Positions 1 to 64,000 of a DNA stretch of 64,000 nt are shown here, piece after piece. The DNA comes from a virus (lineage: Duplodnaviria; Caudoviricetes). The stretch spans positions 1-64,000 of the IMG/VR virus record IMGVR_UViG_2571042740_000001; one strand, written 5' to 3'. The stretch's first letter is position 1, and each line of letters starts with the position of its first letter. The position numbers were made by a program, and so were the translations under genes. The notes under the pieces were generated by a model. The model was not told the origin of the DNA. It saw nothing but the letters and a program-made list of their open reading frames with translations, and made no database searches.

Positions 1-507
1 CTACGGTAGAAAGGCCCCATACATAGCCTGATCTAACTCTGCGAAGCCAGTAGGAATACGACGCTTCTTGCTGTACTCTTGTACCTGCTTGCAACGTTTC
101 TCTGCATCATGTACAAGATCAAGTGGCTCAGAAGTATCAAGCTCATGAATACGCTCACACTGGGTATCTATGTAAGTCCATGCATCATCTACATCATCTG
201 CACCGAGTTCCTTGATTTTATTAAACATATCAAGTAATATCGTATGTCGTTTATTCTTTGTGAGTTCTTGAGTAAGGAACTCTAACGGCTCGTTTACTTG
301 TATGTAAGTAAAGTCAGGAAATGTCATCTGGAAGGTGAACTTATCAGGTATAGTACCGTACTGATCTCTGTGCTTCAGAATAAATTCTATCTGAGCAGGA
401 AACAGCTTGTAGTATGACTTATCAAACGAACAGAGTGTATCTATTTCTTCTTGGTTGTCTGATAATAAGATCCTGTTGATTACCTGTAATTCTACTGCGT
501 TAATCAT
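1..507 (-). CDS. Phage-type DnaB-like replicative helicase, N-terminal part (runs off the window)
   Basis: Ends in RRIPTGFAELDQAMYG, the typical entry into the DnaB/RecA-like ATPase domain. The N-terminus (FILKH..QYGTIPDK.TF...FPDF) resembles phage rather than chromosomal DnaB. Confidence 0.7.
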   Translation of the reverse strand: MINAVELQVINRILLSDNQEEIDTLCSFDKSYYKLFPAQIEFILKHRDQYGTIPDKFTFQMTFPDFTYIQVNEPLEFLTQELTKNKRHTILLDMFNKIKELGADDVDDAWTYIDTQCERIHELDTSEPLDLVHDAEKRCKQVQEYSKKRRIPTGFAELDQAMYGAFLP

Positions 508-1658
508 TTAATAATCACCCCCGTTAATACAGTTTTCATTCTTTCAAAGAACGGTCCTGAGCCTACCAAGGTATTCAGATTGGGGGATACTATGATAGTT
601 TGTAGCCCGTTGGTTTTACGGGTATGAATGAGATTAAGCAAGGTCTGAGCCTGAAAATCTCCGAATTTGACATAATCAATATTGGAGATAACAAGCAATT
701 TGGCCTTAGCTATGAATATTTGTTCATACTCAAACGCTTCGGGCATTTCTTTTACACTCCAACTATGTTGTATGTCATCCAGGTACTCACTGAAATTCAA
801 GTGATAAACTGCACATCTCAAACAGTTCCCTTTCCAGTGTGTGCATATCGCTGCGTAGATTAAGCGAGAAGCCATGTCTATGGTGTCAGGTGATATAACT
901 ACACTATAAGAATTAGGAGCCGCTGTGAGCCATTCTGAAACGTCTGAGAGCATCTTGGGCTGTATCTCGAAAACAGAAGAGTTACAAGACATCTTATTTC
1001 TCTCCAACAGATAAGAAAACTCCACTAAGGGCGGACAAGAATTATCGCATATGGTCCTACGACAATACTGTTTGAATGGACAATCCATAGTACCATATGC
1101 TATACCCTTGTTAAGCGCCGTTTTATATCGAGCCAGATATGGATTACGACTCTGAAAGAAATCAACACGGGCAGTTACACACTGTTTTGCAAGCTCAACA
1201 GGATCTCCGCATTTGTTTTGAATATAGTAGGTTTCTGGTGCGAACAGTGTAATATACGGCAGGAGACTACCCTTGAGAGGGTATTTATGCTGTACACCGT
1301 TATCACGTTCAAGAAGATACCTACGGACAACATATTCTTTGATAAACTCTGCGGTCTTAGGGATTACCTTACTCTCAGGCAGGCTATCCCATACTTCGAG
1401 AGTCTTATGAAGCACCCCGTCAATTTCTATATTTTCATAGAAGCTGATTTCTTCTCCATCCACCACTCTTGTAAGCTGATAGAAATGAGGGTATTTTATC
1501 ATATTCTCCCTTAGCTCATCATGACTATATCCATTGATAGGGATAATAACTCCTAAGTCCTCATCATAGTCTATACCGTCTATACGCTCATACATAGCTG
1601 CGGCACGGGTATGAATTAAATGATTAGGGTATAACTTCATCAGATTCCGATCAGTCAT
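504..1658 (-). CDS. Protein with C-terminal degenerate DnaC/IstB-like helicase-loader domain
   Basis: Cys cluster (CPF..YC...IC..SC), KLLVISNIDY (Walker B-like) and LLNLIHTR..NGLQTIIVSPN (DnaC-like). No GxxGxGKT. Overlaps the helicase start. Confidence 0.5.
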   Translation of the reverse strand: MTDRNLMKLYPNHLIHTRAAAMYERIDGIDYDEDLGVIIPINGYSHDELRENMIKYPHFYQLTRVVDGEEISFYENIEIDGVLHKTLEVWDSLPESKVIPKTAEFIKEYVVRRYLLERDNGVQHKYPLKGSLLPYITLFAPETYYIQNKCGDPVELAKQCVTARVDFFQSRNPYLARYKTALNKGIAYGTMDCPFKQYCRRTICDNSCPPLVEFSYLLERNKMSCNSSVFEIQPKMLSDVSEWLTAAPNSYSVVISPDTIDMASRLIYAAICTHWKGNCLRCAVYHLNFSEYLDDIQHSWSVKEMPEAFEYEQIFIAKAKLLVISNIDYVKFGDFQAQTLLNLIHTRKTNGLQTIIVSPNLNTLVGSGPFFERMKTVLTGVIIK

Positions 1659-1717
1659 CTTATTTACTTGAATTTCTCCGATAATTCTGTAAATTTCAAA
1701 TCAATACTCACCTACTT

Positions 1718-2074
1718 TCATTCGAGAAATATAGAGATATTATCTATATCACAGTTTTGATACAGCTCAGGTGCAATATTCTGAGCGATATTATCTACGT
1801 AATAAATATCAAAGTCATCTCTATATTCCTTTAGCTTATATTCCTCAGACTGAATATGCTGTACAAAAGCCCACCAGACGTATATAAACACCATAGTAAT
1901 TTTATTCTTCTTTTTTGCCGCATCAAACAGATAGATATATGCAGGCATGGAGGACTTAGAGGTGATTTCCTCGTCTTTATCCATCTGGCTTATCCAATAT
2001 TCAAGCTGCTTCGTAAACTCTGCGGTAGTCCCGCAGCATACGTCATAGGCATAACGAGCTATCTCATTCTGCAA
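1718..2074 (-). CDS. Hypothetical protein
   Basis: 118-aa ORF co-oriented with the helicase genes. Confidence 0.5.
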   Translation of the reverse strand: MQNEIARYAYDVCCGTTAEFTKQLEYWISQMDKDEEITSKSSMPAYIYLFDAAKKKNKITMVFIYVWWAFVQHIQSEEYKLKEYRDDFDIYYVDNIAQNIAPELYQNCDIDNISIFLE

Positions 2075-2375
2075 AGCAGTTTCCCGACCTACACTATTCT
2101 GTGCATATATACATCAAAACAGATTATTCAAGTTCTCCTTGCGAGGTAGTATGATAAAGGGGCGACTAATCCAGGTCGCCTTTTGATGTAAAAATAAGTC
2201 TAAGCAAGTACATAGACCAAATTAGAATATCTAAAATAGTCTATAGATTAAACTAGACTAAATTAGGCATAGTGGGAATACGGAAATGGAACCTGCAAAA
2301 CAACGACAGCTATTACCACAGTCAAGCGAGATGTACAACTGCAGGAATAATAAACAGTCAATGTTGAAAATGGGG

Positions 2376-2415
2376 AAAAAAGCCCCCTCAGAGCTTATAA
2401 GATAACTCTGAGGGG
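2376..2415 (-). terminator. Rho-independent terminator
   Basis: CCCCTCAGAG/CTCTGAGGGG stem followed by a T-tract on the minus strand, downstream of the dockerin fragment. Confidence 0.7.
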
Positions 2416-2452
2416 ATATGTTTTGCTTAAACGTAGTCAATAGCAGCGTTCA

Positions 2453-2689
2453 TCAAAGAATAATACTGTATCCTCTTACATTATAAAGATAATACTCCAT
2501 AGATGGCCATTCTGTTACATAGTTACCGTCGCTGTCTCTGAGTGATGCAGCGTATGAGTAGTAAGCAAGAACGAGACTCGCATCTGTCGCATTGATCTGG
2601 CCGTCTCTGTTAATGTCATAAGCAACAAGCACGATCATATGATTATAAATGTCTCTATTATACTGTGTGGGTACGTCCTTCCAAGTTTG
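2453..2689 (-). pseudogene. 3' fragment of a dockerin-containing gene, probably cut by the element
   Basis: YDINRDGQINATDASLVLAYYS is a Ruminococcus-type dockerin Ca-binding repeat. The frame stays open upstream of ATG2638 to an in-frame TGA at 2690-2692. There is no RBS and the first dockerin repeat is missing. Confidence 0.7.
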
Positions 2690-2992
2690 TCAGTAGGGAT
2701 TGCTCAATCGGCGGAGAATGAAAATCCCGATTTTACGCCATTTTCTTAAAATCCGGTATTTTTGGATAGTTCCGAGCGAGGGATAAAGTTCTATTTTTGA
2801 AATGTTCATTCTGGCAGAATATCCCCTTATCAGAGGGATAAATGAAAAACAGCCCACCAGGTATGTCTCCGTCTTACGAATTATATCGTAATTTGGAAAC
2901 ACACCCAGTGGGCTGCTTCATTATTTACTTTTATGTATCGGCCTCACGGATCTTCCGCATCTGGATGCGATGGAAATATCATTCGGCGCTTA

Positions 2993-3021
2993 TTGCAATA
3001 AACCCCAATATATGGTATAAT
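2993..3021 (+). promoter_or_regulatory. Sigma-A promoter antisense to the LSR operon
   Basis: TTGCAA-17 bp-TATAAT with extended TG. Confidence 0.55.
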
Positions 3022-3039
3022 ACAGCTGATATCTACAGT

Positions 3040-3420
3040 TCAGCCTACCAGATGTCCTTCCTGCACACGATACGCCGTTGTAAGGTCGAATACGACCAAA
3101 TCTCGGTCAGGCACAGCTATGCCGCGTATACGGTATGTGGACTTCATATCCCAGCCGCAGGTCTGATATATAAAACGTACCATATCCATGCTTTTGAGCT
3201 CATAACTATCGTGTGAAGTATCCTCTGACAGCTGATGAGCTCCGCTTGACTTATAGCTGCACTTCTCAACAGCCAGCTTTCCATTCTCCGGATCTAACAG
3301 AAATCTGAAATACTGCGGTAAGCCAATAGCTTTCAGAGTTGTCTTGAATACAGTGATCCGTCCATATGCAACCGAGAAGCTGATTCCAAGATCAGCATTC
3401 TCCCACGACAGGTTCTCCAT
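3040..3420 (-). CDS. Stand-alone X-domain protein, paralog of the LSR C-terminal domain
   Basis: Aligns by eye with 3392..4186 and with the C-terminus of 4158..6014. Confidence 0.75.
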   Translation of the reverse strand: MENLSWENADLGISFSVAYGRITVFKTTLKAIGLPQYFRFLLDPENGKLAVEKCSYKSSGAHQLSEDTSHDSYELKSMDMVRFIYQTCGWDMKSTYRIRGIAVPDRDLVVFDLTTAYRVQEGHLVG

Positions 3421-4186
3421 CTGACACCTCCTCTTCTACGTCAGGGTATACTTCGCCCGTAGAATTTGCAGGGGCAGAATTATCCTCAAGAGTAAGCTGC
3501 TTGCCAGCCTGCTCGATCTCCACAGGTTTCTTGTCGCCTGTGAGCATAGCTACGTTGATATACCCGTTCTCGACTGTGACCTGTGTCTGCTTTTTATGCT
3601 CTTCCACAGGGACTCCGAATGTTCCAGCAATATCCTCGGAGTAGTATCCCTTCTTGTAGTCCACGGTCTCGTCGATCACTTCGCCCTTCTTGGGCTTTTC
3701 ACGGAATGTCTCCTTCACGATCAGGTCGAAAACATAATAGGTCTCGCCCTCAAACTCAATCTTATAGCCCAGTATCTTATAACGGCACTTAGAATCCCAA
3801 TGCATGAGTTCATACAGCTTATCCGTAAAATCGGGGCAGGTCATCTTACGGCTCTTACGCTTATCCGGCTTGGCTATGCACCAGCGCAGAGCATCCTTGT
3901 CGTTCTCCTGACAGCCCTTGACCGCAAACTTTTTCTCGTCTTCGCAAAGCAGCAGCTGTACAAAGACCACATCTTCCAGACCGTTGATGCAGGCGGTATT
4001 GAATGTGATACTGCCTTTTCTGATCGTAACAGCCGGATCACGCAGGTGTGCAAACAGTTCCTTGCGGACAACCACAAAGTTATAGCTTCCGAAAGCCTGT
4101 TCCAGCTCTCTTCTTCGGAGTTCCTTTTCGGTAGTCAGTTCTTCGAGCGTCATTTCTTCACTCGTCGGCATCATCTGCTCGGTCAT
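3392..4186 (-). CDS. X-domain protein with acidic tail
   Basis: AVTIRKGSITFNTAC...LMHWDSKCRYKILG...VFDL. Overlaps both neighbours. Confidence 0.8.
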   Translation of the reverse strand: MTEQMMPTSEEMTLEELTTEKELRRRELEQAFGSYNFVVVRKELFAHLRDPAVTIRKGSITFNTACINGLEDVVFVQLLLCEDEKKFAVKGCQENDKDALRWCIAKPDKRKSRKMTCPDFTDKLYELMHWDSKCRYKILGYKIEFEGETYYVFDLIVKETFREKPKKGEVIDETVDYKKGYYSEDIAGTFGVPVEEHKKQTQVTVENGYINVAMLTGDKKPVEIEQAGKQLTLEDNSAPANSTGEVYPDVEEEVSDGEPVVGEC

Positions 4187-6014
4187 ATCCTAAGTCCCAT
4201 CCTTCCATAATTGTTTCGGCTTCCTTCATCAGCTCTGCAAGAGTTTCTGAAGATAGTGCATTCATTTCTTCTATAACCTTTGCCGGTCTGAGAACATCCC
4301 AGTCACCACTGTAGTGCTGCTGTGACAGCAGATGTCCGCGTGTAATCGATACGATCGGAGTTCCAAAACCTGCACCCCATGACGGCGGATAGACTCTCAC
4401 AGTTTCCTGAACCACGATCTGCTCCTCATCATCTTTTTCCGGGACGATGACCTGCTCTACTGTTTTCGACACTACGGGTTCGTCCAGTTCAAATAAAAGG
4501 AGCTTATCAGAGCCGTTGCTGCGGAATTCTCCCTTAAATCTGTACTTGCCGTCATCCTCCCACGACATCAGGCTGAATATGACCTTTGCCAGCCCACGGC
4601 AACTCATGCTGTTCACGATCCACTTATCTTCTTTCAACCTTCCCCAGTGGATCGCATTCGGATTATCGCTCTCACAAGGGCGGATCGCGATGCAGTTATT
4701 CACAGTGTTGATAAGCAGTTCAACGTACTCTACATCCTCAAATTTCTTTAAGCACGCAGTACTAAAGCGCATCTTTCCGCCTGAAATCGTCAGAGACAGG
4801 TTATCAGAAGATGGAAAGAAATGTGAACTGACACGCTGATATCCGTTCAGATTCAGCTTTAGACCTGACTGGACATATTCTTCCTTTTCAATAACGGTCT
4901 GAACACTTTCACAGGCCTTCTGATAGTCCTCAGGAGAAAAGCCCTCCCAGTTCCGGTCAATCGGAACATATCCTTTGAGCGCACCGTCCACCACAACGCT
5001 TAGCACGGGCAGGGCATGCTTTTTTCTTTTGTAAAATGCAGATGCGCGGATAATCTGGGCAGCATTGAATACTTCACGGCTGATGATAGCATCGTGATGA
5101 TCACGCTTTCTATATTTGGGGAGCTTGCCGTCATTTTTTACTGCCTTATGCGTTTTGAAATCAGGCGTGTAAGTCTTATGAGCAAGGACATCGCCGCAAT
5201 GACGCTCATTGTCTATAATTTGGGTTATCCATGAAGATTTCCACTCGGTATTGCCAAGCTTGGTCTCACGCTGATAATCCGTCAGAAGATCGGCAATTTC
5301 CTTACTTGACCATCCGTTCACATACAGATAGTAAATGACCTTGACTGTCTCCGCCTCGGACTCGTTTATTACCAGTCCGCCGTCCTCGTCGTTGTCATAG
5401 CCCAGAAGCTCCGGAGTCAGGAAGATTCCGTTCTGGAAACGGCGCTGGACAGACCAGTTCATGATGAAGGACTTGGAGCGTGACTCCTCCTCGGCAACAG
5501 TAGCGAGGATAGTCAGAAGCATAGTGCCTTCTGCGCCCAGTGTGCAGAGATTGTTTTCATCAAAGCGCACGCCAACACCGTAGTTTTTCAACTCCTGAAC
5601 GATAGAGAGGCAGTCAACAACATTTCTGGCGAAACGAGCGATGGATTTCACAAGGATAAGCTGGACTTTTCCTGCTTTTGCATCCTCGATCAGAGACAGC
5701 ATACCTGCACGGTGAGACAATTCGGTTCCGGAAATACCTTCATCACTGTAGATGCCGGCAAACTCCCAGTTCGGATTCTCATTGATACGCTTGGTGAAAT
5801 CATTGACCTGTAATTCAAACGAGGAGGTCTGCTCGTCATTCTGTGTAGAGACACGGACATAGGCAGCGACCTTCATCTTCCTGTTTTCAATATCAAGGTC
5901 ACTATCTTCATTTGCAGGGATGACTTCAATCTCTGAAGGATCGATTCCCTTGTATTTTTCCCTGATCTCGCCTTTATGTTCAGAATTCCTGATTCTGCGC
6001 TTTGACGCCTTCAT
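4158..6014 (-). CDS. Large serine recombinase with C-terminal X domain
   Basis: AAYVRVST catalytic motif, KSIARFARN, recombinase domain (LLGYD...NERHCGD...HDAIISRE). Confidence 0.92.
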   Translation of the reverse strand: MKASKRRIRNSEHKGEIREKYKGIDPSEIEVIPANEDSDLDIENRKMKVAAYVRVSTQNDEQTSSFELQVNDFTKRINENPNWEFAGIYSDEGISGTELSHRAGMLSLIEDAKAGKVQLILVKSIARFARNVVDCLSIVQELKNYGVGVRFDENNLCTLGAEGTMLLTILATVAEEESRSKSFIMNWSVQRRFQNGIFLTPELLGYDNDEDGGLVINESEAETVKVIYYLYVNGWSSKEIADLLTDYQRETKLGNTEWKSSWITQIIDNERHCGDVLAHKTYTPDFKTHKAVKNDGKLPKYRKRDHHDAIISREVFNAAQIIRASAFYKRKKHALPVLSVVVDGALKGYVPIDRNWEGFSPEDYQKACESVQTVIEKEEYVQSGLKLNLNGYQRVSSHFFPSSDNLSLTISGGKMRFSTACLKKFEDVEYVELLINTVNNCIAIRPCESDNPNAIHWGRLKEDKWIVNSMSCRGLAKVIFSLMSWEDDGKYRFKGEFRSNGSDKLLLFELDEPVVSKTVEQVIVPEKDDEEQIVVQETVRVYPPSWGAGFGTPIVSITRGHLLSQQHYSGDWDVLRPAKVIEEMNALSSETLAELMKEAETIMEGWDLGYDRADDADE

Positions 6015-7050
6015 TATTGCCCCCTGAGTGTGATGATTTAGCTGCTTCTCCTGGCATTATCCAATACCAGGTCTTCATTTTTCGATATGACTTAATGCCG
6101 AGTTCTATTTTGACTTCATTCATAGTTTTTTCTCCGATACGGTATTCTGCCATGAGACGCTTTATCTCCATAGCCTCCACCGCACCTTTCTCCAAAGCCA
6201 TCTTTAAAAGAAAAGCTGCGCGCTCATGCTTATTGATTGGTAACTCTTCAATACTAGGCTCTGAATTACAAGATAAAACTATTCCGGGTCTCTCTGACGT
6301 ACCAATCCACCTGAATCCTGTGGTCGGACGTATCTCAAATAACAGATCTGCCCCTTTAGATTCTAGGCTGTTCTTTACCTGCCTTACAATACGGACATCC
6401 TCGTCCTCAGAGCTTCTCTCTACCTGAAGAACACTGCGAGCGGCAGCAACAACATCTATACTGCCTAGTCCACGATACAGATCCTTTGCACCTTCATTTT
6501 TACTGAAGTGTCCAATCAGTACAACAGCACATTTATATGTTGATGCCCACATTCCAATGCGGCGCATCAGTTTTCTTGCTTTTCCTGCCATCTGGAGGTC
6601 AGAATCATTACCGATATATGATTGAATCGGATCAATAACCACAAGACGAGGATTCCATTCGATAATAGCTCTACGGATTCGCTCATCATCAAGAGTCAGT
6701 CCATTGTAGACTTCTTCATCAATAAAAGCTATATTCCGGCAGTCGGCACCCGCGGCAACAAGTCTTGGTTTTATCGTATCCTTAACTCCATCCTCGGAAC
6801 ACTGATAAATGACCCTCTTCGGAGAACCAAATGATCTGCCATCAGGAGTTTGACCACCTTTTGAGAGTTCTGCGATCAAACTCATCATCAAGCTTGACTT
6901 TCCGCAGCCGGGATCGCCTTGCAGAAGTGTGATTTTACCAAGAGCAATATACGGCTGCCACAGCCAGCTGACGGGAACCGCTGATATGTCACTAAATAAA
7001 GTTAGTATTTTCGATTCCACAGTATTGCACACTCCCGTCTCAGTCATCAT
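5980..7050 (-). CDS. AAA_25/RepA-like RecA-fold ATPase
   Basis: Walker A GDPGCGKS, Walker B LVVIDPIQSY, GSIDVVAAARSVL. Confidence 0.85.
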   Translation of the reverse strand: MMTETGVCNTVESKILTLFSDISAVPVSWLWQPYIALGKITLLQGDPGCGKSSLMMSLIAELSKGGQTPDGRSFGSPKRVIYQCSEDGVKDTIKPRLVAAGADCRNIAFIDEEVYNGLTLDDERIRRAIIEWNPRLVVIDPIQSYIGNDSDLQMAGKARKLMRRIGMWASTYKCAVVLIGHFSKNEGAKDLYRGLGSIDVVAAARSVLQVERSSEDEDVRIVRQVKNSLESKGADLLFEIRPTTGFRWIGTSERPGIVLSCNSEPSIEELPINKHERAAFLLKMALEKGAVEAMEIKRLMAEYRIGEKTMNEVKIELGIKSYRKMKTWYWIMPGEAAKSSHSGGNNEGVKAQNQEF

Positions 7051-7093
7051 TATTTCATCTTCAATTATACAGTATGTAAGGATATCTTACAAC

Positions 7094-7192
7094 GAACCAA
7101 TGGATAGAATAATAGCGGTTTATTAGAACCAATAGATAGAATTATCTCTTAAGATGGTGCAATAGTAGGGAGAAAAGCAACCGCCATCTTAA
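7094..7192. repeat. 20-bp direct repeat pair plus 9-bp inverted repeat in a divergent promoter region
   Basis: GAACCAAT(G/A)GATAGAAT(A/T)AT at 7094 and 7126. TTAAGATGG at 7149 and CCATCTTAA at 7184. Confidence 0.75.
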
Positions 7193-7207
7193 AATTCAGA
7201 AAACAGC

Positions 7208-7236
7208 TTGCTATGTGTTCAACATGATGGTAATAT
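7208..7236 (+). promoter_or_regulatory. Promoter of the XRE regulator
   Basis: TTGCTA-17 bp-TAATAT. Confidence 0.6.
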
Positions 7237-7275
7237 ATATACTGCCATGCGGGCCATATAGAAAGGCTGAATTAT

Positions 7276-7617
7276 ATGGATGCAAAATTCGATTTAATCG
7301 GTATGCGGATTAAACTCTTTAGAGAAAACAATGGTTTATCGCAGGAGGAGCTGGGAGACAGAATTGGCATTTCGAATAGACACTTAAGCAAAGTTGAAAC
7401 GGGTGCCAAAAACCCAAGTCTTGAACTTGTACTGAAAATAGCTAATGCTCTAAAAATCACTGTAGACGACCTCCTCACAGATTATCTTACAAATTCCAAT
7501 GAGGAGCAGAACACAGAATTGCTGACTTTTTTCAGTGACTGCACTCCTGCGGAAAAAGCTATCCTCATGGATATGCTCAGACACATGAAAAAGCTCCTTC
7601 AGGAGCACGGAATCTAA
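7276..7617 (+). CDS. XRE-family HTH regulator
   Basis: LSQEELGDRIGISNRHLSKVETGAKNPSLE. Confidence 0.9.
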   Translation: MDAKFDLIGMRIKLFRENNGLSQEELGDRIGISNRHLSKVETGAKNPSLELVLKIANALKITVDDLLTDYLTNSNEEQNTELLTFFSDCTPAEKAILMDMLRHMKKLLQEHGI

Positions 7618-7622
7618 AACAA

Positions 7623-7697
7623 AAATACTGCCCGCATAGGCAGCAGAGCATCCGGATCAGGTCTTGGGTGCTTCTGCTCTCTACACGGGCAGTATTT
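7623..7697. terminator. Long hairpin between convergent genes
   Basis: AAATACTGCCCG/CGGGCAGTATTT arms with further inner pairing. Confidence 0.7.
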
Positions 7698-7708
7698 CTC
7701 ATATATTT

Positions 7709-8119
7709 TTATTCGCCGGCTTTCAGCGCATAGTACAGTTTGGTGATGTATTCAGCCAGTTCGGCGCTCATATTCATCACAACCGATTTGCCGGAGATAT
7801 TATCCAGCATTTCCTTGGCGGATGCAAAGATATCTCCAATATCGGAATCCGAATGATCGGTTTGATCTGCTTTCACAAATGCAACCGCTTCATCGATCAG
7901 TTTTGCAAGGTGCTCGCCTTCAAGCACTGTCTTTAGCGGAATCGCATCCTGATCTTTGGCAAGAGCCGGAAGCTTCAGCACAATACCTTCGCTGAGCACA
8001 GCAGCCAGTTTTTGCTCGGCATCCTTACATCTGACAAGATATGTGCGTAGCAGAATTGCGATAATACGATCTCCGAAAGGAATGTCATCAATGCTCACAG
8101 AGTAAAATGGATGTTTCAT
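7709..8119 (-). CDS. Hypothetical protein
   Basis: 136-aa ORF with GGAGG RBS. Confidence 0.65.
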   Translation of the reverse strand: MKHPFYSVSIDDIPFGDRIIAILLRTYLVRCKDAEQKLAAVLSEGIVLKLPALAKDQDAIPLKTVLEGEHLAKLIDEAVAFVKADQTDHSDSDIGDIFASAKEMLDNISGKSVVMNMSAELAEYITKLYYALKAGE

Positions 8120-8294
8120 TTTATGTACCTCCTACGTGGGTTTCTTTTGCTTATCAGCTTACTACAAAAAAATTTACATTGCAAGAGGTAACAGAAAAGT
8201 TTGTAATAGCATTACAAAAACGATGCCCACAAACTATGCTTTCAATCGGCAAATTATCTATGCCATTTGAAGACGTAGTAAGTGGGCATTATGT

Positions 8295-9362
8295 TTATTT
8301 ATAGTATTCAGCGTACCACTGCGCGAACTTTCTCAGTCCTTCACGGATGCTGATCGTCGGTCTGAAACCGTAGTCATCCTCCAGAGCTTTACTGTCCGCA
8401 TAGGTCACAGGTACATCTCCGGGCTGCATTCCGACTAGTTCTCTGTGTCCCTCAAAGTCATAATCAGCCGGAAGAACACCTGCATTCACAAGCTCTTCCT
8501 GTAATGTGCTGATATAGTCCAGCAGGTTCTCAGGAGTACCGCCGCCGATGTTATACACGGCATAAGGCGGAAGCGGCAGTCCGTCCTCGCCGTTCTGCTT
8601 CTCCGGCGCTCCCTGCATGACTCTGTATACGCCCTCAACAATATCGTCAACGTATGTGAAGTCGCGCTTGCAGTTGCCGTAGTTGAAGATCTTGATCGTC
8701 CCGTCTTTCGCTAAAGTGTTCGTAGCTGAGAAGTAGAACATATCCGGTCTGCCTGCAGGACCATAAACTGTAAAGAAACGTAAGCCGGTTGAAGGAATGT
8801 TGTAGAGTTTGGAATAGCTGTGAGCAAGAAGCTCGTTGCTCTTCTTAGTTGCAGCGTAAAGACTTACCGGATTATCCACCTTGTCCTCAGTACTGAACGG
8901 AACCTTCTTGTTTCCGCCATAGACAGAAGAGCTTGACGCATACACAAGATGCTCTACAGGATTATGACGGCAGGCTTCAAGGATATTGTAGAAACCGATG
9001 ATATTGCTTTCAATATACACATCCGGGTGGTCGATGGAATAACGGACACCTGCCTGTGCTGCTAAGTTGACCACTACATCAAAGTGATACTCAGCAAACA
9101 GCTTGTCGATCAGTGCCTTATCGCCAATTGAACCTTTCACAAATATGTGTCTGACTGGCGAAGTGATCGCAGCTTCTTTGATAAGAGACAGACGATATTC
9201 CTTCAGTGCCGGGTCATAGTAGTCATTCATATTGTCAAGAGAGACCACTGTGCCGGATGACATTTCTTTCAGCAGTCTCAGCACAAGGTATGCACCGATG
9301 AATCCGGGAGAACCGGTCACAAGGATGGTCTTGCCGTTTAAATCAATTCTGGTTTTGCTCAT
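8295..9362 (-). CDS. NAD-dependent UDP-glucuronate 4-epimerase (CapI/WbnF-like SDR)
   Basis: ILVTGSPGFIG, NLAAQAGVRYS, YASSSSVYG, YAATKK, GLRFFTVYGPAGRPDM. Confidence 0.9.
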   Translation of the reverse strand: MSKTRIDLNGKTILVTGSPGFIGAYLVLRLLKEMSSGTVVSLDNMNDYYDPALKEYRLSLIKEAAITSPVRHIFVKGSIGDKALIDKLFAEYHFDVVVNLAAQAGVRYSIDHPDVYIESNIIGFYNILEACRHNPVEHLVYASSSSVYGGNKKVPFSTEDKVDNPVSLYAATKKSNELLAHSYSKLYNIPSTGLRFFTVYGPAGRPDMFYFSATNTLAKDGTIKIFNYGNCKRDFTYVDDIVEGVYRVMQGAPEKQNGEDGLPLPPYAVYNIGGGTPENLLDYISTLQEELVNAGVLPADYDFEGHRELVGMQPGDVPVTYADSKALEDDYGFRPTISIREGLRKFAQWYAEYYK

Positions 9363-9365
9363 ATC

Positions 9366-10859
9366 TTAATCTCTTCTGAACAGATCTCTTGTATAAACCT
9401 TTTCTTCTACGTCATCAAGAATAGAGTCATATCTGTTAGCAACGATACAGCCGCACTTCTTCTTGAACTTCTTAAGGTCGTTTACAACAACAGAACCAAA
9501 GAATGTGCTACCGTTTTCAAGTGTAGGCTCGTAGATAATAACAGTTGCTCCTTTGGCCTTGATGCGCTTCATAACGCCCTGAATAGATGACTGACGGAAG
9601 TTGTCTGAGTTGGATTTCATTGTGAGTCTGTATACGCCCACAACGATTTCTTTCTGCTTGCTTTCCTGTTCAGCAGAATAGTCAGCACTATTGCCATAAG
9701 TACCCGCGATCTCCATGATACGGTCAGCAATGAAGTCTTTTCTGGTCCTGTTTGACTCAACGATAGCAGTCATCATGTTCTGAGGAACATTCTGATAGTT
9801 TGCAAGAAGCTGCTTTGTGTCCTTGGGCAGACAGTAGCCGCCGTAACCGAATGATGGATTGTTATAGTAGTCGCCCACACGAGGATCAAGACAGATACCA
9901 CGGATGATATTGGCCGTATTCAGTCCCTTGACCTCTGCGTATGTATCCAGTTCATTGAAATAGGAAACACGCAATGCAAGATATGTATTAGCAAACAGCT
10001 TAACAGCCTCTGCCTCAGTTGTAGCCATAAAGAGAATATCAATGTTTGGCTTAATAGCGCCCTGCTGTAAAAGTGCAGCAAACTCCTCGGCAGCCTTCAT
10101 GTTAGCGTCATCAGAGCCAACAATGATACGAGAGGGGTAAAGGTTATCGTAGAGTGCCTTGGATTCTCTGAGGAACTCAGGGCTGAATATGATATTATCC
10201 ATGCCCATTTTCTCACGCACCTGCGCGGTATAGCCAACAGGAATCGTCGACTTGATAACGATAGTAGGCTTTTTCTTCTTTTTTCCCGTTACATCCTTTA
10301 TGAGGGAAAGAACTGCTTCTACAGCGGAGCAATCGAAGAAGTTTGTCTTCGGATCATAGTTTGTAGGTGCAGCCACGATAATGAAATCTGCGTCCTTGTA
10401 TGCAGATTCGCCGTCTGTTGTAGCCTTGAGGGAAAGCTGACGCTCTTCATGCTCAGCAAGATACTGCTCAATGAAGTCATCCTGAATCGGAGACTGCCAG
10501 TTATTCAGCTTCTCCACCTTTTCCGGTACGATATCCACAGCGGTAACATCGTTGTGCTGTGAAAGCAGAACTGCGAGGGACAGTCCGACATAACCGGTAC
10601 CTGCTACAGCGATCTTCTTGCGTTCAATCGGCGCTGCCTCTACTGCGTCATCTTCCAGAACATCAGCATTGTCAAAACCAAGGACTGTGCTGAGTGCAAG
10701 GAGCTGATCCACAGACGGTGTATAGTCTTCACTTTCCAGTCTGGAGATGATTGAACGGTTGATGCCTGTCTTTTTTGACAGGGTAAGCTGCGACATCTTG
10801 ATTGCCTTTCTTCTGCTTACAACAGTCTCAGCAAGCAGCTTCGAAGATAAGTGCTTCAT
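9366..10859 (-). CDS. ugd: UDP-glucose 6-dehydrogenase with N-terminal XRE-HTH
   Basis: Residues ~10-65 form an HTH ([28 protein letters not shown]), then [30 protein letters not shown]. Confidence 0.92.
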
Positions 10860-10875
10860 AAGTACCTCCTATGCA

Positions 10876-11028
10876 AAGTGTTACCACTAGCAACACTTGT
10901 GATTTCTAATATGATGATATTATTATAGCAGATGTTATGCAAAAAGTCAATGTATACGTTGCCAAATATGAACTCATAAATACAATTCACTTTATACATT
11001 GTGACGCCAGTGTTGCTATCGGTAACAC
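10876..11028 (-). promoter_or_regulatory. ugd promoter flanked by two operators
   Basis: TTGACT(10945-50)-17-TATAAT(10922-27). GTGTTACCACTAGCAACACT at 10878-10897 and an inverted 18/20 copy at 11009-11028. Confidence 0.75.
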
Positions 11029-11033
11029 AAAAT

Positions 11034-11085
11034 AAAAAAGCCCACTAAGCTGCTACCGGATTCATTCGGTAGTTGCTCAGTGGGC
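11034..11085 (-). terminator. Rho-independent terminator
   Basis: GCCCACT...AGTGGGC stem with a T-tract on the minus strand. Confidence 0.65.
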
Positions 11086-11105
11086 GGAGGTGGTAGATAC
11101 GCCTA

Positions 11106-11432
11106 TTAAATAATGATCCATTTTCCATTGCGGGCAGAGCCTTCTCGTTTGATGCGATTATTCTTCTTCAAGTTATCCAATGCTGTTTTTGTCTGTTTGA
11201 GAGTAATACTCAGTTTAGAAGCTATTTCCATTTGTGTTATACAGGGATCTGCTTTAATCAACTGAAATACCAGTTCAACCCTTTCAGCTATTTCAGTACC
11301 TTTTTTAGTACCTTTTTTAGTACCTTTTCCAAAAAGGGACTGATCTTTCTCAACTAAAGGAAGCGTAACAATCGTCTTATCAGGCTCATTTGTTTCAGTA
11401 TTGCCGAAGAACTCCTCAATATTCGGCTCCAC
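11106..11432 (-). CDS. Small winged-HTH protein, like the C-terminus of RecG-C/Schlafen ATP-binding regulators; start uncertain, possibly a remnant
   Basis: ITQMEIASKLSIT...IKREGSARNGKWII. 12-bp tandem repeat encoding KGTK. Promoter TTGTAA-17-TATAAT at 11457-11485. Confidence 0.55.
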   Translation of the reverse strand: MEPNIEEFFGNTETNEPDKTIVTLPLVEKDQSLFGKGTKKGTKKGTEIAERVELVFQLIKADPCITQMEIASKLSITLKQTKTALDNLKKNNRIKREGSARNGKWIII

Positions 11433-11511
11433 ACAGAGCAAACTGGCATTAAAAGTATTATACCACAAACGCCTCTCATTTACAAGGGGCAAAAGCTGTT
11501 TTTCGCTTGAT

Positions 11512-12702
11512 TTATGTTGTTTCGACCGCAATATCCTCTTCGGTGATAACCACACGCTGGATTTGTCCGGCGTTCTCGGCATTCACCTCACACCCGATGC
11601 TCTCTTCTATAGTCTGAAGCAGCAGATCCTCCTTGATCGTCCTCAGCTTGCAGCCATTTCCTTTCCGTCCCTCATGGCGTCCTCTGCAGGTCCATACCTT
11701 ATGTTTGATTCCTTTCGGGCCGTTCAGTGTACGTCTTGTCATCGGTTCACCGCACTCGCCGCAGAATAGCTTTCCGTACAGGAAGTGCGGTCTGCCGCCA
11801 ATTCTTCCGACCGCAGCCGTAACAGCTTTCTTTTGTCGCATGATCTCCTGCACGGTATCCCATGTTTTCCTGTCCACAATAGCCTCATGATCATTTTCAA
11901 GATAATTGCTCTCATACGGCGCTCTTTCATCCGGCTTCTTCGTCAGGAAATTCTTTGGAGGCTGTTTCTGAAGCAGCTTATCTCCCATATATGTCTCATT
12001 CTGAAGGATATACATGATATTATTATGCGCCAGCGGCTGGCCTTTTTTCGTCCTGATTCCATAATCAGTCAGTAAACGGCGGATCTCCTCAATGCTCTTG
12101 CCTTCAATATACATCTGAAAGATCATGCGGACCGCATCCGCATCCTGATTCGGTACAAGTTTGCCGTCAACACAGTCATATCCAAGGATACGGTTATTCC
12201 CAAGGTTATACTCTCCGCGCTTGAAGCGTTCCCGATATCCCCACCTGACGTTTTCCGAAATAGAGCGGCTCTCGTCCTGCGCGATTGCAGAGAGAAATGA
12301 AAACATCATGGAACAGGAAGGTTCGGCGGTATCCAGATTCTCTTTATCAAAATGTATATCAACGCCGTTACCGTGCAGAAGATTGGCGTATTTCTGGCAA
12401 TCCACGATATTTCGTGAGAATCTGGATATGCTTTTTACAAGGATATAGTCCACTTTGCCGTTCAGCGCATCCTTGATAAGTCTCTGAAATCCCGGGCGAT
12501 TTGAGGCCTTGACACCGCTTTTCTCGTCGCTGTATACTCCTGCAAAGTCCCAGTCGTCATGCGCCTGTATGAGCCTTGTATAATAGGAAAGCTGCGCCTC
12601 GTAGCTTTCTTCCTGCTCGTCAAGAGTTGTAGACACACGGCAGTAGGCCGCTACACGCTTCTTATGCTGATCTCTGATTCTGGGGATTCTTGTAATCTTC
12701 AT
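11512..12702 (-). CDS. Large serine recombinase with Zn ribbon
   Basis: AAYCRVST, KSISRFSRN, CGECG...C...C. Confidence 0.92.
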   Translation of the reverse strand: MKITRIPRIRDQHKKRVAAYCRVSTTLDEQEESYEAQLSYYTRLIQAHDDWDFAGVYSDEKSGVKASNRPGFQRLIKDALNGKVDYILVKSISRFSRNIVDCQKYANLLHGNGVDIHFDKENLDTAEPSCSMMFSFLSAIAQDESRSISENVRWGYRERFKRGEYNLGNNRILGYDCVDGKLVPNQDADAVRMIFQMYIEGKSIEEIRRLLTDYGIRTKKGQPLAHNNIMYILQNETYMGDKLLQKQPPKNFLTKKPDERAPYESNYLENDHEAIVDRKTWDTVQEIMRQKKAVTAAVGRIGGRPHFLYGKLFCGECGEPMTRRTLNGPKGIKHKVWTCRGRHEGRKGNGCKLRTIKEDLLLQTIEESIGCEVNAENAGQIQRVVITEEDIAVETT

Positions 12703-14234
12703 TTCTTATCCCTGCCTTTCCCTTTACTTGTCTTTTTCTTTTCAGCTTTCCTCTGCTGCTGATTATAATAGCGCTTTGCAATTCTGCCCGGAAGATCCGA
12801 ATCATAAAATACGTCTGAAGGAACCGTTGTCACAAGACCACATTTCCAGAAGACTTTCATGGATCTGTCATCCGGATCAGGTGTTCCTTTCACTTCCAAA
12901 GCAATCAGTTCCTTTGTGGTCCTGATGTGTTTTCCGAACTCAATATGATCAACAAGATCATCCACCCACCAATAATCGACCTTTTTCATTCTGGGATATT
13001 CTCTTTTGTATCTCAGCATAATTTCTGCCTCAGAGCCGAATTTTGGGCTGTCAAGTTTCTTCTCTACAATGCCGGCGTCCAATGTGTGATAAGCATTGAG
13101 CAGCGCTTGATCCACAAAGCTTGCACGGATAATAAACTGCCGACAGGCATGCTCACCGATCTCGCAGCTCCATCCGCTTCCGGGTCTTTGTATCTTGATA
13201 CTCCTCTTAAACAGTCTGGAACCGCAGATCGGACACACGAGTTTGTCGCCGAGCGGGTACTGATTGTTATACTTACCGGGCATATCCGGATGAGGTGTTC
13301 TTCTTAATGCAAAGATCTGCTTACACCGATTGAATTGCTTCCTGCTGATTATGGCTTGATGATGATTTTCAATATAGTAACTGGGCACCTCAGTGGTATC
13401 ATTCTTTATTTGCTTATGTGTAATATGGCTTTCGCAGATGGTCTTTTGCAGGAGAATATCTCCACAGTATCTTTCATTCTGAAGCATTAACCGCACTGTA
13501 CACATGGACCACGTTTCGCAGTTTTCCGGTGTTGGAACATGATTGCTCTGTAAATGCTTCATGATCTTGTCGATGGACTCACCGTGCTCATACAGCGTGA
13601 ATATTTCCTTCACAACCCTGGCCTGTTCCGGCACGATCTGGTATTCTCCGTTTTCATTCTTCTCGTATCCGTACAGTTTGCTCCAACGGGATCTTCCTTC
13701 CTCATAGCGTTTTCTGATACTCCATGTCGTATTCAGCGAAATAGAGCGGCTTTCCTCCTGTGCAAATGCTGCAAGGACGGTCAGAAGCATTTCTGAGAAT
13801 GCAGTTCTTGTGTCGATATGATTGCTTTCAAAGATAAGATGTACTCCGATCTCATTGAGGTGTCTGACAAACGTCAGGCATTCAAGGGTATTTCTGGCAA
13901 AGCGGGAAATACTTTTAGTTACGATAAGATCGATTTTTCCTGCTTCACAATCCCTGATCATTTTCCGGAATTGTTTTCGCTTTGAAGCACTGGTACCTGT
14001 CATGCCTTCATCTGCATAGATTCCTGCCAGCTTCCAGCCCGGTCTGCTTTCTATCATATCAGTGTAGGATCTGACCTGATTCTCGAAGCTGGTTCTCTGC
14101 TCATCATTGTCAGTAGACACACGGCAGTATGCTGCAACTCTCAGTTCTTTCGCAGAATCCGGCTCTTCAGGACTCTGCGGCTCAAGAATGATCTTCTCAA
14201 TATTCATAATTTGCCCCTTTCTGAATGGGATCAA
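12699..14234 (-). CDS. Large serine recombinase
   Basis: AAYCRVST, KSISRFARN, CPICG. Confidence 0.92.
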   Translation of the reverse strand: MIPFRKGQIMNIEKIILEPQSPEEPDSAKELRVAAYCRVSTDNDEQRTSFENQVRSYTDMIESRPGWKLAGIYADEGMTGTSASKRKQFRKMIRDCEAGKIDLIVTKSISRFARNTLECLTFVRHLNEIGVHLIFESNHIDTRTAFSEMLLTVLAAFAQEESRSISLNTTWSIRKRYEEGRSRWSKLYGYEKNENGEYQIVPEQARVVKEIFTLYEHGESIDKIMKHLQSNHVPTPENCETWSMCTVRLMLQNERYCGDILLQKTICESHITHKQIKNDTTEVPSYYIENHHQAIISRKQFNRCKQIFALRRTPHPDMPGKYNNQYPLGDKLVCPICGSRLFKRSIKIQRPGSGWSCEIGEHACRQFIIRASFVDQALLNAYHTLDAGIVEKKLDSPKFGSEAEIMLRYKREYPRMKKVDYWWVDDLVDHIEFGKHIRTTKELIALEVKGTPDPDDRSMKVFWKCGLVTTVPSDVFYDSDLPGRIAKRYYNQQQRKAEKKKTSKGKGRDKK

Positions 14235-14395
14235 CTGAGTATTATCCCTCAGCGTTATCCTATTATTGCGTAAAACAGCCGATATATCAAGTCATTTCGC
14301 AATCATAAATCGGAGAATAATCCCGATGTTTCAGCAGGATAACTGGTCAATATACAGAAAAAAGCGGCCTCCTGTAATCAGAAAGCCGCATAGTA

Positions 14396-15871
14396 TTATT
14401 TATTATTCCGCACTTCTTCAACAAGCTTCGGAAACTGTGAAGGGTACCTCAGAAGATAGGCATCCCATAATTCTGCCTTGTGCCTTGGATCCTGTGAGTC
14501 CCGCAGCACACCGGAAGATAATGTTGTCACACTGCCGCATTTCCAGTGAATGCTAATCGTTCTGTCATCAATACCGCCTTTTTTCAGTTCAGAAGCCGTG
14601 TGGCTGTGCAAGCCAAAATCGATCCTTTCAACCAGATCATCCAGCCACCAGTAATCAATTTTACTGAATGATGGATGTTTTTCTTTTACCTGCAGGAGCA
14701 GTTCTGCATTTTCTGCTCTATCAGCATTTTTGCTATTTACGATACGCTTCACTTCTTCTAAATCAAGCATTTCATAGGCTTTAAGAATTGCTTTTTCTAC
14801 TTCCTGAGACTGTATTACGAATTCTCTGCATGCTCCTTCGCCCTCACAGCAGAAATGAGTATAACAGTTCTGGATCAACAGTTTTCTGTGGCGGAGAACA
14901 TGTCCACAATAGGGGCAGCGGATGAATTCTGCAAATGGATACTGCAGCGGCGTTGTTGATTTCTTCAGTTCAAGGATCACATTGCACCGTTCAAACTGTT
15001 TCCTTGATATAATGGGCTCATGGTGATTTTTTATATATACACTTGGCAGTGCTCCGTTATTCCGGCGTGAACGATGAGTGATATAATCCTTTACATAGTA
15101 TTTCTGAGCTATGATATCACCAACATATTTCTCATTGGCTATCATGTAGTGGATCCTTGAATCGTCCCAAACCTTATCTTTTCCATCCGGTCTCGTATAT
15201 CCTTTCTCATACAGTATCCTTGTTATCTCAGGAACAGATGTCCCGTGTTCATATAAATCAAAAATCAGTCTGACGGCCTCTGCCTCTCTTGGAACGATTT
15301 CTATATTATCGTTTGCTTCATTCTTTCGGTAACCGTAGCACCTTATCAAAAGCGGTTCACCGTTCTGAAGCCGTTTCCGTTTTCCCCATCTTACATTCTC
15401 CGAATGTGAATGGCTCTCTTCCTGGGCGAACGCCGCAAATACAGAAAGCAGTATTTCGGATGAGATCATATCTGTATCGATTCCTTCTTTTTCAAGTATT
15501 AATCGGACTCCAAGATCTCTGAGCTTTTTGATACAATTCAGTGCATCAAGCGTATTACGCGCAAATCGGGACAGTGATTTACAGATCACGCAATCTATAA
15601 GGCCTTTTTCACAGTCTTCAAGCATTCTGAGGAACTCTTTACGTCTCGCCATCATTGTCGCAGAAGTACCTCTGTCGGCGTAGATCCCTGCAAACTCCCA
15701 GTCGGGCTCCGAAGAAATCTTTTCTGTATATACCGCAACCTGTGTTTCGTAACTGGTAAGCTGCTCTTCAGACTTTGAGGAAACACGACAATAAGCACAT
15801 ACACGCAGCTTCGGCTTTGTGGTCCCGGAAATATCCTGATTGAGTATTCGCTTTATCTTTGTGCTTCCCAC
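14396..15871 (-). CDS. Large serine recombinase
   Basis: CAYCRVSS, KSLSRFARN, CPYCG. Confidence 0.92.
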   Translation of the reverse strand: MGSTKIKRILNQDISGTTKPKLRVCAYCRVSSKSEEQLTSYETQVAVYTEKISSEPDWEFAGIYADRGTSATMMARRKEFLRMLEDCEKGLIDCVICKSLSRFARNTLDALNCIKKLRDLGVRLILEKEGIDTDMISSEILLSVFAAFAQEESHSHSENVRWGKRKRLQNGEPLLIRCYGYRKNEANDNIEIVPREAEAVRLIFDLYEHGTSVPEITRILYEKGYTRPDGKDKVWDDSRIHYMIANEKYVGDIIAQKYYVKDYITHRSRRNNGALPSVYIKNHHEPIISRKQFERCNVILELKKSTTPLQYPFAEFIRCPYCGHVLRHRKLLIQNCYTHFCCEGEGACREFVIQSQEVEKAILKAYEMLDLEEVKRIVNSKNADRAENAELLLQVKEKHPSFSKIDYWWLDDLVERIDFGLHSHTASELKKGGIDDRTISIHWKCGSVTTLSSGVLRDSQDPRHKAELWDAYLLRYPSQFPKLVEEVRNNK

Positions 15872-16821
15872 AATTTTACCTCCTTTTCCGCGATCTTTTG
15901 GCTTTTTTCCATCAGATATTTTTCTTCAGCAGAGAATACTGATCTTCCGCCTCCGATTGTCCCGTGTTTTATCAATTCCTGAACAATGTCGAATAACTCG
16001 TGGCTTACGATGGCCGGATGATGCCCTTCAATAAGGATCTGATCTACAAAACCTTTATTTTTGACTCTTTTTTCCTTTCCGTTACTATCAATGATCGTAC
16101 ATTCTTTGTTGGATAGGAAATCACCCACATAGTTCTCACTGCGCAGAAGCAATGCCACAGTAGGATTTGTCCATACTTTTTCGCTTCCTTCTTCTCTTTC
16201 CATACGATTCATTTCATCTCTGATTTCAGAGTATGTGTGGCACATAGCCGCCATATAGAAGGCCATTCTGACAACTTCTGCCTGATTCGGAACGATCACC
16301 CATCCATGATTTTTTCCGTCAGATGTGTAGCCATATCTTGGAGGAGACCATGTTTCTCCTCGTTCAAGGTGTTTCATTCTGCTCCATGCCTGATTCTGCG
16401 ATAAAGAAATGCTCTCTTCCTGCGCGATCGTTGCAAGTATACCGAGTATCAATTCTCCTGTCATGGTATCAGTATCAAGGTTTTCTTTCTCAAATAATAC
16501 ACGCACCCCAAGTTCCTTGAGATGTCTGACCGTTTCAACACAGTCTGCCATGTTTCTTGCAAATCGTGATATACTTTTCGTCAGGATAAGATCGATCTTG
16601 CCGTCTTCACAATCCTTAATCATACGATTCAGTTCTTCACGGTTGTACATCTTTCTGCCGCTTTTTCCGTGATCACCGTACACTCCGACAAACTCCATTT
16701 CCGGATCTGAGTTTATCAGTCTTTCGTAATACTCGCATTGTACTTCAAATGAGCCGTCCTGAGTATCACTTGCTGTGCTTACGCGGCAGTATGCACACGC
16801 TCGTATTTTCTTGTTTTCCAT
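15853..16821 (-). CDS. Serine recombinase (catalytic and recombinase domains, no Zn ribbon)
   Basis: CAYCRVST, KSISRFARN, HPAIVSHE. Confidence 0.9.
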   Translation of the reverse strand: MENKKIRACAYCRVSTASDTQDGSFEVQCEYYERLINSDPEMEFVGVYGDHGKSGRKMYNREELNRMIKDCEDGKIDLILTKSISRFARNMADCVETVRHLKELGVRVLFEKENLDTDTMTGELILGILATIAQEESISLSQNQAWSRMKHLERGETWSPPRYGYTSDGKNHGWVIVPNQAEVVRMAFYMAAMCHTYSEIRDEMNRMEREEGSEKVWTNPTVALLLRSENYVGDFLSNKECTIIDSNGKEKRVKNKGFVDQILIEGHHPAIVSHELFDIVQELIKHGTIGGGRSVFSAEEKYLMEKSQKIAEKEVKLWEAQR

Positions 16822-16974
16822 AAATACCTCCTATCTGACCACCGTCTTCTGCGGTCATCATATATTGGCATAAAACAGCATACATAGCAAGTCTTTTCAG
16901 CAATTATTTTAAGACCACAGGGGGGTATTTATTTCTTATGTAAACAGAGGGATGTTTCCCTCCGTTCAGAGTGA

Positions 16975-18162
16975 TCACTCCTTGACAAAAGTACCCTTGT
17001 AGGTGTCGTTGCCAATCTTGATAGTTGCTGTTACAGTACTTTCGGTCTTGGGCGCATCAGCAACCTGCACAGGTACAGGAGCATTTCCCCAGCCGTTCAG
17101 CCCTTTGCTCTTGATAGTAGTCGGGAAATCCTTGTAGCAGATATCCAGATCCACATTACCGTTGATGCCAGCGACCTTGCCTTTCTCAGAATGCTGCCAG
17201 ATGCCGTAAGCACCGCTGTAATTGGTCTGATCGACCCAGTGCGCCAGCCAGATCGTGTACCAGGACTTGATATCATCAGCGGTATGCGTTGTGAGAGACG
17301 AAGCAGAGCCGTACAGACCAACAAAATAACCGGCGCTCTCAACCTTTTTGAGGAATGCTCGCATGATATCAGAGACCTGTTTCTTGCCGAGGTCGAACTG
17401 CTTCTTTTCCTCAAGATCGAAATAGACGGGCATCTCGAACTGTTTTCCCTTGATAACGGACAGGAAAACATCCGCTTCCTGTTCTGCTTCCTCCGGGGTC
17501 ATGGCATAGGAATACCAGTACGCACCGATAGGAAGACCGACAGCCTTTGCGCCGGCGTAATTCTGCTCAAACTTCTCGTCCTTCTGCGATGCCAGTCTGC
17601 CGTAGCCTGCACGCAGGATAGCGAAATCAATACCGTCAGCCTTGACCTTACCCCAGTCGATATTTCCGTTGTGAACGCTCACATCAATGCCCTTCATGTC
17701 CTCACCTCCGAAATACTTGTAGAAATCATCAGTGACCGTGCTGTTGCCGTGGACTTCATCGCCGTACCACTTGCCGTTGGGACGCACATCAACGTGAGTG
17801 TACTGGTAAGCGGCGGTGATATTTGCAATGCCCCTGAAACCGATATCCTGCGCCTTGCAACAGACCACCTTGGAGGAAATCGGCTGCCCGTCCTGCCCGT
17901 AACAGCAGATGTCAGCGGCATTGCCGAGTGTATGCTGTCCGGTTCCGCTGCCCTTTACTGCCTTATCGTGCGCAGGACAGCGGAAGCCGGAAGTCACAAT
18001 TATCTTAGAGCAGTTGAGGGCTGCATACAGCTGTTCCAGCTTCTGCACCAGTTCATCGAAGACACTGAACTCGTGCTCATTTCCGCACTTGCAGCGGAAC
18101 TCTTTTGCATTGAAATGCGGGGAAAGCTGTGTGGTATCATTGAATTCATATTTCTGGATCAT
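16975..18162 (-). CDS. Endolysin: peptidase M15 domain plus GH25 muramidase
   Basis: SGFRC..H....GSGTGQH..GNAADI (M15). GIDVSVHNG..DW...FAILRAGYG...DLE...WQHS...VDLD (GH25). Confidence 0.9.
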   Translation of the reverse strand: MIQKYEFNDTTQLSPHFNAKEFRCKCGNEHEFSVFDELVQKLEQLYAALNCSKIIVTSGFRCPAHDKAVKGSGTGQHTLGNAADICCYGQDGQPISSKVVCCKAQDIGFRGIANITAAYQYTHVDVRPNGKWYGDEVHGNSTVTDDFYKYFGGEDMKGIDVSVHNGNIDWGKVKADGIDFAILRAGYGRLASQKDEKFEQNYAGAKAVGLPIGAYWYSYAMTPEEAEQEADVFLSVIKGKQFEMPVYFDLEEKKQFDLGKKQVSDIMRAFLKKVESAGYFVGLYGSASSLTTHTADDIKSWYTIWLAHWVDQTNYSGAYGIWQHSEKGKVAGINGNVDLDICYKDFPTTIKSKGLNGWGNAPVPVQVADAPKTESTVTATIKIGNDTYKGTFVKE

Positions 18163-18236
18163 AATTCTTTCCTTTCCGCGAAAAATCGCTTGTTTTAGCT
18201 TGACTAAAACGGTATACTAATGCTATAATAAGAAAA

Positions 18237-18878
18237 ATGAGTCTCTTTTCAGAATTGTGTTGCTGTGATAAATCAGAATGCGAGGTGATTGCTGTGTCCT
18301 ATTATGATGAAGACTTTAAGTTGGCCGAAGTCATATCCTTCCTGAAAAACAGAGACTATTCCTCCTTCGACTTCCGCCGCGAATACACCGCCAATGATGC
18401 CTTGATTTCTATAAAAGACACAGACGCGCTCCTTACCATCTGCAATGTTCCGGACAATATGATTCCGGAGCAAACAGTCATACAGGTGATAGATGTGCTG
18501 GAACATCTGGATGAATGCATCGAACAGGCGTCTGACTGGCTCACATCCCATGAATTCGAACTCGGATTGCAGCACATCAAAAATGACTGGAAACCCGGGG
18601 AAGCATGGGTCAGAAGGGTCAAAGCGTTTTGCGAAGAAAAAGAAAGCATACGTGACAGAATGAAAAAAAGATATACGGTATCCGAGATCTGTTTCAGATG
18701 GGATGATGACTTCTGGCCGCCTTCTGTTATTAATGAATACTGGCGGGGTCCTGAACCTCCAAAGGGTGCCGATGTTTTTTTCATAGATTTCTGCCACAGA
18801 GACTGTGATTCGGGCTTCCGCTTCATGTTCCTTTGCGAGGATCGGAGACTGTATAAGTTCATAATCCATATCCTATGA
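18237..18878 (+). CDS. Hypothetical moron protein
   Basis: Own promoter TTGACT(18200)-18-TATAAT(18224). Opposite strand to the late operon. Confidence 0.65.
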   Translation: MSLFSELCCCDKSECEVIAVSYYDEDFKLAEVISFLKNRDYSSFDFRREYTANDALISIKDTDALLTICNVPDNMIPEQTVIQVIDVLEHLDECIEQASDWLTSHEFELGLQHIKNDWKPGEAWVRRVKAFCEEKESIRDRMKKRYTVSEICFRWDDDFWPPSVINEYWRGPEPPKGADVFFIDFCHRDCDSGFRFMFLCEDRRLYKFIIHIL

Positions 18879-18938
18879 TTGACCGCAGGAACACTTTTCT
18901 TAAAATGGCGAAAAATAAAACACGGAGGTGCATGAACA

Positions 18939-19478
18939 ATGCCAAGAAATACTGCAAGCCTGAAAACCGATACTGCAAAGAAAACAACACGCAAGAAAAA
19001 AGCCGCTGTTGAAGCAGTCGCTGAGACCACTCCGATTACAGTAGCCGAAGTTGTAGAATCTGTTGCAGAAACAACAGCCGTTGATGCATCTGCTGTCAAA
19101 ACCCCTGCCAAGAAGCGCGGCAGAAAGCCTTCGGTAAAGAAAGCCGAAGCTGTTGTTGAAACTGCTCCGGTCATCGCAGAACCGATTGCTGAGACTGTCA
19201 CCGAAGCCCCTGTCGCTGAAACACCCGAAAAGAAAACACACAAGCCCAGAGCGAAGAAGGCTGACAAGAAAGCAGAGCCTGTTCTTATCACCACGCTTCA
19301 GCTTGGGAATGCGGAGTTTGACATCAGCGATATCGCAGCAAAGGCATACAAGGCATACAAGTCCACGCATAAGCGTAAGGCTGTAACAGAATTCCGTGTT
19401 TATGTCAAGCCCGAAGAGGGAGTGGCATACTTCACTGTCAACGGTGAAGGTTCACCTGATTTCAAGATCAATCTATAA
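18939..19478 (+). CDS. K/A/E/T-rich protein with C-terminal DUF6465-like domain
   Basis: GGAGG RBS, low-complexity N-terminus, C-terminal VYVKPEEGVAYFTVNG. Confidence 0.75.
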   Translation: MPRNTASLKTDTAKKTTRKKKAAVEAVAETTPITVAEVVESVAETTAVDASAVKTPAKKRGRKPSVKKAEAVVETAPVIAEPIAETVTEAPVAETPEKKTHKPRAKKADKKAEPVLITTLQLGNAEFDISDIAAKAYKAYKSTHKRKAVTEFRVYVKPEEGVAYFTVNGEGSPDFKINL

Positions 19479-19519
19479 TACACCATCTCCTTTATAATGC
19501 AGTCGAGCGATCGGCTGCA

Positions 19520-19981
19520 TTACTTTTTTCCGTCTTCAAGATCATCGATCATTTCCTGAATATCATCGTCAATGTGCTGCGCTCTCTTTTGAAGCACCTC
19601 GATAGCTTTCTTAATAGCAGGCGGATACGGGATTCCCATGAGACTGGTGTTTTCAATAATAGAAAGCAGTTCATTGACACAGAAGCCAATGCAGGTCGCA
19701 TCTCGGATATATGTGGTACCGATCATGATATCCATACGGACAGCCACAACCACCATGAGCAGAATGCAGAACTTCTTCGCAAGCCCGACCCAGCCTGCTT
19801 TGGAACTCAGTCTGCCGGTCTTGCTGTGCTTGCTTCTGCCCATAGATGCGGTAATCAGTCCGGTTGTGAAGTCGATTGCCATGAAAATGAGGATTGTTGC
19901 CAATGCTGAATCCCACCCTCCGAGCAGCGCCGCAAAAAAGCCGCCGATGACCCCGGCGGCAGTACAGATATTTTCTTTCAT
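19520..19981 (-). CDS. Holin (phage holin 4_1 family)
   Basis: LLGGWD...IDFTTG...SSKAGWVGLAKK...NELLSIIEN..LMGIPYP. Confidence 0.9.
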   Translation of the reverse strand: MKENICTAAGVIGGFFAALLGGWDSALATILIFMAIDFTTGLITASMGRSKHSKTGRLSSKAGWVGLAKKFCILLMVVVAVRMDIMIGTTYIRDATCIGFCVNELLSIIENTSLMGIPYPPAIKKAIEVLQKRAQHIDDDIQEMIDDLEDGKK

Positions 19982-19993
19982 TCAATCATCCTT

Positions 19994-20665
19994 TCAAATT
20001 GTCACATCTACAACCTTCACAGCGCGGATCATCGGACTGGTATTGTCGGTGATCGCTTTCCATGCAAGGTAATACTCTCCCGAAGGAATGTTACTGCACT
20101 CATGCAGTACATTGACATAGTTGCCCACAGTGCCGAGCCAGCCGAACGGAACAGAAATAGCACTATGATTCCGGATAGCCTCATAGATATACCTTGCAGT
20201 TTCTGCCGAAGAAAGACCGGCGTTATTTTTCGGAACAAGCCACATCTCACCGATATCCGTAGCACCCGACTTATAGCTCAGCATGATCTTGTTAGAAGAG
20301 CTGATGTGAACAGGCTCCACACACATCGTGTAAATGGTCTGCCCCCAGTTGAAGTCCGGCTGATTGTAGTAGATCGCATAGCCGTTCTCTTCGCAGCAGA
20401 AATGCTGATAGGATTCTGTGAAGCCTGCAAGGGAGCGATAGCCGTCGTTATAGAAGGTGTAGACCTTTTCGCCGTAATCATGGAGCGCGTCAATGGAAGC
20501 CCTGAACAGCGTGACATCCGGCTTTGTCTGCGGGATCTGTAGCACCTTCGGCACGAGTGAGTTCAGCTTTTCAGATTCCGAAGCCTGCACGCCCATTGTG
20601 ACAAGATTTCGGGCTAAAGCATCCCTCTGCTCATCGAGAGCCGTCAGATAGTTTCCGATACTCAT
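19994..20665 (-). CDS. Tail-associated hypothetical protein
   Basis: Coupled to the upstream tail gene, beta-rich C-terminus. Confidence 0.65.
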   Translation of the reverse strand: MSIGNYLTALDEQRDALARNLVTMGVQASESEKLNSLVPKVLQIPQTKPDVTLFRASIDALHDYGEKVYTFYNDGYRSLAGFTESYQHFCCEENGYAIYYNQPDFNWGQTIYTMCVEPVHISSSNKIMLSYKSGATDIGEMWLVPKNNAGLSSAETARYIYEAIRNHSAISVPFGWLGTVGNYVNVLHECSNIPSGEYYLAWKAITDNTSPMIRAVKVVDVTI

Positions 20666-22020
20666 GTCGTCACCTCCACAATATCCGCCAGTGCTGTCTC
20701 AACTCCGGAGAGGGCTTCCTCAACAGCAGAAAGCCTTGAGAGAATATCCGAGATACTCGTCCTGCACCCCTGCATATCATAGAGGATCTCAGTCTTGAAG
20801 CGCTCAAATACTCCCTCATTGACACCCACACGCTCAGTCAGATTCATGGCTGTAGTATATGCATCGTTCCAGCGAGTGACGTGGGATTCCGTGATACTGT
20901 TCAGCGTCGTAAGGTTGTGATGCCAGTGGGCCTGTCCGACAACTGTTGCGATGGATGCGATATCATCAAGCATTTCCTGTGTGATGCCGTCCAGCACTGC
21001 CTTGTTTGTATGCGAATGCGACTGTGCGGAGACTTCGCTCAGACCTGTAGACAGCCCATGCAGAGCGCTTGCGGTTGAAGCCTGAAAAGCAGCTTGATCA
21101 CGCATATACTGTTCTGTGATGGTATCCAGCACATCCTTGTTGTTATGTGTATGCGCAGCAGAACTGATCGGAAGAAGTGCTTCCCGGATATCATGAATAT
21201 CATAGGTTGTTGCATCCTCAAACTGCTGCAAGCCCTGCAGGTCAGCAAGTAGCGCCGCCGTCAGTGCATTCAGCACATCGAGATTCGCATGGCTGTGCGT
21301 ACTCGGTCTGAGGTTCTCCACAGCTTCGTTCAATGTCTGAATCTCGTACTGTGTTCTGTCCTCAAACTGCTGCAGGTCGTCAAGCTCCTGCAGAAGTTCA
21401 GGTGTGATTGCATCGAGCGTTTCCTTGTTATCGTGGCTGTGTGCCTCTTCTGCAACGGGAGCGATCTCACGCTCGATGATCGTTGTGACCTCAGATGTTT
21501 TCGGGTACTCCGACATATCCGGCGTGATGCCGTCCTTGCCCTTCAGACTTTCCAGCCACTCCTCTTCAGTGCCGACATAGCCGTGCTCCACAGCGATTTC
21601 ATAGGCACTCTTGCCGTCCAGTCCATGCTCTGCATCCTCGATACGCTTCAGAAGCTGCGTATACAGATCAGGTGTTGGCGGGATGGGCGGATCATCACCC
21701 TCAAAGCCGGATTCACGAATATTCAGCGTAACCGGAACAGTTGTTGCTCTCACGGTTGTATCGGATTCCGTATCGTAGCCGAATACAGCCATTTTTGCCG
21801 CACCTGCGTGAAGCTCCGCAGGCAGATACAAAGTCGTTCCATCCGTGCCGAGCACAACGGAATACACCTCATCACACTGCGAAAACTGCACGACCTTGTG
21901 AAAACGCTTCCAATCGCCGTCAAATGTGAATTTGAACTGCACATACTGAATCTGGTGGTCCGCAAGCACTTCACGTTCAATGATCTCAATGCTCTGGTTC
22001 TTTACAAGGAATTTCCACAT
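20662..22020 (-). CDS. Baseplate-upper/tail fibre protein with five HxH repeats
   Basis: BppU-like N-terminus, GKSAYEIAVEHGYVGTEEEWLESLKG, repeated HxHxNxxxLxxIT. Confidence 0.75.
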   Translation of the reverse strand: MWKFLVKNQSIEIIEREVLADHQIQYVQFKFTFDGDWKRFHKVVQFSQCDEVYSVVLGTDGTTLYLPAELHAGAAKMAVFGYDTESDTTVRATTVPVTLNIRESGFEGDDPPIPPTPDLYTQLLKRIEDAEHGLDGKSAYEIAVEHGYVGTEEEWLESLKGKDGITPDMSEYPKTSEVTTIIEREIAPVAEEAHSHDNKETLDAITPELLQELDDLQQFEDRTQYEIQTLNEAVENLRPSTHSHANLDVLNALTAALLADLQGLQQFEDATTYDIHDIREALLPISSAAHTHNNKDVLDTITEQYMRDQAAFQASTASALHGLSTGLSEVSAQSHSHTNKAVLDGITQEMLDDIASIATVVGQAHWHHNLTTLNSITESHVTRWNDAYTTAMNLTERVGVNEGVFERFKTEILYDMQGCRTSISDILSRLSAVEEALSGVETALADIVEVTT

Positions 22021-23369
22021 TATTCACGCACCTCCGTCCATTCGTGGGTTTCTGTATCATACTGCATATATCCGTCAAGACAGATGACCCTGTGCATATT
22101 ACCGGGCGCAGTACTACTATTGCCGTCCCAGTTAGATTCCTTTGTCACTGCTGCCCATTCTGCAAGAGTGCCCTCATAGGTGATCTCCTGAATTGGAGTG
22201 TAATTTATCATATGAGCGCAGATCTTTGTTACATTATGGCTCAGAGTAAGGCTCCGAAGCGGTGTGCTAACAAAACAAAAACCCGGAACTATAGCACATT
22301 CTACTCTTGCTCTTGAAAGATAAGGGCAGCCCATGAAGATATATGTGCCGAGTGTAGTAAGTGTTTCTGGAAGTGTCACATTCGTAATATGCTGGTCCAC
22401 AAATGCTTTCTCTCCGATTGCGGTTATATTCGCCGGAATAATAAGCTCGGTTAGTCCGCCGTGTTCGTACATAAAGAATGCACGCTCTCCGATCTCGGTA
22501 AGAGTTGTCGGAAAGCTGACAGACTCCATATTTTTACATCGTTCAAAGTTACTCTTACCGATAGCGGTAATGCCTTCGGAAATAACAAGTGAACGGATAT
22601 TTTCATTCTCCCAGAACGGTGAATCACCAAGTTCATAATCATAGGTCACACCGGTACCATGAAGAAGCAGTTTTCCGTTCTCGTACAGTACATAGTGGAT
22701 ATGCTCGCCGCAGGTACCGATCTCAACGATACCGCCGATGATATCATCGACTTCGGTCTGAAGTGCCTCCACCTGATGACTGAGTTCTGCAATGGTCTGA
22801 TTGTTCTCCTGAACCTCTGCGATAAGCTGTGCAAGCTGAGACTGCATATCCGTTACTTTGCATTTACCGAGGATGCATTTGCAGTAGCCGCAGACATTCT
22901 TGTCCTCTCGATAATCGTACCAGTCACGCTCTGTAAGGTCGGTAGCACCCGGATTCAGACGAACCGCATACATGAGCAGTCTTGTTTTATATTCATCTGT
23001 CGGCAGTGACGGCAGGCTCGGATTCTCCGCAGGCGTACCGGGCGTTATCTCAAGAGATACATTTCGTACTGATTCTCCGACATCAAGCAGAATTGCGATC
23101 GCCACATAACGCGGTAGCGACTCATCCTGATACTCTGTAAGGTCAATGGTGTAGCGGGAGTCGTTGACGAAATAGTGGCCGTCGATCCATGCTTTGCCTG
23201 TGCCGAGCCTGACTTTGAGGCCGGTGTCGGCGGTGGTCAGCTTGAAACACTGCCCATATGTGTCGAGAATACCGTTGCAGATGATGCTACTGAGATACTC
23301 TGTGAAGTTCTCTGCCGTATAGGTTCTGTCAAGCCCTTTTGAATTGAAAAAACCGCATGAAAATGCCAT
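22020..23369 (-). CDS. Tail protein with BspA-type leucine-rich repeats (candidate receptor-binding protein)
   Basis: N-terminal FFNS...DRTYTAE. LRR_5 units such as SLVISEGITAIG and TLTEIGERAF. Confidence 0.8.
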   Translation of the reverse strand: MAFSCGFFNSKGLDRTYTAENFTEYLSSIICNGILDTYGQCFKLTTADTGLKVRLGTGKAWIDGHYFVNDSRYTIDLTEYQDESLPRYVAIAILLDVGESVRNVSLEITPGTPAENPSLPSLPTDEYKTRLLMYAVRLNPGATDLTERDWYDYREDKNVCGYCKCILGKCKVTDMQSQLAQLIAEVQENNQTIAELSHQVEALQTEVDDIIGGIVEIGTCGEHIHYVLYENGKLLLHGTGVTYDYELGDSPFWENENIRSLVISEGITAIGKSNFERCKNMESVSFPTTLTEIGERAFFMYEHGGLTELIIPANITAIGEKAFVDQHITNVTLPETLTTLGTYIFMGCPYLSRARVECAIVPGFCFVSTPLRSLTLSHNVTKICAHMINYTPIQEITYEGTLAEWAAVTKESNWDGNSSTAPGNMHRVICLDGYMQYDTETHEWTEVRE

Positions 23370-23373
23370 AATA

Positions 23374-24486
23374 TCATTCCTTTCTGAATGTCGGTGTCAG
23401 GCTTCTGCCGTTCTGATCGAAAGCCTCGATCATGCCGATAAGCTGCACTTTCGGCTGTAGCATACCAAATCGCTTATGCTCGACAGTCACATAATCACCG
23501 ACGAAATAATCACGGTTGTAGACATATTGCGTGCTATCCGCTGCAATCTCCGACTCCGATGCAGTTTTCGGATCGACCAGCTTTTCAGACCCGCGTGTTT
23601 TCAGCAGTGCGATATACTGCCCCTCCGGAATCGGCACTGTTTCACCTTCGACCTGTTCCTCCTCTGAGATGTCCTTTGCATCAACATAAAGCTCGTACCT
23701 GTCAAGATAGGTCGGCTCAGTATCCACACAATATGTGGTATTCTTGCGCTCTGCGCCCTCACCGTGACCATAGATGTAGGCGAAGTTGCGAGTAACAGCA
23801 GAATCTGAAGCATATGAGAATGACAACAGATTGCTGTAGGCATCGGAGAATATAATGTGCGGATTCTCTTCCTGCAATAGACTGCGGTCTGTGCCTTCTG
23901 CGAGATCAAGCACCATTTTATAGGTTTCGCCAACATCCTTCACAAGTCGGATATTTGCAGAGCCGCCGATCTTCTCACAGATCGTGTATACCCATTCCAT
24001 GAGATTTTCATAGGATACCTGCAGCGTTGCGGTTTGTTCCCAGCAAGCCCCCGATACTGAGCCGAGTGATAAGCCGGGAATGCGACGGTTATCATTGAGA
24101 AGTGTATTCTGCCTGACAATATCATGCACAATTTCGCTGTATGCCTTCTGCGCCGTGACATTATATGTCGGGTGAATGATGCGGCGCTCCAGCAGGCACA
24201 TGAGAAATCTGCCTTTTACGGTCAGATAGTCGCCGTTCTCAGCATCTGTATCAATTTGAACGGAATCAATAATGCCGAAATGCTGACTGTCATCATCCCT
24301 GCCGACAATTCTGCCTGTCTGGAAGATTGATAGATTCTCCGGATTGGCGGCGATATACACTTCAAAGCAGCCGCACTGATAATACTCAATATCCCACAGT
24401 AGCGAGGAAAAACTGTCACACACTGCTTCGAGTGTGATCGTTAGGCTGTCTGCCTCAGCGTCCATTCTGTATACTTCAATCTGCAT
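23374..24486 (-). CDS. Siphovirus Gp37-like tail/baseplate protein
   Basis: SLLW..EYY.CG.FE, GHGEGAER, RYELYVDAKD, DYFVGDYVTV. Confidence 0.8.
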   Translation of the reverse strand: MQIEVYRMDAEADSLTITLEAVCDSFSSLLWDIEYYQCGCFEVYIAANPENLSIFQTGRIVGRDDDSQHFGIIDSVQIDTDAENGDYLTVKGRFLMCLLERRIIHPTYNVTAQKAYSEIVHDIVRQNTLLNDNRRIPGLSLGSVSGACWEQTATLQVSYENLMEWVYTICEKIGGSANIRLVKDVGETYKMVLDLAEGTDRSLLQEENPHIIFSDAYSNLLSFSYASDSAVTRNFAYIYGHGEGAERKNTTYCVDTEPTYLDRYELYVDAKDISEEEQVEGETVPIPEGQYIALLKTRGSEKLVDPKTASESEIAADSTQYVYNRDYFVGDYVTVEHKRFGMLQPKVQLIGMIEAFDQNGRSLTPTFRKE

Positions 24487-24489
24487 ATA

Positions 24490-25356
24490 TCACACTCCAA
24501 GATAAGCATTTGTGTGTACGATCGTCACTTTCAGATTTTGCAGTCCGGTACCGCGCAGATAAAAGCGGTTTTTGCCTTCACGCAGCGTCAGCCATGTTGA
24601 ACCGGAAACAAGACGGTTGATGATATTCGTCTTAACGCCGCCTCTGTCAAGCGTGACCGTCTTATGACCTGTCTTTGTTGTAACAGTAATGATATCACCT
24701 GCGAGAATATCGCCCGTGATCTGCAAATATTCATCGGTATCCGCATTGTACAGCGTGGGTGATCTTGCATCTTCGAGGGCTTCAATCTGCAAAGTAAAGC
24801 CTATCTCGTCACCATCGTTGATGATCTCCATGATGTTTTGTGTATTGTATTTGCCCAGTACAAATGGCTCCGGGTTGCTCTCGGTCGGAAACGGGAATGT
24901 GAAAGCGCCAGTGATCTGGCTGTAATATGCCATGACGGATTCCGTGGAGTACCAGTAGATGTCCGGGCAGAGTATGGATATCTGTCCAGTGACAAGCTGC
25001 TCAAAGTTGCTGACCTCGCAAGTTTCCACATAGCCCTCGGTGAAAACATCTATGCCTGCCGTCTTGTAGTAGACCTTGACATATCGGCTCGGTTTCACCA
25101 CCTTGTATAGCTGATGTCGGCGGCCTTCTACGCCCACACCTCGCATCTCAAAGTGAATGACCACATTACGCTTCTCGATGAAGGCGTTGTTCAGATAACT
25201 GCCGTCCATACCTGCGTAGGAGGAGGTGCTGATCGTGCCGGGCGGCGGAGAAAGCCCCTCGATCTTTGAGGTCATATATTGGTTTGCGGTCGCCGTCATG
25301 TTGATCTGGACTCCGGCTGCATTTTCTAATATAAGGCTGAAAAACATGATAAGCAC
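24490..25356 (-). CDS. Distal tail protein
   Basis: Follows the tape measure. GMDGSY....IEKRNVV, CPDIYW, WLTLREGKN. Confidence 0.8.
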   Translation of the reverse strand: MLIMFFSLILENAAGVQINMTATANQYMTSKIEGLSPPPGTISTSSYAGMDGSYLNNAFIEKRNVVIHFEMRGVGVEGRRHQLYKVVKPSRYVKVYYKTAGIDVFTEGYVETCEVSNFEQLVTGQISILCPDIYWYSTESVMAYYSQITGAFTFPFPTESNPEPFVLGKYNTQNIMEIINDGDEIGFTLQIEALEDARSPTLYNADTDEYLQITGDILAGDIITVTTKTGHKTVTLDRGGVKTNIINRLVSGSTWLTLREGKNRFYLRGTGLQNLKVTIVHTNAYLGV

Positions 25357-25420
25357 CCCCCTTGTTTTTTCTATGGGATTGATGTATAATACTTATATAA
25401 AAGTCTGAGAGGAGTTAAGT

Positions 25421-26425
25421 ATGAAACAGATTCAGATTGGCGATTACTTATTTATGTCTTGTGATGAAAAAGATAAAAAGAACATTGTAAATGATTTCAT
25501 AAAGAATGAAAGTGTGACTTTCCTCGAATACTATCAGTTTTTGCTAAATGGAGGATTTGATGAACTTGAAAAGCAACTGTTTGAACACTTTAAAATCAAA
25601 AAGTGGCCTTCAATAACGAATGACGATATTATTTGTAGCATTCTCCCTAAATCAGAACCTGATCGAATTAATAAAAGAAAAAAGAAAGACTATTATATAG
25701 CAAATGCATACTGTGCATTTGATGTGTTAAAACAGATATACAGTTTGGAATTATATAACCAATTGAAAAATATATCATCAACATACTATTTTACATACTA
25801 TCTTATTCTAAAAAACATCATGATGGATATAGATCAGCTTAAAAATTTATATAGTAATTTAATTGAAAACGACTTCAGATATCCAGCTTCTGTAAATAGA
25901 CCCATACATACAATGGAACTACACAATGTTCTACGCCAAGCTGTATACGGAAACATCTCTTTTCATTCATTTGCTGATTATGAAACCGCTGCACCTATTG
26001 CTGTAATTAGACAAATTATTGAATTGCGTATTCGGAGAGCAATCGGTGTTCTGGGCTATATTGATGAATCGAGTAATAACATCTATCCTTTGAAAATGAC
26101 AAAGGTATTTGAAATAATTAAACAGTATCCAGATATTATATTTCCAAATCACTTGACTTATCTTGAGCGAATATATCAATGGAGTAATTTGTACATCCAT
26201 TCTGGCAAAGGAGATTTTGCTTGGATTACGTTTTTCCTTGAGAAATATTTGCGCCCATTAAGTTTTGGAGACAGAAAAAAAGATGGGAACTGGAGCTTTA
26301 AAAATGCTATTACCGTAACCAAAGAAACATTAGATAATATTAAACAAGATATACAGAATCTGAATCCAAACCTTCAGCTATTAACGTGTGATCCTGAATG
26401 TGAACTTACTGAAAGACAGGATTAA
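25421..26425 (+). CDS. Low-GC moron, candidate HEPN-like defence protein
   Basis: AT-rich, own promoter (TTGTTT-17-TATAAT at 25362-25390), IRQIIELRIRR and YQWSNLYIHSG. Confidence 0.7.
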   Translation: MKQIQIGDYLFMSCDEKDKKNIVNDFIKNESVTFLEYYQFLLNGGFDELEKQLFEHFKIKKWPSITNDDIICSILPKSEPDRINKRKKKDYYIANAYCAFDVLKQIYSLELYNQLKNISSTYYFTYYLILKNIMMDIDQLKNLYSNLIENDFRYPASVNRPIHTMELHNVLRQAVYGNISFHSFADYETAAPIAVIRQIIELRIRRAIGVLGYIDESSNNIYPLKMTKVFEIIKQYPDIIFPNHLTYLERIYQWSNLYIHSGKGDFAWITFFLEKYLRPLSFGDRKKDGNWSFKNAITVTKETLDNIKQDIQNLNPNLQLLTCDPECELTERQD

Positions 26426-26442
26426 AAAAACATCTCCTCAAG

Positions 26443-26477
26443 AGCAACGCTCAATTATTAAAGTGTTGAGCGTTGCT
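26443..26477. terminator. Hairpin between convergent genes
   Basis: AGCAACGCTCAA/TTGAGCGTTGCT perfect 12-bp arms. Confidence 0.75.
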
Positions 26478-26493
26478 TGTGAAGAAGATATTT

Positions 26494-29400
26494 TTATATA
26501 TTAAGTGCATTCCGCGTCTGACGATAGATTTCCAGCCGTGACAGCGATTTCGGACTATTATTGGTCTGATTCACTGTGCGGCTGTTGTCGTTATTGTAGT
26601 TGTTCACCACAGTTGTGCCGCCCGCGCCTACCATTGCGCCGGTCACACCGGACATATCCACATTGAAGTCAGAATTCATCGCAATGGCCATAGCGTCCGC
26701 CACACCGGAGATTGCCTTCTCGACATATTTCTTGCTCTTGTTGATACCCTGTGCAAGCCCCTTCATGAAGTCCGGCATCCAGCTTTCAAACTCCGTCAGA
26801 GGTCCCTTATCAGGAACGGAGAAATGCAGATAATCGCTGATCGCTCGTGCCACATCCGCAACAGTGTTGATGAGATTGCCGAGCATATAGTTCAGACCGT
26901 TGATAAGGTTCTGCATGAGGTCGCGTCCCCACGACCATGAACTGTTGACCTTGTCCATGACCGCATCATATACAGCCCTCATTGCATTTGTGACTGCATC
27001 ACGCACGCCGCCAAGCCGATCACCGATACCGTTCCGGATATTATCCCAGATAGACAGCACAGCGTCCTTTACCTGATTCATTGGATTTCTCACGATATCC
27101 GGCATCGCGTTCCATACAGACTGCACCACGGTTCTGATCGCATTCAGCGCAGTATTCACTACATCCTTCGCAGCATTCCATGTTGTAGAGATCATATTTT
27201 TGATGTCAAGCTGTCCGGTATTGATGAGCGTTTTCATTGCTGTCCAGACCGCAGTCACGATCTTTTTGATCCCATCCAGTGCTGCCTCAATAACAGATAC
27301 AGCCGCTTTCCATGTTGTGGTGATGACCTTTTTGATGCTGTCGAGCGCATTTTCAACCACGGAAACAATGGCCTTCCATCCGCCTGTGATACCGATTTTG
27401 ATCTGCGACATGGTCGCATCAATTGCTGTATTCGCATTTGCCCAGACGTTTTTTACAGTATCAAAGACCTGTTCCATGAACCCCTGCACTGCAGTGACAA
27501 CATTGGACAGAGCATTTCTGATAACAGTGCTGATCGTTTCTGCAAGATTGCCTGCAAAGCCATTGATTGCATCGCCAACAACACCAGCGTTCTGGTTGAT
27601 ACCGTCTGCAAGTCCCTGCATGAAGTCAGGCATCCAGCTCTCGAAATCAGCCAGAGGTCCTTCATCCGGTACCGAGAAGTGCAGGAAAGACTTGATCTTA
27701 TCTGCAACGCCCTTTACAGCGTCTGCAACCTTGCCTATACAGTTTTTAATACCGCTGACAATGTTGTTGATGATATCCGCGCCCCACTGAAATGCCTGAG
27801 AGCCGAGATTTTTAATGAAGTTTACTGCCGCATTGAAGCCGTTGACAATCGTATCCTTGATGGCTGTGATCTTTTCGGTGACCGCTGATTTCACACTGTT
27901 CCAGATATTGGAGACAGTGTTTTTTATTGCGTTCATGACTGTGCTGACTGTATTTTTGATGCCGTTCCAGATGTTGGATACCGTAGAGGAAATAGCGTTC
28001 AGGACGCTGCCGACAAATCCGCTGATCGCATTCCATACAGCCGATACGACTGCATGAATCGCATTCAGCGTATTGGTGATGTGATTCTTAATGCTCTCCC
28101 AGATAGAGGAGATCACTGACCAGATTGCATTCAGAATACTGGAGATGAAGCCGGAGATCGCATTCCATACGGTAGAGATCACATTGGAAATGGTATCCAT
28201 TACCGTGCTGACAGTGGTAGAGATCGCATTCCAGATCGTTTCAAAAAATGTCTTGATGCCCTCTAGAACGATTGTCACAACAGCTTTTATCGTCTCCCAT
28301 GTTGTAGTGATCTTTTCGTGAATCCAGTCCATAACACGGGAGATGATCACATGGATCGCTTCAAAAATCGTCTCGAACAGATACCTGAATGCCTCCAGCA
28401 GCGGAGAGATAAAGTCGTAAATGGTCTGCCATACAGTTGTGATAACCGACCAGATCGCATTCAGCACCGTGCTGATCGCTGTATGAATCGCGTTCCAAAC
28501 GACAGTGATAACAGTTTGGATGAGGTTGATTTTCTCTGCGACGCTGTTGTAAATTGCAGTCCAGATACCGACAAAGAAATTCTTGATACCCGTCCAGATA
28601 GTTGTGAAAAAGTTCTTGATCGCATTGAGGACTGTGCTTACGAAGTTCTTTATACCGTTCCAGATGTTCACAAAGAAGTTCTTGATGCTCGTCCAGACGC
28701 CTACCCAGAAGTCCTTTACTTCACCAAGATCTGTACCGAAAATACCGCAGAGCATATTCAGCGCATTTTTCAGCGTATCCTTGATGAAATTCCATACCGC
28801 TACGAAAATACCCTTAATACCGTTCCATACCTTATCCCAGTCTCCCGTGAAGATGCCGACGAAAACATCCAGAACACTCAGGATGATGTCTGTCACGGCC
28901 TTGAAGATATTCGCGATCTGCTGGAACTGCCCCTCAAAGATCGGTTTCAGGAACTTGCAGAGACCGTCCCATACAGCCTTGATGATCTCGGTGATGTTTT
29001 TGAAATCGAAGCCCAGCGCATTGATACGGTCAACGATACCCTGACAGAAGCCGGAAAAGATACTTTTGATCTGTTCCCAGATCGCAGTGATCTTGTTTCG
29101 GAAGTCCTCATTTGTTTTCCATAGATGCACAAAAGCCGCTACCAGAGCGGCGATGACCGCAATGACAGCGACTACGGGTGCGGATATACCGCCGATAGCT
29201 GCGCCGAAGGATGAAAATGCTGCTTTTGCGCCTGCGATCATGGAAGGCAGGTTTGCTACAAGCTGCATCAGCTTGCCGACACCGACCATTGTTTTGCCGA
29301 TGACGAGAAGCAGCGGCCCCAGTGCCGCCGCCACAAGAGCGATTTTCACGATAGTCTCCTTCGTTGCCGGAGACATCGCATTGAATTTATCAATAAGTCC

Positions 29401-31371
29401 CTGAATACGGGTAACAATAGACCTGATTGCAGGCATCAGGATCTCACCGAAGCTGATTGCAAGCTCCTGCAACTGAGATTTCAGGATGGTCATCTGTCCG
29501 GCAAGGTTGTCCTGCATGGTGTCTGCCATGCCCTTCGCAGAACCTTCACAGCCGTAAATGGCAGTAGAGAGCTTGTTATAGTCCTCCTCACTGGCATTGA
29601 TGATCGCAAGCATACCCGCCATATTCTGCTTACCGAAGATAGCGGCAGCCGCCTGCATCTGCTCTGCCTGTGCAAGGCCCTCTGTTGTTGTTGACAGTTC
29701 TGCAACAATATCATCGAAATCACGGGCATTTCCCTCGGCGTCTGTCAATTCCACATTGACCTTGCCCATTTTCTCGCGGAGCATACCCATGATATCTCCG
29801 AGCGAACGCATATTGCCGTCTGCATCGGTCATGAGTGTATTTGCCCCGGCGATCTCTTTGGAGACACCTTCCTGTTCTTTTGCAAGTGCCTCCTGCGCAC
29901 GGGCAAGTTTCAGCTGTGCTTTTTCGTAGTTATTGCTTGCAAGCTGTGCCTGCGAACTGCCCTCGCCGTACTTGCTGATCGCATCGTTCAGTTTGATCTG
30001 TGCATTGTCAAGGGAGATAGTCGCATCCTCTACAGCCTGTTCAGCTTTCTCAACCTTTGCAAAGTCGATTTTCTGAATGGTCTCAGTGCTGATAAAGCCG
30101 AGCTGCTGCATTGCTGCCGCCTGCTGTTTGGTCGGTTTTGTGAGGTTTACAAGTGCGTTTTTCAAGCTGTTACCGGCCTGAGAGCCTTTGATACCTGAAT
30201 TAGCCATGAGTCCGAGAGCAATAGATAAGTCCTCCGCACTCGCTCCCATTGAACCGGCAATCGGAGCAACATATTTGAAGGATTCGCCCATGAGAGACAC
30301 ATTCGTGTTGGCGTTACTCGATGCTGCCGCGAGGATATCTGCGAAGTGCGCAGAATCATCCGCGCTCATACCAAGAGCCGTCAGAGCGTCCGTAACAATA
30401 TCCGATGTCGTTGCAAGGTCTTCACCGGAAGCTGCAGCGAGGTTCATAATACCCTCGACACCGTTCAGCATATCCTCGGTTTTCCAGCCCGCCATTGCCA
30501 TATAGTTCATGGCATCAGCGGCTTCCGATGCTGAGAATTTCGTCTGACTGCCCATCTCCCGGGCCTTATCTCTCAGTGCCTGAAGATCCTCACCGGTCGC
30601 ACCGGATACAGCGGAGACCTTGCTCATGGATGCATCAAAATCCGCTGTAGTTTTTACAGCGGCAGTTCCGAGTCCGAGGATCGGTACAGTCACATATTTT
30701 GTCAGGTTCGTACCGACCGTTGCGATCTTGTCGCCGACCTTTTCAATAGATGCTCCCGCTTCACCGATTTTTACAAGTGCCGTCTGAGAATTTGCAGCTT
30801 CCTGCTGCAGATTTCGCAGTTCCTGTTCCGTATCGACAATTTCACGCTGAAGGGCGTCGTACTGCTCAGGCGGAATCGGATGTCCGAATTCATCGGAGAC
30901 ATCCTTTGCCTGCTGTTTCAAGCCGTTCAGCTCATCGGTGGTCTGCTTGATCTCACTTTGCAGGGCATCATATTTCTCCTGCGAAATTTCACCGCGGGAA
31001 AGCTGTTCATCGGCGATGCGGCTCTGCTCCTTCAGTTCCCGGAGCTTTGTCTCAGTCTCACCGATCTTCTGCTTGATAGGGTCGTATTTTGCCTTCCACG
31101 CATCGTAATTGTCTTTGGTTTTGGCAGCCTGTTCGCTGGCTTTTTTCAGTGTTTCGAGCTTGTCACTGGTCGATGATACGGCATCGGCAAGCAATCGCTG
31201 TTTCTGCGACAGCAGTTCCGTATTGGTAGGGTCGAGCTTCAGCAGCTTTTCGACATCCTTGAGCTGTGTCTGCGTGTTTTTGATATTCTTATTGACACCT
31301 TCAAGGGCTTTGCTGAGTTTCGTGGTATCGCCGCCGATCTCAACGGTGATGCCCTTGATTCTGTTTGCCAT
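26494..31371 (-). CDS. Tape measure protein (TP901 family)
   Basis: MANRIKGITVEIGGDTT, FDASMSKVSAVSGATG, periodic Trp/Phe repeats, ~1625 aa. Confidence 0.95.
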   Translation of the reverse strand: MANRIKGITVEIGGDTTKLSKALEGVNKNIKNTQTQLKDVEKLLKLDPTNTELLSQKQRLLADAVSSTSDKLETLKKASEQAAKTKDNYDAWKAKYDPIKQKIGETETKLRELKEQSRIADEQLSRGEISQEKYDALQSEIKQTTDELNGLKQQAKDVSDEFGHPIPPEQYDALQREIVDTEQELRNLQQEAANSQTALVKIGEAGASIEKVGDKIATVGTNLTKYVTVPILGLGTAAVKTTADFDASMSKVSAVSGATGEDLQALRDKAREMGSQTKFSASEAADAMNYMAMAGWKTEDMLNGVEGIMNLAAASGEDLATTSDIVTDALTALGMSADDSAHFADILAAASSNANTNVSLMGESFKYVAPIAGSMGASAEDLSIALGLMANSGIKGSQAGNSLKNALVNLTKPTKQQAAAMQQLGFISTETIQKIDFAKVEKAEQAVEDATISLDNAQIKLNDAISKYGEGSSQAQLASNNYEKAQLKLARAQEALAKEQEGVSKEIAGANTLMTDADGNMRSLGDIMGMLREKMGKVNVELTDAEGNARDFDDIVAELSTTTEGLAQAEQMQAAAAIFGKQNMAGMLAIINASEEDYNKLSTAIYGCEGSAKGMADTMQDNLAGQMTILKSQLQELAISFGEILMPAIRSIVTRIQGLIDKFNAMSPATKETIVKIALVAAALGPLLLVIGKTMVGVGKLMQLVANLPSMIAGAKAAFSSFGAAIGGISAPVVAVIAVIAALVAAFVHLWKTNEDFRNKITAIWEQIKSIFSGFCQGIVDRINALGFDFKNITEIIKAVWDGLCKFLKPIFEGQFQQIANIFKAVTDIILSVLDVFVGIFTGDWDKVWNGIKGIFVAVWNFIKDTLKNALNMLCGIFGTDLGEVKDFWVGVWTSIKNFFVNIWNGIKNFVSTVLNAIKNFFTTIWTGIKNFFVGIWTAIYNSVAEKINLIQTVITVVWNAIHTAISTVLNAIWSVITTVWQTIYDFISPLLEAFRYLFETIFEAIHVIISRVMDWIHEKITTTWETIKAVVTIVLEGIKTFFETIWNAISTTVSTVMDTISNVISTVWNAISGFISSILNAIWSVISSIWESIKNHITNTLNAIHAVVSAVWNAISGFVGSVLNAISSTVSNIWNGIKNTVSTVMNAIKNTVSNIWNSVKSAVTEKITAIKDTIVNGFNAAVNFIKNLGSQAFQWGADIINNIVSGIKNCIGKVADAVKGVADKIKSFLHFSVPDEGPLADFESWMPDFMQGLADGINQNAGVVGDAINGFAGNLAETISTVIRNALSNVVTAVQGFMEQVFDTVKNVWANANTAIDATMSQIKIGITGGWKAIVSVVENALDSIKKVITTTWKAAVSVIEAALDGIKKIVTAVWTAMKTLINTGQLDIKNMISTTWNAAKDVVNTALNAIRTVVQSVWNAMPDIVRNPMNQVKDAVLSIWDNIRNGIGDRLGGVRDAVTNAMRAVYDAVMDKVNSSWSWGRDLMQNLINGLNYMLGNLINTVADVARAISDYLHFSVPDKGPLTEFESWMPDFMKGLAQGINKSKKYVEKAISGVADAMAIAMNSDFNVDMSGVTGAMVGAGGTTVVNNYNNDNSRTVNQTNNSPKSLSRLEIYRQTRNALNI

Positions 31372-31422
31372 GCGGATCACCTGCCTTTCGCATGGGTATA
31401 TTCAAGCATTAAAAATGTGCTG

Positions 31423-32076
31423 TTATTGTTTCATCAGCCTGAATGTTTCTGACAGGCTTTTGTGTTTCAGCTTCCTCGGCTCAAACCCGATCACATCGAA
31501 AAACAGGTGCATAACAGCACCGCCGAAAAATACAGAAATGAGTGTACCAATACCAACCGAGCCGCCGAGTAACCACCCAGCAAATGTGATAACTGCCCAC
31601 AGTAGTATCTCAACCACCCCGATCGGTATCTTCGGCATTCGTTTCCCGATAGCAATCAGCAGCCCGTCCTTCGGACCACAGCCCTGTTCTGCTGACATAT
31701 ACAGATACATTCCGAGTGAGATAAACAGAAATCCGAACAGCATCAGTACGATACCCAGCCAAATGCTGTGATTCTCAGGATATGGGGAATAATCGTTCAA
31801 TAGCTGTGTCAGGTTCCCGGTTATAACAGCATCCAGTATTGTCGCAGACCCGATACGCTCCAAGAAAAGAAGCTGTATCAGAACCGCAGTCACAGAGATC
31901 AGCACCATAGAACTGCCGTAGTTCAGCGGTGTATGCTGTGCGATACCCATGCCGAGGCAGTCCCAAGGTGCCAGACCAATGTTTGCGGCTATCGTCAGAT
32001 GCACACCGAAGGAGTAAACGGCAAGCCCGAATAAGATCCGCAGCCAGCCGGAAACGATGTGCTTTTTAGAAGGCAT
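31423..32076 (-). CDS. YczE/YyaS/YitT-family membrane protein
   Basis: ANIGLAPWD, GCGPKDGL, GGSVGIGTL, several hydrophobic helices. Likely start MPSKK. Confidence 0.8.
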   Translation of the reverse strand: MPSKKHIVSGWLRILFGLAVYSFGVHLTIAANIGLAPWDCLGMGIAQHTPLNYGSSMVLISVTAVLIQLLFLERIGSATILDAVITGNLTQLLNDYSPYPENHSIWLGIVLMLFGFLFISLGMYLYMSAEQGCGPKDGLLIAIGKRMPKIPIGVVEILLWAVITFAGWLLGGSVGIGTLISVFFGGAVMHLFFDVIGFEPRKLKHKSLSETFRLMKQ

Positions 32077-32607
32077 CGAAGTTTTCCTGCGTTGCCTTGA
32101 TCGGGTAATCATAATCGTCATTATCCTTTTCAATGAACATTTCGTTGACCATCCCGATAGTGAGCAGATCAAGGTCGGAAAGACTCAGCCCGATCTGCAC
32201 ACATCGGAGAAGGAACAGCGGCGTTGTCATCTCGCGGTCAACTGGGCGAGACTTTTTTTTGACTCTGCCTGCGTCTCCAGATTCACGCCCCAGAGTTCAA
32301 AGAGCTGCGGCAGCACTTCGTAGATTGAGAAGGTGTTGAACTGCTCCAACCACTCATCCGGGCTGTCCGGAACGCCCTCCGGGTCAGCGTGCTTTGCCAT
32401 AGTCCAGGCGATATTCTCGAACACCTCAAGGCTCTCGATACCGAGACCGGAATTCTCCTCATCGCTCTCGTCAACCGAATCCTTCAGCGCAGAGAAATCC
32501 TTGAAGATGTCCTTGCGGAACTTTGCACGGTAAAGGCGAGGCAGTGTAGCACTCGCCTTGAAAGGAACCTCGATGCCGTCAACAGTAATTGTTTTTCTGA
32601 TAGCCAT
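32066..32607 (-). CDS. Tail assembly chaperone G (32227..32607) and -1 frameshift product G-T
   Basis: A8 slippery run at 32253-32260. The -1 frame reads KSRPVDREMTTPLFLLRCVQIGLS...QENFDAF to a stop at 32066. Confidence 0.8.
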
Positions 32608-32622
32608 ATACTTTCCTCCGAA

Positions 32623-33279
32623 TCAGTCAGTAGTAGTGGATGCGGCTGTGCTGCCGCCCTTTGTGGTACTTGCGGAACGTGTATTGGTGCTGTTGTTGGT
32701 AGTAGCCGCTGTCGGGATATAGACGGTGTTGTACCAGTTGTTGTAGGTGGTCTCATCTGTGCTTTCACAGGTCTTGGACTTTACCAGACCGGAAGGCAGC
32801 GCAGAAGCCTTCAGCGACAGTGTCTCTGTCTTGACTTCCTTGCTCTCCTCAGTGGTCTGACCTTCAGTTGCAGGACGGGATGCAGAGCAGCAGTACAGCA
32901 CATGACGAATGTGATTTTTGTCTCCGTCAAACTCGAACAGGAGTGCGAACTGCGATGTCTCCGCATCGTTGCGCTCCACGAGAACGCCCTTGCTGTCGAG
33001 CTGTTCGCCGAGGATATCGGTTGCGAAATCGGTGGTGATGAGCGCGATTTCGAGGTCACCCTCATAGCCTGCGTTGTTGTTGATAACGTAGTAAACGGTG
33101 TTGTCGGCGTAGAAATTGTCGTTCTCGCCGTTTGCGTCAATGCTCAGCGAGACTGCACCGGGCAGACGGACAGGCGTTGCAAATGTCGGCACACCGTCAT
33201 CGCTCCACGCTGTGATCTTTGCCCAGTGAACCTTGTTCAGACCGAACTTGACCTTGTTTTTCTTCAGAGCCATATTCAT
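32623..33279 (-). CDS. Major tail protein (phi13 family)
   Basis: NKVKFGLNKVH, PGAVSLS, FYADN..YY...NN.GYEGDLE. Confidence 0.9.
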   Translation of the reverse strand: MNMALKKNKVKFGLNKVHWAKITAWSDDGVPTFATPVRLPGAVSLSIDANGENDNFYADNTVYYVINNNAGYEGDLEIALITTDFATDILGEQLDSKGVLVERNDAETSQFALLFEFDGDKNHIRHVLYCCSASRPATEGQTTEESKEVKTETLSLKASALPSGLVKSKTCESTDETTYNNWYNTVYIPTAATTNNSTNTRSASTTKGGSTAASTTTD

Positions 33280-33593
33280 ACCTCCAATGTGTACAGGACC
33301 TCATAGAGCCGTTCGCTCTCGATCCATGTTTCAGATTTTGTATAATAAATATTGTGCTGATGCAGTACTTCCTCTACACGCTCCTCCGCATCCGGGGATT
33401 TTTCATCGGTGTACAGTTCAATATGCAGCCGCTTGAAGCTGACATACATCAGATTATCCGCACTGAATGTATTTTCACCGGGAGACAGAAACAGCGTGAA
33501 CGGAGGATCTGGGCTTTCACCCTCTGCGAAATGATGATACGCAAAGGGCAGCCCGATCTCCTGCATCATCTCGGAAATTTCTTCGTAGGTCAC
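33276..33593 (-). CDS. Tail completion/terminator protein
   Basis: GLPFAYHHF, IELYTD, ETWIESERLYEVLY; synteny. Confidence 0.75.
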   Translation of the reverse strand: MTYEEISEMMQEIGLPFAYHHFAEGESPDPPFTLFLSPGENTFSADNLMYVSFKRLHIELYTDEKSPDAEERVEEVLHQHNIYYTKSETWIESERLYEVLYTLEV

Positions 33594-33967
33594 GATAACT
33601 CCTTTTTAATGAGCGTTTCGAGCATATCCGCACCGTTTGCTTCGGCAGGAGCGATATGCGGGATAGCCGCCACACGTCCGCCGCCGCGCTTTGCATGACC
33701 GTGTTCGAGGAGATGTGCGATCTGATAGCGGTCTTTGCTGTGGACGGTCATTTCCAGTGTGTGGCTGTTTTCCTTCGTTTTCTTCGCTGTCCAGCTTCGC
33801 TTGTAGCGCCCGGACTTCACAGGGGCGTTGGCAGAGATCTCGTTTTTGACCGCTGTTGCCGTTTTTCTCACAGCGCGTTTCATGCCCGCATCTGCAAGCT
33901 CCGCATATTCCGTCAGTCCCTTCATGACCTCCGATGCCAGATCGTCAATAGATGTCATCCTTCGCAC
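33590..33967 (-). CDS. HK97 gp10-like protein
   Basis: APVKSGRYKRSW, HLLEHGH, PHIAPA. Confidence 0.85.
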   Translation of the reverse strand: MRRMTSIDDLASEVMKGLTEYAELADAGMKRAVRKTATAVKNEISANAPVKSGRYKRSWTAKKTKENSHTLEMTVHSKDRYQIAHLLEHGHAKRGGGRVAAIPHIAPAEANGADMLETLIKKELS

Positions 33968-34310
33968 CTGCCTTTCTGGATTCGCAGATCAGCTTCATAT
34001 AGTCCTGCGTCTGATAATTCGGCACAATGCCCTTGATGTCATAGTCAATACCTTCAAAGCGGATGCGGTATACGGTAGAAGCCATCTTTTTTGTCTGCGG
34101 GGTCTGACGGATAATGACCTCCAGCTTTTGTATCTCTCTGGTCACTCCGGTATTTGTTTCCTCAGCTGCACCGCCCACGGTATTGGATACCGTCACGGAA
34201 GCCCAGAGGGAGAACACCTCCTCCCACCGGGCTTTGTGATTTCCGATCGCATCTTTTTTGACATGATTTTCGAGGACGGCGATCCGCTGATTCAGTTTTC
34301 CAATCTCCAT
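33945..34310 (-). CDS. Head closure/head-tail adaptor
   Basis: IGKLNQRI, WASV, RIRFEGIDYDI. Confidence 0.85.
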   Translation of the reverse strand: MEIGKLNQRIAVLENHVKKDAIGNHKARWEEVFSLWASVTVSNTVGGAAEETNTGVTREIQKLEVIIRQTPQTKKMASTVYRIRFEGIDYDIKGIVPNYQTQDYMKLICESRKAGAKDDIY

Positions 34311-34588
34311 CAGACCACGCCCTCTCTTTGTGCGAATAATAGCGCCCTGAGTGTCAGTGTCAGTGCATGATAATCTGCAGTATTGCGGTTTTCATAGAGG
34401 TAAGATACAGTATACAGCATAGCCTGCCGGGAGGTTTCCTCATTTTCCGCTAACTGTTTTTCGGTCATGCGTCCCACATCCATCACGAGCCGCTGCGCCG
34501 TATCGATCAGAGTGAGGATGAGCTTGTCATCCTCACAGTGGTCAACACGGAGGTAGTTTTTTGTTTCAGGCAGTGAGATCAGATTCAC
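34310..34588 (-). CDS. Head-tail connector (gp6-like)
   Basis: KNYLRVD..EDDKLI...YLYENR. Confidence 0.88.
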   Translation of the reverse strand: MNLISLPETKNYLRVDHCEDDKLILTLIDTAQRLVMDVGRMTEKQLAENEETSRQAMLYTVSYLYENRNTADYHALTLTLRALLFAQREGVV

Positions 34589-34608
34589 TTATCTGCCCTC
34601 CGTTCTTA

Positions 34609-35865
34609 TCAGCCGTTGCCGCCGGTATTACCGCCGGTTGTACCGCCGCCGGTGGTGTTGGACTTCGTACCTGCCATCTTCAGCACCTTCACGGACTCCG
34701 GCAGGATCAGACGACCGTCCACACGCTGTGTGGTAAGGAAGCCGACCTGATCGGTGCGGGCATACAGCTCGTTCAGACGGCGGAAGGTGCGGTTCTGACG
34801 GTCTGCCACCCAGTAATTCTTCATGTCACCGAAGAGAAGCACACGCTCGCCCTTGGCGATACCGGGCATGAAAGAGCTGGTGCGGATCGGTCTGCCGAGC
34901 AGAGTGTCCGGCTTTGCGATGTCGAGGGACGGCTTCCAGAGGTAGTTGTCGTTCTTGTCCTTCAGCTTCATGAGCTGAAGCAGGATTGTCTCATTGCAGA
35001 CGAACTGTGCGTTTCTGCGGTAGGGAGACTTCAGGCTGTAGTAGAGATCAAAGATCTCATCGAAGGTGATCGCTGTCTGCGAAGCGGCAGTCACGCCAAG
35101 CTCTGCACCGCCGGTCTCATCGAGGATACCGAGGGGCTTCTTGTCGCCGTCACCGGTGAAGAATGCACGCTCCTCGGCATTGCCCATTGCAACACCGAAA
35201 CGTGCAGCGATATACGATGCGAGGTCAAAGGCGGAGTCGTGCAGAAGCTCGTTGCTGATCTTGATCATCGTGCCGAGCTTGTATGCGGAGAGGGTCGTCT
35301 GACCGAAACGTGTATCGGTCTCCGGGATCTCCTCACCCTCATCGATCCACTGTGCCTCCATCGTATCGTTCGCAATCGGGATCTTACGGGTGCCGGAATT
35401 GGTCTTGATGACCGTTGCCATCTGACGGAAGATGTTGTTCTCTTCCAGTGCCTGAATCAGTCTGCGCTCGAACTCGTCCGGCACAGTGTAGCCGCCCTCG
35501 GTGTCCTCACCGACAGAGAGTGCGTTGCGGACTGCAAGCTGATCGCCCTTGTTGCGGATCATATCCCAGAAGGCAGACTTGTACTCGTCAGTCGCGGTCG
35601 GGTTGGTGGGCGGCGTATTCTTTGTGCAGGGAGCGTTGGTGACGGGCTTGGAGGTCGGTGCGGAAAGTGCCGCATCGAGGGCTGCCTGCTGCTCAAGGCG
35701 CTCGATCTCTGCGCCCAGCGCCTGCACCTCACCGGCCATTTTGTTGTACTGCTCCACTGCGGAAGCCTCCACGAGACCGTTCTCACCACGGTGCTTTTCG
35801 AGGAATGCCTTTGTCTGCTCCCACAGGGTATTACGCTTGCTGCGAAGTTCCATGATCTTGCTCAT
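34609..35865 (-). CDS. HK97-fold major capsid protein
   Basis: EGGYTVPDEF, ISNELLHDSAFDL, LLGRPI, RVDG. Confidence 0.95.
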   Translation of the reverse strand: MSKIMELRSKRNTLWEQTKAFLEKHRGENGLVEASAVEQYNKMAGEVQALGAEIERLEQQAALDAALSAPTSKPVTNAPCTKNTPPTNPTATDEYKSAFWDMIRNKGDQLAVRNALSVGEDTEGGYTVPDEFERRLIQALEENNIFRQMATVIKTNSGTRKIPIANDTMEAQWIDEGEEIPETDTRFGQTTLSAYKLGTMIKISNELLHDSAFDLASYIAARFGVAMGNAEERAFFTGDGDKKPLGILDETGGAELGVTAASQTAITFDEIFDLYYSLKSPYRRNAQFVCNETILLQLMKLKDKNDNYLWKPSLDIAKPDTLLGRPIRTSSFMPGIAKGERVLLFGDMKNYWVADRQNRTFRRLNELYARTDQVGFLTTQRVDGRLILPESVKVLKMAGTKSNTTGGGTTGGNTGGNG

Positions 35866-35919
35866 ATCTTTTCTCCGTTTCTGCCGGATATCTCCGGCTG
35901 TCATAAAAATACAGCCTGC

Positions 35920-36849
35920 TTATCTCAGAAAAGCAAGCTGCTGTTTCAAAATCTCATACGGCATAGCGCCGTCAGCGGTTTTGCCGTCCATACCGATCAC
36001 AGGTATTTCCGGCACTGTAACTGTCGGTACGGTCAGCTCTTCCTCGGAAGGTTTCTGTGCATCATCTGCCTTGCCGTCATCGGACGGCTCTGCGCCTCCC
36101 GGTGCTGCGGAAGCGGTGATCTTTCCCAGAATGGTCTGTCCCATGACACGGGTACTGTACTCCCAAAGGGCATCGCCGGTGTCCAGCTTGAACGGCTTCT
36201 TTTCGGTCTCTTTCTTTTCATCGCCCTCATCGTCACCGCCTTCCTTATCGGGCTTGTCAGGCTCGTCCGGATCGTCAGGATCATCCTCCTTCTTGTCCGG
36301 TTCGGGCTTTTCGTCAAAGAGGATCTCATCAGCAAAGCCCAGCTCGACCGCCTTTTTCGCATTGATCCATGTCTCATCGGACATGAGTTTGCTGATGCGG
36401 TTTCGGGAAAGACCCGTCTTTGCGGCATATGCGTTGATGATGCTTTCTTTGACCTCGTTCAACGTTGCAATTGCTTTTTCCATGTCCTTTGCATTGCCGA
36501 AAGCAATGGTGGACGGGTCATGGATCATGAGAAGTGCGGTGGGAGACATCTGCACGGTATTGCCTGCCATAGCGATCACACTTGCCGCTGATGCAGCGAT
36601 GCTTGCGATTCTGACAGTGACATTGTGCGGATAGTCACGGATCATTGTGTAGATCTCTGCAGCGGCGAAGACGTTGCCGCCCGGTGAATTGATCCAGAGT
36701 GTGAGGTCGCCGTCCTCGGTATACAGCTCATCTCTGAAATCCTGCGGCGTGATCTCATCGCCCCAGAACGAATCCGAGTCGATCGGTCCCTCCAGGCGGA
36801 GCACTCTACCGCCGCTGTCATCGTGAATATAGTCCCAGAATTTCGGCAT
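35920..36849 (-). CDS. ClpP-type prohead protease
   Basis: INSPGGNVF, AASAASVIAMAG, MIHDP, ETWINAKKAVELGFAD. Confidence 0.93.
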   Translation of the reverse strand: MPKFWDYIHDDSGGRVLRLEGPIDSDSFWGDEITPQDFRDELYTEDGDLTLWINSPGGNVFAAAEIYTMIRDYPHNVTVRIASIAASAASVIAMAGNTVQMSPTALLMIHDPSTIAFGNAKDMEKAIATLNEVKESIINAYAAKTGLSRNRISKLMSDETWINAKKAVELGFADEILFDEKPEPDKKEDDPDDPDEPDKPDKEGGDDEGDEKKETEKKPFKLDTGDALWEYSTRVMGQTILGKITASAAPGGAEPSDDGKADDAQKPSEEELTVPTVTVPEIPVIGMDGKTADGAMPYEILKQQLAFLR

Positions 36850-38220
36850 TTACATCCCTCCGTTTCGTACTTTCTTCCTGCGCCTTTTCCGCAGGAATCT
36901 GTCATCGGTCGATTCTTCATCCGGTTCGTCCTGTTCCTCTGTATCTGTCTGCTCCGGCTCGTCCAGGTCGTAGGCGGCACCTGCATCCTGCAGCTTGTTA
37001 TAGCTGCCGTTGAGGTAATAATCATCACCGCCGAGATCGTGCGGAATAAGATCCATGTTTTCAAGCCTGCGCACATCATTCGGGCTCATAAAGCCGTTAC
37101 CGACACCGATCGCATAAGCGTTCATTCTGCTCTGATAATCGCCGCGCATCAGGCCGTCCACATTGAATTTCGGGAAATATACATCCTGTTCCTCCTCCAG
37201 CAGAAGGTCTTTGATGATGCCTTTTTCAATGCGGATGATCCACGGCATGAGCGAATACTGCACAAATGCGATGCCCTGATGCTCGATGTTATTGAAGGTG
37301 CTGCGCTTCAGGTCCTGTACCAGATGGGGCGGCACCTGAAACATTCGGCAGATCTCTTCCACATCAAATTCTCTTGTGGATAGGAACTGCGAATCCTCCG
37401 GCGGCAGCGAGATCGGTTTATACTGCATTCCTTCTTCTAGGACTGCGATGCGGTGCGCATTGCGGGAACCGCCGTACACCCTCGTCCAGTTCTCACGGAT
37501 CTTTTCCGGATTTTTCAGCACGCCCGGATGTTCCAGAACACCGGCAGGCTGCGCTCCGTTTTTGAAGAAGGCGCTGCCGTAACGCTCCACCGCCATTGCT
37601 GCGCCCAGCGCATTTTTCATCATGGCAATGGGTGAAAATCCCACAAGTCCGTTGAATCCCAGACCGGGAATGTGAAGAATCTCGTCCCGCTGAAAAATGA
37701 TATCCTTGTCATGCTCACCGGGCTTTTCGTCGGTGTATGCATGGTAGGTGTAAAACAAGTCGCCGCTTTTCGGGTCGCGGTCGATCTCCATGTTTTCCGG
37801 AAGCAGCGGATACAGACCGAGGATCTCGTTCTTACCGTCCCGGACGATCTGTGCGTATGCGTTGCCCCAGAGCAGCAAATGACACATCAGCGCCTCCCAG
37901 AATGAAAATGAACTCATTTCGGGATTCGGCTGCCGGTAGAGTATCTTATACAGCGGATGATCGGTAGCGCGTTCCTTATCCTCTCCGGCACCTGTATATC
38001 TGTACAGATGCAGCGGAAGCCCTGCGATAGTATTTGACAGCAGTCTCACACAGGCATAAACGGTCACGATTTGCATTGCCGTTCGTTCATCGACACGCTC
38101 TCCGCTGTGCGTCATTCCGAAAACAAACAGATTACCGGAATCGCGGACATTGTCCCGGATATCCGGCAATGACGGTGCATCTCTCGGCTTGTTGATGCCA
38201 AGCCAGCTTAATAAGCCCAT
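36850..38220 (-). CDS. HK97-family portal protein
   Basis: VYACVRLLS, LLLWGNAY, EEICRMFQVPPH, SPNDVRRLENM. Confidence 0.95.
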   Translation of the reverse strand: MGLLSWLGINKPRDAPSLPDIRDNVRDSGNLFVFGMTHSGERVDERTAMQIVTVYACVRLLSNTIAGLPLHLYRYTGAGEDKERATDHPLYKILYRQPNPEMSSFSFWEALMCHLLLWGNAYAQIVRDGKNEILGLYPLLPENMEIDRDPKSGDLFYTYHAYTDEKPGEHDKDIIFQRDEILHIPGLGFNGLVGFSPIAMMKNALGAAMAVERYGSAFFKNGAQPAGVLEHPGVLKNPEKIRENWTRVYGGSRNAHRIAVLEEGMQYKPISLPPEDSQFLSTREFDVEEICRMFQVPPHLVQDLKRSTFNNIEHQGIAFVQYSLMPWIIRIEKGIIKDLLLEEEQDVYFPKFNVDGLMRGDYQSRMNAYAIGVGNGFMSPNDVRRLENMDLIPHDLGGDDYYLNGSYNKLQDAGAAYDLDEPEQTDTEEQDEPDEESTDDRFLRKRRRKKVRNGGM

Positions 38221-38232
38221 AAATATTACCTC

Positions 38233-39873
38233 CTACAGAACGATCAGGTCATGATCGGGTTCGTCATAGACACTGCCCTGCATTTCATGGCGGATCACTC
38301 TGTCGAGTGCCATGATCCATGCGACAATGCCGTCGATTTTCTCAGTACTTTTCTTTTTGCTCGGTTTGATATTCTCCGCCGCATCAATTTCAGCGACCAC
38401 ATTTCCTGCCATCCATCTGAGAACGGGATTGCCGCCGTGAACGAACATACCTTCGAGTATGAGCTTGTACAGCTCCTTCATCGGCGGTGACATATCCTTG
38501 AAGCCCATGCCCATCGGAACAACGGTAAATCCGTCTCCCTCAAGGTCTGTGATCAGCTGTGTAGCGTTCCATCGGTCGGCTGCGATCTCCTTAATGTTAT
38601 ACATGGTGTGCAGTTCGTTGATCGTTTTACGAACAAAGTTATAGTCCACCACATTGCCCTCTGTGATATGAAAAAGTCCCATGCGCTCCCAGACATCGTA
38701 GGGAACATGATCTCGCCGCACACGCAGGTCAAGCGTTTCTCTCGGCAGCCAGAAGTGTGGGACAACGATGTATTTTTCGCCCTCTGTCAACGGCGGGAAC
38801 ACCAGAACAAAAGCGGTGATATCCGATGTGCTGGAAAGGTCCAGTCCCGCATAGCACTCTCTGCCTCGTAGCTTTTCAAGGTCGATCGGTAGATTTCCTC
38901 TGTCGTAGATATGCTCCGGGATCCATGCGACCGCACTGCCGACCCACTGGTCGAGTCTAAGCTGACGGAATACATTTTCTTCAGCAGGATTTGTCAGCGC
39001 CTCACGGTGCGCATCACGGACACGGTCAATGGTGATCGTATGCCCGAGAGACGGATTTGCTTTGTACCATGATTCCTCGGCGTTCCAGTCGTCATCATCG
39101 TTCAAGCCATATATAACAGGATAGAAGGAAGGGTCGATGCGTCTGCCGTCCAGAATATCTTTTGCTTTGGTGTGGTATTCGTAGCAGATGCTGTTGCGGT
39201 CAGTGCCGGCGGTGGTAATAAGGAAGTACAGCGGCTGTGTTCGTGCGTCGCCGGAGCCCTTTGTGAGAACATCCACAAGGCTACGGTTCGGCTGCGCGTG
39301 AAGCTCGTCAAGTACCAGACCGGATACATTCAGACCGTGCTTTGTGCCGACTTCAGCCGAAAGCACCTGATAGAATCCCACATTGCTGTAGTTCACCAGT
39401 CGTTTTGTCGCCGCCATGATCTTGGAGCGTTTCAGAAGCGCCGGCGTCATTTCCACCATGCGCTTTGCAACGTCAAAAACGATGGAAGCCTGCTGCCGGT
39501 CAGCGGCAGCACCATAGACTTCGGCGGACGGCTCGTTGTCGGCGTACAGCAGATACAGTGCAATTGCCGCTGCAAGCTCCGATTTTCCGTTTTTCTTCGG
39601 AATCTCAACATATGCTGTACGGAATTGCCGGGTGTCGTCTTCTTTTACAACACCGAAAATATCCCGGATGATCTGCTCCTGCCACGGCAGCAGCCAGAAC
39701 GGTTTGCCCGCCCATCTGCCCTTGGTGTGGCAGAGGTTTTCTATAAAGCGAACAGCCCTGTCCGCTTTTGCCGCATCGTAATGGGAGTCCGGCAGCATGA
39801 AGCGGGTGGGCTGATAATCGGTGAGTTTCGGATAATTCGCAGGTCTTTCTCTTGCTTTTGCTGTTCTTGCCAT
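38233..39873 (-). CDS. terL: Terminase large subunit
   Basis: EIPKKNGKSEL, LDELH, ITTAG, GLDLSST.D, KIDGIVA. Confidence 0.95.
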   Translation of the reverse strand: MARTAKARERPANYPKLTDYQPTRFMLPDSHYDAAKADRAVRFIENLCHTKGRWAGKPFWLLPWQEQIIRDIFGVVKEDDTRQFRTAYVEIPKKNGKSELAAAIALYLLYADNEPSAEVYGAAADRQQASIVFDVAKRMVEMTPALLKRSKIMAATKRLVNYSNVGFYQVLSAEVGTKHGLNVSGLVLDELHAQPNRSLVDVLTKGSGDARTQPLYFLITTAGTDRNSICYEYHTKAKDILDGRRIDPSFYPVIYGLNDDDDWNAEESWYKANPSLGHTITIDRVRDAHREALTNPAEENVFRQLRLDQWVGSAVAWIPEHIYDRGNLPIDLEKLRGRECYAGLDLSSTSDITAFVLVFPPLTEGEKYIVVPHFWLPRETLDLRVRRDHVPYDVWERMGLFHITEGNVVDYNFVRKTINELHTMYNIKEIAADRWNATQLITDLEGDGFTVVPMGMGFKDMSPPMKELYKLILEGMFVHGGNPVLRWMAGNVVAEIDAAENIKPSKKKSTEKIDGIVAWIMALDRVIRHEMQGSVYDEPDHDLIVL

Positions 39874-40346
39874 CAGCCGCCTCCCAGAAGTGCATCCATA
39901 TCGTCAACGGCGGCGTCCTTCATATCTGCACCGGCAGTGATACGGCTTCTTGCTGCCGGAGTCAGTCCGAACTGTTCTGCGATCTTGTTCATGATCTTCA
40001 GATAGGTCTGCGCAATGCTGACCTGCGGGACCTGCTGCCAGTAGCCGGATTTTGTTTTTACGATCGTGCCGTGCTGCGTCATGAATTCCTCGGCTTCCTT
40101 CCAACGGGCGTATGCCTGACAATAGGATGCGAATGCCGCCTGATCGACCTCGGTCAGCACACCGATCGCTTCAAGCTGTTTGGATAGCCTGCGCCATTCC
40201 TTTTTTGCTTCGGGCTCCAGCCACTTCGGACAGGGCGGTGCTTTTTTCACAGGCTTTGGTTCAGCCTCATTCAGCGGACGCTTGCCCGGATTGCCTTCCA
40301 GCTCTTTGATCGCAGTGGGTTTTGGTTTTCTGCCTCTCTGAGCCAT
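39873..40346 (-). CDS. terS: Terminase small subunit (P27 family)
   Basis: GRKPKPTAIKELEGNPGKRPL, FGLTPAARSRI. Confidence 0.93.
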   Translation of the reverse strand: MAQRGRKPKPTAIKELEGNPGKRPLNEAEPKPVKKAPPCPKWLEPEAKKEWRRLSKQLEAIGVLTEVDQAAFASYCQAYARWKEAEEFMTQHGTIVKTKSGYWQQVPQVSIAQTYLKIMNKIAEQFGLTPAARSRITAGADMKDAAVDDMDALLGGG

Positions 40347-40427
40347 CCGCATCACTCCTTCCTGTAAAAATGTGCATAAAGAAAAGAGCCTGCATTTGCA
40401 AGCCCTTTCTATGTATGTTTGCTGCCT

Positions 40428-40667
40428 TTAGTTGTACTCATGCATCAGGATCGCCAGCGCCATTTCTGCGGCTTCGTTCTGGGGCGGAACATCTTCGCCC
40501 CGGTCGTAGTTGTAAATGACCTTGCCCTCGACCTTCAGTGTCAGTTTGCTGATCCTGCCGCCCTCGATTCCGTACTGGCTGCCCTCGTCGTAGGCTTTCA
40601 CCCAGTAGTGAACCACCGTGTACTTTCCGTTGTCATTCGGGACTCCGATCGTACCTTCATGCCACAT
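40428..40667 (-). CDS. Small cassette protein
   Basis: GGAGG RBS, behind a repeat promoter. SQYGIEGGRISKL...YDRG. Confidence 0.8.
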   Translation of the reverse strand: MWHEGTIGVPNDNGKYTVVHYWVKAYDEGSQYGIEGGRISKLTLKVEGKVIYNYDRGEDVPPQNEAAEMALAILMHEYN

Positions 40668-40971
40668 AATGTTTTCCTCCGTATTTTCGTAGTTTTCGGC
40701 TCGGTTTCCCGTTCCGTTGTACACATATTAACTCTAAACATTGAATATATCAAGTGTGAGTAATAACAATGATCTCTGCGGTAGTTTCCGCTTGTTTGTG
40801 TACTTTACGCCCGCCCACAGGAGACGTGTAAACGTACTGTTTGGGGCTTGTATTTTCAGTCGAATAATGATATACTGTTAATGTGAGGTTATCATCTCAC
40901 ATATATGAGATGGTAGGCTCGTATCCCCCACAGTTATTGGGGGTAAAACTAAAGTTTTCTATTAATCTGAG

Positions 40972-41976
40972 ATGATTTTGCTCACATTTGAGTTGGTGGT
41001 ATTAATTATGGATAATATGTATTGGCCGGTATATAAAAATATCGAAAGAGAGTTTTTAAAAATTGCTGAATATATTAATATTTGTGACGAGCAGTTGAAA
41101 GTATATTCGTTTCATATTGCTGATTTAATTATTAGATGCGCAATTGAAATAGAGGCTATTTCAAAAGAATTATATAAAAGATTGGGCGGAAATATGAACC
41201 CAGTAGATGAGAATGGAAAAACAAGAGACTTATATTTTGATACGGATTGTTTAGGACTCTTAGAAGAAAAATGGGGCATCAGTAAAAAGAAGGTAAAAGT
41301 CTCTGCATTAGAAGTGTTTTTGACTAGAGAAGAAAATATAATTCTTACTCCTTTGAAAAAATCGAATAAGAGGGGATCAAGTGGCTCACAATGGAAAAAG
41401 GCGTATCAAGCATTAAAGCATGACAGGCGAAATTCACTAAAATGCGCAACTATTGAAAATTTAATTTCTTCAATGGCTGCCTTATTTATTCTTAATTTGT
41501 ATTATAAAGATGAGACATCTGATCTTGGAAGATTATATATGAATGATAGAACATTTGATAGTAGAGCCGGCTCAGACATCTTTAATGCATATGTAGTATC
41601 TGCAACGACTTTAAGAATGGAACTAGAAATGGATGATTTAAATATAATAAATATAGATGAAGAAAAGAGGAAAGAATCCATTTTTATTATAAAATACACT
41701 GACAGCACATACCGTGAAATGCATAGAGCTTTTTGCTTAGATTATTATGAGACCAAAAGTAACTTTGACAAATCAGAAGTTATACAAAAATATGTGGCAG
41801 AACATCCTGAATCCAAGGAGAAGTCTATGAACGAGATTTGCATTGAAGCTGGAGGACATGAATTATTATGCAATATTTTTGTTAATAGGCATTCTTTAAA
41901 TTCAAAAAACTATAGGACAGAAGTTATCGTTAATAAAAATGAGGATATATATCAAAAATTAAAATACATAGATTAA
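40972..41976 (+). CDS. Low-GC moron, HEPN-like candidate defence protein
   Basis: YW..YKN.E.EF, VYS..IADLIIR.AIEIEAISK, WKKAYQALKHDR. Own promoter near 40849-40876. Confidence 0.75.
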   Translation: MILLTFELVVLIMDNMYWPVYKNIEREFLKIAEYINICDEQLKVYSFHIADLIIRCAIEIEAISKELYKRLGGNMNPVDENGKTRDLYFDTDCLGLLEEKWGISKKKVKVSALEVFLTREENIILTPLKKSNKRGSSGSQWKKAYQALKHDRRNSLKCATIENLISSMAALFILNLYYKDETSDLGRLYMNDRTFDSRAGSDIFNAYVVSATTLRMELEMDDLNIINIDEEKRKESIFIIKYTDSTYREMHRAFCLDYYETKSNFDKSEVIQKYVAEHPESKEKSMNEICIEAGGHELLCNIFVNRHSLNSKNYRTEVIVNKNEDIYQKLKYID

Positions 41977-42142
41977 TATTTATCAATACGGATGGTTGAA
42001 GAATAATCATTATATAAATGATAGGAGCAACAATTTCGCAATCCATTTAATAATTGACATTAGCAACGCAATGCAGAAAATTGGAGGAGCGTAGGAATAC
42101 TACTCACTAAGCAAGACTTTATTACTATCACAGAATACATAA

Positions 42143-42176
42143 CGAGGCAGAGGCCCCTTTCGGGGGTTCTGCCTTT
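42143..42176 (-). terminator. Terminator hairpin
   Basis: AGGCAGAGGCCCC-TTTC-GGGGTTCTGCCT. Confidence 0.65.
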
Positions 42177-42180
42177 TGGC

Positions 42181-42525
42181 TTATCTGCCGGTCATCCATT
42201 CCCATTCGCTTTCGCAGGCGTCTGCGTACTCTGCCTCGAAAAGTGCATCGTCGTCGATCCATTCGGTTTCGTAGTCAATATCCTCGATGCCCTCAAAGGT
42301 CGTGCCGTTTGCGGCGGCATCTTCCTGCACAAGGCTGTCGGCGTTCTCCTCAACCCAAGCACTGAAGTCTTCTGCGTCGAGGTCGTCCTCGTTCTCGACC
42401 TCCAGTTCGTAGCCTTTATCCTCGGTGTCGTACCAAAGGATCGTGGCGCTTCTGATCGCCTCGCGTGCGTTCCAGTCGTCTCTGCCTGCCATTGCTCTTG
42501 CCTTTGCCATTCCGTAGCTGATCAT
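42181..42525 (-). CDS. Very acidic 114-aa cassette protein
   Basis: GGAGG RBS. About 35 D/E against 7 K/R by hand count. Confidence 0.8.
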   Translation of the reverse strand: MISYGMAKARAMAGRDDWNAREAIRSATILWYDTEDKGYELEVENEDDLDAEDFSAWVEENADSLVQEDAAANGTTFEGIEDIDYETEWIDDDALFEAEYADACESEWEWMTGR

Positions 42526-42717
42526 TGTTTTTTCCTCCGCTTTTCGTTGTTTTGGTGGGCTTTGCCCTTCCGTTGTGTACATATTAACTCTGAATGCGAA
42601 TAATAGCAAGCCGCTAAATGTACAGAAGATACGTGAAAAATGTTCGGCAGGTGTTGTGTATTATATGCCGCCTATATGAGGTTCGGCAGCCCCTCCGCAG
42701 AAGGGCTGCCCGCTGGT

Positions 42718-43080
42718 TTACTTGCTCTTGCGTCCCGCCTCGTAAGCCGCCGTGAGCGCCTCCTTGATCTCCCAGACGGCGACCTCGAAGAAGTCATCGT
42801 CGTCCTTCATGCGGGTTTCGAGGTCACCCCGCTGTTCCACGCTTATGATGTGGGAGAAGGCGATGCCGGTGATGACCTTATCCACCCCGGTCAGGCTGTC
42901 GAGGTGCGCCATTCGCAGTTCCGCCTTTGCCTTGCCGAGGGCTGTCTGGAGGTTGATCAGGCAGGTCTCCTTCGGGATGCCGTAGATCTCCGCGCAATCC
43001 TCATCGGTCATCTGCTCGGTGGCAGTGATGCCGTTCTCCAGCATCTTGATCTTCTCCTCGATTCTCTGCTTCTTGGTCAT
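42718..43080 (-). CDS. Cassette protein with C-terminal DUF6900-like domain
   Basis: LETRMKDDDDFFEVAVWEIKEALTAAYEAG. Confidence 0.78.
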   Translation of the reverse strand: MTKKQRIEEKIKMLENGITATEQMTDEDCAEIYGIPKETCLINLQTALGKAKAELRMAHLDSLTGVDKVITGIAFSHIISVEQRGDLETRMKDDDDFFEVAVWEIKEALTAAYEAGRKSK

Positions 43081-43325
43081 GTTTATGTCCTCCGTGTTTT
43101 TATTCCGGTGGGCTTTCCGCCCTTCCGTTGTACCCATATTAACTCTGAAAGCACATTATATCAAGCCACTAAAACTACAGAAGATACGTGGGAAATGTGT
43201 GGCGGGTGTTGTGTATATTACTTCGTAGTAGTCAAATAGTTGGTTTGATAAATCACAGTTCACTTGACAGACCTTTCCCAATTTGATATAATGTAAGCAA
43301 ATTATTGAGCAACTTGGAGGTCAAC

Positions 43326-43655
43326 ATGGATGAGAAAAAACTAAACCCATTTGAGATATTGAAACAGTATTCATCATATGGTCATAATAGTGGTGAACGT
43401 TATCAGGCCCATGTTTTGGGCACAACATGTGACAAGAATAATTATAACGCGATTCTCTTTGTTTGTTTACAGATTGATGTCAATCGAAATTATGCAGAAA
43501 TCATCATAGAGGGAGATGCACAGTATTTCAATTACAGTTTTAAATCCTCTTATTCAACCGACAATAGTGCATTCAAATTGATAAACAGAACACTTATCAT
43601 TAAAGGAACAGATAAATTCGGCAACAACATAACACTTGAAATAACTGAAAAATGA
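43326..43655 (+). CDS. Low-GC hypothetical moron
   Basis: Consensus TTGACA-17-TATAAT (43264-43292) and GGAGG RBS. Confidence 0.75.
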   Translation: MDEKKLNPFEILKQYSSYGHNSGERYQAHVLGTTCDKNNYNAILFVCLQIDVNRNYAEIIIEGDAQYFNYSFKSSYSTDNSAFKLINRTLIIKGTDKFGNNITLEITEK

Positions 43656-43736
43656 GTGCGGAACGGAGGTATGTGTCTTGGTACACTAACCTCCGTTTTT
43701 TACTATCAGTCCTATTATCCTATCTGCAGTTCAATA

Positions 43737-44090
43737 TCAATCGTCGAGAGGAATCGGCATCAGGATGTTGCCGACCAGTACGAAATCGTATGCCTGCCGG
43801 AAGAACTCCGTGTATTTCTCGGTCAGCTCCTGCGGCAGGTCGGTGAAGTCATCCTCGCCCAAACCGCAAAGGAAGAACGTACCCTTGATGACACCGTAGC
43901 CTTTGATTGGGCGGTTCCATTCCTGCTCCGGATGGTAGAGGGCTTCCTCCTCGCACACCAGTGCGACCGGATCATCGAAGGGGTAAATCGCCTGAATGTA
44001 TCCGCCGACCGTCTGCTGCAGGCTGTCAAGCTCTCCGCTGATCTCCTTTGCGTAGGGGCGCTTTCCCGGTTCAACAACTAAAATGTTCAT
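43737..44090 (-). CDS. DUF3846-like protein
   Basis: LVVEPGKRP...LQQTVGGYIQ...CEEEAL...NR...IKGTFFLCG. Confidence 0.8.
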   Translation of the reverse strand: MNILVVEPGKRPYAKEISGELDSLQQTVGGYIQAIYPFDDPVALVCEEEALYHPEQEWNRPIKGYGVIKGTFFLCGLGEDDFTDLPQELTEKYTEFFRQAYDFVLVGNILMPIPLDD

Positions 44091-44225
44091 GTGAATGCTC
44101 CTTTGTGTTTATTCCGCTTCTCTTGCGGTAGTGACATATTAACTCTGAACCGAGGATATATCAAGCATTATCGGCAAAATAAATGTGACAAACATCGCGG
44201 CGGAAATGCCGCTGAATTGTACATC

Positions 44226-44330
44226 GCACAAGAGCCGTACACGTGCGCTGTGTGGGGCTGGTTACCGAAAGGGATACCGTTTGGAGGATATCCGTCCCGC
44301 GCCACACGTTGCAACGTGGCGGCTCTGTGC
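44226..44330. other. Long imperfect hairpin, copy A
   Basis: GCACAAGAGCCG...CGGCTCTGTGC arms. Core shared with 45432-45505. Confidence 0.6.
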
Positions 44331-44333
44331 GCC

Positions 44334-44537
44334 TTATTCTTCGCCTTCGTACTTCTCGTGGATGATGCCGAGAATCTTGTCCTGTTCCTCACGTCCGACG
44401 CCGATGCTTTCAAGTGCCTCACGCGTTCCGCAGTCGGGGCAGATCGGGCTGTTATCCACGCGGGAAAGGGCTGGTCGGGCGGTATACGCCTGCCCGCATT
44501 TCGGGCAGATGCGCGGCTCGTTGTTGCGGTCTTTCAT
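44334..44537 (-). CDS. Small Zn-ribbon protein
   Basis: CPKCG...PALSR....ICPDCG.REAL. Confidence 0.8.
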   Translation of the reverse strand: MKDRNNEPRICPKCGQAYTARPALSRVDNSPICPDCGTREALESIGVGREEQDKILGIIHEKYEGEE

Positions 44538-44998
44538 CGCTGTACCTCCTTTGCGCTGATTTCGTAGGCGGCATCGAGGAACTTGGTATCGAAGCCGAAG
44601 TTCCGGTAGCCTTCCTCGCAGGTGCGGATGTAGGCAAGCGACGGAATGCCGAGGCTGCGTTCCTCATGCATGATGTATACGAAGGCGGTCAGCTTCTTGG
44701 TCTTGCCACTTGCCAGCTTCACCGGCAGGCGGACTTCCTTCTTGTAGTAGAAGGTCGGGCAGCCCTCGTAGGCATCCAGCCGTTTCTCGTCGGCTGCGGT
44801 GACCTCCCAGACCGCAATCGGAACGATGCCGTTCTTCTTCGGTTCAATGGTCAGGTACGCGCCTGTCTTGCTGCCCTTGTAAAGCAGCTCGTAATCGGGA
44901 ATCACCGTGATCCCGATGGGCTTTGCGCCGGGGCAGCGGTACCGCATCTGGCGGATGTTCAGGTTCGAGCCGTAGGCAAGGTAGTACTTCTTTTCCAT
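44534..44998 (-). CDS. Gamma-glutamylcyclotransferase (AIG2-like)
   Basis: YLAYGSNLN..QM..RCP, LDAYEG.P.FY. Confidence 0.9.
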   Translation of the reverse strand: MEKKYYLAYGSNLNIRQMRYRCPGAKPIGITVIPDYELLYKGSKTGAYLTIEPKKNGIVPIAVWEVTAADEKRLDAYEGCPTFYYKKEVRLPVKLASGKTKKLTAFVYIMHEERSLGIPSLAYIRTCEEGYRNFGFDTKFLDAAYEISAKEVQR

Positions 44999-45076
44999 GT
45001 CAATCGTCCTTTCCGAAGGAAGTCTCCTTCTACCACCCTGAGCCGCCCGTAGGCGGCAGGTGGGGAAAGGCGGCAG

Positions 45077-45271
45077 TTACTTTTCCGCCTTGCCCAGTTC
45101 GTATGCCTTGCGGAGCATCTCTCGGATGCCCCAGACGCTCACCTCCGGGAAGTCATCGGTGTCGTTCCAGCGGGTGTCCAGCCCGCCGCGCTGTTCCAGT
45201 GCGTAGTCCGCTTTCATTGCGATCTGCTCCAGCTTCTTGTCGGTTTCCGTTCCCCATTCGATGTTGCTCAT
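45077..45271 (-). CDS. DUF6900-like small protein
   Basis: LDTRWNDTDDFPEVSVWGIREMLRKAYELG. Confidence 0.78.
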   Translation of the reverse strand: MSNIEWGTETDKKLEQIAMKADYALEQRGGLDTRWNDTDDFPEVSVWGIREMLRKAYELGKAEK

Positions 45272-45431
45272 TGCTCGTTCCTCCGTGTTTGTTTTTCCGG
45301 TCGTTTTCCGTTCCGGTAGTCACATATTAACTCTTTTCGGGGAGAATAGCAAGCCGCTAAATGTACAAAACATCACGGGGGAAAATGTGCCATTCTTTGT
45401 GTAGTATATGCCTTGCCGTTGTTTGCGCCGT

Positions 45432-45505
45432 GCGCGCCCGTGTGCGGGCTTTTTCCGAAAGGGGCAGTTACTTGGAGGATACCCGTCCCGCCCCACACGG
45501 GGCGC
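45432..45505. other. Long imperfect hairpin, copy B
   Basis: GCGCGCCCGTGTGCGGGC...GCCCCACACGGGGCGC arms. Confidence 0.6.
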
Positions 45506-45549
45506 TGTGGGCGACTGTTTCGCCGCCCTTGCCCGTGGCGGCAGACCGG

Positions 45550-46494
45550 TTAAGGTCTGCCGAATCGGAAGGCGTTGTCGCCGGTAAGGTTCTGCGTCAG
45601 GGTTTCTCTTGCGGTGGCGAACTCGTCGCCAATGAAGCCCATTCTCATCAGCCAAGTCCGCATCGCGAACTTTTTGTTTTCTTTCTGCTGTTCCTTCGGG
45701 CTTGCGCTGCGCAGGTCTTTTGCCATCTGGCTCATTGCGAGGCAAAGCTGAATGTAGCTCTTGAGCTTGCCTGCGTGAAGCCCGTTCTGCTTGCCGCCTG
45801 CGGGCTTGTCGAACTGGAAAAGGCGGAATTCAATCGTGCCCTTTGTGAAGGTGGCGTGGAGGTTCAGCATATGGTAGCGGCTGTCGTTGTAGTGGTGGGT
45901 TCTGCCGTAGTCGCATCCCTGTGCGCCGTACCAGATGTCTGCAAGCTGCGCCATCGTGGTGGGCTTCTTTTTGTTGAGCTGCTGCAGGAAATTCGGGTTT
46001 ACCGTTCTGCAGTAGCGGTTCATTCGGCTGCTGTCAACCTTGATTGCTTCGGCGATCAGCGTTTCGTGGCTTGCCATCAGGTTTGCGAGGTTTCTCAGGC
46101 TCTGCGGTGTGTGTCCCGCTGCGCCGATGTGAATGTGAACTCCGCAGCCCCTTGTGTAGTCGCTCTTTGCGCCCGCCTTGCGAAGGCGTCTGATCAGCTC
46201 CTGCAGGGTTTCGATGTCCGCGTAGTGCAGGATCGGTGTGACCAGTTCGCACTTTTCGCTGTCCGGTCCGCTGATGCTGCAGTCGCGCTGGAATTTCCAC
46301 TCGCGTCCCTGCGCGTCCCAAGCGCTGTAGGTTTCGTAGCCGTTGCGGTGTGCGGTGTACTCGCTGCGGTTTGTTCCGAAGAACTCGGCGGCGAGCTTTG
46401 CGGCAGCCTTGCGGGTGATGTTGTTCATCTCAACCTCAACCCCGATCGTCTGCTCCTTCATTCTGTTGATCTGTGCCTGTGTCTTTGCGTTCAT
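45550..46494 (-). CDS. Putative amidoligase (COOH-NH2 ligase type 2)
   Basis: IGVEVEM, D.SI, ELVTPIL, CGVHIHIG, RYHMLNL, TIEFRLF. Confidence 0.9.
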   Translation of the reverse strand: MNAKTQAQINRMKEQTIGVEVEMNNITRKAAAKLAAEFFGTNRSEYTAHRNGYETYSAWDAQGREWKFQRDCSISGPDSEKCELVTPILHYADIETLQELIRRLRKAGAKSDYTRGCGVHIHIGAAGHTPQSLRNLANLMASHETLIAEAIKVDSSRMNRYCRTVNPNFLQQLNKKKPTTMAQLADIWYGAQGCDYGRTHHYNDSRYHMLNLHATFTKGTIEFRLFQFDKPAGGKQNGLHAGKLKSYIQLCLAMSQMAKDLRSASPKEQQKENKKFAMRTWLMRMGFIGDEFATARETLTQNLTGDNAFRFGRP

Positions 46495-46718
46495 GGTGGT
46501 ATCCTCCTGTTTGGTTTTTGGTGTGTTTTCCCTTTCGGTAGTCACATATTAACTCTAAACCGAGGATATATCAAGCCGCTAAAACCACAGAAATACGAGG
46601 AAAATACAGCCTTGATGATTGTGTATTTTACATTCTTGACACACTTGATTTTCTATGGTAATATTGGGTACGATGGAATAGGTTCTCACATTTTCCGGCG
46701 CCCCCGGAGGCTGTAAAA

Positions 46719-46949
46719 TCAGCCGCCGGAGATGACCTCGAACTCGTCTGCGCCTTCGATCAGCGCAAGGCTTCTGCCGTTGTCCCACTTCATATGAATG
46801 TTGCCTGCATCGTCGATGATCGCAACCGTTCCGGTTGTTCCGGGCGGCACGGGCGCGATGTCGTCCGCCATGCGAATCAGTCGGATGCGTGTACCTACGG
46901 GATAACGCTCGCGCAGCGCCTGAAGCTGTCTTTCATTCGGAAATTGCAT
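46719..46949 (-). CDS. DUF4314-like protein
   Basis: [11 protein letters not shown]....[30 protein letters not shown]. Confidence 0.85.
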
Positions 46950-47964
46950 CGTTTTCTTCCTCCTCGCTATTCTGAGCATCACGCTTTGCCTTCTGCTTCG
47001 CTTCCCAGCGCTCACGCTCCGCTTCATTGCGGAATGCGGTATGCCCGGAAAGGTTCTCCATCAGGCGCTTGCGGTCTGCCTTGCAGTCTTTTCCGTTCAG
47101 CCCAAGGCGGATCAGCCAGACGCGGAGCGAATACTTCTCGTTGCTGTCATCGACATCCTTTGCCTGAACACGCTTCTGGGTAATTGCCATCTTGTTCATA
47201 GCTGCGGCAAGCTTCATGAAAGTCTGCACATGCTCAGCATCCTGTGCCTGACCGAAGCCGTCGAAGGTGAGCTTGTCATCATCGAAGGATATTCCCATCA
47301 GCGGAGTACTCATCTCACCCCATTCCCTAACATATGAAATCAATTCATTCACACTCCGGAATACCTTCTCATCAAGGATCGAATCCACCAGTTCCTTGTC
47401 TGCAAAAAATGTACCGCCGGTTGCTTTGGAGATCAGAGGTCCGCGGGAGTGGATCATACAGATCAGATTTGTGAGGGACTGTACTGTATGCGCATTCAGG
47501 GAAAAAGAGATTCTTGTGCAAAGATACTCATCTGATTCAGATTCCGCATTTTTGTAAACTGAATCCCGGCTTTCATCCATATCGCTTTCCGGAATGATCT
47601 CAGGCTCCGATTCTGACACTTCTGCAGGCGATTCTTCGATGAAGGGCGGCTCATCTTCAAGCTGTTCATCATCACCCCATTCTTCTGTGGTTTCAGCCGC
47701 AAGACTGATTTCCGGAGGTGTCTCCACATGTGTATCGTCTTCGCTGATCAGCGCACCGATCATACCTTCTTTTGTAAGAATGCCGATAATCAGTTCATCT
47801 GCATCATTCGTTGTTGTCAGTTCGCCGTCTTTCTCAACCGTGAATTCCCCGACTTCAAAAGCGCATCTCGGTACAAAGGTATATCTCGCTTTCTTCCTCG
47901 TAAGCTCTTCCAGTCTCTTTACCAGTTCTTTGCGGTTTGGAATCTTCTGTGCATAAGTTTTCAT
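46933..47964 (-). CDS. Phage protein of the so-called virulence-related family, with acidic linker
   Basis: RKELVK...Y..VP.CAF.VG at the N-terminus. [16 protein letters not shown]...K..RK.LM.NLSG.TAFR at the C-terminus. Confidence 0.75.
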
Positions 47965-48187
47965 ATGTGTACGCTCCTTTTTCATTATTGCCGTCCAACC
48001 GTCCTATACGGTCTTCCCCGGCGGTAGTCACATATTAAGCTATTTTGCTGATAATATCAAGACTGTAAATCGGAGAATGTAAGGGGCTATATTGCCCATG
48101 TGATTGTGCATAGTACAGAATCTGAAATGCCGAACAGCTTACTTAGTATCAGTTCGTTCACAATTTGCTGCAGCGGCGGTACAGATA

Positions 48188-49468
48188 TCAGTCATCGGCT
48201 TCAGAATCATTTTCATCAGTAGGCATCTCTGCAACAGCTTCCTCGTATGACAGCTTCTGCCCATCACGGAGTACATATGCGACCTCGGCGGTCTGCTTCT
48301 CCCGACACCATGCGAGGTATCGCTTCACGATGACGTCCACGAATTTTGGGTCAAGCTCGATTCCACGGCAGACACGGTCTGTCTCACAGCAGGCGATCAG
48401 CGTTGAGCCAGAGCCGAGGAACGGGTCGAGAACGATACCGTTTGTCATGGTGCTGTTCTTGATCGGATATGCCATCAGCGGGATGGGCTTTGTGGTCGGA
48501 TGGTCGGGGCTGCTTTTCGGCTTGTCATATTCCCAGACAGTTGTCTGCTTGCGGTCGGCGTACCACTGATGCTTGCCCTTCTGCTTCCAGCCGAACAGAC
48601 ACGGCTCGTGGATCCACTGATACGGACTGCGTCCAAGCACCAACGAATTCTTCTTCCAGATACAGCAGCCGGAAAGCTGGAATCCTGCATCCTTGAATGC
48701 CTTTCTGAAATTCAGCCCCTCGGTGTCGGCATGCCATACATAGATGCTGCCGTCATCTGCAAGGCTGTCATACATACACTTATAGGCAGAGAGCAGAAAG
48801 TTATAGAAATCGCTGTCGCTCATGTTGTCGTTCATGATCTTGCCGGCGGTCTCCTCAACGTCCACATTGTAAGGTGGATCCGTCAGGACGAGGTTTGCTT
48901 TCTGTCCTTCCATAAGCTTTGTGTATGTCTCCGCGACTGTGCTGTCGCCGCAGATCACACGATGCCTGCCGAGTATCCAGATATCTCCCGGCTTGGAGAA
49001 GGTCGGTTTCTGAAGTTCCTCTTCCACATCGAAGCTGTCCTCTTTGACCTGCTTATCGTGTACCTGATTGAAAAGCTGCTCGATCTCCGGCGGGTCAAAG
49101 CCGGTCTTACCGAGGTCGAAATCGCTGCTCTGAATATCCTCCAGAAGTTCAGCGAGAAGGTTCTCGTCCCACGCGCCTGTGATCTTGTTAAGTGCAATGT
49201 TCAGCGCCTTCTCACGGACCTTGTCGATGTCCACCACAGCACACGGTACTTCCGTATAACCGAGCGCCGTCGCTACGGTCAGTCTTTGGTGTCCGCCGAT
49301 GATCGTCATGTCGGCATTGACAACAAGTGGGTCGGCAAAGCCGAATTCCTCTATGCTGTTTTTTATTTTCTCATATTCTTTATCTCCGGGCTTCAGCTTT
49401 TTACGCGGGTTGTATTCCGCAGGCTTCAGCTCCGAAACAGGAATCATACGCAGTTCTGCTGTTTTCAT
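48188..49468 (-). CDS. ParB-like domain fused to beta-class amino-DNA methyltransferase
   Basis: YNPRK, IIGGHQRL (ParB). TDPPY, HPTTKP, DPFLGSGST. Confidence 0.92.
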   Translation of the reverse strand: MKTAELRMIPVSELKPAEYNPRKKLKPGDKEYEKIKNSIEEFGFADPLVVNADMTIIGGHQRLTVATALGYTEVPCAVVDIDKVREKALNIALNKITGAWDENLLAELLEDIQSSDFDLGKTGFDPPEIEQLFNQVHDKQVKEDSFDVEEELQKPTFSKPGDIWILGRHRVICGDSTVAETYTKLMEGQKANLVLTDPPYNVDVEETAGKIMNDNMSDSDFYNFLLSAYKCMYDSLADDGSIYVWHADTEGLNFRKAFKDAGFQLSGCCIWKKNSLVLGRSPYQWIHEPCLFGWKQKGKHQWYADRKQTTVWEYDKPKSSPDHPTTKPIPLMAYPIKNSTMTNGIVLDPFLGSGSTLIACCETDRVCRGIELDPKFVDVIVKRYLAWCREKQTAEVAYVLRDGQKLSYEEAVAEMPTDENDSEADD

Positions 49469-49469
49469 C

Positions 49470-49769
49470 TCATTCCTCCCGTATATACATCTGCCGCAGC
49501 TCTGCGGCTCTTTTGGTGTTCGCATCTTTCAGCACCGTGACATCACGGAGCGTTTCTTCACTCAGAGGCTTGCCCTTCAGCTTTTCGGCAAGTGACCGGT
49601 ACTTGCGGATACTCCGGCGGAGTGCTGCATCGGTCACAGACACGATATACGCTTTGCCGCAATAGTCACAATTGAAGAAGCTGTATTCGATCTCTCCCTC
49701 ACGCTGCGTTTTCGGCTCCGGCACAAAGGCACAGCCGCAGGCATCGCAGCGGACATTCTGTTTTGTCAT
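49470..49769 (-). CDS. Small Cys-containing hypothetical protein
   Basis: CDACG and CDYCG; coupled in the operon. Confidence 0.7.
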   Translation of the reverse strand: MTKQNVRCDACGCAFVPEPKTQREGEIEYSFFNCDYCGKAYIVSVTDAALRRSIRKYRSLAEKLKGKPLSEETLRDVTVLKDANTKRAAELRQMYIREE

Positions 49770-50233
49770 ATCGGTCTGCCTCCTTTGAGTCTGAGTATCC
49801 GCTGATTGCGGCTGCCGCGGAACTGAAGCGAGATATCCTTCTGTTCCAGCAGGAACGGCCCGTCCACAAGCACATCAACATAACGGAGAATTTCATTGTT
49901 CCGAAGTATCTCGTAAGTGTATCCGGAGAACAGCCAGGTGTCCGAATTCGGACACTCCATCTTTACCCGTTTCAGAAACGGTATAAGCACACGCTCGTTT
50001 TCTTCCTCGCATGGTTCACCGCCGAGAACAGAAAGTCCCTGTATCCAAGAAGGACGCAGGGATTCGATGATCTCATCTTCAGTTTCCTTTGTGAAGGGCT
50101 TCCCGTACCCGAAATCCCATGCCTCTGGATTATGACAGCCTTTGCAGTGATTCCGGCACCCGGATACAAACAGTGACACACGCACACCGTAACCGTTGGC
50201 AATGTCGTTTTTATTCAGACCGCAGTAATTCAC
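49766..50233 (-). CDS. nrdG: Anaerobic ribonucleotide reductase activase
   Basis: SLFVSGCRNHCKGCHN, LGGEP, VLVDGPF, FRGSRNQR. Confidence 0.95.
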   Translation of the reverse strand: MNYCGLNKNDIANGYGVRVSLFVSGCRNHCKGCHNPEAWDFGYGKPFTKETEDEIIESLRPSWIQGLSVLGGEPCEEENERVLIPFLKRVKMECPNSDTWLFSGYTYEILRNNEILRYVDVLVDGPFLLEQKDISLQFRGSRNQRILRLKGGRPI

Positions 50234-52371
50234 AGGTGCATCACCCGATCCTTGATCTCAGCGGTGCGCCCCTGATTCCAGAACTGCGTTCCAAGGTAAC
50301 CGCAGGTGCGGCGGCATACATTCAGTGTCCGCTGATCGCGGTTGCCGCAGTTCGGGCATTCCCAGATCAGCTTGCCGTCCTCCTCGGTGATCTGTATCTC
50401 GCCGTCATACCTGCAGACCTGACAGTAATCAGATTTCGTGTTCAGCTCAGCATACAGGATGGTTTCGTAGATATGCCGCATCAGCGCCAGTACCGCTGGG
50501 ATGTTGTTCTGCAGATTCGGTACTTCCACATAGGAGATTGCACCGCCGGGAGAAAGCGCCTGAAACTCCGCTTCAAAGGTCAGCTTTGAAAACGCATCGA
50601 TCGGCTCGGTGACATGAACGTGATAGCTGTTTGTGATATAGCTTTTATCCGTCACATGAGGAATGATGCCGTGCCGCCTTTGCAGACATTGTGCAAATTT
50701 GTATGTGACGCTCTCCATCGGTGTGCCGTACAGCGAGAAGCTGATATTAGTCTCGGCTCTCCATTTGCTGCACTTGTCATTGAGAAATCTCATGACCGCA
50801 AGAGCGAAGGTCTTACCGTCCGGCTCTGTATGTGAACAGCCTGTCATGCGGTATGTCATCTCTGCGATGCCTGCATAGCCGAGGGAGATGGTGCTGTAAT
50901 TGTTGTACAGCAGATCATCAATGATCTCGCCGTCCTTCAGTCTTGCCAGCGCACCGTTCTGCCAGAGGATCGGTGCAACATCGGACGGCGTTCCTTTGAG
51001 CCGTTCGTGCCTGCACATGAGAGCCTTACGGCACAGTTCGCAGCGTTCATTCAGAAGCTGCCAGAACTTATTCTCGTCACCGCCTGCGCTGCAAGCGATA
51101 TCCACAAGGTTGATGGTTACAACACCCTGATTAAAACGCCCGTAATACTTGTGATCGTCCGAAGGCGTGAGAAAACTTCGGCAGCCCATGCAGGCATACA
51201 CATCACCCTTCAGCTGTTTCATCACCTTGGCGGAGATGTAGTCGGGAACCATGCGCTTTGCCGTACACTTGGCGGCAAGCTCAGTCAGGTAGTAATATTT
51301 TGTTCCGGGTTGGATATTGTCTTCATCGAGAACATAGATCAGTTTCGGGAATGCTGGTGTGATCCAGACACCCTTTTCGTTTTTCACACCTTCGATACGC
51401 TGAAGCAGCGTTTCTTCGATGGTGAGCGCTAGGTCATCTCTGGTCTGTCCCTCCGGCACCTCGTCCAGATACATGAACACCGTTACGAACGGCGTCTGTC
51501 CGTTGGTGGTGAGCAGCGTATTGATCTGGTACTGAATGGTCTGCACGCCGCGCTTGACTTCCCGGCGTACTCGCTTCTCAACGATGTGGCTGATCTCATC
51601 CTCAGACAGTTTGCAGCCGCAGTCGCAGTTCACATCCTCGAATACTTCAGCTCGTATCTTCTGCCTGCTGACATCCACGAAAGGCGCAAGATGCGCCAGT
51701 GATACAGTCTGACCGCCGTACTGATTCGATGCGACCTGCGCAATGATCTGCGTTGCGATATTGCAGGCGGTCGAAAAGCTGTGCGGCTTCTCGATCATTG
51801 TACCGGAAACCACTGTGCCGTTCTGCAGCATATCCGCCAGATTGACCAGACAGCAGTTGTGCATCGGCTCAGCGATATAGTCCAGGTCGTGAACATGGAT
51901 GATACCCTCATCATGAGCGGCGATCACATCTGCCGGGAACAGGAAGCGCCGACAGATGTCTCTGCTGACTTCGCCTGCCATATAGTCCCGTAGCGTGCTG
52001 TTGATGATCGGGTTCTTATTGGCGTTCTCCTGTTTTGCCTCCTCGTTGTTGCGTTCGAGCAGGCTCAGGATCTTGCCGTCTGTGGTGTTCATCCTGCGCT
52101 GCTGTTCATGCAGCAGTCTGTATTCGCTATAGTGCCGTGCAAGTTTGTACGCTTCGGCCTTGTCCAGTTCATCGAGAACCATGTCCTGGACTTCTTCGAC
52201 ATGGACAGGTCTTGCAAGGGCGCTGCAGCGTTTTTCTACATTACTGACAATGAATCCGATCACGGTATCGCTGATCTTGCCATCGACCTCTGCGTTTGCA
52301 GCTGTGATCGCGGCACGGATCTTTTCGCAGTCGTAGGGAACCTCACACCCGTTTCTTTTTATAATTTTCAT
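50230..52371 (-). CDS. nrdD: Class III ribonucleotide reductase with ATP cone
   Basis: IIKRNG, HNCCLV, MGCRS, GRFNQGVVTINL, RRTCGYLG. Confidence 0.96.
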   Translation of the reverse strand: MKIIKRNGCEVPYDCEKIRAAITAANAEVDGKISDTVIGFIVSNVEKRCSALARPVHVEEVQDMVLDELDKAEAYKLARHYSEYRLLHEQQRRMNTTDGKILSLLERNNEEAKQENANKNPIINSTLRDYMAGEVSRDICRRFLFPADVIAAHDEGIIHVHDLDYIAEPMHNCCLVNLADMLQNGTVVSGTMIEKPHSFSTACNIATQIIAQVASNQYGGQTVSLAHLAPFVDVSRQKIRAEVFEDVNCDCGCKLSEDEISHIVEKRVRREVKRGVQTIQYQINTLLTTNGQTPFVTVFMYLDEVPEGQTRDDLALTIEETLLQRIEGVKNEKGVWITPAFPKLIYVLDEDNIQPGTKYYYLTELAAKCTAKRMVPDYISAKVMKQLKGDVYACMGCRSFLTPSDDHKYYGRFNQGVVTINLVDIACSAGGDENKFWQLLNERCELCRKALMCRHERLKGTPSDVAPILWQNGALARLKDGEIIDDLLYNNYSTISLGYAGIAEMTYRMTGCSHTEPDGKTFALAVMRFLNDKCSKWRAETNISFSLYGTPMESVTYKFAQCLQRRHGIIPHVTDKSYITNSYHVHVTEPIDAFSKLTFEAEFQALSPGGAISYVEVPNLQNNIPAVLALMRHIYETILYAELNTKSDYCQVCRYDGEIQITEEDGKLIWECPNCGNRDQRTLNVCRRTCGYLGTQFWNQGRTAEIKDRVMHL

Positions 52372-52862
52372 ATCGCATCCACCTCATTCTCCATATCAGC
52401 TTCTGATTCAGCCAGCAGATCATCGCAGGTTTTGTTCAGGTTTTTTCTGCACTGTGCGTTCAGTATTTCATACACAGCAGATCTTTCGTCATCGGTAAGC
52501 TCTATTGCATACATATCCTCATTGTCATCTGAATCTGAATTCCTGACGATGAAGTTTATACAGTTATCCACACAGCCTTGCTGATTGTTACCGAGAAATT
52601 TACTGATACCGATATAAAAATCATACCAGCCGTCATGATCCACTTCACCGTTTCGTCCGTCAATCGGATACATAGGAAGATATCCTTTTTCAAGACGAAT
52701 ACGATCAGCCATCTCAACAAGTGTTTTTGTTGCTGTGAGCATGAACTCTACGGTCGGAAAACGGTATGGGTAAGTATCATTGATCTGATCACTACTGTAT
52801 ACAATCTCAGCTTCGGGATCTATAAGTATTGCGTTATGAATAAAGTTTTCTGTCAGTGTCAC
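52368..52862 (-). CDS. Hypothetical acidic protein
   Basis: 164-aa ORF coupled to nrdD. Confidence 0.7.
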   Translation of the reverse strand: MTLTENFIHNAILIDPEAEIVYSSDQINDTYPYRFPTVEFMLTATKTLVEMADRIRLEKGYLPMYPIDGRNGEVDHDGWYDFYIGISKFLGNNQQGCVDNCINFIVRNSDSDDNEDMYAIELTDDERSAVYEILNAQCRKNLNKTCDDLLAESEADMENEVDAI

Positions 52863-53062
52863 TTATCTGTCCTCCTCTGTGCCGGACACTCTCCGGCGTA
52901 TGGACAATTCATGCAGTTTCTGATACTGCACCTTCCTGTACGAGAAAACATTATACGAATCAGTGCTGCATTGCTTACGGCTAGAAATGCCAGAAGCACC
53001 CAGTTCAGAATAGCAAGCATCATGTTCACTTCCTCCTTATCATTTTTAATTACACTTATCAC
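52859..53062 (-). CDS. Small membrane/Cys protein
   Basis: Hydrophobic helix then CSIRNCMNCPYAGEC. Confidence 0.5.
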   Translation of the reverse strand: MISVIKNDKEEVNMMLAILNWVLLAFLAVSNAALIRIMFSRTGRCSIRNCMNCPYAGECPAQRRTDK

Positions 53063-53336
53063 GAAAAGCTCTGGTCCTGCACCGACCTGAGCAGTATTTT
53101 TTTGACCGCCCGGTTTTCGGCTGTCTCAGTTTTTCACCGCACACCGGGCAGCGGTTGTTCTGCTTGCACCAGATAGAATAATTTGCTTTTACCAGTGTTC
53201 CGTCTCCTGCCAGACCGTTCATTCTGCAGTATAAATGGACCTGATCAACATTGAGTCCCAGACTGTTTGCGATTGCCTTATATCCAATGCCATCCATACG
53301 CATGGACCTGATCTGTCTCTTCTGAGCATCAGTCAT
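53046..53336 (-). CDS. HTH plus Zn-ribbon protein
   Basis: GIGYKAIANSLGL, CPVCG...KKYCSGRCR. Confidence 0.75.
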   Translation of the reverse strand: MTDAQKRQIRSMRMDGIGYKAIANSLGLNVDQVHLYCRMNGLAGDGTLVKANYSIWCKQNNRCPVCGEKLRQPKTGRSKKYCSGRCRTRAFRDKCN

Positions 53337-53619
53337 ATCTTCACCGCCTTCAAATGTACCATTTTTGTAAGTTTGGGGTATCCACACGGGCTCCGCCAGG
53401 AAATGAATCAGAATGCGTTTCACCATTAAAAAGCACTGTTTTATATCAATTTTTGTCGTAAAATCGCTGTTTTAGAATGCAATTTGTAACGAAACTCAGT
53501 AATAAGATTATCAAAATCACTTCTCCGCAACGGCATATCAAAATGCGCGATAAATCAATGTTTCCTGACTCATGAAACGATTCTGCAAGGCAGTCAGAAT
53601 AATCTGGAAATAGTTCTTT

Positions 53620-53745
53620 GGATACCCACCCCTTGCAATTTCGCGGTTTTTCACACGAGAGGGGCCGACGGTCTTGTGCTGCCCTCATTTTAGAGATTTC
53701 GACCCGCCCCCGGAGGGGCGCCCCAGCCCCAGGCCCCGCCCCATA
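53620..53745. other. Candidate cos/packaging region
   Basis: GC-rich noncoding tract just downstream of HNH (minus strand GGGGGCGGGTCGAAATCTCT...GACCGTCGGCCCCTCTCGTGTGAAAAACCGCGAAATT), a layout typical of HNH/P27-terminase cos phages. Confidence 0.5.
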
Positions 53746-53765
53746 GGTACACCCCTGAGCCACAG

Positions 53766-54125
53766 TCAATACTTGTACTCAGGGGTGTGATCCTCGTTTC
53801 GGGTCTTGATGCTGTGGTGACGATGGCAGAGGCTCTGCCAGTTGCTCTGATCCCAGAAGAGAACACTGTCTCCTCGGTGCGGCTTGATGTGATCGACATC
53901 GGTCGACTTGACGTAGCGGCCTTGCTTCAGGCACTCCACACACAGCGGATGTGTTTCAAGGTAACGCTTGCGTGCTTTGTTCCATGCAGTGCCGTAGCCT
54001 CGACTGCCTGCTGACCGTGTCTCCTCCGGGTGGAGGGAACGGTGCTTGTCACAGTACTTCGTACCGTAGGGAACGAGTGCCGCACAGCCGGGATGCCGGC
54101 ATGGTGTGTTCGGTCTGCTTGGCAT
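53766..54125 (-). CDS. HNH endonuclease (packaging-associated)
   Basis: HPLCVEC, VDHIKPHRGD..LFWD..NWQSLC..HH..KT. Confidence 0.92.
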   Translation of the reverse strand: MPSRPNTPCRHPGCAALVPYGTKYCDKHRSLHPEETRSAGSRGYGTAWNKARKRYLETHPLCVECLKQGRYVKSTDVDHIKPHRGDSVLFWDQSNWQSLCHRHHSIKTRNEDHTPEYKY

Positions 54126-54271
54126 TGTCTCTGTCTCCTCTCTGTCTTTGTGTTTGGTAAGGGGCGGTCAGCCCCGCAAATGGTGTGTTGGTCGGTCTGA
54201 GCAACGTCCCTCATATACTGTCGTGGGAATGCCGAAATTTTCGGTATCATATTCAAAAAAATTCAGTTTTT

Positions 54272-55366
54272 TTAAATTTCCCACGGAAGCCCCGATTTTC
54301 CGAAGTGTCCGTATGCAGAAACCTTGTTATAATCAACATCGAGTAGACCGAGACTCTCGATAATCCCTCTCGGTGTGAGGTCGTAGTTCTCACGGACATA
54401 CTGGTTGATAAACTCCGCATCCTGATGCTCTGTTCCGAAGGTCTCCACATACACGGACACAGGTTCGGCCACACCAATGGCGTATGCGATCTGCACTTCT
54501 GCCTTGTCTGCATATCCAGCACTGACGATATCCCTTGCGATCTTGCGGGCGGCATACGCACCGCTGCGGTCAACTTTAGTCGGATCCTTGCCGGACATCG
54601 CACCGCCGCCAATGTGTCCGATTCCGCCGTAGGTATCGCAGGCGAGTTTGCGTCCGGTCACGCCGCAGTCTGCAAAAGAGCTGCCGAGAACGAATCTGCC
54701 GGTCGGATTGACCAGTTTCTCAAAGTCAGTATTCAGTCCGTACTCTGTCGCTGTTCTCACCATCAGCTTTTCAATGATCGGTCTGAAATCCTCAACATCC
54801 ACATCGCGGATATGCTGTACCGAACAGAGGAAGGTCGTGATCCTGCCGCTGTCATAATCAAAGCTGACCTGCGCCTTGGCATCGGCTTTCAGCATGCGGC
54901 AGGGGTACGCTTTCAAAAGTTCCAGAAATCTGGTTGCGATCACATACGGGATCGGGAGCAGTTCCGGCGTTTCATTGGTCGCATAGCCGTACATCATGCC
55001 CTGATCTCCGGCACCGCCGGTATTCACACCGAGGGCGATATCGTTACTCTGATGATCGACCAGAATCGCAATGTCCAGATCATCGGAGGTGAAGTCCAGC
55101 TTATAGTCAAGTCCGGCATCGCTGTTCTCTGCACCGCCGTTGTTGATGCAGTCAAACACCTGCTGCACCAGAGCCTTGTAGTCCGGCTCATGGGTACTGG
55201 TCAGCTCACCTGCAATGACAAGGCATCGGTTCTTGAAAAGGCACTCGATCCCAACACGGCTGTCGCGGTCATGCTGAAGGCAGTCGGTCACAATTGCATC
55301 TGCGATCTGGTCACAGATCTTGTCGGGATGTCCTGCTGAAACTTGTTCACTTGTAATGATTCTCAT
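54272..55366 (-). CDS. metK: S-adenosylmethionine synthetase
   Basis: SEQVSAGHPDKICDQIAD, GAGDQG, GRK...DTYGG, GGGAMSGKDPTKVDRSGAY. Confidence 0.95.
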   Translation of the reverse strand: MRIITSEQVSAGHPDKICDQIADAIVTDCLQHDRDSRVGIECLFKNRCLVIAGELTSTHEPDYKALVQQVFDCINNGGAENSDAGLDYKLDFTSDDLDIAILVDHQSNDIALGVNTGGAGDQGMMYGYATNETPELLPIPYVIATRFLELLKAYPCRMLKADAKAQVSFDYDSGRITTFLCSVQHIRDVDVEDFRPIIEKLMVRTATEYGLNTDFEKLVNPTGRFVLGSSFADCGVTGRKLACDTYGGIGHIGGGAMSGKDPTKVDRSGAYAARKIARDIVSAGYADKAEVQIAYAIGVAEPVSVYVETFGTEHQDAEFINQYVRENYDLTPRGIIESLGLLDVDYNKVSAYGHFGKSGLPWEI

Positions 55367-55367
55367 A

Positions 55368-55559
55368 TTATTTTTCCTCCTGATTTTTCTTTTCAAATAC
55401 GCACAAGAGTGTGCAGAATACATCCGAGCTTTCCAGCACCGTAGTCTGTGTAAGCTCAAATTCCGGATTCTTATCCAGCTTTTCGTTGATCACATCTGCG
55501 ATTGTCTTACCGTATTCCTTGTTGACGGTACCACGCAGAATTGCTGTTCTCTGCATAAT
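55368..55559 (-). CDS. Small hypothetical protein
   Basis: GGAGG RBS before MQRTAIL; abuts metK. Confidence 0.5.
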   Translation of the reverse strand: MMQRTAILRGTVNKEYGKTIADVINEKLDKNPEFELTQTTVLESSDVFCTLLCVFEKKNQEEK

Positions 55560-55600
55560 ATTTACCTCCATACCTTGACACCTGTTGCCCCTGCCACGTT

Positions 55601-55800
55601 TGTAGCACTCACATAGTTGGCATTTGCAACAGATGCCCACAGTTTTTTCTCGATATTACTTCATTTTCACTATCTCTGTAGCACTTGTAGCATTCCGTTC
55701 CATAACTTTTCCTATATTCTTCTTTATAGTAATATTTATATATTCACTTGCTACATTTGCTACATAAAATAGAATATATAAAGATATATATACTAGAAAC
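55601..55800. other. Candidate replication origin
   Basis: TGTAGCA at 55601, 55677 and 55686 facing TGCTACA at 55749 and 55758 across an AT-rich spacer, downstream of the primase. Confidence 0.55.
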
Positions 55801-55855
55801 AATAGAAAACTACAGAAGAAAGGCGCTTTTCAGCTTATGCGCCGGCCATAGGTCA

Positions 55856-58291
55856 TCACTCCTCATCGTCCAGAGGTACGAGATCCATTCCCGGTTCTTC
55901 TCCGCTTACCCAGGTGACATCGTTCACAAGTGACAGCGGATTCATATTGCCGGTCGTTGTCTGCTTCCACGGTCTGCGCTTGACAACGAGATATTCCAGA
56001 GAGAGCCGCTTATAGAAATTCTGAGAACTCTCATACTTGCATCCGTTGTCGCTGCACCATGTCTTGTAGTGACTGTATACCGCCGAGGCCTTGATCTCCG
56101 AGCCTTTTTCCTTTTTCAGGCACTGACGCATAAACTGCGCGATGCGGTCGGACTCCACACGATACTCCTCGGTAGCAGCCTTCACTTCCTCCGGCTCGTC
56201 AAGCCCCTCTGCCTTGTACAGGCGATAACCCTCGATACACCAGTTCAGGATGCCGGAGAGGTTCTCCGGCTGCATCAGTGTAGTCTTCAGCGTCTTGTCC
56301 TGTTCGTGGTCCTCGAAATGTCGGGTAAACGGAATGATCTTCAGTCTGCCGGATTCAAACAGTGTGCGTTCAGTGACATTGGGCAGATGGTTGGTGTCGA
56401 TGAAGATCTTCGCCTGCATATGGAATTCAAAATATCCCTCGTACAGAAAACGTGCTGTGATGCTGCCATTACCGGTGAGCTGCTTTGTCAGTGAGGCATT
56501 GATCGTCAGCTTTTGCTCCATTTCGGAAATGCCGACAAATCTTGCGCCGGCGAGACGTGCGACATCATCAGAGGAACCGTTGGACTGCCCGCGGAAATAG
56601 TTTGTGGCAAGCATATCCGGCTTGGCAGAACGGCCGTATTCTCCCATAACACGCAGGATCGTTTCGATGGTCGTGGTCTTGCCGTTTCTGGTCGTAGGGC
56701 CGAACATGATGAACAGACATTCCAGCGATGTATCGCCGGAGAGCGAGTAGCCGATTGCTTTCTGAAGATAGCGTGCAACATTCTTTCTGCCGACCATGAC
56801 CTCATCCACAAACTGGATCCAGCGCGGGCAGACAGCATTCGGGTCGTAATTGATGTGGCTGATCTTCGTAATGAGGTCCTTTGGGTCATGCTCATGAAAT
56901 TCCAGTGTCCGCAGATCGAGGGTGCCGTTCTCAAGGTTCAGTAGATAGACATTCGCATCAAAAGCGGACATCCTGATCGGATACACAGACTTTGCGTCCT
57001 CCACCATCGTCTTGCGGTTCTTTCGCATCTGGAGCTTCTGAACTCGCTTGATATATCTGTTGCGGGTGTCCTCGTCCCTGATCTGCAGTGCAAACGTATA
57101 CAGCAGATCGGCGAGGTGCTTTGCAAGCTCGGCTACGGCGAGAGCATTTTCGTCCGGCTGCCAGACCTTGCCGTCATAGACATACCAGACATTGCGGTCG
57201 CCGTTGAACCGTGCGATGGGTTTGAAATAATCGGCGAAAGCGTTGCCGATGCCGATCTCGTCGCGCTGATAGCGCGGATTCGTATGCGGCTGCATTTCGT
57301 CAAGTTTGAGGGTGATGCGGGAGAGATCGGGACGGAAACCTGCGTGTTCCTCCACTTCTTCTTCGTCCAATGCTTCAAAGTCATCCTCCGCCGATGTGTC
57401 GAAGATCGGTGTATAGATCTCAGATGTCGATGCGATGGCATTACGGATGGTGATCTGACCGTAAGTTCTGTCACCGGTCATACGATCCCACTTGTCACGC
57501 ATCAGACCCGATGAACGGAAGATACGGTCGATCTGCTCCTCCACATTGCCGCACCAGAAGCAGAGCATGGAAACAAACGCCATATCTGCATCAGATTGCG
57601 AATCATAGCCTTCCTCCCAGTGTCCCTCATAAAGCGCTTTGAACTTGTCACCGGAAGCAGAGGCAGATGCGTGCGCGATGACACCCTCGTCATCCAGATA
57701 GGATGCAGGCTCGATGGTCTTATTTGATACACGGGTGCTGCGCTTCATGAAGGTGTCGAGCAGATTGCGGAGCGTATCATCGTCACGCTCGACTGTGCCG
57801 GGGCGGAACATATCACCTGTGACCGTCACAAAGCGGTTGGTCGTTCCGGGCAGATAGACCTCCAGACCGTGCTTACGGTTGTTGATGTAGTACACTGTCT
57901 TATCGTAGGCGAAGTCGGGGCTGAGTTTGAAGAAGCCACGCAGTCCGGTTCCGGAGGGAGAGCGTTCAAAATATGCTGTGCTGAAGATACCGAGAATGGA
58001 TGCTGCCACATCATTCAGGCTTCCGTCCTCACGGATACAGTGGTCAATATCAATGGCACCAATGCCCTCGCTGACACGATAACCGATACCGTCCCAGCCG
58101 CCGATGGCGTATGCCTTCATCGCGGTCTTGAAGTCGGTGAAGGTGTCCGGCTCGTTTGTTTTGGCCATCTGTCTTGTTCTCGGGTCATAAGGCACCTTGG
58201 TCGGTCTGCCGCTGCGTTTTTCCAGTTTCCAGACACAGAAGGATGCCGACTGCTTCAGTGCGTCCGGGATATTTACAAAATTTACAGGCAT
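55856..58291 (-). CDS. Primase-helicase (PrimPol/NrS-1-like plus P4/D5 SF3 helicase)
   Basis: IDIDHC, E.SPSGTG, SQSDAD, MRDKWD, GPTTRNGKTT, TNHLP. Confidence 0.92.
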   Translation of the reverse strand: MPVNFVNIPDALKQSASFCVWKLEKRSGRPTKVPYDPRTRQMAKTNEPDTFTDFKTAMKAYAIGGWDGIGYRVSEGIGAIDIDHCIREDGSLNDVAASILGIFSTAYFERSPSGTGLRGFFKLSPDFAYDKTVYYINNRKHGLEVYLPGTTNRFVTVTGDMFRPGTVERDDDTLRNLLDTFMKRSTRVSNKTIEPASYLDDEGVIAHASASASGDKFKALYEGHWEEGYDSQSDADMAFVSMLCFWCGNVEEQIDRIFRSSGLMRDKWDRMTGDRTYGQITIRNAIASTSEIYTPIFDTSAEDDFEALDEEEVEEHAGFRPDLSRITLKLDEMQPHTNPRYQRDEIGIGNAFADYFKPIARFNGDRNVWYVYDGKVWQPDENALAVAELAKHLADLLYTFALQIRDEDTRNRYIKRVQKLQMRKNRKTMVEDAKSVYPIRMSAFDANVYLLNLENGTLDLRTLEFHEHDPKDLITKISHINYDPNAVCPRWIQFVDEVMVGRKNVARYLQKAIGYSLSGDTSLECLFIMFGPTTRNGKTTTIETILRVMGEYGRSAKPDMLATNYFRGQSNGSSDDVARLAGARFVGISEMEQKLTINASLTKQLTGNGSITARFLYEGYFEFHMQAKIFIDTNHLPNVTERTLFESGRLKIIPFTRHFEDHEQDKTLKTTLMQPENLSGILNWCIEGYRLYKAEGLDEPEEVKAATEEYRVESDRIAQFMRQCLKKEKGSEIKASAVYSHYKTWCSDNGCKYESSQNFYKRLSLEYLVVKRRPWKQTTTGNMNPLSLVNDVTWVSGEEPGMDLVPLDDEE

Positions 58292-58767
58292 TCGGGATGT
58301 CTCCTTTCAAGGAAAAGCTGTGCAATGACAGCGGTTTCAATACGGTTCATCGCATCGGCATCCGAAATATGCCCTGCATAGCTGCGGAGCGCATGCTTGC
58401 TGACAGTCGTTAGCTGCTCCGCAAGGATCATGGACGGATCCAGATGCTGATGAAGATCGGAAATACTGTCGGGGAACAGATGCGTATGGCACGGCAGCTC
58501 CGGCTTTTTCAGATGCCGCGTCATGGGAACGATATTGACCGTGTCGGCGTGTGCGTTGCCCATATCATTCGAGAGAATGATCACAGGACGAATGCCGCCC
58601 TGCACGCTGGAATCCGGATGACTGCCAAGATCCGCAAACCAGATGTCACCGCGCTGCGGTTTGTGTTCAGTTGTGTGATGCTGCACCGGCGCAGTGATAT
58701 ATTTTCTCGGATCGAAGCCGAGCCCTCTGTGGTATTCTGTTTTCAGGCGTTTATTCTTACGCGCCAT
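58282..58767 (-). CDS. PemK/MazF-family endoribonuclease
   Basis: RGDIWFADLG....SVQGGIRPVIILSND.GN, VPMT, LAEQLTTVSK. Confidence 0.85.
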   Translation of the reverse strand: MARKNKRLKTEYHRGLGFDPRKYITAPVQHHTTEHKPQRGDIWFADLGSHPDSSVQGGIRPVIILSNDMGNAHADTVNIVPMTRHLKKPELPCHTHLFPDSISDLHQHLDPSMILAEQLTTVSKHALRSYAGHISDADAMNRIETAVIAQLFLERRHPECL

Positions 58768-58863
58768 AGTTTTCACCTCCGTGGTCTGCGGCGTAACCGA
58801 ATTGTCGCCGCTTTGCCGTCTTTCTGTCGTCAAATAGAGATAGATCATACTGCATGTATAAGG

Positions 58864-60234
58864 TTACAATCTTGCCTTGACTGCTGAAATCAGCTTCTCC
58901 TGCGTCACATCCTTTGAAGCAAGCGCTTTCAGGACATCATCATCTACAGTGTCTTTTGTTACGATGTGGTGGATGGTCACAGTGTTCTGCTGGCCCTGAC
59001 GCCAGAGTCGGGCGTTGGTCTGCTGATACAGTTCCAGACTCCACGTCAGTCCAAACCAGATCAGGATGTGACCGCCGGACTGAATATTAAGTCCGTGTCC
59101 TGCCGATGCAGGGTGTATGAGAGCGACCGGAATGTTTCCTGCATTCCAGTCTGTGATATCGTCGGAATCCTTAATATCCCTCGGAGCATAGCCGCAGGCG
59201 GTCAGATGCTCTATAATTCGGGTGCGGTCATGCTTGAACCAGTAACCGATCAGCACAGGCTGTCCGTTTGCCGCTTCGATCAGGTCTTCCAGCATTTCCA
59301 GCTTTCTGCTATGAATGTTGCGTGCTTCCTTGTTTTCGTCATAGACAGCACCGTTTGCCATCTGAAGCAGCTTATTACTGAGACTCGCAGCGTTGGCGGC
59401 ATCAATATCTCCGTCCTCAAGCGGGATGATAAGGTCATGCTTCAACTGATCGTAGAACTTTCGCTCCACTGTATTCATCTCGACCTCATGATTGACATAC
59501 ACGCATTCAGGCATATCCAGATAGTCCAGTGCTTTCATAGAAATGGTGATGTCGGAGATCTTCTGATATATCTGTTCCTCCGCACCGGGACGGGGTGTAT
59601 ATGAGAACACCACACCTGTGCTCGGATTCATGCTTCCGGGCTTGAAGTAGCTTTCGCGAAATCTGCCTATAAACCGACCGAGCCGTTCGCCGCCGTCAAG
59701 GATACCGATTTCTGCCCACAGATCCATGAGACCGTTGGATGTCGGCGTTCCTGTCAGTCCGACCCATCGTTTCACGAACGGACGTACCTTCCGCAGCCAT
59801 TTGAATCGCTGTGACTGATAGTTCTTGAAGGAACTCAGCTCGTCAATGACGATCATATCAAAATCCCAGCGGAGACCGTTTTTCTCATAATACTCTACAA
59901 GCCATTTCACGTTCTCACGATTCACGATGTAGATGAAAGCATTATGATTGACCGCTGCGGTGCGATCCTTAACGCTGCCGACAATGACAGATATTTCAAG
60001 ATTCTGCAAGTGATCCCACTTCTTTACCTCGGCGGGCCATGTGTCACGGGCGACTCTGAGGGGCGCGATCACAAGCACCTTGTTCACTTTCAGCTCGTCA
60101 AACATCAGAGCGTTGAGGGCTGTGAGCGTGATGATCGTCTTGCCGAGTCCCATGTCCAGAAATAATGCTGAAACAGGATGCTCCCGGATATATTCGATGC
60201 AGTATTTCTGGTAGTCGTGCGGTGTGTATTTCAT
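58864..60234 (-). CDS. SNF2-family helicase
   Basis: LDMGLGKT, DELS, LTGTP, SAGHGLNIQ, QTNARLWRQGQ. Confidence 0.93.
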   Translation of the reverse strand: MKYTPHDYQKYCIEYIREHPVSALFLDMGLGKTIITLTALNALMFDELKVNKVLVIAPLRVARDTWPAEVKKWDHLQNLEISVIVGSVKDRTAAVNHNAFIYIVNRENVKWLVEYYEKNGLRWDFDMIVIDELSSFKNYQSQRFKWLRKVRPFVKRWVGLTGTPTSNGLMDLWAEIGILDGGERLGRFIGRFRESYFKPGSMNPSTGVVFSYTPRPGAEEQIYQKISDITISMKALDYLDMPECVYVNHEVEMNTVERKFYDQLKHDLIIPLEDGDIDAANAASLSNKLLQMANGAVYDENKEARNIHSRKLEMLEDLIEAANGQPVLIGYWFKHDRTRIIEHLTACGYAPRDIKDSDDITDWNAGNIPVALIHPASAGHGLNIQSGGHILIWFGLTWSLELYQQTNARLWRQGQQNTVTIHHIVTKDTVDDDVLKALASKDVTQEKLISAVKARL

Positions 60235-60671
60235 CCGGTATCATCCTCCTCCAAATTATAGAATTCTGCCAGATCATCGGGGTCAATCGGTTCCAGTGTC
60301 TCTCCGAAATCATCCATCTCAGACGGAAGCGTTGTGATCTCCAGATCGGGTATTTTCGCACCAATGCCCTCCGGAAAGGGCTCGCCGGGTGTCCATGCAA
60401 GGATCGCATCAATGCACGGTTTGATCTGATACAGCTTGTCGATGCAGAGAACGGGAAAGCCCAGCTTCATCAGCTGATGCCGTCTTTTTCTCTGCAGCGG
60501 GCGCATCATTTTGCCCGGCGCTTTCAGCTCGACAAACACTGTCTTTGCAGGAAAGAACAGAACGAGTCTGTCCGGCAGCCCGTTCGCTGTCTGCGATGTC
60601 AGCTTATATGCCACACCGCCTGCAGACTTGACTGCCTTGACAAACTCATTCTCAACAACATATTCTCTCAA
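60231..60671 (-). CDS. VRR-NUC nuclease
   Basis: GLPDRLV, FVELKAPG...RPLQ. Confidence 0.88.
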   Translation of the reverse strand: MREYVVENEFVKAVKSAGGVAYKLTSQTANGLPDRLVLFFPAKTVFVELKAPGKMMRPLQRKRRHQLMKLGFPVLCIDKLYQIKPCIDAILAWTPGEPFPEGIGAKIPDLEITTLPSEMDDFGETLEPIDPDDLAEFYNLEEDDTG

Positions 60672-60901
60672 TGTCTGCCGTCCTTCCAGTATTCGCACCA
60701 GCCGGACGGGAACGGCGTATGATGACAGTTTCCATAGAAACGGCAGTTCTCACAGCACTGGTCGTCTACATACAGTTCCTCGTCACTGTGGTCGTAATCG
60801 TCATAGCCGCCGCGGGTATAATTACAGATCTCCGGCACAGGATATCCGCGGCGTTTCCTGCGTGTCTTATATCCTTTTCTGTCTTTCCATGTTCTGCTCA
60901 T
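60668..60901 (-). CDS. Small hypothetical protein
   Basis: Overlaps both neighbours; CCENCRFY motif. Confidence 0.6.
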   Translation of the reverse strand: MSRTWKDRKGYKTRRKRRGYPVPEICNYTRGGYDDYDHSDEELYVDDQCCENCRFYGNCHHTPFPSGWCEYWKDGRH

Positions 60902-61947
60902 GCGTTGATCTCCTTCCACTGTGTTTTCGGCATGGTCGCTACCTGCCAGCCGATGCCTTCCAGCGCAGTGGCTCTGTCGTAGGACTCTACATCCTGCGAA
61001 GCCCGCGTGATGGCATTGCTCAGGCCGTAGAGGGAGAGGTCGCCGCCCTTGATGAGATAATTCAGGATACTATCCTGTTCCGGCTGGTTGAGGTCATAAG
61101 CCTTGCCGGTCAGTTCGATGACATCCTGAACTCTGCCGGTGATCTTCGCACCGTGGCTCTGCTCCAATACACCGACGATCTGAGAAAACCTTGCTTCTTC
61201 GATTGCGGCAAGAGTTGTGTCACGGAGCTTCAGCATAAATGCGTGGTCTTCCGCTTCAAGCGTTTCATCTGTATAGATATTGAAGCTGTCTTCCAGAGCC
61301 TTTGCCGCTCTGCCCACATGGGTACGGCGTTCGCCCATACTGTTGACCACCATACCATTGGTGCAGGCAAGCGTATAAACAAGCGGCTGCACGGAAACTG
61401 CGCCGAGTCCGACTTCGGAATTGGAAATGATAACACCTGCCTGAACTCTGTCTCCGACACAAGCCATTTCAAGGCGATGATTGACGATCTTCAGATACAG
61501 CTTGTTCTCCGTGACTTCGCAGCTCATGACCTCCATGCCGTCCTGTCCTGCGAACAGCGGCAGTACCGCCGATGCAATCTCCAGATTGTCGATGCGGCGG
61601 TAACGGTCGGAAAGGAGCGCACGGGCGACCTGACCACTGCCGTAATCAAGGGTACGCACCATATAGCTGTTGCCATTATCGGAGAACCATGCGTTCACAT
61701 TATCTGCCAGAAGCTCCGGCTTCTGTTTCTGCATCATGTCATAATATCTCGCTGGGATACCGAGTGCCGATGCCACCTGACGATGAAAAAGCTGTGTTGT
61801 GCCAAAGCTGTGATCGTCTCCGATGCGGAAGGTGCTGCCGTCCTCGTCCAGACTGAATGCCTCTGCCGCACCGATATAGTCCTGCTTTGCTGCATTCTGA
61901 CGCTGAAGCTCTGTCAGAACCTCCGGTAATGCTCGTCCCTGTTTCAT
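60898..61947 (-). CDS. DUF932-like protein
   Basis: RALLSDRYRRIDN, ISNSEVGLG, LACTNGM. Confidence 0.8.
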   Translation of the reverse strand: MKQGRALPEVLTELQRQNAAKQDYIGAAEAFSLDEDGSTFRIGDDHSFGTTQLFHRQVASALGIPARYYDMMQKQKPELLADNVNAWFSDNGNSYMVRTLDYGSGQVARALLSDRYRRIDNLEIASAVLPLFAGQDGMEVMSCEVTENKLYLKIVNHRLEMACVGDRVQAGVIISNSEVGLGAVSVQPLVYTLACTNGMVVNSMGERRTHVGRAAKALEDSFNIYTDETLEAEDHAFMLKLRDTTLAAIEEARFSQIVGVLEQSHGAKITGRVQDVIELTGKAYDLNQPEQDSILNYLIKGGDLSLYGLSNAITRASQDVESYDRATALEGIGWQVATMPKTQWKEINA

Positions 61948-61959
61948 AGAAAAATCCTC

Positions 61960-63915
61960 CTAGTCTTTGAAATAATAATTGCCTGTATATCCGGCAGAGG
62001 ACAGCGGAAGGCCGTCCGCCCATGCCGGATTCTGATTCATGATATCGCACACATCATCGACAGTGTATTGTCCTTTCGGCACTTCGAGAATGACCTCATC
62101 GTGTACATGTCCGACAATGCCGAGCCCTACAAGCTCCATCCGGCGCATTGCTTCTGCAAGCAGGTCACGGGCAGTCGCCTGTGTGATGTTCTCTGTCAGC
62201 TTGCCGGAATAGGTTTCACCGCGTCTCCATTTGTTGTTTGCGCCGAGTCCTTCAAAGGTCAGTGCCATGCGTCCGAAACGATTTGGCTGTAATTTCGGTT
62301 TGATGTAGGCAAGCCTGCGACCTGACGGCAGCACGATCCACAATGTATTTGCTGAGAACTGAAAACCGATCCTGCCAACGGTTTTGTCCGTATGGTCATT
62401 TACTGTTTCGATCGCCGCTTTTTCCACGGCATACCAGAATTTCACGATCTCCGGGTTTGCGTCACGCCAGCTTGAAATGATGTCTGGAAGTTCATCCTCT
62501 TTCAGTCCCATATCCAGTGCGCCCATTGAGATCAGCGCACCGCTGCCGCCTCCGTAACCACAGGCAAGCTCTGCAACTTTGCCTTTCTGCCGCAGTTCGC
62601 CGTTGATGCCGTGCTTCACAACCGGAACGCCAAACATTTGCGAGGCAGATGCACAGTAGATATCCTCGCCGCGGACAAAGGCATCCAGCCGCCATTGCTC
62701 TCCGGCAAGCCATGCAAGCACACGAGCCTCGATAGCAGAGAAGTCAGCCACGATAAACTCACAGCCATCTTTCGGAATGAGCATCGTGCGGATAAGCTGT
62801 GACAGGATATCCGGCGTATTGCCGTACAGCGCTTCGATCATATCAAAACAGCCCATTTTGACCAGTTCTCTTGCTTCATCGAGCGTCGAGATGTGGTTCT
62901 GCGGAAGATTCTGCAATTGAATCCCGCGTCCTGCCCAGCGCTGTGTACGGTTCGCGCCGGAGAACTGAAACAGTCCGTGCGCTCTGCCGTCCTGACAGAT
63001 GTATCTCTCTGCCGCCTGATACTTCTTCACAGAGGACTTTGCCATCTGCAATCGCAGCTTCATCATATCCAGAGCTTCACCGTCTGCGCTGTGCTTGTCG
63101 AGGTCTGTGATAAGAGAAGCGACATTCTTTTTGCCGAGGGAATCCACCTCAATGCCGCGCTCCTCAAGCCAGCCCTTCAGCTGAGATACGGAGTTGGGAT
63201 TTTCAAGTCCTGTCAGGGCGTAGGCGCGTTTTGTCATTTCTTCGGACATTGCCATATTGCAGATGATCGCCTGCTGTACCAGTTCCTTATCGATCAGGAT
63301 GCCGCGGTCATTGATGCGCTGATCCATATGGTAGTAGTCCCATTCCTGCGGGAGCAGGGGGAACTTTTCAAGTCTCCGGCGAATATCCCGCTCGGTTTCC
63401 ACGTCCTGTATGCAGTAGCTTTTGAACAGCTTCCAGTCATCGGGAGCATGCTCCGGCAGATTCCTTGTTCTGCCGCCGTTTGCTTTGGTGGGCTTACAGG
63501 GCAGAGAGAAATAACGGATCAGGCGCTCACCGACGGCGTCCTTCTGCTGTGCGGTCTTCAGAGCCTGTGCCGCAGTTGCCAACTTCAGCGGCAGGGACAG
63601 CGATGCCGCCCACACCATCGTGCATTGCCAACTGTCCGGGGAAAGCTGTGTGCCGAGATATTTTGAAAGACAGGTACGCTCAAACTGTGCGTTCCATGCC
63701 GATTTGATAATACTGTCATCCTGCAGTGCATCCATAACATCCGTAGGGAGCTGCTCGCCGCAGGCCATATCCACGCATTGTGTTTCTTCATCGTCAAATG
63801 CATATGCGAACAGCAGGATATGGAAATCACCCTCAACATAGCGGTACACACCGCAGTTCGGGAGGTCAACATTCGAATAGGTCTCTAAGTCGATGGAAAG
63901 TACACGTCTGCTCAA
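61960..63915 (-). CDS. Phage family A DNA polymerase
   Basis: IDLETYS, NAQFER, ADFSAIEARV, RQKGKVAELACGYGG, HVHDE. Confidence 0.95.
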   Translation of the reverse strand: MSRRVLSIDLETYSNVDLPNCGVYRYVEGDFHILLFAYAFDDEETQCVDMACGEQLPTDVMDALQDDSIIKSAWNAQFERTCLSKYLGTQLSPDSWQCTMVWAASLSLPLKLATAAQALKTAQQKDAVGERLIRYFSLPCKPTKANGGRTRNLPEHAPDDWKLFKSYCIQDVETERDIRRRLEKFPLLPQEWDYYHMDQRINDRGILIDKELVQQAIICNMAMSEEMTKRAYALTGLENPNSVSQLKGWLEERGIEVDSLGKKNVASLITDLDKHSADGEALDMMKLRLQMAKSSVKKYQAAERYICQDGRAHGLFQFSGANRTQRWAGRGIQLQNLPQNHISTLDEARELVKMGCFDMIEALYGNTPDILSQLIRTMLIPKDGCEFIVADFSAIEARVLAWLAGEQWRLDAFVRGEDIYCASASQMFGVPVVKHGINGELRQKGKVAELACGYGGGSGALISMGALDMGLKEDELPDIISSWRDANPEIVKFWYAVEKAAIETVNDHTDKTVGRIGFQFSANTLWIVLPSGRRLAYIKPKLQPNRFGRMALTFEGLGANNKWRRGETYSGKLTENITQATARDLLAEAMRRMELVGLGIVGHVHDEVILEVPKGQYTVDDVCDIMNQNPAWADGLPLSSAGYTGNYYFKD

Positions 63916-63965
63916 TAATGATCACCACCTTGTGTATGTAAAAGGGAGGACACGCCTCCCTTGTC

Positions 63966-64000
63966 TCAGTTCAGAAAATCCATATCATCATCGTCAAGCT
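63966..64000 (-). CDS. C-terminal end of a probable ssDNA-binding protein (partial)
   Basis: Reads LDDDDMDFLN-stop, an acidic tail in the usual position upstream of polA. Confidence 0.55.
   Translation of the reverse strand, partial: LDDDDMDFLN

Follow-up and report, generated by a model that had tools for sequence, protein, structure and literature searches.

A large serine recombinase of clostridial mobile elements that shares an unnamed C-terminal domain with two further genes of its operon

A large serine recombinase encoded beside one end of a mobile element, LSR(X), carries in its C-terminal part an unnamed domain, here called X, which recurs in the two genes directly downstream, X2 and X3. 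The LSR(X)-X2-X3 arrangement is conserved but uncharacterised; it had been taken for an uncharacterised system when the DNA was first annotated, and searches of Pfam, NCBIfam, PHROG, PDB sequences and the literature indeed gave nothing that names the domain. We read the operon as a module for integration and excision that belongs to a temperate phage or an integrative element living in Clostridia of the gut and rumen, with X2 and X3 in the recombinase complex, and put the probability of this reading at roughly 0.6. From their paralogy with the recombinase, the overlap of the genes and their co-inheritance we infer that X2 and X3 probably act as accessory subunits in recombination.

Gene order and its conservation

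The first-pass annotation described four overlapping genes with a divergent XRE regulator, and the gene map of the window (the whole stretch of 64,000 nucleotides analysed here) agrees: ATPase, LSR(X), X2 and X3 form a minus-strand operon and the XRE gene lies on the plus strand. Successive genes overlap by 35, 29 and 29 nt, the latter value applying to both the LSR/X2 and the X2/X3 junction, and 225 nt separate the ATPase start from the XRE gene. The features are as follows, with those that accompany the module in its closest copies given last.

2679-3039, no strand: P' arm of the attachment site, the last stretch of the element, lying between the X3 stop and the crossover TT (2679-2680)
3040-3420, minus: X3, 126 aa, bare X domain
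3392-4186, minus: X2, 264 aa, X domain and tail
4158-6014, minus: LSR(X), large serine recombinase, 618 aa
5980-7050, minus: AAA_25 ATPase, RecA-fold (Pfam, Walker A)
7051-7275, no strand: divergent control region, with a promoter-like site for the operon inside
7276-7617, plus: HTH regulator of the XRE/Cro-CI type (113 aa), facing away from the operon
7709-10859, minus: block of genes travelling with the module, shared with the closest copies and made up of the next three
7709-8119, minus: ORF136, without a family in Pfam
8295-9362, minus: NAD-dependent epimerase (Pfam)
9366-10859, minus: HTH-fused UDP-glucose/GDP-mannose dehydrogenase (Pfam)

The site in the control region is a candidate promoter on the minus strand (7092-7064, TTGTAA-17-TATAAT), which matches the consensus only, and the XRE protein would be the repressor of the operon.

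The order of these genes is kept well beyond the closest copies. X2 patterns were used to collect 79 loci, a procedure that biases co-occurrence counts toward X2-containing arrangements. In this set X2 is immediately preceded by the C-terminus of an LSR in 68 of the 74 loci with at least 800 bp of upstream sequence (the other 6 have X2 without an LSR there), X3 lies downstream of X2 in 67/70 (tblastn; missing in 3), the ATPase lies upstream of the LSR in 49/57 loci with enough flank, and a recognisable XRE homologue is found in the same place and orientation in 40/55. The expectation that the operon genes co-occur across Clostridia is thus borne out. A word-based search had found X3 in 32 clusters only, but the tblastn result led to rejection of the idea that X3 is lineage-specific. 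Of 300 genomes sampled evenly across the class, 6 contain an X2 match at E <= 1e-10, and in all six the frame immediately upstream, 573-640 aa long, carries the weaker of the X matches; LSR(X) without X2 was found in none of the 300. The operon genes also diverge together among loci (Spearman rho 0.60-0.87). Carriers of the order LSR(X)-X2-X3 include Ruminococcus, Blautia, Faecalibacterium, Dorea and others, as well as Ca. Heliusvirales phages; Ruminococcus flavefaciens MC2020 and MA2007 and strains of Blautia and Faecalibacterium are among the isolates with names. The order persists down to about 40-45% identity in several families of Clostridia and in phages. The LSR(X) branch is large, amounting to 866 clusters of the recombinase (90% identity) and 2570 representatives of the X domain (50% identity), and it is common among Clostridia of the rumen and the human gut as well as among Ca. 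Heliusvirales phages.

The recombinase and the X domain

LSR(X) consists of a conserved N-terminal extension, a Resolvase domain, a Recombinase domain, a 73-aa linker, the X domain and a tail. In Pfam, residues 49-196 match Resolvase (PF00239, E 5.3e-27, covering profile positions 1-143 of 145) and residues 219-322 match the Recombinase domain (PF07508, E 1.1e-16), which in a PDB sequence search aligns with residues 183-294 of the SPbeta integrase. The nucleophile Ser56 lies within the motif RVST, of which R54, V55, S56 and T57 are unchanged across 28 relatives, and SIARFARN is invariant in the same 28. Judged by the Resolvase coverage and these residues, LSR(X) looks like a catalytically intact and active large serine recombinase. 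The catalytic and Recombinase domains are those of classical enzymes such as phiC31, Bxb1, A118/LI and SPbeta SprA, and the PDB sequence matches of LSR(X) include the TP901-1, SPbeta YokA and phiC31 integrases.

The likeness to the classical enzymes ends C-terminally, where they carry a zinc ribbon and a coiled coil and LSR(X) has the X domain (residues about 396-512, nucleotides 4479-4829), followed by a tail with an FG.P motif and a terminal helix. The proposed lack of a zinc ribbon holds: there is no match to Zn_ribbon_recom (PF13408) even at E 0.1, although the neighbouring LSR at 11512-12702 does score with this model (1.2e-12), and the 73 residues between the Recombinase and X domains contain one Cys. 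Secondary structure in the AF2 model contains neither zinc ribbon nor coiled coil, at low confidence; since the full-length model is poor (pLDDT 56.4), the absence of the coiled coil rests mainly on sequence length and Pfam.

A second comparison is with the recombinases of the TnpX/TndX type, transposase-like enzymes that form the DUF4368 clade and have been described as "multi-targeting" LSRs in the available portion of Durrant et al. (2022; PMC10083194), where no paralogous small partners of TnpX are described. These also belong to clostridial mobile elements, and the many different insertion junctions of the window-type element are a further likeness. Among PDB entries the catalytic domain of LSR(X) matches 3g13 best (E 1.1e-39), which is annotated as a "putative conjugative transposon recombinase". 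DUF4368 itself is absent from LSR(X), with no match to PF14287 in Pfam at E 0.1 and with hhalign probabilities of 0.1-1.1% for X against the C-termini of 10 DUF4368 recombinases; in the genome scan DUF4368 occurs on another contig only.

That X is a single domain occurring three times, once as a fusion with the recombinase, was proposed in the first annotation, and profile alignment supports it for both pairs that include X2. LSR residues 395-554 align with X2 residues 40-194 (BLASTP E 3e-16, 26% identity), and family profiles of the LSR C-terminus and X2 match with 99.4% probability (E 5.5e-22, 175 columns). X3 matches X2 both by BLASTP (E 1e-5) and by family profiles (95.3%, E 2.1e-8). The direct comparison of X3 with the LSR gives a BLASTP E of 3e-5, but a profile probability of only 49.9% (E 1.6e-4), or 64.1% with the C-terminal part of the LSR alone. 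Similarity between LSR and X2 extends beyond the domain into a common tail motif, Y..(I/W)A.(T/S)FG.P, which X3 is without. X2 is composed of an N-terminal helix, the X domain (about 38-160) with a basic KPDKRKSRK loop, the conserved FGVP tail and an acidic C-terminus. With pI values of 5.7 (LSR) and 5.9 (X3), the other two X domains are not basic, and the basic loop is confined to X2, so that DNA binding by X is not evident.

No family for X2 or X3 was found in Pfam, PHROGs, NCBIfam or PADLOC. PDB sequence searches with a single protein and with the X profile gave no naming match, the best E of the profile being 1.4, to an antibody chain. Matches in the ESM Atlas were confined to clusters labelled "hypothetical protein" and a single entry to which the name "Integrase family protein" had been given automatically; a further ESM Atlas search returned nothing. 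An AF2 model of X2 residues 32-197 (pLDDT 78.4) predicts a two-fold beta/alpha barrel-like domain of about 120 residues, the two halves of which are alike (strand-strand-helix-strand-strand, then strand-helix-strand-strand-strand). An AbrB/MraZ-like fold had been suggested for X, and here the two lines of evidence differ. Profiles speak against it: hhalign of four X profiles against 26 MraZ sequences gave probabilities of 0.1-0.3%, and the Pfam models MraZ and MazE_antitoxin do not match X. In the structural comparison MraZ (1n0e_A), with which the model may share the two similar halves, is the top match among 48,161 chains (VIA), but at Z 3.4 only (rmsd 3.5 A, 96 residues aligned), which is below the level usual for unrelated models and for this predicted fold is too weak to count. 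None of the 48,161 chains reaches Z >= 5, B3 pseudobarrel domains stand lower in the same match list, and a second VIA comparison gave a best Z of 3.3; among solved DNA-binding folds none matches the model convincingly (best Z 3.4). Foldseek against the PDB gave nothing at E <= 0.001, with clamp-domain rows at TM 0.1-0.2, and the fold matches in BFVD are small uncharacterised phage proteins only. No description of the domain or the operon was found in the literature, although bulk LSR catalogues in supplementary tables could list members of the family, and the available portions of PMC10083194, PMC12823448 and PMC5883640 mention neither. As every copy is now labelled "hypothetical protein", X merits a family entry of its own.

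The element end, attP and the insertion targets

The operon was placed right at the end of the element by the first annotation, and the end is sharply defined at window position 2679, 361 bp from the operon (past X3). Similarity to seven near-identical loci (L003, L004, L006, L007, L008, L009 and L018) ends exactly there, and loose contig ends fall at 2679 in three further runs (labelled, independently of the gene names, X2, X3 and X5) and at 2673 in run X1. In L003, L008 and L009 the left end is joined to a right end, and these head-to-tail junctions give attP; the same right end is found on a contig (C19) of the window's own genome. The crossover dinucleotide TT is common to attL, attR and the head-to-tail junctions. 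One block, from 2679 to about 10934-11133, is common to L006, L007, L009 and L010, and in L009 the block from 2679 onward is present as an 8.84-kb head-to-tail unit. The near-identical window-type element is located at many different junctions.

A recombinase gene near the attachment site and a dinucleotide crossover are as in classical LSR systems, but the attachment site itself is not: the classical minimal site is about 50 bp, whereas attP here seems to span about 570 bp with repeated motifs, some 210 bp of it in the P arm and 361 bp in the P' arm (L008-type junction). An 18-nt direct repeat (CGATTTTACGCC...) flanks the TT core on both sides, its P'-arm copy lying at about 2728-2745, and such a repeat on both sides of the core arose in 0/300 dinucleotide shuffles. 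The P' arm also holds one arm of a 13-nt inverted repeat (ATCGGCGGAGAAT, about 2706-2718), which arose in 4/300 shuffles and is not kept in L009. Also in this arm are two copies of AGGGATAAA and, following X3, a long hairpin. Distant subfamilies do not retain the att motifs seen in the window-type element. Lambda-type intasomes are built by a tyrosine integrase with arm-type sites, Xis and IHF. The likeness to them is one of working only, i.e., a long attP, repeated motifs in both arms and small accessory proteins beside the integrase; the tyrosine integrase is of another family and chemistry, and in the present system it is the recombinase's own C-terminus to which the accessory proteins are paralogous.

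Insertions lie repeatedly in polysaccharide-synthesis genes, mainly that of the priming sugar transferase. In the window's own genome attR cuts a Bac_transf gene at profile position 65 and attL retains the next 15 bp of the same reading frame. In two other subfamilies the element end adjoins Bac_transf at profile positions 100-103, with five loci above the Pfam cut-off and two below. Target genes were detected by translating the flanks and scanning them with Pfam, which performed better than tblastn with a single sugar transferase of the own genome, where the target gene was found in only 3 of the 54 loci with enough downstream flank. Because the two ends in the own genome are on different contigs and the left flank becomes a dockerin fragment after 15 bp, no single clean attB can be reconstructed there. 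An attB made by joining the left flank to the right flank on C19 was rejected, as the resulting 230-aa frame, sugar transferase and then dockerin, is not a natural gene.

Possible roles of X2, X3 and the ATPase

Classical serine integrases have a zinc-ribbon/coiled-coil architecture, and their directionality is understood through this arm and a recombination directionality factor (RDF), which binds the integrase and switches it from integration to excision; known RDFs are unrelated to their integrases, and co-transcription of the RDF of a phage serine integrase with the integrase is unusual, a point against X2 and X3 being such factors. These enzymes are valued because a short site and no cofactors suffice. 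Two stand-alone paralogues of the C-terminal part in the same operon set LSR(X) apart from them. In our reading the zinc-ribbon/coiled-coil arm has been replaced by the X domain of about 120 residues with its conserved tail, and X2 and X3, made from the same overlapping operon, probably act in the nucleoprotein complex of the recombinase, whether through binding to repeated sites on the long attP arms or through pairing with the X domain that the recombinase itself carries. They would then supply site selection, synapsis control or directionality in place of zinc ribbon, coiled coil and an unrelated RDF. The fullest form of this proposal, a heteromeric machine of LSR(X), X2 and X3 in which arm-bound X subunits set site pairing, direction and the targeting of polysaccharide genes, is tentative, and we think it somewhat doubtful as it stands.

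X2 and X3 could instead be regulators that compete with the recombinase for DNA sites or X-X contacts, damping or gating it in the manner of truncated transposase inhibitors. Both are paralogous to the non-catalytic part only and would be co-expressed with the enzyme from overlapping genes, and X3, which comprises the domain alone, has changed fastest among the three copies (median identity 38%). X2, on the other hand, is conserved well past the X domain, in its own tail and N-terminal helix and with 40 invariant columns among 29 sequences, which exceeds what a mere decoy would require, and we regard this explanation as unlikely.

The ATPase had been put forward as a possible part of the recombination complex, and as a necessary part it has lost ground. 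It has a P-loop core with Walker A (GDPGCGKS) and Walker B in a RecA-type domain (AAA_25, PF13481, E 2.9e-24), weak RadA matches and PHROG matches to primase/helicase families, and its last 60 residues resemble the end of a PHROG named "DNA transposition protein". The primase/helicase matches together with AAA_25, the direct repeats beside the crossover and the L009 unit, which could be a circle, are what one would expect if the ATPase, X2 and X3 were a replication/maintenance module of the excised circle, a RepA/DnaB-like helicase with iteron binders, the LSR merely sharing a DNA-binding domain. This is quite improbable, as the one Ca. Heliusvirales phage record examined, PV036411.1, has LSR(X)-X2-X3 without an adjoining ATPase, which ties X2 and X3 to the recombinase and not to the ATPase; moreover, the ATPase is missing in 8/57 loci and X3 in only 3/70, and the tail motif of X2 is common to the LSR and not the ATPase. 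The ATPase may rather be a frequent yet dispensable helper that replicates or processes the excised circle or aids target capture.

That X2 and X3 stand outside the DNA transactions of the element, as lysogenic-conversion or exclusion factors whose likeness to the LSR tail is the remnant of an old duplication, would suit genes adjoining an att site, which are often morons, the polysaccharide-related cargo nearby and the resemblance of the X fold to small uncharacterised phage proteins, but is very improbable given the 29-nt overlaps at both junctions, the retained tail motif shared by LSR and X2 and an order fixed to such low identity in Clostridia and phages, morons not usually being so syntenic.

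If the paralogues are subunits of the recombinase complex, as we favour, the control logic of serine recombination has an unstudied variant, possibly with other rules of target choice. Should the heteromeric machine prove true, serine site-specific recombination would have a third architecture, next to the accessory-site synaptosomes of resolvases and invertases and the coiled-coil-gated integrases, with the paralogues as a built-in system of directionality and targeting. For the ecology of gut phages, the recurrent insertion into polysaccharide genes, that of the priming sugar transferase among them, is of consequence: lysogeny would then change the cell surface presented to phages and hosts.

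Gene content of the operon

The window is a siphovirus-type prophage region in which four minus-strand genes within 3040-7617 overlap head to tail by 35, 29 and 29 nt.

Features of the operon and the surrounding prophage region
3040-3420, minus strand: X3, 126 aa, no family match
3392-4186, minus strand: X2, 264 aa, no family match
4158-6014, minus strand: LSR(X), serine recombinase carrying X at its C-terminus, 618 aa; Pfam Resolvase (residues 49-196) and Recombinase (219-322)
5980-7050, minus strand: ATPase, 356 aa; Pfam AAA_25 (E 2.9e-24)
7276-7617, divergent from the operon: XRE-type HTH gene, 113 aa, 225 nt from the ATPase start
11512-16821, minus strand: four further serine recombinases in tandem (396, 511, 491 and 322 aa), immediately preceding the endolysin
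16975-18162: endolysin
26494-31380: tape measure
55856-58291: D5-type primase
Within the window: Dit and Gp37-like tail genes

LSR(X) belongs with the large serine recombinases on account of its two N-terminal domains (Resolvase, Recombinase), but it departs from them in the zinc-ribbon/coiled-coil feature of the class. No Pfam domain other than these two, the zinc ribbon included, was matched at E <= 0.1, and the Recombinase domain and the X region lie just 73 residues apart, with a single cysteine between them, which upholds the view of the first-pass annotation that the enzyme has no zinc ribbon. The Zn_ribbon_recom model works in this genome, since it scores in the neighbouring recombinase at 11512-12702 (1.2e-12), the first of the tandem recombinases and the only one of them to be matched. 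The DUF4368 (TnpX/TndX) type was rejected for LSR(X). RVST and SIARFARN are invariant across the family alignment of 28 recombinases, and judged by its sequence the recombinase is intact. X2 and X3, the small genes after it, are without a family in Pfam, PHROGs, NCBIfam and PADLOC.

One to three extra recombinase genes lie upstream of the LSR(X) operon in many related loci from other genomes and MAGs (e.g., L020, L027, L033), and likewise in phage PV036411.1. At 8295-10859 the window encodes an NAD-dependent epimerase and a UDP-glucose/GDP-mannose dehydrogenase, the latter with an N-terminal HTH_3. Both accompany the module in its closest copies (L006, L007, L009, L010), and homologues are found near it, on either side, in distant loci (L020, L027, L039, L040, L042-L044, L057, L064).

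The X domain and its linkage to the recombinase

X had been proposed to be one domain in three copies. BLASTP and family-profile comparisons bear this out: LSR residues 395-554 match X2 residues 40-194 at E 3e-16, and X3 matches LSR at E 3e-5 and X2 at E 1e-5. With family alignments of 29 X2 relatives, 22 X3 relatives and 28 recombinases, the X2 and LSR profiles matched at 99.4% probability (E 5.5e-22, 175 columns) and X3 matched X2 at 95.3%, while X3 against LSR gave 49.9%, rising to 64.1% when only the C-terminal part of LSR was used, so that X3 joins the family mainly through X2. Five columns are invariant in the 44-sequence joint alignment (one each of Cys, Trp, Tyr, Gly and Phe, the Phe located in the closing F-D-L strand), and a tail motif ...Y..A.(T/S)FG.P... 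following the domain is common to X2 and LSR and absent from X3.

An AF2 model of X2 residues 32-197, with the 44-sequence alignment as input, reached a mean pLDDT of 78.4 (core > 87) and is predicted to form two similar halves in the order strand-strand-helix-strand-strand, basic loop, strand-helix-three strands. Foldseek gave no match in the PDB at E <= 0.001, and an exhaustive VIA search found none of 48,161 chains at Z >= 5. MraZ (1n0e_A) ranked first (Z 3.4, rmsd 3.5 A, 96 residues) and plant B3 domains were listed at Z 2.2-2.5. As unmatched models usually reach Z 7-8 on this scale, the possible MraZ likeness is a lead and no more, and sequence-profile comparison gave no MraZ signal in X. 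Two BFVD entries matched at E <= 0.001, both uncharacterised phage proteins, the better being Lactococcus phage KSY1 Gp105 (129 aa) and the second an unnamed 228-aa entry. In the full-length LSR model, which is poor (pLDDT 56.4), residues 407-523 repeat the secondary-structure order of the X2 model and neither a ribbon nor a long coiled coil was seen.

The family is widespread. X2 relatives number 3555 among 90%-identity clusters; among the matches listed, none of 120 has a Pfam domain, and those bearing a name are called 'hypothetical protein'. The LSR C-terminal region is found in 866 clusters, nearly all about 600-620 aa with Resolvase and Recombinase, and a profile of all three copies matches 2570 representatives at 50% identity, 1321 of them at E <= 1e-10. 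Of phage records, 19 match X2, mostly Ca. Heliusvirales phages of Lachnospiraceae. Synteny was assessed in 79 loci, taken from named genomes and MAGs (including Ruminococcus, Blautia, Faecalibacterium, Clostridium fessum, Dorea, Coprococcus, Anaerostipes and Hespellia), excluding from each count loci without the required flank. The LSR C-terminus lies directly upstream of X2 in 68/74 loci (upstream flank >= 800 bp). Farther upstream come the LSR N-terminus in 59/65 (>= 2000 bp), the ATPase in 49/57 (>= 3100 bp) and a recognisable divergent XRE gene in 40/55 (>= 3800 bp), and X3 follows X2 in 67/70 (downstream flank >= 700 bp). These loci were fetched through X2 and are therefore unable to reveal recombinases without it. 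In an even sample of the class (300 genomes scored, one more left unscored), six matched at E <= 1e-10, each with X2 and a weaker match in a 573-640-aa frame just upstream, and none had the fused LSR(X) form alone. The expectation that the genes co-occur across Clostridia is thus borne out. Sequence identities of the module genes co-vary across loci (rho 0.60-0.87), X3 diverging fastest: its median identity is 38%, against 54% in X2 and 60% in the N-terminal part of LSR.

Rearranged copies were also seen. In L078 (8001-12399), X3 sits together with residues 90-216 of X2, and four kb away ATPase residues 29-80 continue directly into X2 residues 11-79. In the representative library, in-frame chimeras (P0284, P0287, P0292, P0298, P0303, P0310, P0378) join the C-terminal part of X2, from a varying fusion point, to unrelated N-terminal fragments of GATase, galactokinase, phosphoglucomutase, epimerase, tape measure, prophage tail endopeptidase and a partial resolvase. 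The X2 allele is identical in P0284, P0292, P0303 and P0378, and the fusions may be either artefacts of assembly or genuine products of rearrangement.

Element ends, attP and insertion targets

The operon had been placed right at the end of the element, and this stands: in seven loci 88-97% identical over kilobases (L003, L004, L006, L007, L008, L009, L018) similarity stops exactly at 2679 (TTCCAAGTTTG...), and loose contig ends lie at 2679 in runs from three further studies, with one at 2673. Beyond this position L003, L008 and L009 have in common a 53-208-bp sequence ending ...CACCTTTTATAAATAAGAGG, which is read as the element's other end in a putative head-to-tail or circular junction; in L009 the whole unit repeats after about 8.84 kb. 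Only the last 17-20 bp of this right-end sequence are common to L007, L018 and sequencing run X2, and L004, L006 and sequencing runs X3 and X5 each have their own, unrelated flank. Joined element ends exist, the recombinase lies at one end of a mobile element, and the crossover is TT. In the rebuilt attP (joined left and right ends) the TT core is flanked on both sides, at a distance of about 31-65 bp, by an 18-nt direct repeat (such a pair arose in 0/300 dinucleotide shuffles); there are also a 13-nt inverted repeat (4/300 shuffles) that is lost in L009, and several AGGGAT(A/T) repeats.

The L009 contig (11,167 bp) carries the tandem block X3-X2-LSR-ATPase-XRE-ORF136-epimerase-dehydrogenase head to tail, and the opening 53 bp of its right arm are present twice, 160 bp apart. 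It may represent a small element, free of phage genes, in circular or tandem form. In L007 (9508-16792) 18 bp of right-end sequence link the left end to a tape-measure-like gene, at its last 190 codons. The genes that come next are collinear with the window from 27070 down to 14323, as if segment 2679-27084 had been circularly permuted. An outward-facing promoter-like site, a consensus match only, spans the junction at 2657-2684 (-35 TTGGAA from the element terminus, -10 TATAAT from the flank).

The window's own genome has one copy of the right-end sequence, on contig C19, where it interrupts a gene for a priming sugar transferase (Bac_transf) at profile position 65. The 15 bp adjoining the window's left end continue the transferase reading frame (...NTP|KDVPT..., checked against an intact paralogue 1 kb away). 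Past them the flank is a dockerin fragment and phage-like replication genes, so that the two ends no longer bracket one clean site. This fragment (2453-2678; 61 aa, Dockerin_1, one repeat) begins 15 bp beyond the element end, and the replication genes (1-2100) are of lower GC. On C19 (about 20563-23008) the truncated sugar transferase, 167 aa long, is followed by 208 bp of the right arm, then by a 234-aa ORF and finally by a full-length diverged transferase paralogue that heads a polysaccharide gene cluster; as no phage genes follow the right arm, the ends are not in simple prophage configuration in this assembly.

In two other subfamilies (Blautia, Dorea, Coprococcus and Anaerostipes loci) synteny breaks 149-184 bp past X3. 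The break falls within Bac_transf, in the G(T/P)RP motif at profile positions 100-103 (above the Pfam cut-off in five loci, below it in two), and one locus adjoins a weak Polysacc_synt_2 match instead. The window-type copy L006 adjoins a DegT-type sugar aminotransferase (66.7 bits), and transporter-like (L025) and transposase-like (L069) frames, both judged by eye, flank others. Insertion into polysaccharide loci is thus recurrent and not exclusive, and the window-type element looks multi-site.

A possible role for X2 and X3

There are several reasons to infer that X2 and X3 may belong to a recombination complex. First, the segment of the enzyme to which they are paralogous is precisely the one standing in for the site-recognition and synapsis arm. 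Second, their genes overlap the enzyme gene and one another. Third, they are retained with the recombinase where the ATPase is lost. Finally, attP is long, with repeated motifs in both arms. On the other hand, the X domains are not basic in two of the three copies, their fold is not established as DNA-binding, and phage recombination directionality factors are not usually co-transcribed. A decoy or inhibitor role for X2 and X3 is a close rival. It is less likely that they act with the ATPase in replication, because phage PV036411.1 has the order LSR(X)-X2-X3 with no ATPase next to the triplet or at the opposite end of the record. The fixed synteny likewise makes a role unconnected with DNA less likely.

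A literature search, supplementary tables aside, found no description of the X domain, the triplet or the target. We rate the module, with X2 and X3 as paralogous partner proteins, as a large, conserved and unstudied branch of the serine integrases.

Follow-up and report, generated by a model that had tools for sequence, protein, structure and literature searches.

The 64,000-nucleotide stretch of DNA analysed here (the window) contains an array in which seven copies of one repeated unit each head a separate cassette of small genes. The unit is best explained as a portable promoter-leader module of the host sigma-A type that resembles the PeSLs of T4-type phages and both drives and mobilises accessory genes; we put the probability of this reading at roughly 60%. 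The initial annotation had proposed a shufflable array with a host-takeover or anti-defence role. The repeated unit, the shuffling and the conservation of the dyad hold up, whereas that role finds no support.

Prophage and array slot

The host genome is a 3.65-Mb assembly of a gut-type Clostridia bacterium. The prophage is temperate and its structural genes (Sipho_tail, SPP1_Dit and HK97-type capsid) are of siphovirus type, which does not agree with a T4-type myovirus. Serine recombinases and a CI-like repressor are also encoded; the two serine recombinases (14396-16821) lie at the far end of the prophage from the array. The array slot is located on the minus strand and is bordered by two genes.

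48188..49525, minus strand: ParB_N + N6_N4 DNA methylase gene, upstream border of the slot
39873..40355, minus strand: small terminase subunit gene terS (Terminase_4), downstream border of the slot

Anatomy of the repeated unit

The pattern TTGMTA-N17-TAATAT occurs eight times in the window: seven times on the minus strand in the array (40725, 42581, 43136, 44136, 45324, 46546 and 48032) and once outside the prophage (7208, plus strand). The expectation by chance is a mean of 0.00 (100 dinucleotide shuffles), so the seven copies reported earlier are real. A repeat finder returned a single family of seven copies of 49 nt, and alignment of the seven units over about 150 nt gives 33 invariant columns. 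With a unit profile, nhmmer found only these seven copies in the 3.65-Mb assembly (E-values from 6e-35 to 1e-25; next best 0.78). The copies near 44135 and 46545, described as near-identical, are 92% alike (44118-44166 and 46528-46576), and the similar copies near 42550 and 43107 are 84% alike over 98 nt (42564-42661 and 43119-43216).

Read along the minus strand, the unit consists of the inverted boxes TACACAA ... TT(C/T)TGTA, the promoter CTTG(A/C)TAT-17-TAATAT, usually a hairpin, an A-rich spacer, a strong Shine-Dalgarno sequence (SD) of the GGAGG type and an ATG. All seven copies carry the -35/-10 hexamers TTG(A/C)TA-17-TAATAT, and the promoter agrees with the consensus at nine of 12 positions. 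The exact dyad ACARAA-N26-TTGTGTA is present in four copies (42622, 43177, 45365 and 46587), each one base away from the position originally given. If up to two mismatches are allowed, 10 matches are found compared with 2.3 expected. Every copy continues with GGAGG or AAGGAG plus ATG. A leader hairpin is predicted in six copies but not in the amidoligase copy (46546); the claim of a hairpin leader and an SD on each copy is correct for the SD (7/7), and for the hairpin it agrees with the prediction in 6/7. The predicted hairpin sits downstream of the -10, a few bases at most from the predicted transcript start. It has no U-run and is therefore not a terminator.

48002..48116, minus strand: unit c7, heads the 343-aa diverged amidoligase-like gene; most divergent copy (found by pattern, nhmmer and alignment)
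46492..46631, minus strand: unit c6, heads the Amidoligase_2 gene; dyad exact, leader hairpin not predicted
45269..45412, minus strand: unit c5, heads the DUF6900 (64 aa) - GGACT - zinc-ribbon cassette; dyad exact
44098..44224, minus strand: unit c4, heads the DUF3846 gene; a 10-nt insertion separates box 2 from the -35
43078..43221, minus strand: unit c3, heads the DUF6900 (120 aa) gene; dyad exact
42523..42669, minus strand: unit c2, heads the acidic 114-aa gene; dyad exact
40665..40811, minus strand: unit c1, heads the DUF7678 gene, the final cassette ahead of terS

Cassette genes and intervening elements

The following genes are present in the cassettes.

46933..47964, minus strand: diverged amidoligase-like protein, 343 aa, pI 4.6 (phrog_2443, 5.8e-38; no Pfam match)
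46719..47027 as listed, minus strand: DUF4314 gene; likely start ATG at 46953, behind GGAGGA
45550..46494, minus strand: Amidoligase_2 gene (PF12224, 2.8e-56)
45077..45271, minus strand: DUF6900 protein, 64 aa
44534..44998, minus strand: GGACT / AIG2-like gamma-glutamyl cyclotransferase
44334..44537, minus strand: zinc-ribbon protein, 67 aa (phrog_2945)
43737..44090, minus strand: DUF3846 protein, 117 aa
42718..43080, minus strand: DUF6900 protein, 120 aa, with a helical N-terminal extension
42181..42525, minus strand: acidic protein, 114 aa (D/E 35 of 114 residues, pI 4.05; no family matches)
40428..40667, minus strand: DUF7678 protein, 79 aa

None of the 10 proteins scanned with PADLOC, whose models describe defence and not counter-defence, gave a match, and the relatives of the acidic 114-aa protein are all annotated as hypothetical. 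A role in host takeover or anti-defence is thus not supported. The 120-aa DUF6900 protein was the one candidate regulator considered. Its structural model has a pLDDT of 80 and gave no fold match at E <= 0.001, and the protein is missing from many arrays.

Two low-GC genes on the opposite strand, noticed earlier between the units, are real open reading frames. The block that holds the longer one (~40852-42177) is an insertion that close relatives lack; the GC content over 41001-42000 is 0.30. The shorter one has a promoter at 43264-43292 that agrees with the consensus at 12 of 12 positions and includes TG. GC-rich hairpins end most cassettes.

40972..41976, plus strand: low-GC 334-aa gene without family matches
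43305..43655, plus strand: low-GC 116-aa gene with its own promoter and terminator
44226..44334, minus strand: conserved ~110-nt spacer element that follows the zinc-ribbon gene and directly precedes unit c4
45440..45550, minus strand: the spacer element again, as a weaker copy behind the amidoligase gene
40375..40410, minus strand: terminator-like hairpin followed by UUUUCUUUAU (U-run), between the stop codon of the DUF7678 gene and the start of terS

Conservation in related phages

The repeats represent one promoter-plus-dyad unit, placed ahead of separate cassettes, and its conservation extends to many related phages. The exact core pattern was found in at least 163 stretches of viral contigs, often several times per contig on one strand, in a scan that is biased because the -10 context was required. 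The one set without this bias is anchored on TerL: 80 loci were fetched through TerL alone and searched with an iterated profile. They contain 232 unit copies (0 to 12 per locus), located upstream of terS/terL and in nearly all cases on the gene strand.

A spacer of 17 nt separates the -35 from the -10 without exception (127 of 127 copies). In the -35 the TTG is best kept, and in the -10 the A at position 2 and the T at position 6; this is the sigma-A pattern. We infer from these features that the units are active promoters used by sigma A. TAATAT and the bases around it (AGAGTTAATATGT) show stricter conservation than sigma A would require of a promoter, and the promoter core is also found in a Streptococcus pyogenes phage. 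Both observations could reflect a dedicated phage factor.

The dyad is conserved as well. Among 53 non-redundant upstream regions, the distance from box 1 to the -35 is 37 nt in three, 46-49 nt in 37, 56-59 nt in 11 and 68 nt in two. Relative to the -35, the boxes are 14-34 and 37-68 nt upstream, shifting in steps of ~10.5 bp, which points to a bound regulator; this helical phasing is suggestive only, because the spacing classes may stem from a few ancestral indels. The leader is less uniform: a fold of -4 kcal/mol or better is predicted for 36 of 62 non-redundant leaders, whose stems differ in sequence, and about 40% have no stable hairpin.

No box motif was found in the immunity region of the prophage. 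This neither links the CI-like repressor to the array nor excludes such a link.

Cargo diversity and cassette shuffling

The 217 distinct first proteins behind the units fall into at least 29 gene families. A Pfam match was obtained for nine of 29 family representatives (Amidoligase_2, DUF7678, DUF6900, Nmad4, DUF7698, DUF3846, GGACT, DUF4313 and one weak sigma-like match); 20 of 29 have none. Number, content and order of the cassettes vary even at TerL identities of 98-100%, hence the array is not fixed among close relatives.

The relative L167 illustrates this variation. It is 97% identical to the window from terL to position 40735, which is a point within the c1 promoter. In L167, the 114-aa cassette (92% identical, window 42183-42627) directly adjoins the DUF7678 cassette; both homology breaks (40735 and 42627) are within units. 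L167 lacks the block of the 334-aa gene, and the order of DUF3846 and DUF6900 is reversed. In L168, L169 and L171 the 114-aa cassette is found at other array positions. Contigs of three studies fuse 42661-42665 to 43737-43741 and one contig fuses 40851 to 42178.

Overall, 10 of 27 distinct 5' ends of homology blocks are located within units, which make up 12.4% of the array (binomial p ~0.001), compared with two of 27 3' ends. For many of the block ends the relative is a distant one, and the local alignment may just have faded out there. As cassettes differ between close relatives and homology blocks start in units, the earlier proposal of a recombination-shufflable array is supported, and we infer recombination as the mechanism of cassette variation.

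In the proposed mechanism, each unit would turn the gene or genes behind it into a self-contained cassette. Phages that reside in or infect the same cell could recombine at these similar units and thereby swap, delete, insert or reorder cassettes, which would make the slot between the methylase gene and terS a hyperplastic accessory-gene array. The leader hairpin probably protects the 5' end of the mRNA. The boxes are most likely the operator of one putative regulator, encoded by the phage or the host, that would switch all cassettes together.

Alternative explanations

The units might instead be activator-dependent late promoters. In this case a phage late activator would bind the phased boxes, the operon of packaging and structural genes would be driven by the last unit, and the small genes themselves would belong to the late class. 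The position of the array agrees with this: a terS homologue was found in 68 of the 80 TerL-anchored loci, and a unit ATG lies on the same strand 95-840 nt upstream of terS in 49 of the 68 and 1.2-2.0 kb upstream in five more. The 72-nt gap ahead of terS shows no evident promoter of its own, and class I activator sites are spaced in steps of ~10.5 bp like the boxes. However, terS is never directly headed by a unit (TerS homologues are 0 of the 217 first proteins), and in the window a hairpin with a U-run separates it from the last cassette. In 14 of the 68 loci there is no unit upstream of terS; the upstream sequence is shorter than 600 nt in eight of them, but at least 1 kb long in six. Moreover, a promoter with nine of 12 consensus positions may not need an activator, and a late function of the units is unlikely. 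Recognition by a phage sigma factor instead of host sigma A, with the units as middle-gene promoters, is slightly less probable still. A 244-aa sigma-70-like protein is encoded in the prophage just behind the immunity region (L165:2796-3530; Sigma70_r4_2 3.6e-13, TIGR02937 8e-13), and homologues are present in three of three complete unit-bearing IMG/VR records of a first set. In one relative a sigma-like gene is itself behind a unit. The conservation at positions outside the hexamers and the occurrence of the same core in phages whose hosts belong to different classes fit a dedicated sigma factor as well. On the other hand, no homologue was found at E <= 0.01 in three of three complete GenBank phages with unit or core, nor in two of two 90% complete records of a second set, one of which has two units. 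The sigma gene of the prophage has no upstream unit, and the hexamers, the -10 A2/T6 and the invariant 17-nt spacer obey sigma-A rules.

In a third, improbable reading, the cassettes would be prophage morons that the lysogen expresses by means of constitutive promoters of the host type (e.g. for superinfection exclusion or host fitness), and the repeats would be no more than shared promoters. Promoters of the sigma-A type would fire in the lysogen unless repressed, and cassette sequences of relatives occur in RNA-library contigs of four runs, in which DNA carry-over is possible. These contigs cross the promoters and give neither starts nor strand. The two clear morons of the array (334 aa and 116 aa), though, are read from the plus strand, each with a consensus promoter and a terminator of its own, and would collide with active transcription of the array. 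The conserved, phased boxes also argue for regulation. The PeSL-like, sigma-A-type module is the preferred reading.

Comparison with known systems

PeSLs are described as motifs of a sigma-70-like promoter, a stem-loop and an SD that populate hyperplastic regions and mediate modular shuffling (Arbiol et al. 2010, PMC2839356; Comeau et al. 2014, PMC4122927). An analogy to T4-type early-promoter cassettes, drawn previously, fits this description. Shared features are the repeated intergenic sigma-70-type promoter with an SD, a start codon and, in part of the copies, a predicted stem-loop, the location in a hyperplastic region ahead of small genes without annotated function, and indels and replacements among close relatives that map to the motif. 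The carriers described there are lytic myoviruses of Gram-negative bacteria, whereas the present phage is a temperate siphovirus-type phage of Clostridia. Unlike PeSLs, the unit is longer (~150 nt), conserved in sequence across many phages and preceded by a phased pair of inverted boxes; its hairpin is downstream of the -10 at the predicted transcript start, without a U-run, and the array occupies the single slot from the methylase gene to terS. Promoter and terminator activity and the formation of mini-circles are further marks of PeSL-type cassettes.

In the plasmid p576 (pLS20 family), EGeRS2 is described as strong promoters under one repressor with transient expression on entry (Val-Calvo et al. 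2021, PMC8708921). Common to both systems is one conserved regulatory sequence repeated ahead of variable operons in a mosaic mobile element of Firmicutes. The common, conserved and phased box pair in the promoters here, a putative operator, would follow the same EGeRS2- or Aca-like logic. EGeRS2 belongs to a plasmid and has an RHH-protein repressor, whereas the present array is in a phage. CUP repeats of IncN/IncW plasmids are promoter-bearing sequences of ~100-150 bp before anti-restriction and other leading-region genes and share a common repressor. They belong to Gram-negative plasmids. A unit query against 72,556 plasmids found nothing; the EGeRS2 and CUP comparisons thus go without sequence likeness.

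Integron gene cassettes also form arrays of small, unrelated, swappable genes split by a repeated element. They are promoterless, whereas each cassette here has its own promoter and the repeat is a promoter-leader and not attC. An integron was rejected on these grounds and as no integron-type integrase is located beside the array.

Tentatively, globally common gut phages (Ca. Heliusvirales records and relatives) may use the unit as a family-wide expression socket: one DNA-binding factor would read the phased TACACAA / TTGTGTA boxes to switch the whole array, and the core would be old or mobile enough to occur in Streptococcus phages. The main texts of the two Ca. Heliusviridae/Heliusvirales papers contain neither "promoter" nor "amidoligase". 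If the socket reading were true, the array would be the phage counterpart of the establishment regulons in the leading regions of conjugative plasmids, and its cargo would hold many candidate counter-defence genes.

The ~150-nt profile provides a sequence handle for the variable accessory genes of very common gut Clostridia phages. The units sort these genes into cassettes and yield a list of at least 29 families, most without known function, for counter-defence and host-takeover screens, while the phased inverted boxes offer a concrete putative operator for a regulator pull-down. The principle of PeSLs, regulatory repeats that double as seams for recombination, would extend from lytic T4-type phages to temperate gut phages of Gram-positive bacteria.

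Seven copies of the predicted promoter-leader unit

Seven copies of TTGMTA-N17-TAATAT, the number stated in the initial annotation, are located on the minus strand between 40725 and 48060, and none are found in shuffled sequences. The aligned copies have about 150 nt in common with 33 invariant columns. A profile built on these copies matches only the same seven in the 3.65-Mb assembly. The reported resemblance of individual copies is borne out, with one pair 92% alike across 49 nt and another 84% alike across 98 nt, and the exact dyad (ACARAA-N26-TTGTGTA on the plus strand) is present in four copies. A hairpin leader, described for each copy, is predicted in six of the seven.

Parts of the unit (minus strand, 5' to 3')
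1. Box 1, (C)ATAATA(T/C)ACACAA
2. Spacer of ~22 nt between the boxes
3. Box 2, TT(C/T)TGTA(C/G)(A/T)TTTAG, which is box 1 inverted
4. GGC followed by TTG(A/C)TA, 17 nt with AGAGT at the end, and TAATAT
5. GTG(A/T)AC(T/A)AC
6. Small hairpin
7. A-rich run
8. (A)CGGAGGA, 7-8 nt, and ATG

In addition, box 1 is similar to the -10/+1 stretch, with which it forms a direct repeat ~83 nt apart. The leader hairpins derive from single-sequence folds; RNAalifold on 30 leaders gave no consensus since MAFFT misaligned two stem registers. An Rfam scan of 40000-48600 at E ≤ 1 yielded a chance microRNA match only. With the gene starts set at the ATG of the unit, the encoded proteins are shorter than the longest ORFs (79 aa for DUF7678, 120 aa for the long DUF6900 protein and 114 aa for the acidic protein). 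A GC-rich hairpin stands at the end of most cassettes, i.e. the genes behind one unit, and a U-run is present behind the hairpin preceding terS.

A second intergenic element of ~110 nt is found on the minus strand at 44226-44334 and 45440-45550. In relatives, this spacer element is also located directly upstream of units, with 41 profile matches in the collected loci. A structured RNA is unsupported for it, as a compensatory change was observed in only one of 16 predicted pairs. Additionally, a promoter-like TTGACA-17-TAATAT with TG is present on the plus strand at 46636-46664 and points, in antisense orientation, towards the interior of the DUF4314 gene and the amidoligase-like gene. This site may be an antisense promoter or the remnant of an inverted unit.

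Location of the array in the prophage

The prophage is of the siphovirus type and its genes are read on the minus strand. The unit array occupies the whole slot from the methylase gene to terS.

Features of the prophage
14396-16821, minus strand, two serine recombinases (far prophage end)
Between the serine recombinases and TerL, minus strand, lysin, holin, tail genes, capsid and portal
38233-39873, minus strand, TerL
39873-40355, minus strand, TerS
48188-49525, minus strand, ParB-methylase
Upstream of the array, minus strand, NrdG, NrdD, HNH, SAM synthetase, D5-type primase, PemK-like protein, SNF2 helicase, VRR-NUC protein, DUF932 and family A polymerase

The prophage extends past the window end with DUF2800, a 244-aa sigma-70-like protein, an ImmA/HTH protein and a divergent CI-like repressor. 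Its nearest deposited phages, with a TerL identity of ~74%, are phi-m46.1-like Streptococcus phages and the 'NatCom' gut phages, which are filed under Ca. Heliusvirales. PMC11283538 counts 1032 high-quality genomes in Ca. Heliusvirales. The two serine recombinase genes (14396-16821, minus strand) are tandem and overlapping and adjoin the lysin gene at the prophage end. A gene for a BspA-type leucine-rich-repeat protein lies amid the tail genes (22020-23369, minus strand); its product may be a receptor-binding part. The replication module contains a PemK/MazF-like toxin domain that is extended at its N terminus by 64 residues (58282-58848, minus strand).

Conservation of the unit and phasing of the boxes

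The exact core pattern is present in at least 163 stretches of IMG/VR, often several times per contig and on the same strand. Against the bias of such a pattern search, 80 loci were collected by TerL alone and the profile was iterated on them. This resulted in 239 matches, seven of which are those of the window; individual loci contain between 0 and 12. In these TerL-anchored loci, the units are positioned upstream of terS/terL and almost all are on the gene strand; a few back-to-back pairs of predicted promoters would drive leftward genes. The consensus of 124 non-redundant copies retains both boxes, both hexamers, the leader start and the ribosome site. In all of 127 copies, 17 nt separate the -35 and -10 hexamers.

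The distance from box 1 to the -35 hexamer falls into classes. Among 53 non-redundant upstream regions it is 37 nt in three, 46-49 nt in 37, 56-59 nt in 11 and 68 nt in two. Length changes in blocks of ~10-11 letters, either in the interval between the boxes or in that between box 2 and the -35 hexamer. Such steps are the pattern expected if a box-bound protein must face the polymerase, but a few ancestral indels could mimic it.

A blastn search with one unit returned three records of the phage collection and none of the plasmid collection; blastn lacks the sensitivity needed for an element of 150 nt. The pattern GCTTGMTA-N12-RNGKTAATATR, used on the genome collection, is too loose to be informative on the spread of units in genomes: among the matches listed, none of 120 loci fit the unit profile at E ≤ 1e-3.

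Variation and proposed shuffling of cassettes

Array maps vary even between phages with TerL 98-100% identical to that of the window. The closest relative, L167, matches the window with 97% identity between terL and 40735, a point within the promoter of the first copy (c1). In L167, the cassette of the 114-aa protein (92% identical, window 42183-42627) directly abuts this joint. Because it is missing from L167, the low-GC stretch that contains the 334-aa gene (~40852-42177, ~1.3 kb) is an insertion in the window. Furthermore, the order of DUF3846 and DUF6900 is reversed in L167, and the 114-aa cassette occupies other array positions in three further relatives (L168, L169 and L171).

In the 80 loci taken together, homology blocks have 27 distinct 5' ends. 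Ten of these fall within units, whose share of the array is 12.4% (p about 0.001). Of 27 3' ends, two do so; the rest are outside, several of them at gene stops. Variant contigs from RNA libraries of three studies join 42661-42665 to 43737-43741 and have neither the long DUF6900 cassette nor the 116-aa gene; one contig is also without the 334-aa block. Neither order nor content of the cassettes is therefore fixed among relatives, in agreement with the proposed shuffling.

Cargo of the array

In all collected loci there are 551 unit matches, of which 289 have a readable first gene. These genes encode 217 distinct proteins in 29 families. Representatives of nine families have a Pfam match and those of the other 20 have none. 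PADLOC gave no match for the 10 proteins scanned, and no result points to an anti-defence activity of the cargo. The amidoligase, GGACT and zinc-ribbon triad is a phage set that recurs. The 114-aa protein is 31% acidic with a pI of 4.05, and none of its 111 relatives has a name. The long DUF6900 protein was considered as an HTH regulator, but this is not supported: Pfam gives it no HTH domain at thresholds as lax as E 5, and its model is helical and matches no PDB fold at E ≤ 0.001.

Two low-GC genes are on the plus strand. The 116-aa gene (43305-43655) is preceded at 43264-43292 by a promoter that agrees with the consensus at 12 of 12 positions and includes an extended -10, and it has its own terminator. 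It looks like a moron. For the 334-aa gene (40972-41976, 30% GC), searches of Pfam, PHROGs, NCBIfam and PADLOC gave no match.

Recognition of the promoter and timing of expression

The best-conserved letters of the promoter are those required by sigma A, and the spacing does not vary. The core is found twice in phi-m46.1 of Streptococcus pyogenes (L374:5290-5372 and L374:10700-10780) in the form ...CTGGATAT-N12-AGAGTTAATATGTACACAAC..., with CTGGATAT as the -35 of the AGAGTTAATATGTACACAAC core, followed by an SD and ATG. Boxes and hairpin are absent from both copies. One of them precedes ORF31 in the same methylase-to-terS slot, and phi-m46.1 shares the primase-helicase-SAM synthetase-HNH-methylase-terS synteny. 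We take the unit core to be a portable sigma-A-type core, either old or exchanged between phages.

Alternatively, a dedicated factor may read the core. The rival candidate is the prophage's own 244-aa sigma-70-like protein, encoded directly behind the immunity region (L165:2796-3530, minus strand, on the same contig past the window end; window coordinates 66796-67530) and preceded by a ~600-nt non-coding stretch with a 60-aa ORF. Its co-occurrence with units is mixed overall: in one set, homologues are present in all three IMG/VR records that are complete and bear units, but they are absent from both 90% complete records of another set and from all three complete GenBank phages with units or the unit core. 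The CI promoter of the prophage is a perfect TTGACA-17-TATAAT with a ACACTGATAGTGT palindrome. The CI-like repressor is not supported as reader of the boxes, since the immunity region has this promoter and palindrome of its own and no box motif.

The AT-rich gap between primase and SAM synthetase (55640-55860, minus strand) contains a box-2-like TTCTGTAGTTTT and no full unit. In phi-m46.1, a unit core is found at the matching place.

In 49 of the 68 loci with terS found, a unit precedes terS by 95-840 nt, which would fit a role in late transcription. However, no unit directly heads terS, and in the window a terminator-like hairpin separates the last cassette from terS. RNA-library contigs from four runs span the array and cross the promoters; they give no start, strand or level, and their depth is not comparable between genes.

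Comparison with known systems

By analogy, the unit would work like the PeSLs of T4-type phages, as outlined in PMC2839356 and PMC4122927. It would likewise resemble in action the regulatory sequences that are repeated in the establishment regulons of plasmids, as outlined in PMC8708921. By lineage and by sequence, it is a member of neither. Particular to this array are the length of the unit and its conservation in sequence, the phasing of the inverted boxes, the location in one slot beside terS and the wide occurrence within a group of gut phages that is itself very common.
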